Source: a virus
Length of the DNA: 45,525 bases
Virus record (IMG/VR): IMGVR_UViG_3300024222_000002
Strand: one strand, 5' to 3'
In this document: positions 1 to 45,525 of the stretch, piece by piece
Numbering within the stretch: the first letter of the stretch is position 1
How the letters are laid out: each line of letters starts with the position of its first letter
Notes under the pieces: generated by a model
Told to the model about the DNA's origin: nothing
The model's input: the letters and a program-made list of their open reading frames with translations, nothing else
The model's database searches: none
Made by a program: the position numbers and the translations under genes

Positions 1-201
1 GCGAACCTCGGAGGCGCGAACCTCGGAGGCGCGTACCTCAGAGGCGCGTACCTCGAAGGCGCGTACCTCGAAGGCGCGAACCTCAGAGGCGCGAACCTCG
101 AAGGCGCGAACCTCAGAGGCGCGAACCTCGAAGGCGCGAACCTCGAAGGCGCGAACCTCGGAGGCGCGTACCTCAGAGGCGCGAACCTCAGAGGCGCGTA
201 C
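1..201 (+). repeat. 15-bp coding tandem repeat, 13 full units (gcg[a/t]acctc[g/a][g/a]aggc)
   Basis: Counted directly: 13 units at 1..195 plus a partial 14th. Only unit positions 4, 10 and 11 vary. The same array is seen at 45404..45525. Confidence 0.95.
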
Positions 202-435
202 GGTTTGGAAAGATTCCCTCTTCAAATCGGTGGACACAAACATTGGCTCATTACTCAACAGGACGGCGAACTTTCCATTGGCTGTCACAAAGGGACTTTC
301 GATTGGTGGCTGGAACATGCCGACACCATCGGAAGAAAAGAGGATTACTCCGCACTGGATATTGAAATTTACAAGCTGCACATCGCACATTTGCAAAAGG
401 TTTCGCAGCTTTTGTGGGCAAAGGCAACCGCATGA
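1..435 (+). CDS. Pentapeptide-repeat protein, C-terminal part (gene wraps the contig junction; N-terminal part is 45308..45525)
   Basis: Frame 1 is open from base 1. It translates as 13 tandem A(N/Y)L(G/R/E)G pentapeptides followed by a 78-aa non-repeat tail ending at TGA 433..435. Bases 1..122 equal 45404..45525, in frame with GTG 45308. Confidence 0.85.
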
Positions 436-1271
436 GCGACCAGCCAGCAGCAACGCCAGAGCAGCCCAAACACCGCTTTTCAAACACAAAGAAAATCAGA
501 GAGGAAATCATGGAACTTGCCACACGCGAAGTAAAGGAAATCGAAACTGGCCTAGCCTTGCTGCGAACACGCGCTGAATCAATCGTTGTGCGCGATGCGG
601 ATTCCTATGCCGCTGCCTGCCAGATTGCCTTAGATGGACGCGCCTACATCAAGAAAGTGGGCTTCGAGCTAGACCCTGGTATTCAATCCGCCAAAGACCA
701 CATGGACTTGCTGAGGAACCAAAAGGCCAAGTTCGTAGACCCGGCCAAACAAATCGTGGAAGTAGCTGCCCAGAAAGCCGAATCCTGGAAGGCGGAAGAA
801 CGCCGAAAGGCCGAAGCCGAACAGGAACGAGTCAACGCCGAACGCCGCCGCGAAGCTGCAAGGCTGGCCGACGAGGAGCGCCGGAAAGCGGACGCTGCCG
901 CCGCTGAGCAGAAGAAGATTAGGGATGCCCAAATCGAAGAGGCTCGCAAAGCCGGAGAGATTGGGAAGCGCGAAGCTGCACGGCTAGCAAAACAGGCCGA
1001 AGAGGACCGTCTGGCCGCACAGGAGTTAGCCCGCAAACAGGAGTTAGTGGCTGCTTCTAGCGTGCAGGAGGTGAAAATAGCCCCATCTGTGCCGAAAGTT
1101 GCGGGAATAAAGGCGCGGGTGAATTGGAAGTTTCGCATTGTGGACGCCTCCAAACTCCCGCGTCAGTTCCTTATACCGGATGAGGTCGCTATCGGCCAGC
1201 ATGTTCGCTCAGTCAAACAGGCTGGGGAGGTTATCCCCGGCGTGGAGGCTTACAGTGAAGACGGCATCTAA
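432..1271 (+). CDS. Coiled-coil protein, Siphovirus Gp157-like (accessory of recombination module)
   Basis: ATG 432 overlaps the upstream TGA (ATGA). Central A/E/R/K-rich coiled coil. The C-terminal '[20 protein letters not shown]...VIPGVEAY' resembles the Sipho_Gp157 C-terminal signature. It sits directly upstream of RecT. Confidence 0.5.
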
Positions 1272-2046
1272 ATCGCTTGCAGTAGCCAAACCTCGCAGGC
1301 TCCAAAAGAACGAAGTCGAGCTTCTTAAGCGCACGGTCGCTAAGGGTGTGACCGATGATGAGTTTGCCCTATTTCTCTGGGTATGCAAGAAGCACAAGTT
1401 AGACCCGATGTGCCGACAGGTTCACGCCGTGCGCCGCTACGTCCAGAAGCACCATCAAGACGAAAAGGGCATTTGGGTGGCTGGCCATCAGATGGTGATA
1501 CAGATTGGAATAGACGGATATAGGGCGCTAGCAGGCCGTGACCACGGTGATTTTGGCGGATGCGACGAACCGGAGTTTGTCTTTGATACCGACAAGAGAA
1601 TCCCAGTATTAGCCCGTATTCGCCTTTGGAAGAAGGGATTGGAACACCCAATAGTCGGCGTGGCCTATTGGGATGAATACGCGCCACGCGACCTGACTAG
1701 GGCCGAAGCCTTTATGTGGAACAAAATGCCGAAACATATGCTGGCGAAGTGCGCCGAGGCTCTCGCTTTGCGCAAGGGATACCCTGAGTTGGCCGATATT
1801 TACACCAATGAGGAAATGTCCCAGACGATGGACGAATACGCTCCTAGCGGTCGCCAAATCGTTTCTGAGGTACATCCACAAGCAGCCATTGACGCGGAAG
1901 TGGAGCGCCAAAAGAAAGAGCACGCCGAGAACGCTAAGGCTATCGAAACGAAGGCTAAAAAGGCCAAACCCGCGAAACCCGTTGAGCCAGCTACGGTTCA
2001 AGCCGACATCTGGCCCAAACGGCAGGAAGGACCTTCGGTGCCATAA
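1255..2046 (+). CDS. recT: RecT/Bet-family single-strand annealing recombinase
   Basis: Motifs 'LLKRTVAKGVTDDEFALFLWVCKKHKLDPMCRQVHAV', 'IQIGIDGYRALAGR' and 'WNKMPKHMLAKCAEALALRKGYPE' fit the RecT/phage Bet family. Start is uncertain: GTG 1255, ATG 1201 or 1138 are all in the same frame. Confidence 0.85.
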   Translation: MKTASKSLAVAKPRRLQKNEVELLKRTVAKGVTDDEFALFLWVCKKHKLDPMCRQVHAVRRYVQKHHQDEKGIWVAGHQMVIQIGIDGYRALAGRDHGDFGGCDEPEFVFDTDKRIPVLARIRLWKKGLEHPIVGVAYWDEYAPRDLTRAEAFMWNKMPKHMLAKCAEALALRKGYPELADIYTNEEMSQTMDEYAPSGRQIVSEVHPQAAIDAEVERQKKEHAENAKAIETKAKKAKPAKPVEPATVQADIWPKRQEGPSVP

Positions 2047-2378
2047 TGGAGAAAGTGAAGGACGTTTTCGAGCACTGTAAATGGCTCATCGAGAAGGGTC
2101 GTGGCGAGGAACCCGGCAAACTTTACATGCCCCGCGTAGAGGCTCAGAAGCGCAAAGCCAATGCTGAAGGCTATCGGCGCGTCGTTTTCCAGGTGGACGA
2201 GCAACTCTACCGGGATTTTCATACGCAGAAGGACCGCTACATCACGCTCTGCCAGAACAATCCGCCGCTTGGCTACGCCACGATGCTCAAGATTCTTGCA
2301 GCCATATCGGACGAAGCAATCAAAAATCTGGCTGCGGATGAATCAAGCGAGGACACCGGGATCCTTTCGGATGCGTGA
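2046..2378 (+). CDS. Hypothetical protein (110 aa)
   Basis: ATG shares one base with the recT stop (TAATG). Ordinary amino-acid composition. Confidence 0.6.
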   Translation: MEKVKDVFEHCKWLIEKGRGEEPGKLYMPRVEAQKRKANAEGYRRVVFQVDEQLYRDFHTQKDRYITLCQNNPPLGYATMLKILAAISDEAIKNLAADESSEDTGILSDA

Positions 2379-2694
2379 CGAAGAAGCCAAAAAGCGATTG
2401 GGCTACAGGGACAAGCGGAGCCGCGTGGCGATGGATGGTTCTGAGCGGCTGTATGGCGCGGACTGGAAGAAACGCAAGCAAGAGCTTTGGGATAGAGAAA
2501 ATGGGCGCTGTCAGGGCGTACTTACTTTCGCGGGAGAAACGGTTGCTCGTTGTACGATGCAAGGCGCTGACCCGCATCACGTCATCGAACGCAGCGAGCA
2601 CAGAGACGACCGCTTGGAGAATCTGGCTTTGCTTTGCAGGGATTGTCACGACAAATTGGATTGGAAGAGATTGCATTGGAGGAAATCCGCATGA
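2371..2694 (+). CDS. HNH endonuclease (107 aa)
   Basis: 'DPHHVIERSEHRDDRLENLALLCRDCHDKL' is an H-N-H core with CxxC. ATG 2371 overlaps the upstream stop by 8 nt. Confidence 0.85.
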   Translation: MRDEEAKKRLGYRDKRSRVAMDGSERLYGADWKKRKQELWDRENGRCQGVLTFAGETVARCTMQGADPHHVIERSEHRDDRLENLALLCRDCHDKLDWKRLHWRKSA

Positions 2695-2897
2695 ACTTGT
2701 CATTGCGCGACAGAGTGTCGAGAATGTCGAACAAACAGGTTCAAGCTCTCCTCGATAAACAGTTCACTTGGAACGGATTGATGCCAGATGAGTTAGAGAT
2801 TCTAAGTGCATTGCGGGATTGGAGACTCTTACGCGAATATGCTTTTCGGTTCTACTGGAGGGAAAGTGGATTGGACAGACAAAGTAGCCGTTCGTGA
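2691..2897 (+). CDS. Hypothetical protein (68 aa)
   Basis: ATGA overlap with the HNH stop. Confidence 0.5.
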   Translation: MNLSLRDRVSRMSNKQVQALLDKQFTWNGLMPDELEILSALRDWRLLREYAFRFYWRESGLDRQSSRS

Positions 2898-3066
2898 ATA
2901 TAAACGCTTGCAGCAAAGACGCTATCGAGGCTCCACGCGCACGCAAGAGCGATTGAACATAGACTGGTCTGACCCTGAGCAACGCAGGGCCTACCACCGC
3001 AAGCAATACAAGAAACACTCTCTGCGGTGGTGCCAGGTTGTGGCGAAGTATCTGAGGTTGCCATGA
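2866..3066 (+). CDS. Hypothetical basic protein (66 aa; start uncertain)
   Basis: GTG 2866 lies 5 nt after GGAGG (2856..2860). ATG 2839 and 2806 are alternatives in the same frame. Overlaps the previous ORF. Confidence 0.4.
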   Translation: MDWTDKVAVREYKRLQQRRYRGSTRTQERLNIDWSDPEQRRAYHRKQYKKHSLRWCQVVAKYLRLP

Positions 3067-3239
3067 GCGAAACAATCCGCCAATTGGCAGCCGATGGCAT
3101 GCTGCGCGGCTCCTACGTCACGTCTGAAGAAACTGAGCTTATCAGCCCACTACAGGTGATTCTTGAATTAGCTTGGCGGCAGGTCTTGCGAAACAACCGG
3201 CTGGAGGTCGCGCAGGCAGCTACGGAGGAATTGGGATGA
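3063..3239 (+). CDS. Hypothetical protein (58 aa)
   Basis: ATGA overlaps at both ends. Confidence 0.5.
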   Translation: MSETIRQLAADGMLRGSYVTSEETELISPLQVILELAWRQVLRNNRLEVAQAATEELG

Positions 3240-3610
3240 GCGATTGCGGAGTTTGCATCGGTTCTGAGCCGGATGGATATTGCGACTTTATCGTGCAGGA
3301 AGACCGTAAGGCGCGTAAGCCGCACAAGTGCTGCGAATGCGACAAAGAGATTGCGATAGGCGAGAAGTATGAGCATGCTCGCGGTAAGTTTGAAGGCGAG
3401 ATGTGGACTGCCGATACCTGTCTTATATGCCGAGAGATTGCCGAGACGTTCTATTGTAACGGGCGCATGTTCGGCGGAGAGCTTTGGGAAGACATGGAGT
3501 ACTGTTTCCCAGAGATGACAACTGGCTGCTTGGCACGACTGACGACGGTGGCGGCAAAAACTGAGCTTCAGCGCCGCTGGCAAGAATGGAAGTTTTCGCA
3601 AACAGCCTAG
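3236..3610 (+). CDS. Cys-rich putative zinc-binding protein (124 aa)
   Basis: 'CGVC', 'KCCECDKE' and 'CLICREI' cysteine pairs. ATGA overlap with the upstream gene. Confidence 0.6.
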   Translation: MSDCGVCIGSEPDGYCDFIVQEDRKARKPHKCCECDKEIAIGEKYEHARGKFEGEMWTADTCLICREIAETFYCNGRMFGGELWEDMEYCFPEMTTGCLARLTTVAAKTELQRRWQEWKFSQTA

Positions 3611-3658
3611 GCCAGCAGCAGGTCAAGTCGGGCCGCAGATTTTGCCGGAGGGGATTGC

Positions 3659-4348
3659 TTGAAACCGTATTACAGCGAAAAGGGGATAGAGATTTACTGC
3701 GGGGATTGCAGAGAGGTATTGCCCGACGTCGACGCTGATTTGCTTTGCGCTGACCCACCGTATGGACTTGGTGCGGCGCGGCTAAACTTCGGCGGAGCTG
3801 GCGTCGTGCGGCACATGACTGGCCTCTGTTCCGGGAAAGCTATTCCAAAGACGAATTATGGCGATTCCGCTTGGGATGATGAACCCTGTCCGCAAGACCT
3901 CTTAGACTTGGCGATTTCTCGAGCCCCACAGCGGATAGTTTGGGGTGGGAATTACTTTGACTTGCCGAAGGCGCGATGCTGGCTCATTTGGGACAAGCTA
4001 CGCGGGGATACTGACTACGCGGATGGAGAGATGGCGTGGACTAACTTTGACCGCGCCGTGCGCATCATTCGCTGGCGTTGGAATGGCTTCCTGCAGGAGA
4101 ACATGGAAGCCAAAGAGGAGCGCGTGCATCCCACACAGAAGCCGCTAGGCGTAATCAAATGGGCGCTGCAGCAAGCTGAGGAGTGGTCGACCGTCCTTGA
4201 CCCTTTCATGGGCAGTGGCACAACGCTTCGCGCAGCGAAAGACTTAGGCCGCCGCGCCATCGGCATAGAGATTGAGGAGCGGTACTGCGAAATCGCGGCC
4301 AAGCGGCTCTCGCAAGAAGTGCTTGACTTTTCGGCTGAGCCAAAATAA
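3659..4348 (+). CDS. DNA methyltransferase, beta-class N6-adenine/N4-cytosine (N6_N4_Mtase-like)
   Basis: Motif IV 'ADPPYG' near the N-terminus, 'HPTQKP', then motif I 'VLDPFMGSGTT'. TTG start at 3659. Confidence 0.9.
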   Translation: MKPYYSEKGIEIYCGDCREVLPDVDADLLCADPPYGLGAARLNFGGAGVVRHMTGLCSGKAIPKTNYGDSAWDDEPCPQDLLDLAISRAPQRIVWGGNYFDLPKARCWLIWDKLRGDTDYADGEMAWTNFDRAVRIIRWRWNGFLQENMEAKEERVHPTQKPLGVIKWALQQAEEWSTVLDPFMGSGTTLRAAKDLGRRAIGIEIEERYCEIAAKRLSQEVLDFSAEPK

Positions 4349-4927
4349 ATTCTCTGGTACGAGCCGTCGCGGCTAGCATGCAATTAGCGAGCTTCGGGCG
4401 GAACTCTTTGGGAGCGGGTGCCACACACACTCGCTCCTACCCTTGTGTGGAGGGTTGGTTGGTTCTTCTTACAATCCATCGTAAAACAAATCACAAGGAA
4501 GCTCGCATCTGGCGCGAGTTAGCTTTCCATCTGTACGCTGCGATTGGACATCGGGAGTGGAGATTTGGGCTCTGGTGGTCTCGCCTTCAAACCGGTCTCT
4601 CCACAAATGTCGTCGCGCCGAGCATGAACCCGCTACAGCTCGCCTTAAAACAGCGTTACCACAAAGTTGGTTTCAAATCTCTTCCGGCGACTTGCATACC
4701 ACCACGGACGCATGCAAGCGAGCGAGAGAAACGCGTGCGGCGGCCAGTGTTACACAGAACTTTCGAGGTTGCCTTGCTAGACCTCGCTGCTGATTACTGC
4801 TAGACATTTGAGTTGGTTGTGGTTTAGAACCAACGGCAAAAGCAGAATCAAAGGCGTAAGAGGGACCGGGAAAGAAAGGCGTCCTTTTGTTTGAGCGCGG
4901 AGCAGCAGGAAAGTGGTAGGAGGGACG
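4349..4927. other. Long non-coding, hairpin-rich spacer (candidate origin or structured RNA)
   Basis: No convincing ORF. 6-7 bp stems at 4421-4427/4444-4450, 4497-4506/4514-4528, 4557-4563/4598-4604, 4691-4697/4712-4718, 4764-4769/4781-4786 and 4812-4818/4828-4834. Confidence 0.4.
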
Positions 4928-5149
4928 ATGCGGGTTGAGCTTTGTGATTGCCAGAACGTCTTGCTGGAAGAGATAGCCGACAAGCACTTTACGCAGAAGT
5001 CCGTGGCGCTGACTTACGCGATGGCGATGGAATCCAGTGAACGGGTGGACTGGTATGTGGTCAACCAAGCAATTATCAAAAGGTGGTCAGAATCAGGGCT
5101 TGAACGCGTAAAGCGTATGGCATGGGCGAAACGGGAGGGCAAGAAATGA
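4928..5149 (+). CDS. Hypothetical protein (73 aa)
   Basis: AGGAGG at 4918..4923 precedes ATG 4928. GTG 4913 is an alternative start. Confidence 0.6.
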   Translation: MRVELCDCQNVLLEEIADKHFTQKSVALTYAMAMESSERVDWYVVNQAIIKRWSESGLERVKRMAWAKREGKK

Positions 5150-5388
5150 TTGGACCTAGAACTTGCTGGTGTTGTGGAGAACGAGAAGCAACTAGTGGGT
5201 GCATCCTTGGGACGCGTTGCGGCTGCAATGGTTCGATGGCTGGCATGTGGGATATGGGCTGCTTTGCTTGCCACAAATGCCGGAAACACTGTAAATGCAC
5301 GAAAGATGAACTCCAGCAAAAGCACACGGAGATAATAGATGCGCTCGCAAGGGCAAGAGCCAAACAACATCAAGATTCTTCGATATAA
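5146..5388 (+). CDS. Cys-rich small protein (80 aa)
   Basis: ATGA overlap. 'CWCCGEREATSGC...CGCNGS...CFACHKCRKHCKC'. Confidence 0.55.
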   Translation: MIGPRTCWCCGEREATSGCILGTRCGCNGSMAGMWDMGCFACHKCRKHCKCTKDELQQKHTEIIDALARARAKQHQDSSI

Positions 5389-5581
5389 ATGCCGCGTCTG
5401 CAAAGATGTGAGTTTCTCTACGCAGCGTGAATGGAAGCGGCACATGATTGATGAGCACTCGGGGCAACCAGGCGATAAGGCATTGGGCTGCAACGCTTGG
5501 AACAGCCAGCCGCGAGATACCAGCCAGAGAACGCTAGGCCATAAACCGAGCCTTGATGATTACGACAGACTTTTACATTGA
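5339..5581 (+). CDS. Small protein with a C2H2-type zinc-finger-like motif (80 aa)
   Basis: 'YKCRVCKDVSFSTQREWKRHMIDEH' has the pattern C-x2-C-x4-F-x5-W-x2-H-x4-H. The only in-frame ATG is 5339, giving a 50-nt overlap with the upstream ORF. Confidence 0.5.
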   Translation: MRSQGQEPNNIKILRYKCRVCKDVSFSTQREWKRHMIDEHSGQPGDKALGCNAWNSQPRDTSQRTLGHKPSLDDYDRLLH

Positions 5582-5647
5582 GCGCGGGGCGGCGGGGCGA
5601 GAAGAGCGGGTAGGGGGCGCGGGCTAAAGAATCTTTAGTACTGGGTC

Positions 5648-5676
5648 TTGACAGAAATCATCAGCATCATGATAAT
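5648..5676 (+). promoter_or_regulatory. Sigma70-type promoter (TTGACA-17 nt-GATAAT)
   Basis: TTGACA 5648..5653, 17-nt spacer, GATAAT 5671..5676, then GGAGG 5685..5689 and ATG 5694. Confidence 0.65.
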
Positions 5677-5693
5677 GTGCGCATGGAGGCAAT

Positions 5694-5978
5694 ATGAAGC
5701 GAATTCCAGTGCTGGTAACAACGATTCATCGCGGCGTGTTTTTCGGCTATGCCACTGCGCCTGTGAAGGGCAAGAGCATCACGATTAAGGATGGGAGGAA
5801 CTGCATCTACTGGTCTGCGGACGTGAAGGGCTTTCTGGGCCTTGCCGCGACTGGGCCGAGTTCGTCCTGCAAGGTGGGGCCGAAGGTTCCAAAGCTCACG
5901 CTCACCGATGTAACTTCAGTTTCCGAGACAACGCCCGATGCGGCTACGAAGTTTGAAGCAGCGCCTTGGAGCATGTAG
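5694..5978 (+). CDS. Hypothetical protein (94 aa)
   Basis: Strong RBS and promoter upstream. Ordinary globular composition. Confidence 0.7.
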   Translation: MKRIPVLVTTIHRGVFFGYATAPVKGKSITIKDGRNCIYWSADVKGFLGLAATGPSSSCKVGPKVPKLTLTDVTSVSETTPDAATKFEAAPWSM

Positions 5979-5981
5979 CCG

Positions 5982-6547
<566 letters not shown>

Positions 6548-6551
<4 letters not shown>

Positions 6552-6679
6552 AATTGCCAACGGTGAAATGCCCAACCTGCAAGACGGAATGGATTCCGCG
6601 AGTGCCTGAGCCGAAGAAATGCATTAGCTGTGGCAGGCCGTTGGCCGCACGCCGCCAGCAAAAGGAGGGCGCGCAATGA
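6548..6679 (+). CDS. Zinc-ribbon mini-protein (43 aa; below the ORF-track cutoff)
   Basis: ATGA overlaps at both ends. 'CPTC...CISC'. Confidence 0.55.
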
Positions 6680-6885
6680 ACACAATGCAAGAATTGCTAA
6701 TTGAGCGACAGGATGCGGTAATGGCTATTCTTAAGGAAAAACATTATCCCATAGGACCTGGTCTTATCGCATCTACTTTACATATTCCATGGAACACGGC
6801 CAAAAAAGTGCTTAAGTTTCTAGTAGAAACAAGAACAGATGTACTTGCCATGAAAAACGGAACTTATAAATTGGTGCGTCCATGA
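6676..6885 (+). CDS. Hypothetical protein, possible winged-helix fold (69 aa)
   Basis: ATGA-coupled on both sides. Lies in a tract that looks AT-rich by eye. The fold guess rests only on size and helical pattern. Confidence 0.5.
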   Translation: MNTMQELLIERQDAVMAILKEKHYPIGPGLIASTLHIPWNTAKKVLKFLVETRTDVLAMKNGTYKLVRP

Positions 6886-7172
6886 CTACTTTCTCTAGAC
6901 GCTACAAAGGACCAACGCCCAACAACGAAGACATAGAGATGGCCATCAGCGGCGAATGGCAAGTTGCGCTAAAGAAGGCCCAAAAAGACATTCTAGACGA
7001 CTGGGACGCCTACGCCGACAGCCCAGCCAATTCCCGCGAAGAATGGCGGCAGGAAGAACCATTCTCCTGGCGAGGGCTTTTCTTAGGCTTTGCCATGGTA
7101 GCGTCGCTGGGCTTTATGGGGTGGGTCTGCTGGCAGTTTTCTCATCTAATCAGAATCCTGGTGGGCTGGTGA
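6882..7172 (+). CDS. Membrane protein, C-terminal TM segment (96 aa)
   Basis: 'GLFLGFAMVASLGFMGWVCWQF' hydrophobic segment. ATGA overlap. Confidence 0.6.
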   Translation: MTTFSRRYKGPTPNNEDIEMAISGEWQVALKKAQKDILDDWDAYADSPANSREEWRQEEPFSWRGLFLGFAMVASLGFMGWVCWQFSHLIRILVGW

Positions 7173-7342
7173 AATACAGCAATAGCACTCTTTGGTTTCG
7201 AGGAATTGTCTATCCTGTTGGGGCTGTAGCCTTCCTTCGTTGGTGTGGGTGGACCTATCCTCCAGCAATTGTTTTCAGCCTTATTGTTGGCCTTTACGGA
7301 CTGATTTGTTTAGTGATAGCCATAGAGGAAAGGGACTTATGA
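7169..7342 (+). CDS. Small membrane protein (57 aa, about 2 TM)
   Basis: GTGA overlap. 'IVYPVGAVAFLRWCGW' and 'IVFSLIVGLYGLICLVIAI'. Confidence 0.5.
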   Translation: MKYSNSTLWFRGIVYPVGAVAFLRWCGWTYPPAIVFSLIVGLYGLICLVIAIEERDL

Positions 7343-7470
7343 GGCCAAAGGGAACAGTGATTCTAAATTATTTTTACTACGTAGGATTTATCCTGCTTAT
7401 GACTTTTTTTGGTGCGTCGGTACTGGTTCGGCTAGACAGAATCATCGAACTGTTGAAGCAACAGCTATGA
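7339..7470 (+). CDS. Small membrane protein (43 aa, 1 TM)
   Basis: ATGA overlap. 'ILNYFYYVGFILLMTFFGASVLV'. Confidence 0.5.
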   Translation: MRPKGTVILNYFYYVGFILLMTFFGASVLVRLDRIIELLKQQL

Positions 7471-7604
7471 GCGAAGTTTACGACAAAACAGTATGTAAAT
7501 TATTTGGTCCATGTAGCCCTTCGCCTAGAAAAGAAGTTGTCTTAACAGGGATATTTGGAGGCTGCCTATTGGTTCATCTTTTTTGGAGGTATTGGCTGCA
7601 ATGA
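7467..7604 (+). CDS. Small membrane protein (45 aa, 1 TM; below the ORF-track cutoff)
   Basis: ATGA overlaps at both ends. 'VVLTGIFGGCLLVHLFW'. Confidence 0.45.
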   Translation: MSEVYDKTVCKLFGPCSPSPRKEVVLTGIFGGCLLVHLFWRYWLQ

Positions 7605-7861
7605 GGGATAAGCGCATGGACAATCGGCCTACTGCTCCGCATGAGCTTTTGCTAATCCGCGTTGGGCACCATCTTTGGCGGGAATGGAAGTCTAAGGACG
7701 CCAAGGGATGGCCAAAAGCGCCACTTTTCACCGCGCTAGAGGCTGTTTGGGAGGCAAAGGAGCAGATTCGGGTGCCGTTGCGGAAAGAATGGCTGGATTT
7801 CGTGGAGAATCGAAAAAAGAGGGGCCAAGCCCAAATAGCAAGAATCAGAGGCAAAGCATGA
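7601..7861 (+). CDS. Hypothetical protein (86 aa)
   Basis: ATGA overlaps at both ends. Confidence 0.55.
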   Translation: MRDKRMDNRPTAPHELLLIRVGHHLWREWKSKDAKGWPKAPLFTALEAVWEAKEQIRVPLRKEWLDFVENRKKRGQAQIARIRGKA

Positions 7862-8085
7862 CGCACCTTGAGCAAGAGATGTTCAAGATCATCCGCAGGC
7901 GAGACGATGACGAGCACTACGGTTATGCGGACATGGTGCGCGATATAGAAGCTCTGTTTGGGCTAACGGCGGTGAGGAACGCGGTGAGGTTGTGGAAGCT
8001 GACGGGAGACAGTGAAGGGGCAATGGCCGTAATCGAGCAGGCCCTGCGGCAGACGCAGCAGGTGGAGGGGCGGGATGCTAATTGA
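7858..8085 (+). CDS. Hypothetical protein (75 aa)
   Basis: ATGA overlap upstream. Confidence 0.55.
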   Translation: MTHLEQEMFKIIRRRDDDEHYGYADMVRDIEALFGLTAVRNAVRLWKLTGDSEGAMAVIEQALRQTQQVEGRDAN

Positions 8086-8290
8086 AATCAAAGACTGGCG
8101 AGACGACCTGCGGGTTGGCGATTTGACCTATTACAAACAGACTTTGCTGAAGGTCATAAAGGTAATCAACCATCCAGTTGGGCTTAAGCGAAAATACCGT
8201 GGCATGTCCGGCAAGACGGTAAAGTTTCGCAAGATTGGGCGTGTACGCCTAAAGCCGTATGACATTCAGGCCGCCCAGCCGCACGGCTAG
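8075..8290 (+). CDS. Hypothetical basic protein (71 aa)
   Basis: ATG ORF with an 11-nt overlap on the previous gene. Confidence 0.55.
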   Translation: MLIEIKDWRDDLRVGDLTYYKQTLLKVIKVINHPVGLKRKYRGMSGKTVKFRKIGRVRLKPYDIQAAQPHG

Positions 8291-8370
8291 AAGGGACTGC
8301 GAGCCAGTTTGCATAGGCAGGGGAATGAGGAGTTGCGAGCGCGGGGCCGAACTCCAGAAGGCGGTGACGG

Positions 8371-8733
8371 GTGGCGAATAACAAGCTTGAGTTCGATAGT
8401 GTTCCAACGCCGGATTGGTTCCTACGGATATTCGAGGGCTTTCACGATCCGTATCCGCTTGGCTGCGAACAGCCCTTACCGCCGCCCGCTGGCGCGAAAG
8501 TGTTTGCGAACCCTGGTTACTCGCGGAAAAATGTCGCGGCAGAGTTCTGTATTGACCTACACCGCAAGGGACATTTTGTGGTGATGCTTGTTCCGATTGA
8601 AACCTCGACGCAGTTCGCTAAGAAACTGTTTCAATATGGAGTTGAGCGCATGTACTTCGACAGACGCATATTCCCGAATTGCAGAGGCGTCGAACTACTT
8701 GTGTTGACGGGAGAGTGCGCTAATGGAGACTGA
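8371..8733 (+). CDS. Mini phage Dam-family-like methyltransferase (120 aa) with NPGY in place of NPPY
   Basis: 'VPTPDWFLRIFEGFHDPYP...VFANPGYSR...VVMLVPIETSTQF...RRIF' follows the order of conserved blocks in phage N6-adenine MTase (Dam, PF05869-type) proteins but is much shorter. GTG start. Confidence 0.45.
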   Translation: MANNKLEFDSVPTPDWFLRIFEGFHDPYPLGCEQPLPPPAGAKVFANPGYSRKNVAAEFCIDLHRKGHFVVMLVPIETSTQFAKKLFQYGVERMYFDRRIFPNCRGVELLVLTGECANGD

Positions 8734-9382
8734 ACGAATGCGAGCGGCGTTTGACGCATGGCAGGAAAATTATCTCGACGTAAAGCCCTACGACGAAGGG
8801 ATGCGCGATGCGTTTGAAGCGGGATATGCCGTCGCCCTTGCCGCTCCACAGCCCGATAGAACACGGGCGGGAAAGTTAAAGCCGCCGCCTTACAAAGCAT
8901 GGTGCGAAGAGCATGACCAAGCGCCGCCCTGCACAATTTGTGATTACGAAGCCGCCCAGTCGCCAACGTTTGAGGAGTCGCTGCCCCTGCAAGTCGAATT
9001 GCTAGCCAAAGAGTTTCACTATATCTACCAACAAGAAGCGAAGCGGCAAGGCGATGTGCGGCACAAAGACGCCTATGCAGACCTACCGGAGAACATCAAA
9101 GAGTTTGACCGCGTGCTGGCGAGGTATGTTCTGGCTAATTTCGCCGCCCCCACAGCCGAGGAACCGCCGCACACCTGCCCTCATTGTGGCAGTAAGTGCA
9201 AGATTACTCACACAAATGCTGGATGTTTAGAAAAGCTGGCCAACCCAGTCGCAGCGGCACCGGGCGCAGAGAAGCTGGCAGGGGAGCAAGCGATAAAACT
9301 AACACCCCGGCAATGGGGAAAAGTAGCGGATGAGCATGAGGAAGATGAACCGCAGAAAGACATTGAAAAGGGCCTGAAGTAG
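8723..9382 (+). CDS. Hypothetical protein (219 aa), possible RyR-like helical segment
   Basis: 'LAKEFHYIYQQEAKRQGDVRHKDAYADLPENIKEFDRVLARYVL' is reminiscent of bacterial/phage RyR-domain repeats. Also contains 'CPHCGSKC'. Confidence 0.55.
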   Translation: METERMRAAFDAWQENYLDVKPYDEGMRDAFEAGYAVALAAPQPDRTRAGKLKPPPYKAWCEEHDQAPPCTICDYEAAQSPTFEESLPLQVELLAKEFHYIYQQEAKRQGDVRHKDAYADLPENIKEFDRVLARYVLANFAAPTAEEPPHTCPHCGSKCKITHTNAGCLEKLANPVAAAPGAEKLAGEQAIKLTPRQWGKVADEHEEDEPQKDIEKGLK

Positions 9383-9408
9383 GAGTACAACTTTTAGCGA
9401 GGTGACGA

Positions 9409-9834
9409 ATGAAGAAATACGCAGTCCTGCTTTTAGTTCTAATCCCCTTCCTGGCTGGATGCCCCAAAGACCCCTACCGCGCCGCAATTCAAGGTTCCGC
9501 TGATGTCAGCAATGCCGTGAGTTCCGGCATCAAAATCACCGCTTCCTACTACTCTGCCGGAACGTTCAATGACACCCAGAAGGCGACTGCGGCAAAGTAT
9601 TTCACTGTCGTCACCGACTGCAATATGACCTTCCGCAAGGCCGTGACGGACGTTCACAATGCAGGGCAGACTGGTACGCAAGCGTTCTTGCCGATTGCCG
9701 ATAGCTTCGTGAATTGCGTAAGAAATTCTGCGCCTGTGGCGGGCGACCCGAAAGTAGCGAACGTATTGACAGCCACCGATTCTGCTATTCGCGGCATAGA
9801 GCTTGCAATCGCCAGTGCGAAAGGAACGAAATAA
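9409..9834 (+). CDS. Lipoprotein (141 aa)
   Basis: 'MKKYAVLLLVLIPFLAGC' is a signal peptide plus an L-A-G-C lipobox. Confidence 0.8.
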   Translation: MKKYAVLLLVLIPFLAGCPKDPYRAAIQGSADVSNAVSSGIKITASYYSAGTFNDTQKATAAKYFTVVTDCNMTFRKAVTDVHNAGQTGTQAFLPIADSFVNCVRNSAPVAGDPKVANVLTATDSAIRGIELAIASAKGTK

Positions 9835-10004
9835 TGGACCCCAACCTTGTCGTGAATCTCGCTTTAACCGCTCTTAACGAAGTGCTCTCCATCATCGCCC
9901 ATATTCGCGCTCAAGGCGGGATGACCACGGAGCAAATCGCCGCACTAGCAGACCAGCAGGACCTCGCCAATAAAGACGCAATCAAGGCTCTTCTCGCGCT
10001 TTAG
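9834..10004 (+). CDS. Hypothetical protein (56 aa)
   Basis: TAATG junction with the lipoprotein gene. Last gene of the + unit. Confidence 0.5.
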   Translation: MDPNLVVNLALTALNEVLSIIAHIRAQGGMTTEQIAALADQQDLANKDAIKALLAL

Positions 10005-10038
10005 GTCATGGAGGCGCTTCATGGCCGGAAAAGGAGAG

Positions 10039-10072
10039 AGGGGCGTTAGTCGGGAAGTTGACCAGCGCCCCT
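10039..10072. terminator. Hairpin between the convergent units (likely intrinsic terminator for the - unit)
   Basis: aggggcg (10039..10045) pairs with cgcccct (10066..10072). On the - strand the hairpin is followed by ctctcctttt. Confidence 0.5.
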
Positions 10073-10092
10073 TACTGCACTGAGGGGAACTC

Positions 10093-10548
10093 TTAGTTGG
10101 CAGTTATTTGCAACGTCGCCGACTGAGCAGTCAGAGGCGTATCGCTGACCACGTCGCTCGCCGTCAAGCCGTTACCCGCGTCCGTACCCGTAATAGTTGC
10201 CGTGCCGGGGCCTACCGCAGTCACTAGACCTGAAGTAGCATCCACTGTGGCAATCGCGGGGTCGCTCGACGTGAAGCTGACCGCACCGACCGGAGGCAGT
10301 TTCGCGCCGGTACCGTTGAGGCCGCTCCATTCCTGAAATACCGCCGTGGCGGTTGCACCGATGGTTAGCGTTGCTGGCATGATTTTGTTTCCTTTCGAGT
10401 CTTGAATTTGTAAAGTCGCTGACTGTGCTCTTGGTTCTGAAAGCCGTGTTAAAAGCTCTACAAGCTCTTCGATGGCGCTCGCAATGCGCCCAGCGGCATT
10501 CCTAATCATGCCGAGGTCGTAAACTTCCAACTTCTCCCAATCGGTCAA
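10093..10548 (-). CDS. Bacterial Ig-like (Big_2-type) domain protein (151 aa)
   Basis: 'VSFTSSDPAIATVDATSGLVTAVGPGTATITGTDAGNGLTAS' is a typical Big_2 signature. Confidence 0.75.
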   Translation of the reverse strand: MTDWEKLEVYDLGMIRNAAGRIASAIEELVELLTRLSEPRAQSATLQIQDSKGNKIMPATLTIGATATAVFQEWSGLNGTGAKLPPVGAVSFTSSDPAIATVDATSGLVTAVGPGTATITGTDAGNGLTASDVVSDTPLTAQSATLQITAN

Positions 10549-10736
10549 TGCCCTACCCTCACGTTACCGAGGCCCGCAAATAGGCCAAATACATTCAGAA
10601 GCCATAGCACAACGGCGATGACCACCACGATGTTGATGATTTTCTTGATGGGATCGGCCATCGGGATGTAGGTATTCGCCAGCCAGAGCAGGACTCCGAC
10701 GACGATGAGCGTGATAACTATCGTAATGAGCGGCAT
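10545..10736 (-). CDS. Two-TM small membrane protein (63 aa), resembles the Thivi_2564 membrane-protein family
   Basis: 'ITLIVVGVLLWLANTYIPM...IINIVVVIAVVLWLLNVFGLF'. Confidence 0.65.
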   Translation of the reverse strand: MPLITIVITLIVVGVLLWLANTYIPMADPIKKIINIVVVIAVVLWLLNVFGLFAGLGNVRVGH

Positions 10737-10791
10737 GATGGCCTCATTTTTACCTGTTCACCGCCATAATGTCTGTTCACTATGGCGCACG

Positions 10792-11193
10792 TCAAGATAA
10801 AATCTCAATCGTCACAGAATCTCCCGCCGAGAACGCAGCGGCAATATTTTCATACAGCGCATCGAAGGCCAGTCGGCTCTCGCCTATCCAGCAGGGATTG
10901 GCCGGAGTCCATGTTCTGCCTACGAGGATGCAGCCTTCGGTGTTGGCTTCGTCGTTTCCCCAGTGAATGAGTATGTTTGAGCGATTGGGGATGCCGTCGA
11001 TATGCGGTACGTTCCGTCCGAACCTCGGAGAAACTCTATTTGCAACGAGAAAGATTCCAGTCGGTATCGCACTCCCTGGTAAACCATCGCGTACTGGCAA
11101 TTCGAGTGTGTGGCATTCGATGACGTTTTCGACATACAGTTCTCCTATCGTGCACGTTTCGTTCATCAGCTTGCGCTCAAGGGTCAGTTTCAA
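10792..11193 (-). CDS. DUF5675-like protein; candidate cell-wall enzyme/endolysin
   Basis: 'LTLERK...TIGEL...CHTLELP...SAIPTGIF...RSNILIHWGNDEANTEGCILVG' matches the DUF5675 pattern. The His...T-x-G-C-I arrangement resembles a YkuD-type catalytic motif. TTG start overlaps the upstream TGA. Confidence 0.55.
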   Translation of the reverse strand: MKLTLERKLMNETCTIGELYVENVIECHTLELPVRDGLPGSAIPTGIFLVANRVSPRFGRNVPHIDGIPNRSNILIHWGNDEANTEGCILVGRTWTPANPCWIGESRLAFDALYENIAAAFSAGDSVTIEILS

Positions 11194-11339
11194 GGCTTCT
11201 TCCTCTTCGGGTAGTTCTTCATCTGCTCTTTAATCAGCTTCACGCACTCCTCGCAGTAATCAACAGGTATCTCGCCGTTCAGCCGCACGGTGTGGATTTC
11301 GCTCTTGGGCACGTTCTTGCCGCACTTAGCGCAAATCAC
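11190..11339 (-). CDS. Zinc-ribbon mini-protein (49 aa; below the ORF-track cutoff)
   Basis: Hand translation gives (V/M)ICAKCGKNVPKSEIHTVRLNGEIPVDYCEECVKLIKEQMKNYPKRKKP. GTGA overlap upstream and TTGA overlap downstream. Confidence 0.5.
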   Translation of the reverse strand: MICAKCGKNVPKSEIHTVRLNGEIPVDYCEECVKLIKEQMKNYPKRKKP

Positions 11340-11731
11340 CGCTTGCTCCAGAACACGATTACCCAGCCTATCGCGGCAAGCGCCAGCATGAGGACTTTGT
11401 CCATCGTCCAGCGGTTCGTTGCCACGCCGCCCGTCTTCAAAGATTCTATCTTCTCTTCCAGTCCCCTGAACCGCGAATCAGCTTCGGCTCTTGGCACCAG
11501 CGTTGCCGCTTGATCTTTAAGCTGGCCACGGAACTCGTTTACACTGTCGAACCGCTTCTCTGTTGCAATCTCCGCCTTGGCTACAGCTTTCTCGCTGGCC
11601 GTCAAAGCAAGGGAAGTCTTTTCATCCATTGCCTTGAACCGCTGCTCATAGCGCACGTCACGCTCATCCATGATGGAAACGATGGAATTTATCTTCTCCA
11701 GCAATTCGCGCGAAGTGAGGTCATCAGCCAT
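11336..11731 (-). CDS. Coiled-coil protein with a C-terminal TM anchor (131 aa)
   Basis: Helical heptad-like body. C-terminal 'VLMLALAAIGWVIVFW'. Confidence 0.6.
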   Translation of the reverse strand: MADDLTSRELLEKINSIVSIMDERDVRYEQRFKAMDEKTSLALTASEKAVAKAEIATEKRFDSVNEFRGQLKDQAATLVPRAEADSRFRGLEEKIESLKTGGVATNRWTMDKVLMLALAAIGWVIVFWSKR

Positions 11732-12323
11732 GTTCTCTCCGCATCTTAACGCCTACCGCCAGAAAAGCAACGACACAAAACGCTGTGGGGACTATCCAAC
11801 CTGATTCCATCCATCCTGCATCGGGCTTCTCGATGAGCCACGCCCAGAAGAAGGCCGACAAACTCATCCACAGGATACCCAGAATGAAATACACGTCGAT
11901 TCTCTTGCCGGAGAAAAACGACACGCTCGCCAGTATGAAGCCAAGCCCGTAAAATATGGCTGCCCTGAGGAACATGAGCCAGTCGTTAAAATCCATTGTT
12001 CTGTGGATACCAAAGAAGATTGAGCGCGAGATAAACAGCGTGACGAGGACGGCAAGGGACATCCGCCTCAGGCGGTAGGTGTAGCCGAGGATAGCCTCCC
12101 AGACGACGCCCAGAGCCGCTAGGACGATAGGAATCGTAAAAGACAGGTAAATTACCGAGTAGACGCGGGAAGAGTCGCCAGCGGCGTTTACAACCCAGCT
12201 ACCGGCTATTGTGGCGAGGAGTTCAACTGCGAAGTAGAAGAAGATGATGGGATGCCTCCACGAACGCCATGCCGCAAATGAGCAAGCGCCGAGCAAGCAC
12301 CCCACTCTCAGAAGTTCAATCAA
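11724..12323 (-). CDS. Polytopic membrane protein (199 aa, about 6 TM)
   Basis: Repeated hydrophobic segments across the whole length. Confidence 0.65.
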   Translation of the reverse strand: MIELLRVGCLLGACSFAAWRSWRHPIIFFYFAVELLATIAGSWVVNAAGDSSRVYSVIYLSFTIPIVLAALGVVWEAILGYTYRLRRMSLAVLVTLFISRSIFFGIHRTMDFNDWLMFLRAAIFYGLGFILASVSFFSGKRIDVYFILGILWMSLSAFFWAWLIEKPDAGWMESGWIVPTAFCVVAFLAVGVKMRREHG

Positions 12324-12511
12324 TCGTCCTTTTTCTGCGTAGCGGAGATGGTGAACTTGGTGCCCTTGGCGACGAAGTACGCTACATCTTCGGCGGAAAG
12401 GTCAGTGAACTTGCAGATGCCGTTCGGCCCTACAAGGGTGACGGTATCTTTTGACATCTCTTTCACTTCAAAAACGCCCACGACTTCACGGGGCGGCGGA
12501 TTTCCGGACAA
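12320..12511 (-). CDS. Hypothetical protein (63 aa)
   Basis: 4-nt overlap with the downstream gene. Confidence 0.5.
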   Translation of the reverse strand: MSGNPPPREVVGVFEVKEMSKDTVTLVGPNGICKFTDLSAEDVAYFVAKGTKFTISATQKKDD

Positions 12512-12520
12512 GGTATCCTC

Positions 12521-12874
12521 CTATGGTTGCGATTTCCACTGATGCCCGTTAATGCGCGACTGCAAATACTTTATATCGCCGCGCAAACCGACCACCAGTT
12601 CGTTTAGGCTGCCTATTTTAGTCCAACTTTCTCTTTCTTGCTCGTGCAATTTATCTTCAAATTCCCTTGCCGCACGCCGCATCTCGTCTTCTAGTTCTGA
12701 ATTGAGTTTAACGAGCCGGTCGATGTCGGCTTGTTTGCCCATATCCCTTTTTATTTGCTCGATAGCAGCCGTTAGCTTATTCTCCACTTCTTCCGGCTTG
12801 AGCAACCATCGCATAAAGAGAAACGTTATGATGGGCACGACGACCGGATAGCCGTATTGAAGAACCGGGTTCAC
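12521..12874 (-). CDS. N-terminal-TM coiled-coil protein (117 aa), i-spanin-like topology
   Basis: 'YPVVVPIITFLFMRWLL' followed by a charged helical region. Confidence 0.45.
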   Translation of the reverse strand: MNPVLQYGYPVVVPIITFLFMRWLLKPEEVENKLTAAIEQIKRDMGKQADIDRLVKLNSELEDEMRRAAREFEDKLHEQERESWTKIGSLNELVVGLRGDIKYLQSRINGHQWKSQP

Positions 12875-13227
12875 GGCTTTGGCGCCAGAACTTCCTTAAC
12901 CTCTGCCGGAGGCAATGGCGCTGTCACAGGCTTGGTCATCTTCCAAACCATTTCGTTGATGACGCATTGCTTGATGAACACCCATGTGGCAGTAAAGGCC
13001 GCGCCAAGGGTCAATCCATTGATGACGAGCGTATGCGTTTCTGGCGACCAGACGTAACTGATTCCGACTGAGGCCAGAACCGCTCCAAATGCAGAGATAA
13101 ACCGCAGCAGAACGATTTTCTCTTTTGTAATCCACGGAAAGTATTTGGAGTTTTTGAGCCACTGGATAGCGGCCACAGTGATGCCGCTAGCCGTCACCGT
13201 CGTTAGAGCCAGGTTTGCATCCGCCAT
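12871..13227 (-). CDS. Three-TM small membrane protein (118 aa), holin candidate
   Basis: Three hydrophobic segments and a charged C-terminus. First gene after the fibre genes. Confidence 0.5.
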   Translation of the reverse strand: MADANLALTTVTASGITVAAIQWLKNSKYFPWITKEKIVLLRFISAFGAVLASVGISYVWSPETHTLVINGLTLGAAFTATWVFIKQCVINEMVWKMTKPVTAPLPPAEVKEVLAPKP

Positions 13228-13267
13228 CTATCCCCCTTGGCCTTCAGTTTACCGAAAGAAAGTCGCT

Positions 13268-15559
13268 TCATTGTAATCTTAGCCAGTTGCAGCCGCCCGC
13301 TGCGGGGCTTACAAGTTGAGCCTGCAAAATGGCAGTTGAATTAGCGGCGAGAGTTGAATTTGCTGCTCCGTTAATTGTCTGAGTTCCAAACGGAACGAGC
13401 GTGGATGCGACTGCGTTGATATTCGTAATCCTAGTTATATCATCCATCGTCAAGCCTTCGCACGATTGCAATGTGAAGTTGCCTGCACCGAAATTAAGAA
13501 TTGCTGCCTGATCTGCATCTACTTGCTGTGGCGCTACCGCCGTCCCTGCGACTGACAGAGTGCCGATAGCAGTATTTTGATTCCACGCAGTAAAAGATGT
13601 GGCCGTAACTGAGAGAGCGTACCAGCAGCCTAAACCGGCACTATTTGCGAAAGTGCTATTGTAGGTCGTCGGTGTTATTCCAGCTACCGTAATGCACTGA
13701 CCGGCCGTAAACGTATTAGCCGCAGTAGTGAATGTCATCACATTCCCCGTTTCCGAGGCTGCGGTTACTGCAACGGCGGCGGAGGCAGGAGCGACATAAA
13801 CGTTAGCTGTACTTAAATTGTGATTTCCAAAATAGCGATTGATTCCGCGTTGTGTAATCCACGTCAATACATCCGCACCGGCTTGTGTAGGGTGCAGGAA
13901 GTCTCCTTGGAAATACGAAGCATTCGATGCCGCACCATCTGCTCCCAATGCCACGGTTCCGCCTAAGTCGATACAATAATCAGCTATATTTGAACAGTTC
14001 TTCCTGATCAAAAGATTGGTGGCATTCTTAAAGGCGTCCGAACTGCCCTTATCCATCATAGTCATCACGATGCGAGACTGTCTTCCACATGGAGCCGTAG
14101 TTAATTGGCCGAAAATACCACGGATATTGCCAAAAACTGTTGTCGCCACGGAATCATTTGCTCCGGTAAGTAAAACTACCGCCGACCTTCCACCTGCGGT
14201 GCTACAGGTAGAACCACCAGTCCCTAGCGCGCCGAGATTAAGTTGGGACGCAAATATTCCGCTGATACCAAGATTGGCCACACTCCAAGTCCCGTTTAAT
14301 CCAACAGCACGGGTTGGCCATGAAATGAAACCCGCCCCCGCCGTGGTAGAATCACCGTAAGCCCAAACAAGATCACCCGTGTCGCTTCTATAGGGGAGAG
14401 GATTAATCCCCCTAGCAAGCATTGCCTGCTGTAGTGCGACATGGTTTTGAAAAATCTGCGCGCTGTTTAAGGCTCCACTATAGAAAAGAGCCGAATATAT
14501 CTTCCCATTGAAATAGGTTTGCGAAGTGTTACCCGCTCCGCCTGCCGCTCCGCATAAAGCGTACACTCCAGTCGTTTGCTTGTTTAAGCCATTCCCGACT
14601 GACCCTGAAGAGGTAGCAAATCCATTGTTATAAAGAGTATCTGCCGCACTCAAAACAATTGCTACATCCTGAATACCTGCGATTTCTGCAATCCCCTGGT
14701 CGAACCGCACTCCTCCACCGGAGAAATTGTTAACGAAACTTCCAAATGAAGTGGCGGCAGGATTGGCGGTAGTCGTCTGAATAACAATTCCTACACCGCT
14801 TGTAGCGGGTGTGCCGTTTCCCATGACTGGCGCATAAAATCCTTGAGCCAATCCCGCCGGCTGAAAGCCTATCTCTAACTGGATAGTTACGGCAGAATTT
14901 AAGGTAGCTGGTAACGCAATCGCCCCATTTCCAGGACAGCTTATTCCTCCCGTATTTGCGACCAACGTGGGGGCGGTGCCTACTGTTCCGGTCGCATCAT
15001 TTCCCGCGCCGGAGTAATCCTTTAGCGATGCAATCGTATCTGTGGGAAGGGCTTGGTAGTATCCAATTAGGCCAGTTTGATAGACTGAGGGAGAGACGGA
15101 AGAGAGGCCTCCACTGGTTTTAAGTTGTACGGTTCCAGCCGCACTAACCGTTGTTCCGACATCCTGCGTTGCACCGGAAATGGTTATGCCAGAAGAAGAG
15201 AAGTTCAGCGTTCCATTTCCTGCTGGAGGCGCTGCGCCAGAAGCCTGTACGGTGAATATCCACGTCGTTGATGCTGGAACGATATTTGCATTAGGCCAAA
15301 GCGCCATTGAGAAAAAGCCGGAATTGCTCGTGCTGGTCGGGCCAACGCAATAGTTAGAGCCAGGATTGGGATTTACGGCATTTCCGCCTACTGTGGGGTT
15401 GAGCGTTGACGGAGAAAGACAGGCTTTAACCGTTGCTGGATAATAAGCTACTCCGCTTGGGTCAACGAGCGTCCCTGAAACAAGCGTTTGGGTTTGCGCT
15501 TCTATTCTTCCTGCCAGAAACAAAAACAAAGCTGCAATCAGTATCTTTCGCATATTCAA
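13268..15559 (-). CDS. Signal-peptide-bearing fibre/depolymerase-like protein with LamG-like and SGNH (GDSL) esterase domains (763 aa)
   Basis: 'MNMRKILIAALFLFLAGRIEA|QTQ'. 'DYSGAGNDATG...FNGKIYSALFYSGALNSAQI' is LamG_3-like. SGNH blocks 'VWAYGDSTTAG', 'LLTGANDS' and 'GDFLHPTQAG' map to about 13850..14371. Confidence 0.7.
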   Translation of the reverse strand: MNMRKILIAALFLFLAGRIEAQTQTLVSGTLVDPSGVAYYPATVKACLSPSTLNPTVGGNAVNPNPGSNYCVGPTSTSNSGFFSMALWPNANIVPASTTWIFTVQASGAAPPAGNGTLNFSSSGITISGATQDVGTTVSAAGTVQLKTSGGLSSVSPSVYQTGLIGYYQALPTDTIASLKDYSGAGNDATGTVGTAPTLVANTGGISCPGNGAIALPATLNSAVTIQLEIGFQPAGLAQGFYAPVMGNGTPATSGVGIVIQTTTANPAATSFGSFVNNFSGGGVRFDQGIAEIAGIQDVAIVLSAADTLYNNGFATSSGSVGNGLNKQTTGVYALCGAAGGAGNTSQTYFNGKIYSALFYSGALNSAQIFQNHVALQQAMLARGINPLPYRSDTGDLVWAYGDSTTAGAGFISWPTRAVGLNGTWSVANLGISGIFASQLNLGALGTGGSTCSTAGGRSAVVLLTGANDSVATTVFGNIRGIFGQLTTAPCGRQSRIVMTMMDKGSSDAFKNATNLLIRKNCSNIADYCIDLGGTVALGADGAASNASYFQGDFLHPTQAGADVLTWITQRGINRYFGNHNLSTANVYVAPASAAVAVTAASETGNVMTFTTAANTFTAGQCITVAGITPTTYNSTFANSAGLGCWYALSVTATSFTAWNQNTAIGTLSVAGTAVAPQQVDADQAAILNFGAGNFTLQSCEGLTMDDITRITNINAVASTLVPFGTQTINGAANSTLAANSTAILQAQLVSPAAGGCNWLRLQ

Positions 15560-18510
15560 TTCACCGTAGGCACCACGACTGCCGGATTAGAAATACCGAT
15601 ATTGTGCGCCGTCTTTACAAGCGGCATGGCCACGGATGCTTGACTGAGCGTTATAGTGCATTGAGTGGCACTGCATCCGCAAGGAACATTTATGCCGTCA
15701 AACCAGCATTGCGTGGTGGAGGTAAATCCAGTGCCCGTCGCCGTGACGGTAAGATTGGGCACAAACAGTATGCCGTCCTGAGACCAGCCTTTGGCACTTA
15801 GATAGGAGTTGGCTGGCGAAAGTTTTGTCAGCACGGGGACTGGAGCCGCCGCAGGCAAAGGCAATACATTCATCACCATCTGCACCGCTGGAGCCGTGGG
15901 AATGACGCCTGTCCCTGTGAGAGAAACGTTGTCTGGGCTTGTCGATGCATCTGTCGTGAAGCGCAGCGTATCAGAAAGAGCGCCCAGCACATGGGGCGTA
16001 AAAGTCACGGTGATATTGCAGGAAGCTGATGGGGCTAGTGTTGAACCGCAAGTCGTGTTGGTGATGGCGAAATGCGTTCCCGTCACGATGGTTACGGAAG
16101 CTATGTTGAGCGTTGCGCCGCCTGAGTTTGTAAGCTGGATGACGCAAGGATTTAGCGAGACATTGCAGGAAGTATCGGGGGAGTTCTGCGGGGAGTTGCC
16201 AAAAGCAGCGGAGGTCGGGTTAAGGGAGACTCCCGGAACCAATGCCCCGCTTGTCAGAAAGTAGTTGTCGATATTAGTGTTTGCCGTAGCTACCGCAGAG
16301 ATGTAGTTTCCATAAGGAGGCCCATGCAGGGCGAGTTCTCCGCCACAATTCCTTGCAGCCGTTGGCGGCTGGCAGACAACTACTGCTGTCGTTGTCTCGG
16401 CAGGGGTATAGAGATTGCCTCTGATTGTCTCGTAGCCCCAGGCATGTTTGTCTGACCAATCCGAATAGTGTTCCCATGACCAGTACCCAAGGTAGGGATG
16501 GAACGTACCGCCTGTATATTTCTTGGCGGTCAGAGCATCAGCCGAAGATTGGAAATCCACGCCTCTAGCAGTCTGATTGGCCGACCCGCCAACGTTGTTG
16601 TCGTCAAGATAGAGATTGCAAGTCGTGGGAGAGCCGCTGTTTGTCTGCGTGTAGACGAAGTTCGTAGACGTGACGCTAGTAGCCCGGAATTGCAAGCGAT
16701 TATAGGAAGAGTCCGCGCAATTCACGTCAAAGAGGTCAGACGTGTTGATTTTATTAGGCGTAGCCACAACGACAGTCACCGTCGAGCCAACACTGGTTGT
16801 GGGGCTATTCACCCATTGAAATTCTGAATCCCTGTTAGAAACCTTGTAGAGAACTGCAAAAATAGGCTGATTCGGGCAGGCCGCGTTCACTCCATCAAGA
16901 GTTCCTTGCGCTATATCTCCTTGCGCCGCTGCATACATCCAGGCGTCAGCGTTGCCGCAGAATCCAGCCATGACATAAGGGTCTGGAACCATCGTCCAGG
17001 TTCCTAGAACGGTCGGGCCTAAATACATCGGGCAGCCAGTGAAGCTCTTTGTCGCCGCCCACGTGCAGATGGAGTTTTTAATCGTACTGCTGTAGAGACC
17101 GGCAATGTACTGGGTGAAGGCGTTCACGTCCGTTTTTACGTTGGCGGGGAGGCTTGTCAGTTGCACAGGGTCCGTTCCGCCACCCGTTCCGCAATAAGCA
17201 GAATGCCCTGCCCTGCAATCTTCGTCCATGAGGCCTGTACCAATGCCCCAGCCGTTCTGGACGTAACGGGCGGTGATGGTCGCTCCGTTAGCCGGTGGGA
17301 GTGCAAATGTCACGCTGATAGCGCCGGTCGTGTAATTGACCGTACCGGAAATAGTCGCCCCGAATAGAGACGTGCCCGCTGAATTGAAAGCCCCCGAAGC
17401 TCCTCCGCCTACCAAAGTCCCATTGAGGAAAACGCCAACGCTCCATTTTGTGACAGGGATATGACTTAATGTTGCCGCGAATGTGGTCGTAGAGGCATTG
17501 CCGGTTCCAATCGTATCTTCCGCTACGGACGAAGCGCAGGTAACTGGAACCGTCCCCACACAGGTACCGGAGGAATCAAACGTCGTGAAAGATGAACCCC
17601 ACGAAGTATTGAGAGCGCCGATGGTTCCATACTTCGCTACCAGATTATCTCTCCACTTCTTTTTCCAGTAGACCGCTCCGTCAGGATAAATCACTCCACG
17701 CGAAGAGTTTGCCCAGTTGAGTGAAGCCAGAAAGAAAGGCAGGTACCCGCAGCGAAAGTCATTGTTTCCTGTAGGAGCGGTGTTTGCCTGATTGCCTGCT
17801 CCGAAACAGTGCGTGTTGTCGGAATCGTCATAAGAAAACCCCAACAAATAGCCTTTGTTTGCCGCGCTGGAACTTCCGAGTTCAATCGCACCTTGGTCAT
17901 TGGTCAAAACGTTAGCAGAGAGTGTCGCCCATTTAGGGTCAGGATAATCGGCCACTCCGCCGCCTACATTCGTGTAGCCTGCCCAGTTTGGGCTGGTGAT
18001 TGAAATGAGATTCTTGACAGGGCCGCTGCCCCATGTCGTTGACTGGCTGGTCTGCGAATAGGTGGACATGATCTGAAACGCTACAAAAGGCATCTTCTGC
18101 GTAGAACGAGCGGGTTTGGCGTTGATAGTGACGTAAGTAGCAAGAGTATTGAGGCCAAAGGCTTTTACGCGTGGCATTTCTTCCTGAATCCAGTTGGTTG
18201 TACTTCCGTATTTGGCGGTGATGTAAGTCAGATAGCTGGTGCTGCTTTCATCCGTTCCGCCAACGAGTGTTGCATCGAAACCAATCGTGCCGCGCGTAAA
18301 AGGAAAAACGTGAGCCAATGGCGTGCAGAATACCGCTTGCTGGTCTGTTCCAATCGTCACTGTCGTGATCTTGAACGCAGTATTGGTGTTTGTGCAGGGA
18401 ACTGCTGTTAGTCCAAGGTAGGTATCAAGAGACGGCGGAGTGTAGGTCCATTGCGCTGCCGCTACGGACGGAATGAGAAGCAGAAAAGCCAGTCTTAGTA
18501 AAGGGTGCAT
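15556..18510 (-). CDS. Signal-peptide-bearing glycoside-hydrolase-like protein with a choice-of-anchor-D/PapD-like module (984 aa)
   Basis: 'MHPLLRLAFLLLIPSVAAA|QWT'. 'LVAKYGTIGALNTSWGSSFTTFD' resembles a clan GH-A (GH42-type) segment. 'IQLTNSGGATLNIASVTIVTGTHFAITNTTCGSTLAPSASCNITVTFTP' is choice-of-anchor-D-like. Confidence 0.55.
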   Translation of the reverse strand: MHPLLRLAFLLLIPSVAAAQWTYTPPSLDTYLGLTAVPCTNTNTAFKITTVTIGTDQQAVFCTPLAHVFPFTRGTIGFDATLVGGTDESSTSYLTYITAKYGSTTNWIQEEMPRVKAFGLNTLATYVTINAKPARSTQKMPFVAFQIMSTYSQTSQSTTWGSGPVKNLISITSPNWAGYTNVGGGVADYPDPKWATLSANVLTNDQGAIELGSSSAANKGYLLGFSYDDSDNTHCFGAGNQANTAPTGNNDFRCGYLPFFLASLNWANSSRGVIYPDGAVYWKKKWRDNLVAKYGTIGALNTSWGSSFTTFDSSGTCVGTVPVTCASSVAEDTIGTGNASTTTFAATLSHIPVTKWSVGVFLNGTLVGGGASGAFNSAGTSLFGATISGTVNYTTGAISVTFALPPANGATITARYVQNGWGIGTGLMDEDCRAGHSAYCGTGGGTDPVQLTSLPANVKTDVNAFTQYIAGLYSSTIKNSICTWAATKSFTGCPMYLGPTVLGTWTMVPDPYVMAGFCGNADAWMYAAAQGDIAQGTLDGVNAACPNQPIFAVLYKVSNRDSEFQWVNSPTTSVGSTVTVVVATPNKINTSDLFDVNCADSSYNRLQFRATSVTSTNFVYTQTNSGSPTTCNLYLDDNNVGGSANQTARGVDFQSSADALTAKKYTGGTFHPYLGYWSWEHYSDWSDKHAWGYETIRGNLYTPAETTTAVVVCQPPTAARNCGGELALHGPPYGNYISAVATANTNIDNYFLTSGALVPGVSLNPTSAAFGNSPQNSPDTSCNVSLNPCVIQLTNSGGATLNIASVTIVTGTHFAITNTTCGSTLAPSASCNITVTFTPHVLGALSDTLRFTTDASTSPDNVSLTGTGVIPTAPAVQMVMNVLPLPAAAPVPVLTKLSPANSYLSAKGWSQDGILFVPNLTVTATGTGFTSTTQCWFDGINVPCGCSATQCTITLSQASVAMPLVKTAHNIGISNPAVVVPTVN

Positions 18511-21500
18511 GTGCTTCCCCTCAGAATCGTCACAGTACCAGCCCCGCCTGCCGCTGCTTGGATTGCAAACGTTCCTCCTGCTCCTGGTTCTTCAATCGTT
18601 CCGTAGATGCTGAACTGATAGTTCGTGGAAGTGGCGTTTGGCGTTGCGCCGGTCAGCACAGCCTGGTTTCCGCTGGAAGTTGTCGTGACTGTCGCGTCCG
18701 TGCTCGTACCGGTCAGTGTCGTAAAGATTCTTGCGCTGGCCATGAGACTGGTTGGCGCAACGGACGAGTTAACGGAAAGGGCCAAAGTAGCCGTAGAAGC
18801 GGAAGAGGAATATACTCCACGGCATTCATAGCTATAGTTTTGAGCCGAAGCAGGCAGCGTCCAAGTCTGAAATGTAGAAGGCGTCGTGGTGGCGTTGGTG
18901 TAGCTCGCAGTGACTTGCGGCTGATTGTTCGCGCTTAGAAGCAGTCCGCCGCGACTCCCGGCAGAGCCAGACCCGATACCGATAAGGCTTGCAGCCATAC
19001 GGCTGACCGTTCCATCAATACCGCCCGTATCCGTGTTGCCGGTATTAAAGAAAGCCACGCAACGAGTGCCGGAAGCGCAGGACATGCCGCCAGCGCTGAA
19101 CTGCGCGTTTTCATTGCCCTGAGAGTTTATTCCCAGTTTTCCGCCAGCAGGGACATAGATGTTTCCATTGAAATTAAATCCGTTGTTTGTGTTCGTGGAA
19201 GAGGACGTGTTTTTTACGGCCACAAGCGATTGAGCGTTTAGGCCAGTTCCCGGAGTAAGCTGTACCTGGAAGCATCCTTCTGTCGATGCCCCCGCTCCAG
19301 TCCATTCCTGCCCGCAAGCCAGGTTAACGATTGGCCCGTTTTGCGGCGTTGTAACCGTAGCCGCTGTGTTGTTCGTAATCTTCCATGCATTTGATAAGGC
19401 AGTCGCATAATCCCATTCGGAGAGATGCGTGCCCATCGTCAGAGCAAGATTTCCAGTAGCGGGGTTGGTAATCAAATCCCATGCCGAAGAACCTCCGCCA
19501 CCGCCACTGCTCGAAGTTCCACAAAGGATGCCTGTCGTAAGGCTGAAGTTTAGGTGCTGGCCTGCGGTATCGAGACAAGGCGGGAATGCGGCGAAGGTCG
19601 GGACCTTCAAAGAAAGCCATGAAGGAGTGTTGTCCGAGGTGACATGCCCTAACCAGCCGGGGAAGATGACACTGGAACCACCTGCTCCACTGCCGTCAAT
19701 CGTATTCGGGGAAGTCGCTGTAAGAGTCAAATTACCGGAATTGCCATTGAACGCCTGAAACGGCATGTTCGAGCCGAAGTTAGATGCAATGGCCGGTAGA
19801 GTGACTGTGGCCGTAGTCCCGCCAGTACAATTTAATCTCGAGGCTCTGTCTGAATAAAGTAGTGTATAACCGGAACAGGTCTGAGTGTTGACTGGAATAC
19901 CAAGCAGGGCATCCGAGGGCGCAACAGCAGCCGAAGCCGTGACTGCATGAACGCGCACATATGTCCCGTTTACAGTCTGCGGAGCATTGCCCCCTAGGGT
20001 CGAAGAAGTCCCCGCGCCCGTGTAATAGGTATCCGCATATTGCGGTTCAGGCGTGACAGTTATGCTGCCTGCCGAGGAAGTGGCTTCCGTCTGGCAGTTC
20101 CCTCCCGTACAGGTAAATATTTTCCCTGATAGGACGTTGATCGTTGCGCTGGCTGCCCCGTCCAATGTGCCGGAAGTAGTATTGATGGTCAGTACGTTTC
20201 CGGGGACGTTGTCCACGCGCAAAATCGTCCAATGCGAACCTACGATTGCAGGATTCAGAGAGATAGTGAAGCCGCCAGCACTAGCATCGGCTGGAATGAT
20301 GTTGTCGTTCGCCGTCGGTGTATAAGAACTCGTTTTTGATGCCGTTGGAGTACTAGCGTATCCGCCTCCTAGAAACTTTGGCGCGGCTATGCCTTGCGTC
20401 CCCGGCATAAGCATCGTTGGTCCGCCGGTTGGAATGGTTTCCGAGACTTGCCCGCAAGTGCCTGCCGCTGTATCCGAAAAGGAAGTGGTCGTAATCAGCC
20501 CGCCGCAAAGGATTGCGAATCCGCCACCAGTGCTTCTGTATAGGTTGTAGCCCGTGGGATTACCGGGGGCGGCAATCCAGCTTAGATTGACTGTCTGGTT
20601 TCCGCCCGTTGTCGTGAACGACGCCGGAGCAGAATATCTCCCCTCTCCGCCGTTCTGCCAGACCGGAACTACTCTGTAGGAAATGGTTCCGACAGGTACG
20701 GAGCCGCCTGCCGCGACAGCTCCAGTCGGCGGAGCAAGCGCCGGAGCGTTTATGAATATCGAGTGCAGAGTTCCAACCCATATGTCGCCTTCGATAATCT
20801 GCTGCAACAAAGGACTTCCGGGTGACATGGTGGAGCTGTGCCCAGTGCCAGTTATTATTGCGGCATTTCTGGTATATCCAGCGCCCATTGAAACCCCTAT
20901 GACTGGAGTTGAAAACCCACTGACAAGCGGAGGAACGCTCACACCATCATTGCTGGGGCCTGAAGCCAAGTCTTCTACGGTTATTTTTGAGCCAACAGCG
21001 TTTAGATTGGCGAACAGCGGCAGACCTACCGTATCTATGGCCGCATAGCCGAGATGGATAAACTGATTTGCTCCACCACCTACCATCGTAATCAGCGGAG
21101 TTATTCCACCATTCATGTAGAGCGTTTTGATGGGGATTGTATCCCCGAACGGCTGAGAAGGAGTCTTGAATACCAGGCCTCTTCCGGCGAGAGAGATGTT
21201 CTCCATGAGGTACCCGGCAGGGCTTGCATAAAAAGCTGGAGTCGTACTATCGCCTACGCTTACCGTTGGAGAAGAAAACAGCCAGTTCCCTTTCATGGGA
21301 ACTTTTGTTGCTCCGCTGGCTCCTGCGGGTGCGCCGCGAGAGACTAGCCCAATCCCCATGTTCCCGCCGATTACAAAATTCATGCCTCCAAGCGTGCCGC
21401 TGGGAACCCCGGAAAGGTCCATAAGCATGTAGACTTTGTTGTTCGTCCCAGTGGCGTTAGTCCACTGAATGGAATCCATGTTGATTGCGCCATTAGCTTG

Positions 21501-23858
21501 GTAGGCTCCGGGATAGGCCGGTCCTGTCGAGATGGTTGTGTAACCCTGCCAAGCAGAAGAAGGAACACTTCCATTAGCCGGTGGACATGCTCCAGACCAT
21601 TTCCCCCCAGAGGCTAATTGCACGGTGTCGTTCAGAACCACCGTACCCAATTGGCAGATGTCGTACTGCGAAGGCATTTGCATGTAGGAATTGAAGACCA
21701 TGTTTCCGTTGGAAACAGTAGAGACCGGGATGTTCAAAGGAGCATTCGCGGATGCGGCCAAAGCCGTCAAAAGATTCGGCACGTTGTCGAACAGCACGAC
21801 TTGATTCGTTACGGAAGTCGAAGCCGCATTAGCAAGTGTGAAGCTGGTTCCCGGTGCTCCACTGACAATCGTTGTGACGAGTTCATCATTCTGTGCGGAG
21901 CCTGCTGTGCAAGGATTAGTGCCAGCCCAGTAAGGAACGAGGAAGTTATCCCGCAAAGGTGAGCCAAGGTCATCCCATGCCAAGGCCATGTCGGTGATGC
22001 TGGCTGCTGTGTTGTCGGGAGCGGAGATTCCGATAGGGACGTATCCAGCCCCGCCACGGTCTGAGCAAATGATGTATTGGTGCGCTCCAGCGACATGGCT
22101 CCAAGAAACAAGATTTTCATTGAACCAGTGAACCGTGCCGCCTGTTGCGGAAGTCGTTGCTCCTGAAGCCGTGTCAAATCCACTCGTATAAGTGAAGTGG
22201 GTGTTGTCTGGAACCGTGGCCAGAATATACGTGCCGGAGAAACTTCCATCACTGACCTGATTGATGATGACAGCGGCTCCGGCAATCAGTTCGTGCACGC
22301 CTGAAGTGAGGCAAGTGACAGTCTGACCGGAACGGGCGCAGGAAGTAATGCCAACCGACCGCGCACCAAGATTAGCTTTGCCGTTCGTGATGGTCGTTGC
22401 GGCGCTCGCTACTGTCATGCCCCGGCCCTTGTCTACGGCCACAATCTTGTAGTTGTAAGTCGTGGCTCCGGTTGGCCCTGTTACCACAACCGTTGTGCCT
22501 GTAGGTCCAGCGGCTAGGCTGGGAACGACAGTTGGGACTGGGGCAGTCATGGACTGAGGAGCACCGCCCCCAACGATTGTGATGCCGTCGCCATTCGTAA
22601 AGCACTGACTGCTTGCCTGAGCAGGGCAGTTGCTTGTGGAGACGGTCAGAGAAGTAGACGTGCTGTTGATCGTTCCGGTAATTCCAGGTACGCCCGGAAT
22701 AAAGCGGGAGTCTAGTGCCCTGACACCATAAGCCCGTGGGTCCACATAAGGGTTAGGCCCTTTGGGAATGGAATCGTCGCCAATCGAAAGAGCAGTCCCG
22801 TTCTCGCAGACGTTCGATGCCCCGAAAGAGCCGGAAGCGTTCTTTTGCAGGCAGTTTAGAGGGTTAGCTGGTGTACCGCCTCCGCCGCCTCCCGTTCCGC
22901 CGCCTATTCCTATCCACAGAGCGCCTGTCCAGGAATACAAAACTCTGTTGCAGTGCGAGGCTGTCGTATCGAAGGTGAAGCCTTGCGGGTTGCTGACGTT
23001 TCCAGGGAAGGCAAATGTCCTTCCGCCAACGCCATCCTGACAGGCATTAAGAATGAACTGCGTGCCTGCTCTTCCGGTAGTCGTAAAGACGGAAGAAGTC
23101 ACGTTTCCAGTGAGCGTCATGTCGAAAACGGCGGAACGCGAATTGGAAAGTGTAGGAGTGGCTGAAAACGTTACGGGGTAATAGTCGAGTGCCCCGTCCG
23201 GTATGTTGTCCAGCTGATGCCAGTTCGTGCCGTTATAAACAAAAGTAATCTTGTTCTTGGCTAGCGGCAGAATCCTGAAAGCGAAATCATCCGCAAAGAT
23301 GAAGTTACCGGGCCAAACTACCGTGTGACCGCCTGTTGCGTCCTGGTCAAAGGAAAACCGCAAGAGATTTCCGTTTACCGGAGTCCCGGTAATCGTGATG
23401 GCCGTGATGTTGGCTGTCAGTACCGTGGAATAGCTGGCATTCTGGGTTGCGGCAAAAGACGGCGTGGTAGAAAAGGTTACGGAACTATTCGGCAGTCCTC
23501 CAGCAGATGCGCACGAAGCCCCTACGATGCAAGGCAGAACGACGGTAAATGGCCCATGCGCAACGACGTTTAACCCCGTGACGGTGTATTCATAAGTTCC
23601 AGGAGCGGCCCAAAAGGAGAAGTTTCCGAAGGCATCCGTGATGATGGGATTGGATTGGGCAATTGTAAGGGCTTGGTCCTGAAAGATATTCACCGTAGGC
23701 GAGCAAGGAACGCCGGGAGAACCAGCCGTACAGACAGTGACTTGCGCTCCGCCAACTGGCCTTCCTGTCGAGCCAAGAATGATGGCCTGATAGTTACTTC
23801 CCTGCCCATAAGCCAGAGCAGGGAAAAGAAGCGCCAGTGCTAGAAACCATCGTTTCAT
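18495..23858 (-). CDS. Signal-peptide-bearing giant fibre/tailspike-like protein (1787 aa)
   Basis: 'MKRWFLALALLFPALAYG|QGS' followed by a carboxypeptidase-regulatory-like 'ILGSTGRPVGGAQVTVCTAG'. FN3-like 'YNYKIVAVDKGRG' and 'GYNLYRSTGGGF'. Poly-Gly linkers. ATGA-coupled to the upstream gene. Confidence 0.6.
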   Translation of the reverse strand: MKRWFLALALLFPALAYGQGSNYQAIILGSTGRPVGGAQVTVCTAGSPGVPCSPTVNIFQDQALTIAQSNPIITDAFGNFSFWAAPGTYEYTVTGLNVVAHGPFTVVLPCIVGASCASAGGLPNSSVTFSTTPSFAATQNASYSTVLTANITAITITGTPVNGNLLRFSFDQDATGGHTVVWPGNFIFADDFAFRILPLAKNKITFVYNGTNWHQLDNIPDGALDYYPVTFSATPTLSNSRSAVFDMTLTGNVTSSVFTTTGRAGTQFILNACQDGVGGRTFAFPGNVSNPQGFTFDTTASHCNRVLYSWTGALWIGIGGGTGGGGGGTPANPLNCLQKNASGSFGASNVCENGTALSIGDDSIPKGPNPYVDPRAYGVRALDSRFIPGVPGITGTINSTSTSLTVSTSNCPAQASSQCFTNGDGITIVGGGAPQSMTAPVPTVVPSLAAGPTGTTVVVTGPTGATTYNYKIVAVDKGRGMTVASAATTITNGKANLGARSVGITSCARSGQTVTCLTSGVHELIAGAAVIINQVSDGSFSGTYILATVPDNTHFTYTSGFDTASGATTSATGGTVHWFNENLVSWSHVAGAHQYIICSDRGGAGYVPIGISAPDNTAASITDMALAWDDLGSPLRDNFLVPYWAGTNPCTAGSAQNDELVTTIVSGAPGTSFTLANAASTSVTNQVVLFDNVPNLLTALAASANAPLNIPVSTVSNGNMVFNSYMQMPSQYDICQLGTVVLNDTVQLASGGKWSGACPPANGSVPSSAWQGYTTISTGPAYPGAYQANGAINMDSIQWTNATGTNNKVYMLMDLSGVPSGTLGGMNFVIGGNMGIGLVSRGAPAGASGATKVPMKGNWLFSSPTVSVGDSTTPAFYASPAGYLMENISLAGRGLVFKTPSQPFGDTIPIKTLYMNGGITPLITMVGGGANQFIHLGYAAIDTVGLPLFANLNAVGSKITVEDLASGPSNDGVSVPPLVSGFSTPVIGVSMGAGYTRNAAIITGTGHSSTMSPGSPLLQQIIEGDIWVGTLHSIFINAPALAPPTGAVAAGGSVPVGTISYRVVPVWQNGGEGRYSAPASFTTTGGNQTVNLSWIAAPGNPTGYNLYRSTGGGFAILCGGLITTTSFSDTAAGTCGQVSETIPTGGPTMLMPGTQGIAAPKFLGGGYASTPTASKTSSYTPTANDNIIPADASAGGFTISLNPAIVGSHWTILRVDNVPGNVLTINTTSGTLDGAASATINVLSGKIFTCTGGNCQTEATSSAGSITVTPEPQYADTYYTGAGTSSTLGGNAPQTVNGTYVRVHAVTASAAVAPSDALLGIPVNTQTCSGYTLLYSDRASRLNCTGGTTATVTLPAIASNFGSNMPFQAFNGNSGNLTLTATSPNTIDGSGAGGSSVIFPGWLGHVTSDNTPSWLSLKVPTFAAFPPCLDTAGQHLNFSLTTGILCGTSSSGGGGGSSAWDLITNPATGNLALTMGTHLSEWDYATALSNAWKITNNTAATVTTPQNGPIVNLACGQEWTGAGASTEGCFQVQLTPGTGLNAQSLVAVKNTSSSTNTNNGFNFNGNIYVPAGGKLGINSQGNENAQFSAGGMSCASGTRCVAFFNTGNTDTGGIDGTVSRMAASLIGIGSGSAGSRGGLLLSANNQPQVTASYTNATTTPSTFQTWTLPASAQNYSYECRGVYSSSASTATLALSVNSSVAPTSLMASARIFTTLTGTSTDATVTTTSSGNQAVLTGATPNATSTNYQFSIYGTIEEPGAGGTFAIQAAAGGAGTVTILRGSTCTLY

Positions 23859-25162
23859 TGAAATAGCCCCTTGCTGCCGTTTATCTGCAGCTTTTGCTTC
23901 TCTGCTACATAAGCGGGAATGTCCGCGTCAGCCATGCCGTTGGGAATTGAAATGTCAGGAATCCCCGGAGTTTTTGCCCACCTGATACCCATTGCGTTAG
24001 AAATTGTGTACGGCTTTCCCTCTGACGAAAAGCTGGTGACTTCCTTCGGGGGATTGAATCCTTCGGGCGGCGTGTAAATCACCTTGTTGCCGATTTGCTG
24101 GAGCTGCGTGCCAGCGCCCGGTGTCCCGCTTTTCCCCATGCCCACTAGTTCATTGCGCGGAACAGAACCCATGTACTTCGGGTTGATTGGAGAAACTGCT
24201 TCGTTTGGCTCCGGCAACTGAATCACGCTGCCATACGGGATTTCACCTTTTGGCGTGAAAGGATTCGTGGCAATCGGTGCAGCCTGTGCTTGTGGAGAAA
24301 ATGGGTCGCCACGAAGATTGGAAGGCAAACGAGTCGGCAATTTAGAAGAAAAACCGGGATTCTCAGGACTACCTACTTCCGGCTCGACTGCATTGAGTTT
24401 GTCGAATTTTGCTGCAATGCGATTTATGGAATTTATCTCGGCCCCGCGATTCGCGTAAAACTCATCAGCGGCAGGAAGCATTGCACCTGGATAGACAGGT
24501 TTCGGGGAAGGCTTGAACATTGCTTCCATCATGGATGGCCCCATTCTATAACCAGCTGCGCCGCCAGCAATCGCCCCGTAAGGACTTCCATGCGATAGCC
24601 CGTAAGCACTGCCTATTGCTGCGCCGCCAATCTGAGAAGCCGTTCTGACGCCAGGACGCATATTGCCATCAGGTGAAAATGCCGCATCGCTGATAGCACC
24701 TTTTGTTCTTCTCAGTGCTTCCGGGACAAGAGGAGATGCAGCTTGAACCATAGGAGCCGCTGTTGCGCCCCAAACTCCTGAAGTATCTCCGCTACGTGCA
24801 GCTTCTTCCATGGCGGAAGCGTTCGTAAAAGGAAGTGCAGCCCCGACGCGGTAAGCTAGTCCTGCACCCTCTTTTTTCCTCCGCTCATCAGCTTGGCGCG
24901 AAGCATCGGCCATTGCGGACTTGGCTTCTAAATCCATTCCGGGATAAGGACTAACGCCAGAAGGAATGAATGCTTGACCGAAATTGGATGCAAAACCTCC
25001 ACCTTCTCGGTCACTTCCCGGCCTATCTTTCTCGAACTGTGTTGGCTGAGAAGAAAGCAGTAGCGCAATCTTCTTTTGCATCGGATGGCCAGTGGGCAGC
25101 TTCCCCGCAATCTCTTGCAGGTCCGCAACGTCTTGCTGGCTCAGATTCTGGTCATCAGCCAC
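23855..25162 (-). CDS. Virion/internal protein candidate (435 aa)
   Basis: Position between the internal-protein block and the fibres. Glycine-zipper segment 'IGGAAIGSAYGLSHGSPYGAIAGGAAGY'. Confidence 0.4.
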   Translation of the reverse strand: MADDQNLSQQDVADLQEIAGKLPTGHPMQKKIALLLSSQPTQFEKDRPGSDREGGGFASNFGQAFIPSGVSPYPGMDLEAKSAMADASRQADERRKKEGAGLAYRVGAALPFTNASAMEEAARSGDTSGVWGATAAPMVQAASPLVPEALRRTKGAISDAAFSPDGNMRPGVRTASQIGGAAIGSAYGLSHGSPYGAIAGGAAGYRMGPSMMEAMFKPSPKPVYPGAMLPAADEFYANRGAEINSINRIAAKFDKLNAVEPEVGSPENPGFSSKLPTRLPSNLRGDPFSPQAQAAPIATNPFTPKGEIPYGSVIQLPEPNEAVSPINPKYMGSVPRNELVGMGKSGTPGAGTQLQQIGNKVIYTPPEGFNPPKEVTSFSSEGKPYTISNAMGIRWAKTPGIPDISIPNGMADADIPAYVAEKQKLQINGSKGLFQ

Positions 25163-26442
25163 TACTGCACTCCTGTAATTCTGCCGTTGGCGTCACGGAT
25201 AATCTTTAGTCCGCCCGTTCCGCTTGCTGGCGTGTCTCCTTCGGGGGAGAAGTCTTTGGGGAACTGTACCTTATCAGTCAATCCGGCTTGTGAAGCTGAG
25301 TCGTGCGCTTGCTGCCAAGCCGTATGCCTTTGCGCATGCGCTAGCTTCATCATGGAATCCATCTGAGGTTTGGTTAGAACAACGCCGCTCAAATAGCCAT
25401 CGCTATCGAACTTGGCAGCCACGGTTTGCAGCCACGGAGCCGAAGCCGTTGCTTCATGGAGAATATCTTTCGTGATTCGTGCGCCTTTCTGAAGTCCTAG
25501 AGTCATGCCGATATGGTTCGTCAAAAGATTCAGCATGGCCTGCTGGTCGTTCTTTTCCGTTGCATCCTTGTAGGAGCTGTTCATAGAACGCAACCGGAAG
25601 TCAGCACCGCGAGCCGTAACCAAATCCTTCGTAACCTGCTTGGCATTCTCACTCTCAAACGCTTTATCACCTGATGCAGTCGGAGGAACAGGCAACTTTG
25701 ACTTACCCATATCTCTGATAACTGCGCCTGTCTTCGTATCTACCAGTACTTTGTGGTTCTGTCCGCCAATATCCAAATCGGTCAGAGTGCCGCCCTTTGT
25801 ATCAGTTTCTTTGGTGTTCTTTATTTTCTCCAGCGCATCGAGCGGCTTCATGCCGCCAGCCGTCAGGGATTCAAATGTTTGCTCATCCGGCGTCTTGGCA
25901 GGAGGATTCTCTTTCGCATTGGCGAGCTTATCCCAATAGCCTTCCTGCGCCGTGCGATGTGTAATCTCAGAGCCGATATTCTGGGCGTTAAGAGCCGCCA
26001 GTTTTTGTGCTTGGTCCTGCTTGATGGCGTCTTCAGTCAGCCCGTATTGCTTTGTGAGTCCTGCAATCTGCCGCTGCCGCTGATAGTATCCGCTGATGAT
26101 GCTGCCAAGCTGGGGATTCCTCTGAGACATGATTGCGCCCAGAACGTGCCGAATCGTTCCGCCAACTCCAACTTCCGGGGGATTGTAGGCCTCGCTGAGC
26201 CTTGCACTGATGTCTCTAAGTTGCGGCTGATAGATGTCTCGCGTCACGTCGGGTTGGCCGCTGGTATTCGGATTGAATGCAGGCGACAAGGAAACTCCGC
26301 TACGAGCATTCGCTGGAGCTGGCTGCATGGCATCGTCAGGAGCTGGATTTTCGTCACCAGCGTAGCTAGAACTTCCACTCGTCCACGGGCTGTATGCCCC
26401 TGCGAAGGTCTGCGGATTCAGGAGTTTTCTAATTGTTGCCAT
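25162..26442 (-). CDS. Virion/internal protein candidate (426 aa)
   Basis: Position only. No motif recognised. Confidence 0.4.
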   Translation of the reverse strand: MATIRKLLNPQTFAGAYSPWTSGSSSYAGDENPAPDDAMQPAPANARSGVSLSPAFNPNTSGQPDVTRDIYQPQLRDISARLSEAYNPPEVGVGGTIRHVLGAIMSQRNPQLGSIISGYYQRQRQIAGLTKQYGLTEDAIKQDQAQKLAALNAQNIGSEITHRTAQEGYWDKLANAKENPPAKTPDEQTFESLTAGGMKPLDALEKIKNTKETDTKGGTLTDLDIGGQNHKVLVDTKTGAVIRDMGKSKLPVPPTASGDKAFESENAKQVTKDLVTARGADFRLRSMNSSYKDATEKNDQQAMLNLLTNHIGMTLGLQKGARITKDILHEATASAPWLQTVAAKFDSDGYLSGVVLTKPQMDSMMKLAHAQRHTAWQQAHDSASQAGLTDKVQFPKDFSPEGDTPASGTGGLKIIRDANGRITGVQ

Positions 26443-26448
26443 AAGCCC

Positions 26449-26721
26449 TCATAAGAGGAATTTCGCCACTCCGCCTAATGCTCCCATCGCTCCACCGGAA
26501 CCTGAAAAGCCTGACAGCCCTTGCATTATCTTGTTTCCTCCGGGCTGGCCGTTCTTTATGCCGCCAAGAAACATTTGTCTTGCTCCCGGCCTACCCGGCT
26601 GCTGCTGGCCAGCATCGAGAAAACTAGGCATATCTCCGTATTGCGATTGCCCCATGTCAATTCCGTTTTCATCCTGATAGCCTTGTCCCGGCCTGCGCAT
26701 TTGCATCCCTAGAAATGACAT
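26449..26721 (-). CDS. Gly/Gln/Met-rich small protein (90 aa)
   Basis: AGGAGG RBS. Starts MSFLG like the upstream gene. Confidence 0.6.
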   Translation of the reverse strand: MSFLGMQMRRPGQGYQDENGIDMGQSQYGDMPSFLDAGQQQPGRPGARQMFLGGIKNGQPGGNKIMQGLSGFSGSGGAMGALGGVAKFLL

Positions 26722-26730
26722 CTCTTCCTC

Positions 26731-27333
26731 CTAATGCCCTGTGAGCAGCGAACCGAGATTACTGCCAAGTGAGCCGCCGAAGTTGCTCATAAACGAATCG
26801 CCAAAGCCCGGATGCCCTTTGACCGTTCCGTACAACTGGTTTGCTTGCCCGACCAATTGATTTTGTTGACTGTTAAGGCTATTGAGAAAACTACTATCTA
26901 TCCCATAAAGCCCTGCAATTCCTTGCAAGCCAATCATCTTTCTGCGCAAGGACTCATCGGCAAAATCCTTCTGATTCTGCAAGTTCTGGCTGGCCAAGTC
27001 CCGGCCCTTACCACGAGCTGCCGCTCCTAGAAACGAACTAAACCCAGCTGAGTTGCCCGTTCTAGCCATTCTGCGCGAAGCCGCGTCGGTCGCTCCGCCG
27101 TAAGCCTCGTTGATTCCGCCTAGCGTGCTTTGATTGATGGAAGACTTTTCCGCGTCGGAGTAGCCGGAATTGAGCAAGGAACTGAACCCCGGCATGAGTG
27201 CGCCAAACTCTGAACTTCGTTGCCCCGCCGTCTTGCCCGCCTGTGCGCCAAGATTGCCGGATTGCGAGGTAATTCCCTGCTGGACACCTTTGCGACTGTC
27301 GAGCGACCCGAAGGTAGGACCAAGAAAACTCAT
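26731..27333 (-). CDS. Gly/Ser/Asn-rich protein (200 aa)
   Basis: ATG 27333 (MSFLG...) overlaps the upstream TGA (ATGA). The track's 27348 is an alternative start. Confidence 0.6.
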   Translation of the reverse strand: MSFLGPTFGSLDSRKGVQQGITSQSGNLGAQAGKTAGQRSSEFGALMPGFSSLLNSGYSDAEKSSINQSTLGGINEAYGGATDAASRRMARTGNSAGFSSFLGAAARGKGRDLASQNLQNQKDFADESLRRKMIGLQGIAGLYGIDSSFLNSLNSQQNQLVGQANQLYGTVKGHPGFGDSFMSNFGGSLGSNLGSLLTGH

Positions 27334-27773
27334 TCGCGCACCGCCCATTGCAAAGTGAAGGTCTGTGAGGCTCCCGGAGTTCCTACCATATTGATTGTCA
27401 AATTGTTCACTGACTCAGTATAAGTGAAACCTATAGTCCCGGTACCGCCATTTCGTACTACCTGCGCGAACGGAGCCGAATTGTAGAGACCGGACGGGAA
27501 GGTAAGCACGATTTTTGGATTGGCGGATATTCCTGCCGTCCCGCATGTCACTGTCAGCTTTCCACGTTTAAAGGTTCCGTCTACGGAAGAAATAGTTGCA
27601 CCGGTTCCGAAACCAGTTATAGAAAAATCAAGCGGCCTTACAGCCGTTCCGGGACCCAGTGCAGAAATAAGCTGATTATGCTCCTGTACCATTTTGCGGT
27701 GGCTCTCGTAGTTGAGAGGATTTTCCTTCAGCCCCGCGATGGCGGTAATCGAGATGGGGTTAGGCAGAGCCAT
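27330..27773 (-). CDS. Small beta-rich virion protein candidate (147 aa)
   Basis: ATG 27773 shares one base with the upstream TGA (TGATG). The track start is 27803. Confidence 0.5.
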   Translation of the reverse strand: MALPNPISITAIAGLKENPLNYESHRKMVQEHNQLISALGPGTAVRPLDFSITGFGTGATISSVDGTFKRGKLTVTCGTAGISANPKIVLTFPSGLYNSAPFAQVVRNGGTGTIGFTYTESVNNLTINMVGTPGASQTFTLQWAVRE

Positions 27774-30676
27774 CACGCATTCACTCCCTGAACAGGGGAC
27801 CAAACAGCCGGTGCGACATACATCGCCATTCCCTGCATGCTCATCCAGCTACCTACGGCGTTGGTTTCAAACCGTACAGCCATTCTGTAGCCCTGCTTTT
27901 GGATTTGCCTCTCGACATTCTTGAATCCCAGTGTATTTAAGAACCAGCCACGAATGGCGCTAGACCATCCCTGGTCGCCTTTTCGCAGAGTAATCTGGCA
28001 GACTCCGCTTCCGATGACATTCGCCGTAATGTAGCCGTAGTTCAGGCGTTCGCTATCCTGGAAGTAGCCCGACTGCCAGTAGCCGTCAATCGCAACGCCG
28101 TCATCTGACCGCGCCGTTTCATCGAGTAAATAAATCTTTCCGCTCGTCGCATTGCTGCCGATGTAGAACTGCAAAATCCCATTCTGCCGAAGGACAATGT
28201 TCTGCGAGTTTGAGCCAATCTTCCACGGAGACCATTTGCGGCCAGCGCCATCGTTTTCGATTGCCGATTGAAACCCTTGCGTGTAATCAAGCGTCAGAAT
28301 CGTGTTGTTTTGCGTGGCAGTCCCCAAGGGACATGCAACATAGATTCTCTTTCTGGCTGTATCCACTTTCACATCAATCAGGAATCCGTATTGCCAGTTG
28401 ATTGAATCCCATGTCGGTTGAATTTCTTTAGCGAGGTTCCTGTCGTCAGTTAGGATTCCTCCAGAAAATAGCCACAGTCCGCTTTCTGAAGCGATTACCG
28501 CCCATTCGTCGCCCAGCCCTACGCCACGAGCCGAAGGCGTTCCTACCTTTGAGGAAATCTCGTCCACTTCCCATTCGTCCGGCTCCGTTTGTCCTGTATC
28601 CTGCGTAACGAATAGGCTCCTATCCTTGACCAAATACAGATAATCCCTCAAAACGAAGCAGCAATTGACGCTTTGTCCACTTTCTTCCGCTGGCTGCAAG
28701 ATCGAAGTCAGTCCATCGTAGCTGTCAGGGTCCTCTACCTTCGAGAAACGTACTTGTGTATTTAGAAAAGGTTGTGAGGTCGGAAAGAACTCAATTTCAT
28801 CAATCGCTACAGTAGCCAGATTGTCCGGCGTCCCATCGACATAAAGTCTGAGCGTCAGGTCAGTGGGGATGGTAGGCAGAGAAGAGAGCACACTTCCGCT
28901 ATAAGTAAGAAATTGAGAAGTCAGCGTCTTGCACTGGATTGAAAAAGAACCGGCAAGTGTTCCACTGCTGAAAAACTCAAGATGCAAAGTTCCTTGCGTG
29001 AAAGGGCCTATTCCCACACTTGCTAGCCTGACCCGCACGCTGTAATTCGTGTTTAGCTGCAAAATCTGTGCTCCGAAAGCATCCTGAAAGGCTGGCTGTG
29101 TGATTAATCCTCTGGTCGCTGTAACTCCATCGCCGCTGATAGCGTAGGCATTTCCGAATACCTGCCCGAATCCTGAAAATCCGCCGCCTGTAAAACTGGT
29201 GGCGTCGGGCGTCCAGCCAAGCGGGTAAGTTCCTACGGGGTTTGTGGTGAATCCGCCGTCAAAGGAGAGATTAACGAAATCATCTACTTTGTTTAGTTCT
29301 CCCCACCAGACGAGACGATTATTGTAGGAAGTAACTCCCGCTGCTGGGCCAAGGGTAATCAATTCAAAAAGATTGTCTACGTTTGTCCCGTTCAGCAAAT
29401 CCACGTCCGTGAAATCGAATACCTGGGAAGTAGTCGTGTTGTCGTTGATAATCATTATGGAAGCGAAATTAGTGGAATCCGGGATGTAGAAGAAGCTGTC
29501 GCTTGAAAAAGGAGTGAACGCCACGATTCTCGCTACTACGTTCGGAGGACCTATGGGGATATTGGTAAGCTGCACCCTTTTCCCGCCAATTGCTGTCCAT
29601 GATAGAGGCGGAGCCGGTGCGGTGATATAACCATTGCGCGTCAGGAACATCACCGTAACCTGATGCACACCGGCCTGAATGTTTCCAATTAGCGTTACGG
29701 TCGCTCCGCCAGAAAGCCCCAATCCCAATGCTGGCCCTATGAAATAGATTGCCGTATTGCCCACCATGCGGATTTGCCATGTACCGTTATACCCAGCTAC
29801 TCCCGCTCCGGCGATGGTCATGGAAAATCGTGAGGTCATCGTAAAAGTGGAAGGCCAAGGACCGGGAGCCGTCAGAGTAGCGACATAGATAGGCCAAGTA
29901 ACCGTACCGCCGCCAGAATTAGCTAGCCCCAGCGTGTTGTTATAGACCTGAAACTTAGTGGCGGAAATTCTTTTCGCAACGGCAAAGGTACCGTTGTAGC
30001 CACCAACGCCAGCCCCGGCAATCGTTACGGAATCTCCGGGTTGTAAGACCAAGGGGACGGTAGCGCCACCCCCTCCGGTAATCGAAACAGTCACAACATT
30101 TCCCGTTTGGGTAAGACCGTTAGGGGAAGCTACAATCACGCCCTGCGCAAGGAATCCTAATCCGTTAGGCGCTCCCAGGGTAGATAGTACGGAAACCTCA
30201 TCCGTAGCCGTAGGAGCAGCGCCGGGACCTACTTGGCTGACCCTGTCCGTGTTTGTTCCGTCATAGGCTCTTGGAATATCAGAACCAAATTGCCCTTGAG
30301 GAAAGGCTATGTATTCCCTGCCGAATAGAGTTACGGAGTTGCCGAAGTCTCCTGGAATCATCGTGGCATCGGTAATCGGAACCGCAACGCCGGGAGCGGT
30401 AGTCACATTCTCGTAGAAAAGGTTTCCGTCCGAATCTAGCCACAGTGTTCTTACCGTGCCATCCCGCAAAATGAAGCTCTTGAGGTAGTTGATTTTGTCG
30501 GGGTTAGCGGAAGTAAGTTCCGTGGTGAGGCCGGGGCGTGTTCTCCACAACCCCGGCAGGAACTCAATGTCAGAACAATCAGGCGACATAAAGTGAGGAA
30601 GGTTAGTCGGGTCTGTCCAAGTGGCCAGCCCGCCAAACTCCCTAACCTTCATCGCCTGATAGCCGTTAAGTGCCAC
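27773..30676 (-). CDS. Large virion structural protein (967 aa), possible tail tube/nozzle
   Basis: Size and position downstream of the head genes in a podovirus-like order. GTG start with a GAGG RBS. No motif recognised. Confidence 0.35.
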   Translation of the reverse strand: MALNGYQAMKVREFGGLATWTDPTNLPHFMSPDCSDIEFLPGLWRTRPGLTTELTSANPDKINYLKSFILRDGTVRTLWLDSDGNLFYENVTTAPGVAVPITDATMIPGDFGNSVTLFGREYIAFPQGQFGSDIPRAYDGTNTDRVSQVGPGAAPTATDEVSVLSTLGAPNGLGFLAQGVIVASPNGLTQTGNVVTVSITGGGGATVPLVLQPGDSVTIAGAGVGGYNGTFAVAKRISATKFQVYNNTLGLANSGGGTVTWPIYVATLTAPGPWPSTFTMTSRFSMTIAGAGVAGYNGTWQIRMVGNTAIYFIGPALGLGLSGGATVTLIGNIQAGVHQVTVMFLTRNGYITAPAPPLSWTAIGGKRVQLTNIPIGPPNVVARIVAFTPFSSDSFFYIPDSTNFASIMIINDNTTTSQVFDFTDVDLLNGTNVDNLFELITLGPAAGVTSYNNRLVWWGELNKVDDFVNLSFDGGFTTNPVGTYPLGWTPDATSFTGGGFSGFGQVFGNAYAISGDGVTATRGLITQPAFQDAFGAQILQLNTNYSVRVRLASVGIGPFTQGTLHLEFFSSGTLAGSFSIQCKTLTSQFLTYSGSVLSSLPTIPTDLTLRLYVDGTPDNLATVAIDEIEFFPTSQPFLNTQVRFSKVEDPDSYDGLTSILQPAEESGQSVNCCFVLRDYLYLVKDRSLFVTQDTGQTEPDEWEVDEISSKVGTPSARGVGLGDEWAVIASESGLWLFSGGILTDDRNLAKEIQPTWDSINWQYGFLIDVKVDTARKRIYVACPLGTATQNNTILTLDYTQGFQSAIENDGAGRKWSPWKIGSNSQNIVLRQNGILQFYIGSNATSGKIYLLDETARSDDGVAIDGYWQSGYFQDSERLNYGYITANVIGSGVCQITLRKGDQGWSSAIRGWFLNTLGFKNVERQIQKQGYRMAVRFETNAVGSWMSMQGMAMYVAPAVWSPVQGVNA

Positions 30677-30678
30677 TG

Positions 30679-31023
30679 TTACCTCAGTTCAAATTGTGCC
30701 GTGAAGCTGATCAGATCGCCGGTAGCCGCAGCAGGATAAGCGCCAGCAGCCAGTTCAGCTACCGCGCCAATAAAAGCCCTGATCTTTCCGTTGGCTTGCG
30801 TAGTTCCAGGTACCCAGGTGTAGTTGTTGAGCGCCTGTGCCGCCGTGCCAATCTGGCTCTCAAACTGAACAGCAAAGGGTACAAGCGAAGACGGGATACC
30901 CAATCCTGCAAAGGTCAGCGTGTCGCCGCCCTGCACATAGCTGCCGGATAGTGCAATCGTTCCGTAGACCCACAGCTGTTTCCCATCGTATTTCTTTTTC
31001 GTAATTGTCGCTGCTGCCGCCAT
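30679..31023 (-). CDS. Small beta-rich structural protein candidate (114 aa)
   Basis: Position only. Confidence 0.45.
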   Translation of the reverse strand: MAAAATITKKKYDGKQLWVYGTIALSGSYVQGGDTLTFAGLGIPSSLVPFAVQFESQIGTAAQALNNYTWVPGTTQANGKIRAFIGAVAELAAGAYPAAATGDLISFTAQFELR

Positions 31024-31068
31024 TTGCTGCTCCTTTTCAGGGTTGAGTTCACCCGTTTGTTTTTGGCT

Positions 31069-32028
31069 CTACAAGATTCTATTTGTTCCCCAGTAGCGGT
31101 TTGAGCCGCGCCCGGAGTTGTTCGCCCTGCGCCTGCCTACAAGATAGTTCCTTGCGTGCGCTTGCAGATTGAGCAATTCCTTCATGTCCTCGTTAAACAT
31201 GCCGAGGAAGATGCTGGCATTCTGCGAGCCTCGTGCATTCGAAGCCAGAAACGCTGTGTATGTCGCAATGGCATCCTGACAGCCACGGATTGTGAACTGG
31301 CCGTTGCCATCTGAAATATCAGGGAAAGCCACGAAGTAACGAAGCCTTATATCCATAGAATTTACGGAGCCTGGAAAGTAAAGCCCATCCTCATACCAGG
31401 CAAAGACTCCATTTCTCTGCCTCACGGAAGAATCCGAAAAACTGGGAAGTACGTTCACCTGTCCCATTGGCGCATAGGCCAGTCCTGACCCGTTGATTCT
31501 TTCTGAAACGTCACGCGGCCCAAGGAAGTCAGCAGGCAGTTGGGGATTAGTCGTATCGAGGAGTTGCGTGGCATTTGCAGGAAGCGTCAGATAGTTCTCG
31601 CTCGTCATCGTCTTGCTGCCGTTTTCCTGCAATCTGCTTTGTACTTTGCGGTAAGCCTTGTTAGCCAGAGGGATGAGCACGGTATCCGTGTAAACGTCCC
31701 CTTGCACTACCGGCGAGATGATTCCGTTACCGCTCGTGACATTTGCTCCCGTGCTGGTATAGGTAAATTGTGTAGGACTGAGAATCGCCAGTACGGTCTG
31801 CGTTCCGTTGAAGCTCAAATCGGAGACGCTTTGCACCTGGATGATGTTTCCCGCCTGCAAGTTATGCGGAGAGTTCGTCGTCATCGTGACGAGACTGCCT
31901 AAAGTGCGTACGGCCCCAGTAGGAGGAATCGTCACGGTGAACGGAATGTCCGCATCCATGAGCATTGCTCTCGTGAGAGAGAAACACTCACTACCGAACG
32001 GAAACGCAGTTGTGCCAAGTACCGGCAA
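31069..32028 (-). CDS. Structural protein candidate (319 aa), possible adaptor
   Basis: Position only. Confidence 0.4.
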   Translation of the reverse strand: MPVLGTTAFPFGSECFSLTRAMLMDADIPFTVTIPPTGAVRTLGSLVTMTTNSPHNLQAGNIIQVQSVSDLSFNGTQTVLAILSPTQFTYTSTGANVTSGNGIISPVVQGDVYTDTVLIPLANKAYRKVQSRLQENGSKTMTSENYLTLPANATQLLDTTNPQLPADFLGPRDVSERINGSGLAYAPMGQVNVLPSFSDSSVRQRNGVFAWYEDGLYFPGSVNSMDIRLRYFVAFPDISDGNGQFTIRGCQDAIATYTAFLASNARGSQNASIFLGMFNEDMKELLNLQAHARNYLVGRRRANNSGRGSNRYWGTNRIL

Positions 32029-32715
32029 TTAGATTCCCCCGATGGGTCCATCCAAATCCTGTTCAGGAACAGGTTCCTTTTTGGGGCGTCCCGGTCCACG
32101 CTTCGGTGCAACCGGCACGCTTTCTTCTTCCGATTCCTGAACAAGGCCAAACTGTTTTGCCTTCTCGAAATCGAGTATTGCATGGCAGCCCTTGCAGATT
32201 GCGACTCCAACGTTGATGGATTCTCCGCAAGCAGGGCACTGCGTCATTGGCGGAGGAGCGACAATCGCCCATTCCCTCTTCAGCCCCAGTTCATCAACGG
32301 CCATTTTGCAAATGTCGGGAATCTCTTCAATCTTCTTTGTCCGCATGAACTCTTTGTCACCCGCTTCAATGAGCTTTTGCAGCCACTTGATGCGTGTCTG
32401 GCGCGCGGCGGTGACTTCCGCTTCAGTGGGGATATGGTCGGGCGCACAAGTAAAGCAGCCACGCTCTGTAAGCCGTTCATTGGCGAAGTAGTCTGCAACT
32501 ACCTGCTGGTAAGGAATCGGCACGGGGATTTTCTCCGCTTCGCTTTCCGCATACGTGACGTAGATTTTCTTCACATCCATCTGGTCGTCAATCACGATGC
32601 TGGTGAATGGCTTGTCTGCGGGACAAGCGGGAATTCTCCAGCCGAGCGTGTTGTACGTCCTTCGCGGAAGCTGAATCTGTTCCTTTGAAGTATTGCAAAT
32701 CTGAATGCTTCCCAT
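32029..32715 (-). CDS. Hypothetical protein with a CxxC...CxxC zinc ribbon and GRP AT-hook-like tail (228 aa)
   Basis: 'CPACGESINVGVAICKGC' and 'KRGPGRPKK'. Confidence 0.55.
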   Translation of the reverse strand: MGSIQICNTSKEQIQLPRRTYNTLGWRIPACPADKPFTSIVIDDQMDVKKIYVTYAESEAEKIPVPIPYQQVVADYFANERLTERGCFTCAPDHIPTEAEVTAARQTRIKWLQKLIEAGDKEFMRTKKIEEIPDICKMAVDELGLKREWAIVAPPPMTQCPACGESINVGVAICKGCHAILDFEKAKQFGLVQESEEESVPVAPKRGPGRPKKEPVPEQDLDGPIGGI

Positions 32716-32723
32716 CTTTCCTC

Positions 32724-33359
32724 CTAGCTGAATTTAGAAATCTCAAAATCACTGGGCATGATGACATGCTCGTTCTTTGCCCATTCGGGACGTGCTTCTT
32801 CAATCTTCCTGATTTTGTCGCACAACTTATCGTCTTCTGCCTTCTCTTGTTCCGCGAACATGGCCCGCTTCGCTTCTTTCTTGATGCGTTCCGGTAAATC
32901 CCGATTCCTGATAGCCGTATCCACGATGGCATCGCAGATAGTCGGCGTAAGCGGAACAAACTCTTTCTTCCATGTCACGCCTTTGGAATCCCTGTACTCG
33001 CGTTCAATTACTTTTACGATTTCATATTCCCCTTGGCGAGGGAATGGCCCCAACGTCTCAACTTTCTGACCATCAATCCATTCCGTGAACATCGTTTCCC
33101 AGACAAGTTCTGAGCCGTAGTTTTCTGGTGGGCACCACACTTCAAGAATCCAACGGTCCTTAGCTTCCGGATGCTTGTGCACACGTTCCAGACCGATATG
33201 CGACCCGATTACGTTACCGCTGTCGTCATGGTGATTCCATTTACCCCCAATCCATGTAAATCTGTCCCCTCCCCAAATTACCCTGAAATTAGGTAGACCA
33301 TGAGGATTTAATCCCCCTTTTTCCCGAATACTTTTTTGCAAATAGGCAGGGACTTTCAC
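32724..33359 (-). CDS. Hypothetical protein (211 aa)
   Basis: Long ORF with ordinary composition. Confidence 0.55.
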   Translation of the reverse strand: MKVPAYLQKSIREKGGLNPHGLPNFRVIWGGDRFTWIGGKWNHHDDSGNVIGSHIGLERVHKHPEAKDRWILEVWCPPENYGSELVWETMFTEWIDGQKVETLGPFPRQGEYEIVKVIEREYRDSKGVTWKKEFVPLTPTICDAIVDTAIRNRDLPERIKKEAKRAMFAEQEKAEDDKLCDKIRKIEEARPEWAKNEHVIMPSDFEISKFS

Positions 33360-33373
33360 GGTAAAATACCTCC

Positions 33374-33961
33374 GTGTACGACCCTGCCAAACGACATTTG
33401 AAATACCTCAAAGCCAAAGCTAGTCGCCCTGAAAAACTGAGAGAATCTTCTAGAAAATCCTGCAATAAAGCTTTCCATACAAACCCAATCCGTAGAGCTA
33501 AGATTCTGGCCGCTAATAAGAAATGGGCTAAAGCCAATGCAGAAAAAATGAAAGAGTATAAGAGAAAATGGTATTTTAAGTTCAAATCCAATCCTGCCAA
33601 CAAGAAAAAAGCTATAGATAATGCTAATCGTTGGCGGAAAAACAATCCTGAAAAGTTCTCTCATCTTGCTAGGCGCAACCAACATAAAAGAAGGCTGTAT
33701 AAAAAGCATTCTGCAAGTAAGCATACATTTGAGCAATGGAAATCCCGGTTGGCCTTTTACGGATGGCGATGCTTTTATTGCAAAATCCCTCTCACCTTCA
33801 AGACCGCTACCAAAGACCATCGTATTCCTCTATCTAAGGGCGGGACTGATTGGGCTTCTAATATCGTCCCCGCGTGCCTTTCCTGCAACTGCAAGAAATA
33901 TAATTCTAAGGTGGGGCGAGTTATTCTCCCGCCCCAAGAGAGTAAAACTACTCTTCAGTAA
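33374..33961 (+). CDS. HNH endonuclease encoded antisense inside the late operon (195 aa)
   Basis: 'CFYCKIPL...ATKDHRIPLSKGGTDWASNIVPACLSCNCKK' HNH core. Lys/Asn-rich repeat N-terminus. The tract looks AT-rich by eye. GTG start. The 3' end overlaps the capsid gene stop by 7 nt. Confidence 0.8.
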   Translation: MYDPAKRHLKYLKAKASRPEKLRESSRKSCNKAFHTNPIRRAKILAANKKWAKANAEKMKEYKRKWYFKFKSNPANKKKAIDNANRWRKNNPEKFSHLARRNQHKRRLYKKHSASKHTFEQWKSRLAFYGWRCFYCKIPLTFKTATKDHRIPLSKGGTDWASNIVPACLSCNCKKYNSKVGRVILPPQESKTTLQ

Positions 33962-35247
33962 ATGCTCGATGAACCAATTACGGGCAATCCGAGCGATTTA
34001 ATATACGAACTCCCCGCTGGCTGGCGGTTGAAAATTTGGACCCCAGCCTTCATCCAGAATTGCTCCTGTGCAAGCAAGCCGCCTGGAACGGTGGAAGTGT
34101 CGATTTTCGGCCAAACGATCTTGTCGCCAATCGTCAGGAAGCCGGTATCGGTGGCCACGATACGCCCCCAATAGCCAAGGCAGAGGAAGTCAATGCGCGT
34201 ACGGTCCTGATGGATGGACTGCACCACAGGAACATTCGACATCTTGAGTCCCGACTGGTTGTTGAACATCAGGTCTACTGCTTGGTTGCCGGTTGGGTCT
34301 TTCCAGATGTTGCTGATGAGCAGCGCAATCGACTCGTAGGAATCGGCTTGTGCCGGATGCAGGTAGGAGATGAGTTTCGTCATTTCCGTATTGAAGAAAT
34401 TGTCTCCCAGGTTCAAACGGATGCGATTCAAAGCTGCACGAACCATGCCCGTTGTCAGCGTGGAAGAGCCTGCATTGACGCTAGGCGTCACAACCTGCGG
34501 AACAGTCGCCCGGTTCAGGCCCAGCCAAGTGCCGGAAGTCGCGTCCGACTGGTGGTACTGGATGCCGAACAGCGAAGACTGCGCCGTAAGCGTGCCGGAA
34601 AGTCCGCCGATAACCAGCAAGTCCGTAGCGATGCTGCCGCCCGGAGCCGCCGCTACCGTAATCGTGTGAGCTACACGGTCAAATGCCGTCACCGTAGACG
34701 AGCCACGGTTTGTGGTAAGCGCCGCGTTGTACACCTGCACGTTCTGGCCGACCATGACGAGTTCTTCCTTGAAGCCGTCAGTCGTCATTGTGAAGGTATT
34801 GGTGGACACCGAGGTAATCGTTCCGATTACGCCGTTGCCAGCCGTGTTCATCAGCATGTCGAGGAACGTCTTGAACTGCTTGACCGCAAGACGCATAACC
34901 TCGCCCGTTGCCGATTTCACGCCGCGTTCAGCGCCCGTGGTTGCGTACTTCGCAAGCAAGGTATAGCTGAAGCCTGACGTGTAATAGAACGGGGTAAGTG
35001 TTGCGGTCTGCCACACCGGGCCTCCGGTGTCGCCAACCGAACCGCCGTCCATACTCACCTGCTGGAACGTTCCGCCAATCGACTGAAGCAACGGAATACG
35101 CGTTGCCCTGTTCGATGCCGGGTCTGCTTCCTGCTTTTCCATCAGGTTGTAGAGGACGGAGTCCATCTCCAAAAGTTCGGGGATACCATCTTTGTAAACA
35201 ATCAGCTCGCGTTCTAGGCCTTGAACGTTTGCCTCAACTGAAGCCAT
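33955..35247 (-). CDS. Major capsid protein candidate (430 aa)
   Basis: Immediately downstream of the scaffold-like gene. Size and composition are typical of HK97-fold coat proteins. No search was run. Confidence 0.65.
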   Translation of the reverse strand: MASVEANVQGLERELIVYKDGIPELLEMDSVLYNLMEKQEADPASNRATRIPLLQSIGGTFQQVSMDGGSVGDTGGPVWQTATLTPFYYTSGFSYTLLAKYATTGAERGVKSATGEVMRLAVKQFKTFLDMLMNTAGNGVIGTITSVSTNTFTMTTDGFKEELVMVGQNVQVYNAALTTNRGSSTVTAFDRVAHTITVAAAPGGSIATDLLVIGGLSGTLTAQSSLFGIQYHQSDATSGTWLGLNRATVPQVVTPSVNAGSSTLTTGMVRAALNRIRLNLGDNFFNTEMTKLISYLHPAQADSYESIALLISNIWKDPTGNQAVDLMFNNQSGLKMSNVPVVQSIHQDRTRIDFLCLGYWGRIVATDTGFLTIGDKIVWPKIDTSTVPGGLLAQEQFWMKAGVQIFNRQPAGSSYIKSLGLPVIGSSSIY

Positions 35248-35278
35248 TCCAATCTCCTTTTGGCATCCCCGCTAAAAA

Positions 35279-36553
35279 TCAAACCCGCGCTTTAGGCGGA
35301 ACGTAGTTCCCGGATTCCATTTCTTTCCATACGTCTTCCGATGTTCGTTTACCGTTCTTCGGCACGGCAGCAGCAGCGGAAGAGGTTGCTTGTGGACCGG
35401 AACCAACGTCTTTGGTCTTTGCGGCGATTGCCTGTTTTGTCTCAATCGTCTGCTTGCTCGTCTGCAAGATGGATTTGCTCCACTCGCTTGCAATATCTCG
35501 CGCCACACGCGGAATGACGAGCTTTGCCCGCTTTGTGGCGAAATCAACGATGGCATTGTGGTCGGAAATTCCTTGCCGCCCTTTTTGTGCGCCTTGACGG
35601 TAATTTTCCATCTGAGCGACAAATTGCGGCTGTTCACCGAGTGCTTGAAGCGTCTTGTCGTAGACTTCCCTGACCATGCGTTTCATCGTCGCTTCCGAAG
35701 CATTGGGAGCAGCCTTTTTAAGAGTTGCCTCAATCTCCGTAACCGTGCGATTAATGACTACGCTGTCGGTCTGTCCCCAGAACGATTCAAACGCCTGCGT
35801 GCCTTCCGACTGTTCTTTCTCTTGCAGTTTCTTCCGCAACTCTTCGACTTCAGGATTGCTGGCCGGTGACGCGGTGCGTCCCGGTGCAATGCCAAGTGAC
35901 TGAGCTACGAGTTGAACCGCTTGAGCCAGTGCCTCGTTTTTATCCCGCGCTGCAATCCCGTAGAGATTGCTGAGCACAGGGTCAATGTAGGATGCCGCCT
36001 GGTCGCGCCAAGCATTTACATCCGTCTTTGCAAGAATCTGCGGCAGATCGGAAACCAGCTTCGTAAACGCATGAGAGTCTGATTGTCTGAGGCTTTCCAC
36101 GAACTCGGCAGGGCTTTCGCGGTAGGTTTTACCGAAAGCTCGCGCCTGTTCCGACTCTTCCACCAGCTTTTCAGCGTCGGCAAGTGTCGGTACGCGTTCG
36201 TGTATGCCCTTGAACTCTTCCCACGGCTGGTCCCCACGCATTTCTACGTAGGCTTTGTGCTGGCCGAGAATCTGTCTGAGCTTTGGAGCTGACTTGATTT
36301 GGTCCTTGAACTCCGAAAACTCTCCAGTCCCTTCCGGCACTTCGTCCAGATTAACTTCTGTTTCTTCCGGTTCCACGCCTTGGGTCGGTTGTTCGGCAGT
36401 TTCCTGCCCCGGCACCGCTGCCGGAGTTTCAGGCGTTTCTGTGCTTGGCGGAGGCACTTCCGGTGTCGCAGCCGCGCTTGCTGCGCCGCTTTCAATCTTG
36501 GCAAACTTCTGCTCAAGAGTGTCGGCGGGGGGTGTTACTACTGTCGTTGCCAT
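35279..36553 (-). CDS. Scaffolding protein candidate (424 aa)
   Basis: Acidic, A/E/K/Q-rich and helical. Lies between portal and capsid. Confidence 0.55.
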   Translation of the reverse strand: MATTVVTPPADTLEQKFAKIESGAASAAATPEVPPPSTETPETPAAVPGQETAEQPTQGVEPEETEVNLDEVPEGTGEFSEFKDQIKSAPKLRQILGQHKAYVEMRGDQPWEEFKGIHERVPTLADAEKLVEESEQARAFGKTYRESPAEFVESLRQSDSHAFTKLVSDLPQILAKTDVNAWRDQAASYIDPVLSNLYGIAARDKNEALAQAVQLVAQSLGIAPGRTASPASNPEVEELRKKLQEKEQSEGTQAFESFWGQTDSVVINRTVTEIEATLKKAAPNASEATMKRMVREVYDKTLQALGEQPQFVAQMENYRQGAQKGRQGISDHNAIVDFATKRAKLVIPRVARDIASEWSKSILQTSKQTIETKQAIAAKTKDVGSGPQATSSAAAAVPKNGKRTSEDVWKEMESGNYVPPKARV

Positions 36554-36600
36554 TTTTCTCCTTAGAGCTGCGTCATTTAACGCTGACTAGGCGATTTGCT

Positions 36601-38970
36601 CTATGCTCCAGCTCCTGGACTTCCAGAAGCAGAACTCGGTTTAGGCGGATTCTTCTCCGCTGGCTTTAGATGAGGCGGTGGGAGCATCGCTCCAGCCCCT
36701 CCGGCGTCGGCAAGTGGTCCTTGATCTTGCAGGGCCATTGCCGCGACTGCTTGCTGCATCTCCTGCTGCTTCTCCATCATTGCGCAGGCTTTTGAGAACA
36801 AATACACGTTGATGTAGCCGGCAGGATTCGCTTGCTTTACCTGCAAACCTTTATCGCTGATGAGCCATGCCTTTGCCGTTGCCGCCGCTACTTTTAGATC
36901 GTCAATATTCGGGTCAGGAACAATACTCGGTACAGGCTGGGGAGGAGTTGGCTTGCCATCGGGTCCAACGCCGGGCTGTCCTGGTTGCGGCTGTTCCTGG
37001 GAAAGCTGGGCAATATCAAGATTGGTTTTCTTCCTCTGCTGCTCGCCAGGCACCTGAATATCGGAAATACCCAGCATGCGGAACGTATACTCAAGATTTT
37101 CAGGCGTTGCCACGGTTTGGAGGAAGATCGGGTTCCCGCCGTTGAACATATTCAGCAAAAGCGCTCGTACATCTGCTTCGAGGACCGGAAACTGCGCATC
37201 AACTTCCGGGAAGGCAACGATATTGCCCTGCATGTCCTCAAGCCGCACGAAATCGGTGTCAAATTCGCCTGTATCGCCCTGCTGAGCTACTTCCATGTCC
37301 TCAGTGCGGTTATTGGCGAAGCATTTCACTGCTTTTGCATCGACATTCGCCAGAAATTGCTGGAAATTGCGCCAGACACGCCCGATTCTGCCCATTGCCT
37401 GATTTCTTTGGATAGCAATGCCAGCCGCAGTGTCGTTTGAGCCTGTATCTCCGCCAAAAAGGGCTGGATAGTTACCTGAGAGAAACTGAGGAATGGCGTT
37501 CATCAGCATGTCGATGTACTTCATCATGGCCATCGAAGGCTCTACGGCTTGTGTAAACTGCATCTTCTGCCGAATGTCCTGATTTGGAGCCAAAGTCACG
37601 GGCGTAATATTGCCCGCATTCGCTACTTGCTCGTTCCGAGCTTCAATATCAAATAATTCTGTATCGGCAAAGCCCTCCGGCACGCCATTCATGCAAATCT
37701 CAAACAAAAGATTCGTGCAATCGTTGAGCTGGTCCTGAATCGGCAGAATCGAGCTGATCAGCGTCTCTCGGATTGACCCCTCGCCGGGCATCGTCTGCAT
37801 GGATTCCCACGCCTCATCCATGCCTTCCGCTTTCGATTCGCAATACTGGCCATTGTAGAAAACAATCTTGACGCCCTTTGGATACATCTGGAGATACTGC
37901 GACCGAAGCACCTTGTCCGTAATCCGGTAAAAGGCTTTTGGCCGTATCCATGCCCGTTGAAACGTTCCGAGGCCCTCAAGTGTCACTCCTGAATGTCTGC
38001 CTGTGCCAAGATAAAGAAGCCTGCGTGCGATGCGCTCATAGCTGGCTGCTGTTCCTGCATCGTCGCCGCCTGTCGTGCCTGACAGCAAATCCTCTTTCTC
38101 CGGGTAAGTCGCAATCGCCACGGACTTGTCGATGTCCGTTACCCAGTCCATGTACAGGAAGTCAGATTGTTCATCGGCATAAGCCGTTCTACGAATCTGC
38201 AACGCCGGAACGATGCTGACAACTTCCTGCCCTTTGGGAATCTGCAAAGTGCCTAAAGTCTCTAGGCCTGTAGCGGTCGGAGGGGGATTTTCCTGTGTTG
38301 GCTGGCCGCAATCGGGGCAAGTCGGCTGTGTATCGAGACTGCCTTCCGCTTCATACCCACAGGAAGGACATGAAACCGTTGCTGGACCTATCGGAACCTC
38401 TACCGGAGAAAGAATATCCCTTTCGTCATGGCCGAATTTGTCGCCATCGCTTACATAACGCACATGAGCGCCAAAGAACCCGTCTGTGCACATGAAATAG
38501 CCTGCTTCATCCATGCGCTTTGGCCAATCGTTCTTCCGGTGCATCTGATCGGTGAACTTGCTGGCATTCTTGGCCGTAGATACATCCTGCGGGTCAGAAG
38601 CCTTTGCAGGGAAAAACTGTGCTCTCGTATTGTTTTGCGTGATGACGCTTGAAAGAGAAAGCCCTGTTGCTTGGAAGATATTCGTAACGTTCTTGAAATT
38701 GCCGCTGTTTGTATCGGTTTCGTCAAATCCAGCTGGCAGCATGTTCGGCGGATACCAGGCTCCTGCTGAATTGTCGTACCACCAGTACTGCTCGCCACGC
38801 ATGTAAAGGCGTCTTTGAAGAATCAGCTTAACTTCTTCCCTGCGGGGGATGTCGTCAATGCGTTCAAGGTCTACCAGCAATTGCCAGAGTGGGTACCACA
38901 ATTCACGCGGCAGGTTATTCGGGTCGGGCTGGCCTGGGTCTCGTGCCGTGAGCGTGGTTGGGTTTGTCAT
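36601..38970 (-). CDS. Portal protein candidate (789 aa) with an inserted zinc ribbon
   Basis: Largest head-module ORF, lying between terL and the scaffold. 'CPSCGYEAEGSLDTQPTCPDCG' at aa 201-221. Confidence 0.6.
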   Translation of the reverse strand: MTNPTTLTARDPGQPDPNNLPRELWYPLWQLLVDLERIDDIPRREEVKLILQRRLYMRGEQYWWYDNSAGAWYPPNMLPAGFDETDTNSGNFKNVTNIFQATGLSLSSVITQNNTRAQFFPAKASDPQDVSTAKNASKFTDQMHRKNDWPKRMDEAGYFMCTDGFFGAHVRYVSDGDKFGHDERDILSPVEVPIGPATVSCPSCGYEAEGSLDTQPTCPDCGQPTQENPPPTATGLETLGTLQIPKGQEVVSIVPALQIRRTAYADEQSDFLYMDWVTDIDKSVAIATYPEKEDLLSGTTGGDDAGTAASYERIARRLLYLGTGRHSGVTLEGLGTFQRAWIRPKAFYRITDKVLRSQYLQMYPKGVKIVFYNGQYCESKAEGMDEAWESMQTMPGEGSIRETLISSILPIQDQLNDCTNLLFEICMNGVPEGFADTELFDIEARNEQVANAGNITPVTLAPNQDIRQKMQFTQAVEPSMAMMKYIDMLMNAIPQFLSGNYPALFGGDTGSNDTAAGIAIQRNQAMGRIGRVWRNFQQFLANVDAKAVKCFANNRTEDMEVAQQGDTGEFDTDFVRLEDMQGNIVAFPEVDAQFPVLEADVRALLLNMFNGGNPIFLQTVATPENLEYTFRMLGISDIQVPGEQQRKKTNLDIAQLSQEQPQPGQPGVGPDGKPTPPQPVPSIVPDPNIDDLKVAAATAKAWLISDKGLQVKQANPAGYINVYLFSKACAMMEKQQEMQQAVAAMALQDQGPLADAGGAGAMLPPPHLKPAEKNPPKPSSASGSPGAGA

Positions 38971-39312
38971 TTAGTTCGAGCAGCACCAGATACCAAGTGA
39001 ACCGGAAGCCGCCGTGTAGTTGATACGATACAAAGCTCCGCAGATGACCGGCGTAACCACTTTGTTCGTTACCGCGTTCGTTGCAAAGAAGTTTGCACCC
39101 GTAACCGCAATAGCCCAGGTCGTGCCACCATCCAAACTAACCTCTAGCTGAGCGGTGATCGTAGTAACGGTACCGACTGCCTGGAATATGGCACTATAGT
39201 CGCCGCTGCCTTTGTGCTCAGCAAAGGAGAAGACGTTGCCGACAACTGGAGCGGTGACTGCCGTGTCGATGAGCGTTGCTGTGCCGACCTGAAGTACTTT
39301 GTTGGCTGCCAT
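38971..39312 (-). CDS. Small beta-rich protein (113 aa)
   Basis: Abuts the portal start. Confidence 0.5.
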   Translation of the reverse strand: MAANKVLQVGTATLIDTAVTAPVVGNVFSFAEHKGSGDYSAIFQAVGTVTTITAQLEVSLDGGTTWAIAVTGANFFATNAVTNKVVTPVICGALYRINYTAASGSLGIWCCSN

Positions 39313-39495
39313 TTATATCTTGAATCCCTTTCTGAGAGGTTTCCAATGACGTTTGGCCATTCTCGCGAAGTTCGCTTCCTTGCCAAGTTTCCCGCCAGCA
39401 CCAGCCTTCTGATTCGCATAAGCCTGTACCGACTTTCCAGCCGCATGGGCTTTCTTCGTGAACAGGCCGCGATTGGCTGGCTTGATGTTTATCAT
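39313..39495 (-). CDS. Small basic protein (60 aa)
   Basis: Lys/Ala-rich. 4-nt overlap upstream. Confidence 0.5.
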   Translation of the reverse strand: MINIKPANRGLFTKKAHAAGKSVQAYANQKAGAGGKLGKEANFARMAKRHWKPLRKGFKI

Positions 39496-39857
39496 TTGCT
39501 CGGTGGTACAGGTGGCACAACAGGCGTAACGGCAGGCGCAACTGGTTTCGGCGCTACAACCGGCACAATCGGTTTCGCTGGCACTACAGGCACTACGCTC
39601 ACAAATGGCCGAAGGTCAGGTGCTCCATGTCTGCGTTCTTCTCTTGGTTCTGGCCGGGTATCTTTCGCTGCATTGCGGCGTTCGGGCGGAGCAAATGCAT
39701 TGATTTCCTTTGAAAATAGCGTAGGGTCAGCCGCACTTGCCTTTGCTTCCTTCGGAGTCTTGCCCAGCATCTCCAGGAGCCATTCCCGTGCATCGGTCTG
39801 ATTGCCCCGATTAACCACGCCAAAAAACCTGTCGAGTAGTTCCTTCGTTAGAATCAT
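39492..39857 (-). CDS. Hypothetical protein with a Pro/Val-rich C-terminal tail (121 aa)
   Basis: 'VVPVVPAKPIVPVVAPKPVAPAVTPVVPPVPP'. Confidence 0.5.
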   Translation of the reverse strand: MILTKELLDRFFGVVNRGNQTDAREWLLEMLGKTPKEAKASAADPTLFSKEINAFAPPERRNAAKDTRPEPREERRHGAPDLRPFVSVVPVVPAKPIVPVVAPKPVAPAVTPVVPPVPPSK

Positions 39858-39868
39858 GCGCTTCTCCT

Positions 39869-40120
39869 TTAGCCGTCAATCGTCCCTGAACCGCCAGGGT
39901 CTTGCGTCACTACTTGTCTGGGCACAGGCGAACTGGGAGTAACTGTAATCACCAGATCGACCTGCGAAGGGTTTGGGTTTGTCGCAACGCCAGTTACAAC
40001 GGCCCCGGCAAACGAAGCCGCTACCGTGGGATTGATGTCCGCCGACAGAGTAACGGTCATCGTGCCATCCAGATTCATTCTCACGTTGTCGATGTGCATG
40101 GCCTTTGTGCGGGCGAACAT
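39869..40120 (-). CDS. Small beta-rich protein (83 aa; start uncertain)
   Basis: Protein-like composition. Lies entirely within the 3' extension of the HNH ORF in another frame. Confidence 0.45.
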   Translation of the reverse strand: MFARTKAMHIDNVRMNLDGTMTVTLSADINPTVAASFAGAVVTGVATNPNPSQVDLVITVTPSSPVPRQVVTQDPGGSGTIDG

Positions 40121-40487
40121 ACGTATTTTCTACCGTGAACTCATGGCCACGCTTACAATGGGCTTTCTTTGCGTTGCGAGCGCTTATTCCAATTCCACGC
40201 AGTACATTCTCTCCGGGTTCTACCAACTCCAAATGGGAAGGCTTTACGCACTTCCGATTACGACATAGGTGGTCAATGTGCTTTCCTTTAGGGATAGGCC
40301 CTACGTATCTCTCGTAGGAAAATCGGTGTGCTCCTATCGTTCTTCCGTCTACATCGAGTGCCCCGTAACCATTTTTACCGAAAATTCCTTTTTGCCACTC
40401 CCAACAGCCGCTCGCGACAATGCATACCGCATTTAGAAAGCGTTCGTCCGCCGTTCCGCGCCAATCTTTGGTATGTCCCCACGTCAT
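39876..40487 (-). CDS. HNH endonuclease (HNH_3-type); C-terminal ~80 codons probably not genuine
   Basis: 'CWEWQKG...NGYG...AHRFSYE...IDHLCRNRKCVKPSHLELV...ENV' and 'HCKRGHEFTVENTY'. The tail after this is H/R/G/C-rich and overlaps 39869..40120. Confidence 0.75.
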   Translation of the reverse strand: MTWGHTKDWRGTADERFLNAVCIVASGCWEWQKGIFGKNGYGALDVDGRTIGAHRFSYERYVGPIPKGKHIDHLCRNRKCVKPSHLELVEPGENVLRGIGISARNAKKAHCKRGHEFTVENTYVRPHKGHAHRQRENESGWHDDRYSVGGHQSHGSGFVCRGRCNWRCDKPKPFAGRSGDYSYSQFACAQTSSDARPWRFRDD

Positions 40488-40556
40488 GATTTCAATTCCC
40501 TGACCAACGCCGCCAATACTTTCTTTGGTGGCAAATCTTTGCGCGGTCTTCCGGGT

Positions 40557-40865
40557 TTACGCGCTGCCATTTTGCTTCTCCTTTGGCATCGTAAATGCCG
40601 CTAGTTTTGCTTTGAACTGGCTGGGCAGCATCCGGCCATGCGTCTTCGGCAAAGTCTGTGGTGCGGTCGGTGTCAGTTTTGGAAGGCCCTGCTCAGTGAG
40701 GAATATCTCTTGCCACTGCCGCAACTCAGTGCGGGTACGTTCTAGCTCCTGCTCTAGGTAGCAGGTGTAGCGCCCTTTTGCTATCCAGTTCCACGCCACG
40801 CGCAAGGATTCACGCATGGGAAACAGTCTACCACCTTTGTCAAGGGGGTATTTGTTACCTAGCAA
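40557..40865 (-). CDS. Hypothetical protein (102 aa; start TTG 40865 or ATG 40817)
   Basis: ORF downstream of terL. Confidence 0.45.
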   Translation of the reverse strand: MLGNKYPLDKGGRLFPMRESLRVAWNWIAKGRYTCYLEQELERTRTELRQWQEIFLTEQGLPKLTPTAPQTLPKTHGRMLPSQFKAKLAAFTMPKEKQNGSA

Positions 40866-42411
40866 ACCTCCAGTGCCTCCGCTTGATGGGGATTGTCGTG
40901 GGATGCTTCTTGCTCTCCGCGATTGCCTTTTCGTACTGCACCATCATGTCAGGTGCCGCTTGTTTGACGATTTCCTGCACGCGCTCCTTGAGCCTGAGGG
41001 AAAGAGGCTTGCCAACCACCGTGATTCGCTCCTCAGCTAGCCCATACCGCGCACAATCTGCCGGGTCATCGCCAACATAGTTCTCGCTGTGGTCTACCTT
41101 TAGAACGTCCTCAGAGTTGCGCTGCATGTCTCTGACGAGCGTCGGCAGGCATTCTATGAGCTTCTTGCACTCTCTGCTGATCTTCCACTGCTCTGCTTCG
41201 ATTAACTGGTGCATCAATCTCCAGCCAGAGATTCTGGTACCAGGACTGGCATCGGCTGGCGTTGGATAGGCCACATTCGAGGGTAAAGCATTTGCAATCA
41301 ACTCGGTAATAGGCCTTCGAGTCTCTTTTGAGAGCTTGCCGAACGCATCCCAGCTTAGATAGAAGTTCTTGATTGGCTCGCCCTTCGATAGTTCGCCAAT
41401 CTTGTGCCCTAAAGCCGCTTCGCCTAGTCCAATACTCCAGAACTCTCTGTAAGTCGTGACAAAGCCCTCTTCATCCTGCGCATGCCAATGAAAACAAGCA
41501 GGATGCTCGAATCCCCAGTCACCGCTAATCCAGCGTTTATGCCACGGCTGGATGATGATGCTTTCCGCCTCGATTGTGTCTTTCTCATAGCGGAAGTTCT
41601 GGAAGTATTGCCCTTCAAACGCTCCCCATTTGCCGTACAGCCAGGCCTCTCTCAGGTAAGCATTCGTCAGACCGGCGAGCGTTGCTCCAAACTGCGTTCT
41701 GTTTATGAAATACTCGCGCCTACGATCTTCGTCCCATGAGTAGAAGTCTTCTTCGTCCAGGCCATCTTTCTCAAGCTCTGTTCTCGCCCACTCCACGTTA
41801 TCCCACGCAAACGCTTGAATGAATGCCCACTTGTTTCTAACTTCTTCGCCTCTTAGTTGCCCATCAGGAAACACTCGTTTCAGGTAGTTCAAGCCCTTTG
41901 GCGGGATTCCAGCTTCAGAAAGCCCTGGCATAAACGTATAGACCATCTTGGGCGTGATCGCTCTGTTGCTTGTGCAGCGATTTGAGCCAGTCAGCTTCTC
42001 CAGCTCATCCTGGCTGAACTCCTGCGACTCATCGACCATGATGTCAGCGAACTCAGCCGAATAGAAGTTGGCCATGTCCTTTTCATGCTCTGCCGAGCCA
42101 AAGAACAGTTTTGAGCCATTCGGAAAGGCTACTTCCTTGCGCTGTTCATTCCACCAGCCACGTGTAATCGGAAACTCTTCAAACATCTTGATTATGTGCG
42201 ACTTATAAAGCTCTGGATACGTTCTGCGGAGAATCAGGCCGGTTGTATTTGCGTATTCTAACCTTCTGAGCAGCATACATCTGCGACCACCACCAGACTT
42301 AGCTCCGCCTCGCGCTCCGCCAAAGCCTATGCGTGTTGTCTGTGAATCGTTCCAGAGTTCTAGTAGGTGGGATTGTTTCGGCTGAAGGCGTACGGATATT
42401 TCAATTGCCAA
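40855..42411 (-). CDS. terL: Terminase large subunit
   Basis: Walker A 'GGARGGAKSGG' and Walker B 'ADIMVDESQEF'. 518 aa. TTG start overlaps the terS end. Confidence 0.85.
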   Translation of the reverse strand: MAIEISVRLQPKQSHLLELWNDSQTTRIGFGGARGGAKSGGGRRCMLLRRLEYANTTGLILRRTYPELYKSHIIKMFEEFPITRGWWNEQRKEVAFPNGSKLFFGSAEHEKDMANFYSAEFADIMVDESQEFSQDELEKLTGSNRCTSNRAITPKMVYTFMPGLSEAGIPPKGLNYLKRVFPDGQLRGEEVRNKWAFIQAFAWDNVEWARTELEKDGLDEEDFYSWDEDRRREYFINRTQFGATLAGLTNAYLREAWLYGKWGAFEGQYFQNFRYEKDTIEAESIIIQPWHKRWISGDWGFEHPACFHWHAQDEEGFVTTYREFWSIGLGEAALGHKIGELSKGEPIKNFYLSWDAFGKLSKETRRPITELIANALPSNVAYPTPADASPGTRISGWRLMHQLIEAEQWKISRECKKLIECLPTLVRDMQRNSEDVLKVDHSENYVGDDPADCARYGLAEERITVVGKPLSLRLKERVQEIVKQAAPDMMVQYEKAIAESKKHPTTIPIKRRHWRFAR

Positions 42412-42682
42412 CGTGCGTCACTTTCACGGATATTTCGCCGCCGTCTTTGCCAGTAATCTCAGTAGGCTGCAGCGGTTTGCCGAACTTGTATTCCATGAGC
42501 TTTTGCCAGACAGGTAAGCCGATATTTGGTGCTGATTGAGTGAGGAATCTACAAGCGAGGTTCTCTAATGCGAAAGGTGCCAGCTTTGAATCTGCTTTGA
42601 TGAGAAGTGATTCCACGCGAGCTACGAACGCTTCTCCGGCTGGTTTCTTATTTCCTGAGCCTTTTGGTCGTCCTTTTGGCAT
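42401..42682 (-). CDS. terS: Terminase small subunit candidate (93 aa)
   Basis: Directly upstream of and overlapping terL. N-terminal 'PKGRPKGSGNKK' DNA-binding-like basic arm. Confidence 0.55.
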   Translation of the reverse strand: MPKGRPKGSGNKKPAGEAFVARVESLLIKADSKLAPFALENLACRFLTQSAPNIGLPVWQKLMEYKFGKPLQPTEITGKDGGEISVKVTHVGN

Positions 42683-42690
42683 TATTTTGG

Positions 42691-42719
42691 ATTAAATACC
42701 TATTTCTTTGCCTTGTCAA
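42691..42719 (-). promoter_or_regulatory. Sigma70-type promoter (TTGACA-17 nt-TTTAAT) immediately before terS
   Basis: - strand TTGACA is 42719..42714, spacer is 17 nt, TTTAAT is 42696..42691. Only 8 nt and no SD before ATG 42682. Confidence 0.55.
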
Positions 42720-42732
42720 TGCGTTCTAGTAC

Positions 42733-43110
42733 TTAACGCTTATCCCAGTAGACGCAGAACCCTAGATTGCAGAAACAGAAACCAATGCCTTTTCGCCAAA
42801 ATTCATTCGGGTCACGCTGAAACCTAACTTTTATCAGATTGAATCCCGCTGAGAGTGGAAACGCGAACCAGTCAATGTGCCTTCCTTCCGATTCCATTAT
42901 CTGCCTCCTGCTTGCTGGAATCGCCCTGCCAACCAAGCGGCGTGCATCGTAATGCCCCACTTTAGGTGCCGGCTTCCAAGCTGTGTAGCCTGAACCTGCC
43001 CCGATCTCCAAGACTTCGAGGCCGTCCAGCCGTGGCCCGAATTGCCAGAGAATCTCATCCCGAATGGGATAATCGTGCGTCCCGCCACTTATCCTCTTCG
43101 TTTCTAAGCT
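42733..43110 (-). pseudogene. Class I SAM-methyltransferase-like remnant
   Basis: Frame is open from 43110. 'LDGLEVLEIGAGSGYT' (motif I) and 'IDWFAFPLSAGFNLIKV' (motif II/III-like). Too short for a full fold. No ATG/GTG upstream of motif I, only TTG 43011. Confidence 0.4.
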
Positions 43111-43375
43111 CTAAGCCGCGCTTGATGCCGTCGATGTTCGATTGAATCTCGGAAGTTACACTGTCGTAGCCGATAGTCCCTATTGGAGTTGGCTGCTCAT
43201 GTTTGATAGTTGGATGTGAAGGCTCAGCACATTCCAATATCTGATTCTGATGCGCTTGCCACCAATGATCTGCATCTATCTTCCCAGCCCAATAGCTAAA
43301 TTGCCCAATAACTGCAATTGCCGCGACGACTAGAATATAGTCATACCAGCGAATCTCTCTCCCTATGCCGCTCAT
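43055..43375 (-). CDS. N-terminal-TM protein (106 aa)
   Basis: 'YILVVAAIAVIGQFSYW'. ATGA overlap upstream. Confidence 0.55.
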   Translation of the reverse strand: MSGIGREIRWYDYILVVAAIAVIGQFSYWAGKIDADHWWQAHQNQILECAEPSHPTIKHEQPTPIGTIGYDSVTSEIQSNIDGIKRGLELRNEEDKWRDARLSHSG

Positions 43376-43740
43376 CCTTCGCGCCCTTTCTGCCCCAACT
43401 TTTCTGCTAAGTGTAATGCTAAGAACATTTTAGCTCGTCCTCTTAGGATGTCAGTGCTCGAGAAATGCAGCACCCGCCAGCCAAGCATCGTGCCAGCGTT
43501 GGCCTTATCGTAATCGCGCTGAATGCCGGTTCCGCTCGAGTGACCGCCCTTGCGCCAAATCTGGCCGCATATTTCAATCGCTATATTGCTGTCCACGAGG
43601 CTGAAATCCCAACGCCACTTTCTCAGTGGGTGGAACCTGGTTTCGGTGCAATAGGCGAGGCCCAGTTCGCTCAAATGCTTCCTGAAAAGCGTGTGCGTCA
43701 CTGGCTCGCTCTTCCTGCCGCCTGCCGCTCGTTTGCTCAT
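43372..43740 (-). CDS. PD-(D/E)XK / Vsr-DUF559-like endonuclease (122 aa)
   Basis: 'RWDFSLVDSNIAIEICGQIWRKGGHSSGTGIQRDYDKANAGTMLGWRVLHFS' fits the D...ExK-type nuclease core seen in Vsr/DUF559-like proteins. Confidence 0.55.
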   Translation of the reverse strand: MSKRAAGGRKSEPVTHTLFRKHLSELGLAYCTETRFHPLRKWRWDFSLVDSNIAIEICGQIWRKGGHSSGTGIQRDYDKANAGTMLGWRVLHFSSTDILRGRAKMFLALHLAEKLGQKGREG

Positions 43741-43916
43741 GCAGCTCGCCTTTTCCGCCTGCGATATGTCCTGTCAAGAGCTAGGCAAATATTACACGCT
43801 GTGCTTGGCTTCTCTGCTGGACGAACCGAACACTTAACGCAAATACCCTGTTTCCTTAGCTTTGCACGCCTTTTTCGCGAGTAGTCTCGATTGTACTCGC
43901 TGGTATTACTAGCCAT
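43737..43916 (-). CDS. Small basic zinc-ribbon protein (59 aa), first gene of the leftward unit
   Basis: 'MASNTSEYNRDYSRKRRAKLRKQGICVKCSV...CNICL...RRRKRRAA'. ATG 43916 lies 6 nt after a -10-like hexamer. Confidence 0.5.
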   Translation of the reverse strand: MASNTSEYNRDYSRKRRAKLRKQGICVKCSVRPAEKPSTACNICLALDRTYRRRKRRAA

Positions 43917-43922
43917 GCCGCA

Positions 43923-44004
43923 AGTAGAGCATAAACAGAAAATCGTGTCAACCCTAAAATAGTTGAAAATAGTTCTTGACACGATTCTGAGAATATGCGA
44001 CACT
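43923..44004. promoter_or_regulatory. Divergent promoter/operator region with an 11-bp perfect inverted repeat
   Basis: aatcgtgtcaa (43941..43951) and ttgacacgatt (43976..43986). Each arm carries an outward-facing TTGACA. 17-nt spacers lead to TCTACT (- strand, 43928..43923) and GACACT (+ strand, 43999..44004). aaaatagtt occurs twice at 43956..43964 and 43966..43974. Confidence 0.55.
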
Positions 44005-44023
44005 TTGGACATTGGAGGACGTG

Positions 44024-44266
44024 ATGACAAAGCAAATAGTACCAGCCAAGGCCGTCAACGAGATTCCAAAGTTCCAATTTGCAGTGCTGAGCGTTCGCAA
44101 GGGCCAAGAGACGGCAGACCTAGAAAGCTCCTTTGAGAATCAGGAACAGGCAGAAGGCATGTTCAATCGCCAATACAGCAAGTGGGGTATGCCAGATACA
44201 AACTTCTATCTAGTTGATTGGACGTTTCAGAACGTTCTCAAGTCTCATGAAGTTTGGGCCAAGTAA
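44024..44266 (+). CDS. Hypothetical protein (80 aa), first gene of the rightward unit
   Basis: GGAGG 44014..44018 lies 5 nt before ATG 44024. Confidence 0.6.
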   Translation: MTKQIVPAKAVNEIPKFQFAVLSVRKGQETADLESSFENQEQAEGMFNRQYSKWGMPDTNFYLVDWTFQNVLKSHEVWAK

Positions 44267-44563
44267 ATGAATGATTTTAACGAGGTTACGCGTAGATTCA
44301 CCTGCCGCGAGTGCGGCAGGAATCACGCGACCTCAGACCACGCTACGATAGCCAAGTATTATCCTGAGTCGGCTACACGCGCGAAGGAAGATTGGGCCGC
44401 GATTTACCATTACGAAGTGGCGCAAGCGAAAGACGAACTCACGAAACTGGCACATAGCATCGTCTATTCGTTTGCCACTAAGCAGCATGGCGACCTTCAC
44501 GAAAACGAAAACTTCGTAAAGGCTGTGCGGCATGTAAAGGCTTTGTTGGGCAGTAGCAGCTAG
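44267..44563 (+). CDS. Hypothetical protein (98 aa)
   Basis: ATG directly follows the upstream TAA. Contains 'CRECG'. Confidence 0.6.
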   Translation: MNDFNEVTRRFTCRECGRNHATSDHATIAKYYPESATRAKEDWAAIYHYEVAQAKDELTKLAHSIVYSFATKQHGDLHENENFVKAVRHVKALLGSSS

Positions 44564-44590
44564 TCAGGGCCAGCAGACGAGGAGAGGAAA

Positions 44591-44773
44591 ATGGAAAACG
44601 ACAAGAATCTGATTAAGTATTTGCGGGATGCCGAATACGCTTTGCGGTTTGCTGATTTGTATGCCAAGAAATTCGATCTGCGCACTGACGCATACATCCG
44701 CCTTTGCGAAGCGCGTGACGCGGTGGACAGCCTTTTGAAGCATATGGGAGAAGTTCCAAAGGCAGCTGCGTAG
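44591..44773 (+). CDS. Hypothetical helical protein (60 aa)
   Basis: GAGGAGAGG RBS upstream. Confidence 0.55.
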   Translation: MENDKNLIKYLRDAEYALRFADLYAKKFDLRTDAYIRLCEARDAVDSLLKHMGEVPKAAA

Positions 44774-44803
44774 GCCCCAGCAGAAGGGGTACGGAGAGAG
44801 AAA

Positions 44804-44974
44804 ATGACCGCAAAAGCTCAAGTAGACAAACTGCTAGATGAAGCCGCTTTGCTGCTATATGGCCAGCCCTACGATAAACTTAGCCTGCTGGCGCAAGACC
44901 AGTGTATCGCAGAAGCCGTGTGTAAGTTCGACCCGAAACTCGTGGATGCTGCAGAGATGGAGGAACGCTCATGA
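44804..44974 (+). CDS. Hypothetical protein (56 aa; below the ORF-track cutoff)
   Basis: GGAGAGAG RBS. ATGA overlap with the next gene. Confidence 0.5.
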   Translation: MTAKAQVDKLLDEAALLLYGQPYDKLSLLAQDQCIAEAVCKFDPKLVDAAEMEERS

Positions 44975-45165
44975 ATCTCGAAAAACTTGCTATTGCCGAG
45001 CAGAACGCTTGGCTCCGCTATCAGGAAGCGCAGGCCATGGCTGACAGGCTCAATGCCGAGTGGAGCATTGCTTTCAGCGCATACAGAGAAGAGTTTAACG
45101 CTACGCCGATCTCGGCTTGTGAGTGGCTGAGGCGTGAAGGCGTGGACATGTGGAGGCCGGTATGA
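44971..45165 (+). CDS. Hypothetical protein (64 aa)
   Basis: ATGA overlaps at both ends. Confidence 0.55.
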   Translation: MNLEKLAIAEQNAWLRYQEAQAMADRLNAEWSIAFSAYREEFNATPISACEWLRREGVDMWRPV

Positions 45166-45311
45166 GACGCGAATCGGATGATGGATATGTCTGTGCTGCT
45201 TGCGGCGAGACGGTTTATAACGATTCTTGCGCCTGCGAAGATGGGCCGTACACGGAAGACGAATGGGATGAAGCAGAAGATATAGCTGAGCGCTTGGAGG
45301 GAAAAGAGTGA
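45162..45311 (+). CDS. Acidic Cys-containing mini-protein (49 aa; below the ORF-track cutoff)
   Basis: 'YVCAACGETVYNDSCACEDG'. ATGA upstream. Its TGA overlaps the GTG of the pentapeptide gene. Confidence 0.5.
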   Translation: MRRESDDGYVCAACGETVYNDSCACEDGPYTEDEWDEAEDIAERLEGKE

Positions 45312-45525
45312 AACGCCAAATCAAGAATCTTACCCAGTTAGTGCTGTTTGAAGCGGAAGCTGAATCTGACAAGCAATTACTAGAGAAGGCAGTAAGCGAA
45401 GGCGCGAACCTCGGAGGCGCGAACCTCGGAGGCGCGTACCTCAGAGGCGCGTACCTCGAAGGCGCGTACCTCGAAGGCGCGAACCTCAGAGGCGCGAACC
45501 TCGAAGGCGCGAACCTCAGAGGCGC
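45308..45525 (+). CDS. Pentapeptide-repeat protein, N-terminal part (continues at 1..435)
   Basis: GTG 45308 overlaps the upstream TGA. 32-aa leader '(M)KRQIKNLTQLVLFEAEAESDKQLLEKAVSEG' followed by the repeat array. Reconstructed protein is about 176 aa. Confidence 0.8.
   Translation, partial: MKRQIKNLTQLVLFEAEAESDKQLLEKAVSEGANLGGANLGGAYLRGAYLEGAYLEGANLRGANLEGANLRG
45404..45525 (+). repeat. Exact 122-bp duplicate of bases 1..122 (circular-assembly overlap or terminal redundancy)
   Basis: Compared base by base. Identical. Confidence 0.95.

Follow-up and report, generated by a model that had tools for sequence, protein, structure and literature searches.

Probable Sec-type signal peptides on tailspike-like and carbohydrate-active late proteins of an Acidobacteriota soil phage

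Why do the giant proteins encoded at the tail-fiber position of a tailed phage begin with signal peptides? To our knowledge, tailed phages are assembled in the cytoplasm in every case studied, and the known tailspikes are assembled there too and have no signal peptide; the literature we searched contained no tailspike with one. The window, the 45,525-nt stretch of DNA analyzed here, covers a complete phage genome, which has a terminal repeat of 122 bp and carries terminase, portal and HK97-type head protein genes. Three ORFs of 1787, 984 and 763 aa (P1, P2 and P3) occupy 10.6 kb, or 23% of the genome. An earlier sequence-only reading had described them as start-stop coupled to one another and to an upstream virion gene, and we found all three on the minus strand at the positions given there:

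18495..23858, minus strand: P1, a predicted tailspike-like pre-protein of 1787 aa (ORF and translation, 70 homologs, AF2 and Foldseek)
15556..18510, minus strand: P2, a pre-protein of 984 aa with a signal peptide, a predicted GH50-like glycosidase fold and then Ig-like domains (translation, AF2, Foldseek)
13268..15559, minus strand: P3, a pre-protein of 763 aa (761 aa from the ATG at 15553) with a signal peptide, an N-domain, a ConA-like lectin domain, a predicted SGNH esterase domain and C-terminal domains (translation, Pfam)

Our best reading is that P1, P2 and P3 are core late genes for recognizing and degrading host-surface polysaccharide, and that their products are in all probability genuine substrates of Sec and signal peptidase I, exported and cleaved.

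The start/stop overlaps and common strand make the three genes members of the late virion/lysis operon, as had been proposed. At 23855-23858, the sequence ATGA overlaps the stop of a 435-aa gene with the ATG of P1. The ATG of P2 (18510) lies 16 nt before the stop of P1 (TAA, 18495-18497), and TTGA at 15556-15559 forms the P3 junction. Translation of P3 more likely starts two codons in, at the ATG at 15553, and a 761-aa P3 product is called in other assemblies. Shine-Dalgarno-like sequences precede the ATG of P1 (AAGGGG, 8 nt spacing) and that of P2 (GAGGGG, 6 nt spacing); the ribosome-binding site of P3 consists of a weak GGTG only. Inspection of the sequence revealed no alternative start near the predicted cut sites of the three proteins. 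An autonomous moron transcription unit is disfavored, because P1, P2 and P3 overlap their same-strand neighbors and have a GC content (0.51-0.55) like that of the remaining genome. The following late genes bear on the interpretation of the locus:

23855..26442, minus strand: two upstream late genes, of 435 and 426 aa, with Cys-free, Gly/Ala/Pro-rich products
10792..13227, minus strand: lysis cassette directly downstream of P3, with membrane proteins of 118, 117, 199 and 131 aa and a DUF5675 protein
10792-11193, minus strand: the DUF5675 protein, a member of the lysis cassette
31069..32028, minus strand: g319, a 319-aa virion-module protein and candidate signal-less fiber or adaptor (weak PHROG matches, a domain in common with P1)

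The 435- and 426-aa proteins had zero Pfam or PHROG matches; homologs of their genes hold the same position in related phages, and the products are likely internal or ejection proteins. The DUF5675 position represents the endolysin slot, because an SLT lytic transglycosylase replaces this gene in a near-identical genome (L108). Profile searches gave no tape-measure, tube or sheath match in the window, and this absence is the sole basis for the earlier label 'podovirus', which is unconfirmed.

The N-termini of P1, P2 and P3 have an n-h-c, signal-like organization in front of a glutamine, and the sequences read as they had been quoted (slashes mark the predicted cut):

23805..23858, minus strand: P1 signal peptide, MKRWFLALALLFPALAYG/Q, residues 1-18 (direct sequence reading)
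18454..18510, minus strand: P2 signal peptide, MHPLLRLAFLLLIPSVAAA/Q, residues 1-19 (sequence reading; a lone low-pLDDT helix in the AF2 model)
15497..15559, minus strand: P3 signal peptide, (LN)MRKILIAALFLFLAGRIEA/Q (sequence reading)

A positive n-region, an uninterrupted hydrophobic core of 10-15 residues and an A-x-A motif are what SRP and SecA recognize. The positive n-region is MKR in P1, MHPLLR in P2 and MRK in P3, and Lys or Arg is present in the n-region of nearly all homologs. The h-regions have a mean Kyte-Doolittle value of 2.5-3.2 across 11-12 residues. The c-regions read A-Y-G/Q (P1), A-A-A/Q (P2) and I-E-A/Q (P3), the isoleucine at position -3 of P3 being acceptable but weaker under the A-x-A rule. 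Lipoprotein (SPase II) and Tat signals were ruled out, as none of the three N-termini features a lipobox cysteine at +1 or a twin-arginine motif. We also scored every ORF start in the window for n-, h- and c-regions with a crude home-made heuristic, not a trained predictor: among plausible genes, only P1, P2, P3 and a lipoprotein-type ORF (9409-9834, plus strand) scored high, and the remaining virion genes had no signal-like score.

These elements are signal peptides in form, and their conservation across the lineage shows that they are functional and selected. The related loci (n=110) are mostly prophages, and their hosts are Acidobacteriota (Terriglobia), the phylum that had been guessed from the DNA. 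Conservation of the hydrophobic N-termini had been named as a check on the signals: the P1 N-domain is present at all 110 loci, and 107 of them combine a hydrophobic extension with a small-x-small/Q site and, within that domain, a Cys pair; the remaining three are without extension, site and Cys pair alike, as are the homologs P0031 and P0019. A hydrophobic N-terminus followed by small-x-small/Q is found in 56 of 70 P1 homologs and in 14 of 15 P3 homologs. For P2, the same combination occurs in 27 of 89 homologs, which are the 27 closest; close homologs of P2 all end the signal in ..A/QYTPPS or ..A/QWTYT. The recurrent glutamine at +1 contrasts with an overall Gln frequency of 3.7%. In alignment A2, Gln19 of P1 is invariant, and the signal region preceding it varies in length and sequence; homologs at 30-60% identity keep the hydrophobicity, the positive charge of the n-region and A-x-A/Q despite indels and substitutions. 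In signal-less phage homologs, the start methionine aligns 0-2 residues from the predicted mature glutamine. The predicted mature N-terminus of P1 is therefore equivalent to that of an ordinary fiber.

Cysteines are numerous in all three proteins. P1, P2 and P3 contain 30, 24 and 12 of them, each an even number, and these are closely spaced as consecutive pairs (15 close pairs in P1). The p values for pairing are 5e-5 for P1 (permutation), 0.003 for P2 and 0.11 for P3. About three-quarters of the 70 P1 homologs have an even count with the same spacing, and six neighboring virion proteins contain zero Cys. Because paired cysteines are also found in the cores of the signal-less homologs P0031, P0023 and P0019, Cys pairing is not diagnostic for periplasmic folding.

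P1 models as a tailspike-like beta-helix protein, consistent with the earlier view of it. Its mature part is organized as follows:

23529..23804, minus strand: first mature domain, residues 19-110, beta-rich, with a Cys43-Cys52 loop (alignments A1 and A2)
22884..23501, minus strand: residues 120-325, two tandem beta-sandwich repeats (BLAST self- and cross-matches; AF2 pLDDT 65-90)
20259..22811, minus strand: residues 350-1200, conserved core with a predicted beta-helix, inserted domains and an Fn3-like module (AF2 pLDDT mostly 80-96)
18498..20258, minus strand: residues 1201-1787, variable C-terminal part, common to few homologs

The AF2 model of residues 1-1200 (pLDDT 75) has phage tailspikes as its best fold matches (PDB 6e1r, E 8.7e-5; in BFVD, the tail spike of Salmonella phage FSL SP-029, E 3.6e-10), with further Foldseek matches to CBA120 TSPs and an endosialidase; TM scores are low because the model is multidomain. 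The segment 350-1200 is the most widely common region among the 70 homologs, and its fold matches tailspikes and depolymerases. This core is also present in signal-less phage fibers adjoining SU10_adaptor genes. The C-terminal part has a weak precomputed match to PF26209 (Phage_phiTE_241_C). In the N-domain, C43, C52, N70, P71, D75, G78 and N79 vary little or not at all (alignments A1 and A2). Signal-less phage fibers have this same domain at their extreme N-terminus, there without the Cys loop, and the types of N-domain are shuffled between P1-like and P3-like proteins. The N-domain, for which AF2 confidence is low, matched no known docking domain; a docking role is suggested by its position only. 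The description of this domain as carboxypeptidase-regulatory-like is unsupported, given zero Pfam matches and an AF2 model in which residues 19-110 are beta-rich at pLDDT 40-66. One P1 homolog, P0004, is found in a cell-like context with no phage genes nearby.

P2, in its AF2 model (pLDDT 86), looks like a globular secreted glycosidase and not a fiber. Foldseek aligned it to the GH50 exo-beta-agarases 4bq5, 5z6p and 6xj9 (E 1e-11 to 1e-9, probability 1.0) with a target TM of 0.45-0.48, around 0.46, over ~830 columns at 10-11% identity. By this comparison the model matches the GH50 fold, a (beta/alpha)8 barrel with a CBM-like domain, but no Pfam or PDB sequence match for GH50 was obtained; we therefore describe P2 as having a predicted GH50-like fold and not as a GH50 member. 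A HYDIN/VesB Ig domain (Pfam) covers residues 789-865. Distant homologs on contigs of 0.2-0.6 Mb are lipoproteins with lipoboxes and He_PIG domains. Because these cellular relatives are lipoproteins, the P2 fold already works outside the cytoplasm. P3 is assigned by its sequence as an SGNH esterase: Lipase_GDSL_2 (PF13472) scores 33.7 bits over residues 400-563 against a cut-off of 32.9, and the catalytic motifs are readable as GDS of block I in 'AYGDSTTAG' and DxxH of block V in 'GDFLHP'. Residues 299-369 give a weak Laminin_G_3 match. With P2 and P3 carbohydrate-active by fold comparison and Pfam, the proposal of a polysaccharide-degrading set was reasonable.

The earlier statement that no other receptor-binding protein (RBP) could be identified in the genome is not supported in that form. 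The g319 product has weak PHROG matches to tail-fiber and virion structural proteins (E 1e-4 to 1e-7, spanning no more than 60-80 residues) and a domain of ~50 aa in common with P1, and in prophage relatives its homolog lies immediately upstream of the signal-bearing fiber gene. In ~100 prophage relatives, the signal-bearing P1-type gene sits within the structural module, on the same strand, between homologs of g319 and g228/g967; throughout the lineage the gene is present and syntenic, in or adjoining the virion module. Homologs of P2 and P3 are present in only some relatives, and two of these (L006 and L008) carry P3-like signal-bearing genes between terminase and portal, a position more typical of cargo genes. 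Prophage relatives also feature an extra signal-bearing gene of ~650 aa beside the fiber gene, on the opposite strand. Thus, the sequence-only interpretation holds for the form of the signals, the late operon, the host phylum and the enzyme set, and is unsupported for the CarboxypepD_reg assignment and for the lack of another RBP candidate.

How could exported spikes end up on a particle built in the cytoplasm? Each protein would be made as a pre-protein with a Sec-type signal peptide and would pass through the inner membrane, where signal peptidase I would cleave it directly in front of the invariant glutamine, which may then cyclize to pyroglutamate. The oxidizing periplasm would be the folding site, where the paired cysteines could form many short-range disulfides. 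Tailed capsids would meanwhile assemble in the cytoplasm as usual. When the holin/endolysin/spanin-type cassette opens the inner membrane, mature spikes would meet fiber-less particles and dock by their N-domains. Such docking at lysis is expected for P1 and P3, which have fiber-type N-domains, and P2 may either be carried on another spike or function unattached. Purified P22 tailspikes join P22 heads in vitro; here, joining would have to succeed during the short period of lysis or post-dilution. We infer export, cleavage and disulfides and, especially, the joining to virions after export; the chain as a whole, up to attachment, is a tentative proposal, the most probable of those considered but slightly less likely than not. 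With somewhat more reserve, we extend it to a large lineage of Acidobacteriota tailed phages and to three or more unrelated contigs that share this fiber N-domain, which would likewise route tailspikes or fibers via Sec, let them mature in the periplasm and join them to fiber-less particles at lysis. The literature searched offered no precedent for periplasmic spikes joining cytoplasmic particles and no description of signal-bearing giant tailspike-type phage proteins.

Known systems resemble parts of this scheme. Like P22 gp9, CBA120 TSP1-4, the tailspike of Acinetobacter phage P1 (6e1r) and K1F endosialidase, protein P1 is predicted to combine an N-domain, an enzymatic beta-helix core and a variable C-terminus and is encoded late, before the lysis genes. 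Esterase and glycosidase activities are common on phage spikes. In contrast to the known tailspikes, every member of this lineage has a cleavable-looking Sec signal and a predicted disulfide loop in the first domain. Signal-peptide and SAR endolysins, spanin lipoproteins, T5 Llp and lambda Lom and Bor are likewise phage pre-proteins that use host Sec and act in the envelope. However, they are small and non-structural, whereas the proteins described here have 760-1790 aa, are tailspike- or CAZyme-like and come from lineage-universal late-region genes at the RBP position. Inoviridae pIII and pVIII are virion proteins with Sec signals that are incorporated outside the cytoplasm, but those virions are extruded at the membrane, unlike a phage with terminase, portal and HK97-type head protein. 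Finally, Pantoea stewartii WceF (PMC7949094) and Vibrio RbmB are trimeric or beta-helix tailspike-like enzymes that carry an export signal at the N-terminus and trim the exopolysaccharide of their own cell; WceF has a Tat signal and is encoded in a chromosomal EPS cluster, in contrast to the Sec-type signals and phage late operon of P1, P2 and P3.

The existence of exported tailspike-like EPS hydrolases in bacteria, among them the Tat-exported WceF (PMC7949094), lends weight to a different explanation, which is quite possible although we doubt it: P1, P2 and P3 would be exported but never become virion parts. Late in infection they would strip or modify the EPS, capsule or LPS of the infected cell as periplasmic or secreted enzymes, P1 being a beta-helix depolymerase, P2 a GH50-like glycosidase and P3 an SGNH deacetylase. 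Progeny would thereby be released from matrix and debris (receptor destruction), or superinfecting phages would be excluded, and the true RBP would be a virion protein lacking a signal, for instance the 319-aa or the 967-aa product. The signal evidence serves this explanation equally well, and the topological problem of periplasmic proteins joining cytoplasmic particles does not arise. It also fits the secreted-glycosidase fold of P2 with its lipoprotein relatives, the cell-like surroundings of P0004, the flexible position of P3-like genes between terminase and portal, and the weak tail-fiber similarity of the signal-less g319. Yet almost a quarter of the genome would be spent on non-structural enzymes, the P1-like gene is universal and syntenic in the structural module of its ~100 relatives, the mature N-terminus matches the N-domain of signal-less phage fibers, and N-domain types are shuffled as RBP docking domains are. 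A convincing alternative RBP was not found, the matches of g319 being short and weak.

Export itself would be unnecessary if the hydrophobic helix were an inner-membrane tether, a trimerization or chaperone handle or a membrane-active segment during infection, with conventional virion assembly in the cytoplasm. Such a reading, which we consider very unlikely, agrees with the cytoplasmic assembly of the studied tailed phages, with the ordinary signal-less fibers of the P1 core family and with their paired cysteines, which suggest that disulfide-capable fibers can be cytoplasmic. However, an SRP/SecA-type segment would need a special mechanism to escape export, and a type-II signal anchor would still leave most of the protein on the periplasmic side. 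The N-domain Cys loop occurs in 107 of 107 signal-bearing loci and in no signal-less ones. An invariant glutamine at +1 behind a signal of variable length makes sense only if the bond before it is cut; together with signal-less homologs that begin at the mature N-terminus, this disfavors the uncleaved N-terminal anchor that had been suggested. Slimmer still is the chance that P1, P2 and P3 are host-derived cargo (morons or lysogenic-conversion genes) that reached the fiber position by chance, are expressed from the prophage and alter the lysogen surface outside the lytic programme: exported moron proteins commonly adjoin tail-fiber genes, as lambda Lom does (PMC12309495), the relatives are prophages and carry the opposite-strand ~650-aa gene, and Porphyromonas gingivalis prophages encode signal-bearing Q-rule proteins (PMC10367356), but the three genes are translationally coupled on the strand of the late operon with genome-like GC, P1 has a tailspike fold and a universal, syntenic gene type (P2 and P3 having homologs in some relatives only), and no integrase was found among the tested early genes of the window.

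If export followed by joining at lysis is correct, the host-recognition proteins of these phages leave the cytoplasm before they meet the particle, which is not known from the assembly of tailed phages. Export of the RBPs of a whole lineage would mean either an extracytoplasmic assembly step or a class of large depolymerases that the phage secretes to pre-condition the cell surface. Spikes stabilized by disulfides would become possible and may aid persistence in acidic soils, and the RBPs of a dominant soil phylum would escape RBP finders and structural-protein annotators in which signal-bearing proteins are set aside as 'host-like' or 'secreted'. Even if the proteins never join virions, devoting 23% of a genome to Sec-exported tailspike-like and CAZyme enzymes for the cell envelope or EPS would be unusual. 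The prophages in Terriglobia MAGs provide a direct experimental handle.

The choice of residue after the cut may reflect the host. In Bacteroidetes, SPase I substrates follow a Q-rule, with glutamine at +1 (PMC5837995; PMC10653852), and P. gingivalis prophages encode signal-bearing proteins of this type (PMC10367356), in which predicted SPase I cleavage likewise exposes a glutamine that matches the habit of the host phylum; these differ in being from Bacteroidota, with no assigned function and no tail-fiber link. The literature examined contained no description of such a rule for Acidobacteriota. In the Acidobacteriota loci, other signal-like ORFs also favor glutamine at +1 (25 of 85), which suggests, though only suggests, a habit parallel to the Bacteroidetes Q-rule.

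The signal peptides predicted at the N termini of three giant late proteins, P1 (1787 aa), P2 (984 aa) and P3 (763 aa), are a real, conserved and unexpected feature of this phage. The ORFs, their lengths, overlaps and N-terminal sequences match the description in the sequence-only reading, and good Shine–Dalgarno motifs lie at the right spacing before P1 and P2; for P3, the ATG at 15553 is the more likely start. When all potential ORF starts in the window were scored crudely for n, h and c regions, P1–P3 and a lipoprotein-type ORF at 9409-9834 (plus strand) alone were conspicuous among plausible genes. The window is a complete phage genome, with an exact 122-bp direct repeat common to both ends. 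This terminal repeat and the occurrence of an identical P1 on 13 independent contigs rule out misassembly or host contamination. The late operon on the minus strand runs from the large terminase through a portal-sized gene, the major head protein and more virion genes to P1–P3 and the lysis cassette:

40855-42411, minus strand, large terminase (PF04466)
33955-35247, minus strand, major head protein (phrog_14242)
18495-23858, minus strand, P1
15556-18510, minus strand, P2
13268-15559, minus strand, P3
within 230-10004, plus strand, early genes RecT, HNH and DNA methylase

Searching 50,697 GenBank phages by tblastn gave zero matches to the head protein or P1, which indicates that the lineage is uncultivated. 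Tape-measure, tube and sheath genes went undetected in the window, the nozzle-sized and portal-sized proteins had no noteworthy counterpart in PDB or PHROG, and PDB sequence searches with P1, P2, P3, the portal and the virion-module proteins g967 and g319 returned nothing useful. The podovirus layout proposed earlier is no more than a plausible guess at the morphotype. Upstream of P1, two genes encode Cys-free, Gly/Ala/Pro-rich products of 426 and 435 aa with no family matches, for which ‘putative internal proteins’ is a reasonable label. The genes downstream of P1–P3 encode small membrane proteins and, at 10792-11193 (minus strand), a DUF5675 protein. In an otherwise near-identical genome (L108), an SLT lytic transglycosylase gene (22609-23037) occupies the slot of the DUF5675 gene, which identifies the downstream block as the lysis cassette; the DUF5675 protein itself is suggested to be an endolysin. 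Its HWG...EGCI motif resembles a YkuD/L,D-transpeptidase-type active site.

Nearly all of the 70 homologues of P1 open with M-K/R, followed by a hydrophobic stretch, A-x-A/G and then Gln. The same pattern is found in 14 of 15 P3 homologues and in close P2 homologues. Such conservation rules out a chance origin of the signals. Across 13 aligned N termini, the signal region is free in sequence and length, whereas Gln19, Cys43, Cys52 and the remainder of the first mature domain of P1 are invariant, a pattern that would be expected of a cleaved targeting peptide. This alignment has no conserved Met, Val or Leu around the cut site, which leaves no downstream start that would skip the signal. Judged from these sequences, P1–P3 are very probably genuine Sec/SPase I substrates that are exported late, cleaved before Gln and oxidatively folded. 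The mature N terminus of P1 would then read pyroGlu-GSNYQAIILGSTGR.

Comparison with signal-less homologues shows what the signal has been added to. Among 110 loci that encode the N-domain, 107 combine a hydrophobic N-terminal extension with a small-x-small/Q site and a pair of cysteines inside that domain; the loci are related by descent and not independent. The other three (L144-146) lack all three features, as do the signal-less homologues P0031 and P0019. A MAFFT alignment places the first residue (Met) of the signal-less proteins 0–2 residues from the predicted mature Gln and shows a shorter, Cys-free loop where the signal-bearing proteins have V-C-x7-8-C. The signal-less homologues are ordinary phage fibre genes; those for P0031 and for a further homologue, P0023, adjoin SU10_adaptor-domain genes in other phages. 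Because the signal-less starts align to the mature Gln and lie in ordinary fibre contexts, mature P1 corresponds to a conventional fibre. Together with the three-feature association, this alignment indicates that the signal is a discrete add-on, travelling with the disulfide-type loop.

The cysteines of P1 (30), P2 (24) and P3 (12) are even in number and arranged in tight consecutive pairs, with median spacings in P1 of 15 residues inside pairs and 80 between them (permutation p = 5e-5 for P1, 0.003 for P2 and 0.11 for P3). Six neighbouring virion proteins contain no cysteine, and the head protein has one. About three-quarters of the 70 P1 homologues share the even count and the spacing. Since core cysteines are paired in signal-less homologues too, we dropped pairing as a marker of periplasmic folding: in general it fits extracellular disulfides and is not diagnostic. 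The N-domain loop is the only cysteine feature that tracks the signal.

P1 is built of modules: the signal (residues 1-18) leads into the N-domain (19-110) and a pair of beta-sandwich repeats (120-325), and residues 350-1200 form a broadly conserved core ahead of a variable C terminus that weakly matches Phage_phiTE_241_C. The CarboxypepD_reg-like domain proposed from sequence could not be confirmed in P1, as Pfam gave no match to P1 even at E = 10. An AF2 model of residues 1-1200 reached a pLDDT of 75, mostly above 85 in the core and only 40-66 in the N-domain. Its best PDB matches are phage tailspikes and depolymerases (6e1r, CBA120 TSP2 and TSP4, endosialidases and Depo32), and BFVD matches include the tail spike of Salmonella phage FSL SP-029 (E = 3.6e-10) and a Bcep22 pectin-lyase-like protein. 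The P2 model, a confident one (pLDDT 86), shows a GH50-like fold that matches exo-beta-agarases (E = 1e-11, TM ~0.46), with HYDIN/PapD-type Ig domains after it. Close relatives of P2 are of phage type, with type I signals and 16–26 cysteines; distant ones, on contigs of 0.2–0.6 Mb, are lipoproteins that contain He_PIG domains but only a few cysteines. P3 exceeds the Pfam GDSL_2 threshold, retains GDS and DxxH motifs and carries a ConA-like domain. The recurrence of its N-domain type in some P1-core homologues indicates that N-terminal modules have been exchanged between distinct enzymatic bodies, a habit typical of the docking domains of receptor-binding proteins (RBPs).

An N-domain profile run against one genome per GTDB species retrieved 159 relatives. 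Of these, nearly all of the top 80 are assigned by MAG binning to Acidobacteriota (Terriglobia: Acidiferrales, Acidoferrum, Acidipila, Sulfotelmatobacter), many of them on contigs of Mb size; a handful of short contigs placed in other phyla are probably binning errors. By tblastn with the window virion proteins, practically all of these loci are prophages belonging to the lineage of this phage, with homologues of the portal, the head protein, g211, g228, g319 and g967 at 30–47% identity. The signal-bearing fibre gene is embedded in the structural module and shares its strand; at L063, for example, the genes run head, g211, g319, fibre, g228, g967. Viral contigs added 36 loci. Three of the related loci, L139, L142 (a 97-kb contig) and L143, encode signal-bearing fibres yet have no detectable homologues of the window virion proteins, so the trait is not confined to one structural lineage. 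In many prophage relatives, the signal-bearing fibre gene has beside it, within the structural module, an extra gene of ~650 aa that lies on the opposite strand, encodes a signal peptide of its own and looks like a true moron:

L036, 5614-7590, minus strand, extra signal-bearing gene
L039, 14132-16231, minus strand, extra signal-bearing gene

Others are at L053, L066, L069, L073, L090-92 and L105, and several such loci show a tblastn match to a P2 segment of ~80–130 aa at this position. Close relatives carry a P3-like signal-bearing gene of ~800 aa between the large terminase and portal (L006 3373-5865, L008 3313-5769, also L002, L005 and L017), an unusual place for a fibre or esterase gene. 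The 228-aa virion-module protein that adjoins the fibre gene in prophages (32029-32715, minus strand) is kept across the whole lineage; it has nine cysteines, including CxxC pairs, and zinc-ribbon matches.

How exported proteins would reach the virion is less certain. We tentatively, and only slightly, favour a route in which P1, and probably P3, are virion spikes that would dock on fibre-less particles once holin and endolysin breach the inner membrane. Arguments for it are that the gene holds a universal place in the structural module, that its product is equivalent to signal-less fibres, and that tailspikes are well known to complete heads in vitro. An extracytoplasmic step in tailed-phage assembly is possible, at somewhat less than even odds. 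Somewhat more doubtful is that P1–P3 act as free periplasmic or secreted enzymes modifying the polysaccharides of the infected cell, with another protein, such as g319 (31069-32028, minus strand), as the RBP. The glycosidase-like fold of P2, its cellular lipoprotein relatives, a homologue in a cell context (P0004) and the terminase–portal position of P3-like genes in some relatives all speak for free enzymes. A structural N-terminal helix is hard to reconcile with the variable signal and invariant mature domain, and non-export of P1–P3 is disfavoured as improbable, their being moron cargo as slightly more so.

Sec signals are known from phage endolysins, spanins, exclusion lipoproteins, morons and filamentous-phage coat proteins. 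The moron Lom carries one (PMC12309495), and WceF, a bacterial exported tailspike-like glycanase, has a Tat signal (PMC7949094). Our literature search found no signal peptides on tailed-phage fibres or spikes, including as a lineage-wide feature; the nearest report concerns P. gingivalis prophages, in which proteins of no known function bear signals obeying the Bacteroidetes Q-rule (PMC10367356, PMC5837995). The Tunturi paper, on the first isolated Acidobacteriota phages, makes no mention of signal peptides or fibres. Tailspike and Sec signal, each known separately, are combined here. In a rough survey of acidobacterial loci L027-L106, spurious ORFs included, Gln stood at +1 in 25 of 85 signal-like ORFs shorter than 600 aa, which hints that a Bacteroidota-like Q-rule may extend to Acidobacteriota.

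Several other features of the genome merit record. The 141-aa ORF at 9409-9834, the next-to-last gene of the plus-strand arm near its convergence with the end of the late operon, has a textbook lipoprotein signal (MKKYAVLLLVLIPFLAGC) and no Pfam match; possible identities are a superinfection-exclusion lipoprotein and an o-spanin-like protein. Both genome ends (1-198 and 45400-45525) are made up of tandem 15-bp repeats (GCGAACCTCGGAGGC), which lie within the 122-bp terminal repeat and, in the plus-strand frame from base 1, encode a pentapeptide-repeat protein, so its gene crosses the junction of the circular assembly; the product could be a DNA-mimic or anti-defence protein. The early arm of L107, a variant of the present phage, contains an Acb2/Tad1-hairpin family gene (anti-CBASS/anti-Thoeris sponge; 24412-24633, minus strand), at whose position the window has different small genes. 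Finally, a perfect-looking (GGCTCC)x31 hexanucleotide array (6015-6200, plus strand) inside the ORF at 5982-6551 gives an early protein a long Gly-Ser repeat.

Follow-up and report, generated by a model that had tools for sequence, protein, structure and literature searches.

The window analysed here is a virus contig of 45,525 nt (IMG/VR record IMGVR_UViG_3300024222_000002). It belongs to a tailed phage, with a large terminase and a major head protein encoded on the - strand, and RecT, an HNH endonuclease and an N6/N4 DNA methylase encoded on the + strand. Bases 45404..45525 are an exact suffix-prefix duplicate of bases 1..122. As these identical 122-bp ends indicate, the contig is a 45,403-bp circle written with an overlap. 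The overlap falls within the 15-bp tandem repeat of a gene encoding a small solenoid protein. When one copy of the overlap is removed, the gene is an ORF of 531 nt (45308..45525 plus 123..435) that encodes 176 aa followed by a stop codon. The protein has a 32-aa N-terminal cap (N-cap), 13 pentapeptide units, a count that may be inexact since the assembly ends lie inside the array, and a 79-aa tail. The features of the locus are as follows.

45150..45311 (+): upstream small ORF of 53 aa, whose TGA stop overlaps the GTG start of the solenoid gene (GTGA)
45296..45301 (+): Shine-Dalgarno-like GGAGGG, 6 nt upstream of the GTG start, read from the sequence
45308..45403 (+): GTG start and N-cap, residues 1-32 (MKRQIKNLTQLVLFEAEAESDKQLLEKAVSEG), from translation, homologue alignment and AlphaFold2
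45404..45525 (+): first 8.1 repeat units, at the 3' end of the window; exact duplicate of 1..122
1..195, equal to 45404..45525 plus 123..195 (+): complete array of 13 units of 15 bp, residues 33-97, from TRF and PF00805
196..432, with the stop codon at 433..435 (+): C-terminal domain (C-domain), residues 98-176, from profile search, conservation and AlphaFold2
432..1271 (+): downstream ORF of 279 aa with a Lys/Glu/Ala-rich middle, whose ATG overlaps the TGA stop of the solenoid gene (ATGA)
1138..2046 (+): RecT-family single-strand annealing protein, two genes downstream (PF03837, E=7.6e-21; PHROG 2780)

An earlier note on this DNA gave the protein a length of about 176 aa, which is correct. 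It listed the parts as 45308..45525 plus 1..435, and here the coordinates have to be changed, as the second part is 123..435. Plain joining of the window ends was rejected because the frame shifts into an ORF of ARTSE repeats; one 122-bp copy was removed instead. The start of the gene is backed by alignment to homologues beginning with MK.EIK (MK.EIKSR...LFS.E..SLKLAVE). The overlaps with both neighbours described in the note, GTGA with 45150..45311 and ATGA with 432..1271, are present. The gene is also seventh among small genes, as the note had it, with six small + strand ORFs preceding it from position 44012. These six ORFs have no family assignment. The last of them, 45150..45311, has no match in Pfam or PHROG, and the downstream ORF 432..1271 has none in Pfam, PHROG or NCBIfam.

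The ORF spans the contig junction, and assemblies break at the array. Both facts would fit an ORF that is no real gene, arising as a by-product of the DNA tandem repeat or as an assembly artefact of the contig ends. However, the N-cap and the C-domain are kept in frame across dozens of independent contigs, and in some contigs (10-61 kb) the homologous gene is internal. A ribosome-binding site and overlapping start and stop codons also exist. Judged from the conservation of the ORF, this reading is effectively refuted and almost certainly wrong.

The array consists of 13 in-register units of A(N/Y)L(G/R/E)G at residues 33-97, encoded by the 15-bp unit GCG-(A/T)AC-CTC-(GGA/AGA/GAA)-GGC. TRF reports a period of 15 and 13.2 copies. 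The match to PF00805 reaches 94.5 bits against a gathering cut-off of 20.2 (E=2.4e-27), which is far beyond chance. The protein is thus a pentapeptide-repeat protein, as had been claimed, and a right-handed quadrilateral beta-helix is predicted for it. An AlphaFold2 model built on a seven-sequence alignment contains the N-cap, the solenoid and an alpha/beta C-terminal region. In the N-cap, strands 2-7 and 12-17 form a beta-hairpin followed by a helix at 21-30, with pLDDT above 90. The solenoid shows one strand residue in every five over residues 38-98 (pLDDT of about 77-88), and the predicted beta-helix comprises 3.25 coils. The AlphaFold and Foldseek check proposed in the note therefore returns a beta-helix, and every top PDB match of the model is a pentapeptide-repeat protein, with an rmsd of 0.5-0.8 A over 55-67 columns.

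The array is also unusual at the DNA level. Units in the window differ from each other only at nucleotides 4, 10 and 11, and all of these differences are non-synonymous. They change only residues i-1 and i+1, which lie on the surface. Every unit of the array has the codons GCG, CTC and GGC, which are common to most lineages and whose genome-wide use is only 21%, 17% and 39%, respectively. Array codons are kept between lineages, whereas in the flanking domains the same codon is found at only 30-45% of identical residues. Even lineages that have reached saturation at synonymous sites in their flanks share these codons. The GC content of the unit is 73%, as against 53% for the genome. As RNA or single-stranded DNA, the array folds back into a long quasi-hairpin (-105.9 kcal/mol, z=-4.1), which would favour slippage. 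The fixed codons, the GC excess and the hairpin suggest conservation at the nucleotide level or exchange of arrays between phages. A role of the array as DNA, for example as replication-origin iterons, was set aside because the unit sequence is different in lineage L006.

The 79-residue tail carries the motif PLQIxG[ST/H][RK]H ... IGC ... W ... IG ... Y[ST]..I.EY..I. A word-indexed search with this tail finds only six relatives, with 68-77% identity, all of the same three-part architecture but with arrays of only about 2-6 units. A profile built from the tails of these close relatives was searched against 1.84 billion representative proteins (E<=1e-3). It finds 498 representative clusters (50% identity), and the domain is always C-terminal. 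Among 100 diverse members, G126, C127, W135 and Y156 are invariant, and G110, H113, I125, G143 and Y148 are conserved in at least 92% (H113 in 92%). The tail of the window protein has every invariant residue plus H113. In the broad alignment (A3), the family is defined by the motif PLQIxG[ST]xH...IGC...W...IG...Y[ST]..I.EY following a beta-solenoid, and the window protein has this arrangement. With a deep alignment, AlphaFold2 models the C-domain as beta strands followed by two helices, with a pLDDT of 94.6 and a pTM of 0.84.

The earlier note could not assign the non-repeat tail, and that assessment stands for the 79 aa defined here. Neither the tail nor its profile has a credible match in Pfam, NCBIfam, PADLOC or the PDB sequences, and no solved relative of the C-domain emerges from a Foldseek search of the PDB (best E=1.1). 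A match of the tail to phosphoethanolamine methyltransferase (E=0.004, 34 residues) was judged to be chance. CcrM was rejected as a structural relative of the domain (E=1.1, 28 aligned columns). As far as these searches reach, the conserved part is a previously undescribed C-terminal domain of about 75 residues. The family is new in being defined by this domain together with a hypervariable, swappable solenoid; pentapeptide-repeat proteins as a kind are already known.

The conserved residues raise the question of whether the C-domain has a catalytic or binding role, as a small enzyme or as a module that binds a ligand or metal, with the solenoid as a mere scaffold. The site would be formed by [ST]-[RK]-H113, G126-C127 and E155. 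The domain would then be, for instance, a Cys/His hydrolase or transferase, a zinc site created by dimerisation, or a sponge for signalling nucleotides. Hairpin turns carry both the invariant Cys and the His that is 92% conserved, and Ser/Thr, Arg/Lys and Glu residues are conserved with them. Members of the close subfamily have HxH...CH at positions 111, 113, 127 and 128, and no relative of the fold has been solved. On the other hand, some 65 conserved residues are very few for an enzyme, the searches found no similarity to any catalytic family, and just two potential metal ligands are conserved family-wide. We regard an enzyme or binding module of this type as unlikely.

The family is almost confined to uncultured phages. 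Close relatives are absent among 185,579 bacterial and archaeal species, each represented by one genome, and the broader family type occurs in only 2 MAGs. The tail of the window protein finds nothing by tblastn in 50,697 phage genomes. The family consensus finds 3 records in this set, including a gene of a Vibrio phage. The broad alignment A3 was too diverse for use in the locus search. By blastn, the region 44000..45525 matches, among phages, only the repeat DNA of pentapeptide-repeat genes of Caulobacter and Ralstonia phages, and no related genome was found. A literature search for pentapeptide-repeat proteins of phages in the role of DNA mimic, anti-defence factor or RecBCD inhibitor returned no functional study. 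In a Listeria P100-like phage, an early operon on the long terminal repeat includes a pentapeptide-repeat gene for which no function is reported (PMC12282133). Igy and Gip, which are gyrase inhibitors of phages, do not belong to the pentapeptide-repeat proteins (PMC10886550).

The solenoid that precedes the C-domain is far less constant than the domain itself. We classified 155 proteins, comprising the top 150 profile matches (of the 498 clusters) plus the first six relatives. Pentapeptide repeats precede the domain in 52/155 and hexapeptide GDAxVSG repeats in 33/155. Many of the remaining proteins have other repeat types, such as GGVxW, IGExA and NSxVT, and in 24/155 the region before the domain is very short. 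P0165, a protein of 85 aa that is complete on 42-kb contigs, has barely one repeat unit and represents a stand-alone form. In P0015, L050 and L051, a hexapeptide solenoid is joined to a C-domain of the close subtype, to which the window protein itself belongs. Two further loci, L046 and L033, have another N-terminus (MKIKFLPWTNKPEIELANLRG...) and about 40-57 units before the same C-domain.

Solenoid length also varies among complete close relatives, from about 2 to 37 units, and multiples of 4 are not preferred. Since the unit count is not tied to multiples of four, the N-cap and the C-domain hold no fixed orientation relative to each other, which argues that the C-domain acts on its own. The DNA of the N-cap and C-domain is 100% identical in L013 and L038, yet these loci have 2 and 9 units, and L025 and L023 have identical flanks with 5 and 9 units; such differences between assemblies could in part reflect collapse of repeats from short reads. 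The interior of the array is the contig end in 18/37 metagenome contigs and 3/5 IMG/VR contigs, as it is in the window. About half of the family contigs (L002, L003, L005 and 18 of the loci L017-L053) stop within the array. Where such contigs are called circular or direct-terminal-repeat, the call rests on repeat sequence, and this includes the 122-bp overlap of the window. In L004, at about 7850..8225 (the same locus as L041; IMG/VR contig 3300012685_000184), an in-frame stop lies between the N-cap and the array (AAV*GANLEG). Loss of the gene's function, an error in sequencing or recoding could each account for this.

Variation of this kind can also be read as a property of the DNA alone. The array would then be selfish or neutral, a slippage-prone, hairpin-forming 15-bp repeat in a small gene that tolerates it, and the role of the protein would be independent of the solenoid. 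The three codons that are fixed within and between lineages despite low genome use, the GC-rich unit and the strong fold-back all agree with this, and very short arrays are viable. However, a solenoid of some kind precedes the C-domain in most members and is of several unrelated repeat types, which suggests selection for having one. Moreover, the confinement of variation within the unit to surface positions, always by non-synonymous change, does not fit a repeat that is neutral for the protein. A selfish or neutral array is therefore rather improbable in our judgement.

The solenoid gene lies in a region of early type. It was called early-expressed in the note. Its position among small unannotated + strand genes, with the RecT and HNH genes downstream, is confirmed and is of the early type; the expression signal is not, as the promoter and terminator scan was uninformative and its one weak promoter-like site (43932..43960) is matched by shuffled sequence. 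RecT is a recurrent neighbour and is found near the homologues in L001, L004, L006, L007, L008-10, L029, L047 and L050. Nine distinct locus groups, among them distant members of the hexapeptide type, have a RecT-family gene no more than about 4 kb away. The homologues are found among small unannotated genes near helicase, HTH, RusA or SSB genes. The gene order in L006 is the solenoid protein, a small ORF, Sipho_Gp157 and RecT. By BLASTP, the window ORF 432..1271 has no similarity to the Sipho_Gp157 that stands between the solenoid gene and RecT in L006, and the two RecT proteins are too diverged to align. Orthology of the neighbouring genes was therefore rejected. The order that is shared is functional, at the level of the RecT family, and is not sequence-level synteny. 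RecT is common in early regions of phages, and the linkage could be synteny inherited among related phages.

Other genes of this region deserve mention. ORF 5982..6551 (+), of 189 aa, is a second early-region repeat gene, with a 31-copy 6-bp GGCTCC repeat at 6015..6200. It encodes a low-complexity (GS/GY)n stretch followed by a non-repeat C-terminal domain that has no Pfam match, so the phage carries another in-frame, slippage-prone repeat gene. ORF 3659..4348 (+) contains an N6/N4 DNA methyltransferase domain (PF01555, E=6.6e-22), which is matched by just the C-terminal part of the ORF, and ORF 3173..3610 may be the N-terminal part of this adjacent methyltransferase in another frame. An anti-restriction function of the phage-encoded methylase itself is possible.

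Annotation usually takes its lead from Qnr and MfpA and labels the pentapeptide-repeat genes of phages as gyrase inhibitors or DNA mimics. A mechanism of this type was also proposed for the window protein. In such a mechanism, the pentapeptide beta-helix, probably as a dimer, would mimic B-form DNA and block gyrase, a restriction or BREX component, or RecBCD. The PF00805 repeats are real, and the predicted beta-helix is of the Qnr/MfpA fold class. The gene lies in an early region near RecT, where Gam, a nuclease inhibitor, and Gam-like inhibitors sit in other phages. A further possible dimerisation element is the long helix at the C-terminus (150-175). Nevertheless, the proposal is poorly supported. 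The known DNA mimics Ocr, ArdA and MfpA are strongly acidic, whereas the solenoid here has a net charge of 0; the whole protein has a pI of 6.07 and a net charge of -3 over 176 aa, and the relatives have a pI of 6-9. Qnr and MfpA have about eight or more coils with an electronegative, DNA-like surface, as opposed to 3.25 coils here. Each coil of a pentapeptide beta-helix adds a rise of about 4.8 A, so that the 3.25 coils here cover some 16 A, which corresponds to roughly 5 bp of DNA. The 2-3 units of some relatives are too few for even one coil, and in other members different solenoid geometries stand in for the pentapeptide helix. The scores against the NCBIfam models are far under their cut-offs (Qnr, 20.2 bits against 240; MfpA, 32.5 against 360; QnrA, 22.8 against 450). 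The highly acidic surface of Ocr and ArdA, which resembles DNA phosphates, is not seen in a protein with a net charge of -3, and no Pfam, PHROG or PDB match links the protein to either family. PADLOC-DB defence models match neither the window protein nor eight family members. A solenoid of zero charge that varies in length and type does not suit a mechanism in which a rod must have the shape of DNA together with a set length and charge. DNA mimicry is thus doubtful. An anti-nuclease or anti-defence role is possible, and the recurrent RecT linkage hints at one. If such a role holds, the specificity would sit in the tail and not in DNA mimicry.

Comparison with known systems sets the window protein apart from each of them. 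MfpA, Qnr, AlbG and EfsQnr have PF00805 repeats in common with it, and the predicted helix superposes on their structures. However, they have roughly 30-40 units, compared with 13 here, and they are acidic, whereas the window protein is neutral. It lacks the loops of Qnr, it scores 20-33 bits on the Qnr and MfpA models in NCBIfam (cut-offs of 240-460), and its repeat number is not kept among its orthologues. The C-domain of 75 residues is an addition that the MfpA/Qnr-type proteins do not have. For the repeat region, the cyanobacterial Rfr proteins (Np275/276, Rfr23, Alr5209 and HetL) and designed beta1 solenoids match best in both sequence and structure. This likeness is limited to the repeats (53 bits on the Alr5209 model, against a cut-off of 125), and these proteins share neither caps nor a phage context with the window protein.

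Closer in overall plan are several phage proteins found by Foldseek against BFVD (TM 0.5-0.75), which have a solenoid followed by C-terminal beta-hairpins and two helices. Those of the Bacillus phages phiAGATE (L0LC68) and Bp8p-T have a predicted solenoid and a similar C-terminal fold. A similar predicted C-terminal fold is seen in proteins of Listeria phage LMTA-57, Staphylococcus phage Twort (ORF044) and Pseudomonas phage tabernarius. The Vibrio phage 1.081.O protein NVP1081O_188 is a tblastn match of the family. These proteins are annotated as hypothetical or by repeat type only. Their identity to the tail of the window protein is at most 28%, and several have hexapeptide or other solenoids. 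Uncharacterised PHROGs 31265, 7713 and 31567 also show likeness, the last covering window residues 77-152. T7 Ocr, ArdA, lambda Gam and Rac Lar resemble the window protein in being small early proteins, but there is no sequence or fold similarity, and the strong negative charge of Ocr and ArdA is missing. Gam and Lar adjoin the annealase gene of their phages. The solenoid gene lies near RecT in a similar manner, and this analogy is one of position only.

We favour the interpretation that the C-domain is a target-binding effector of the early recombination/replication module and that the solenoid is a variable, exchangeable extension of it. We give this interpretation a probability of about 40%. 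The architecture, the conservation, the variability of the solenoid in length and type, the restriction to phages and the RecT linkage are observed; that the domain binds a target, and which target this may be, we infer. The gene product would be a cytoplasmic accessory protein from the early replication/recombination region of the phage, built from a short N-terminal cap, a beta-solenoid and the conserved alpha/beta C-domain of about 75 residues. The C-domain would be the functional module, most likely binding a host or phage target. An anti-nuclease role is plausible from the placement beside RecT and would be analogous to that of lambda Gam or Rac Lar in role, not in structure. The pentapeptide array may serve as a stiff extension, replaceable by other kinds of solenoid, that gives bulk or reach rather than DNA mimicry. 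Its length would shift fast by in-frame slippage of the quasi-palindromic 15-bp unit. Against the effector interpretation, an enzyme or a metal site would explain the invariant Cys and near-invariant His equally well.

A bolder version, which we consider a long shot, combines these elements. The C-domain, as a new fold with a Cys/His site, would act against a host nuclease or immune component, and the solenoid would be a contingency locus. The 15-bp unit would be kept at the nucleotide level for in-frame slippage. Phage populations would hold a range of rod lengths and at times swap the solenoid type, tuning or diversifying the effector in an arms race.

The analysis bears on how such genes are annotated. 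In this family, the repeats, from which function is usually read, are the least conserved part of the protein. Repeat arrays also break short-read assemblies and split the gene across the ends of supposedly circular contigs. The work defines a widespread C-domain, nearly restricted to phages, that Pfam lacks and for which no structural relative has been solved. It is small, its model is of high confidence, and His113 and Cys127 form a candidate site. It is a useful lead for domain discovery and for the correction of annotations. If the domain is indeed an anti-nuclease or anti-defence effector, the family would be a new group of inhibitors linked to RecT modules. In that case, the in-frame changes in solenoid length would show that an early gene of a phage can have its protein length varied in a programmed way, which is unusual.
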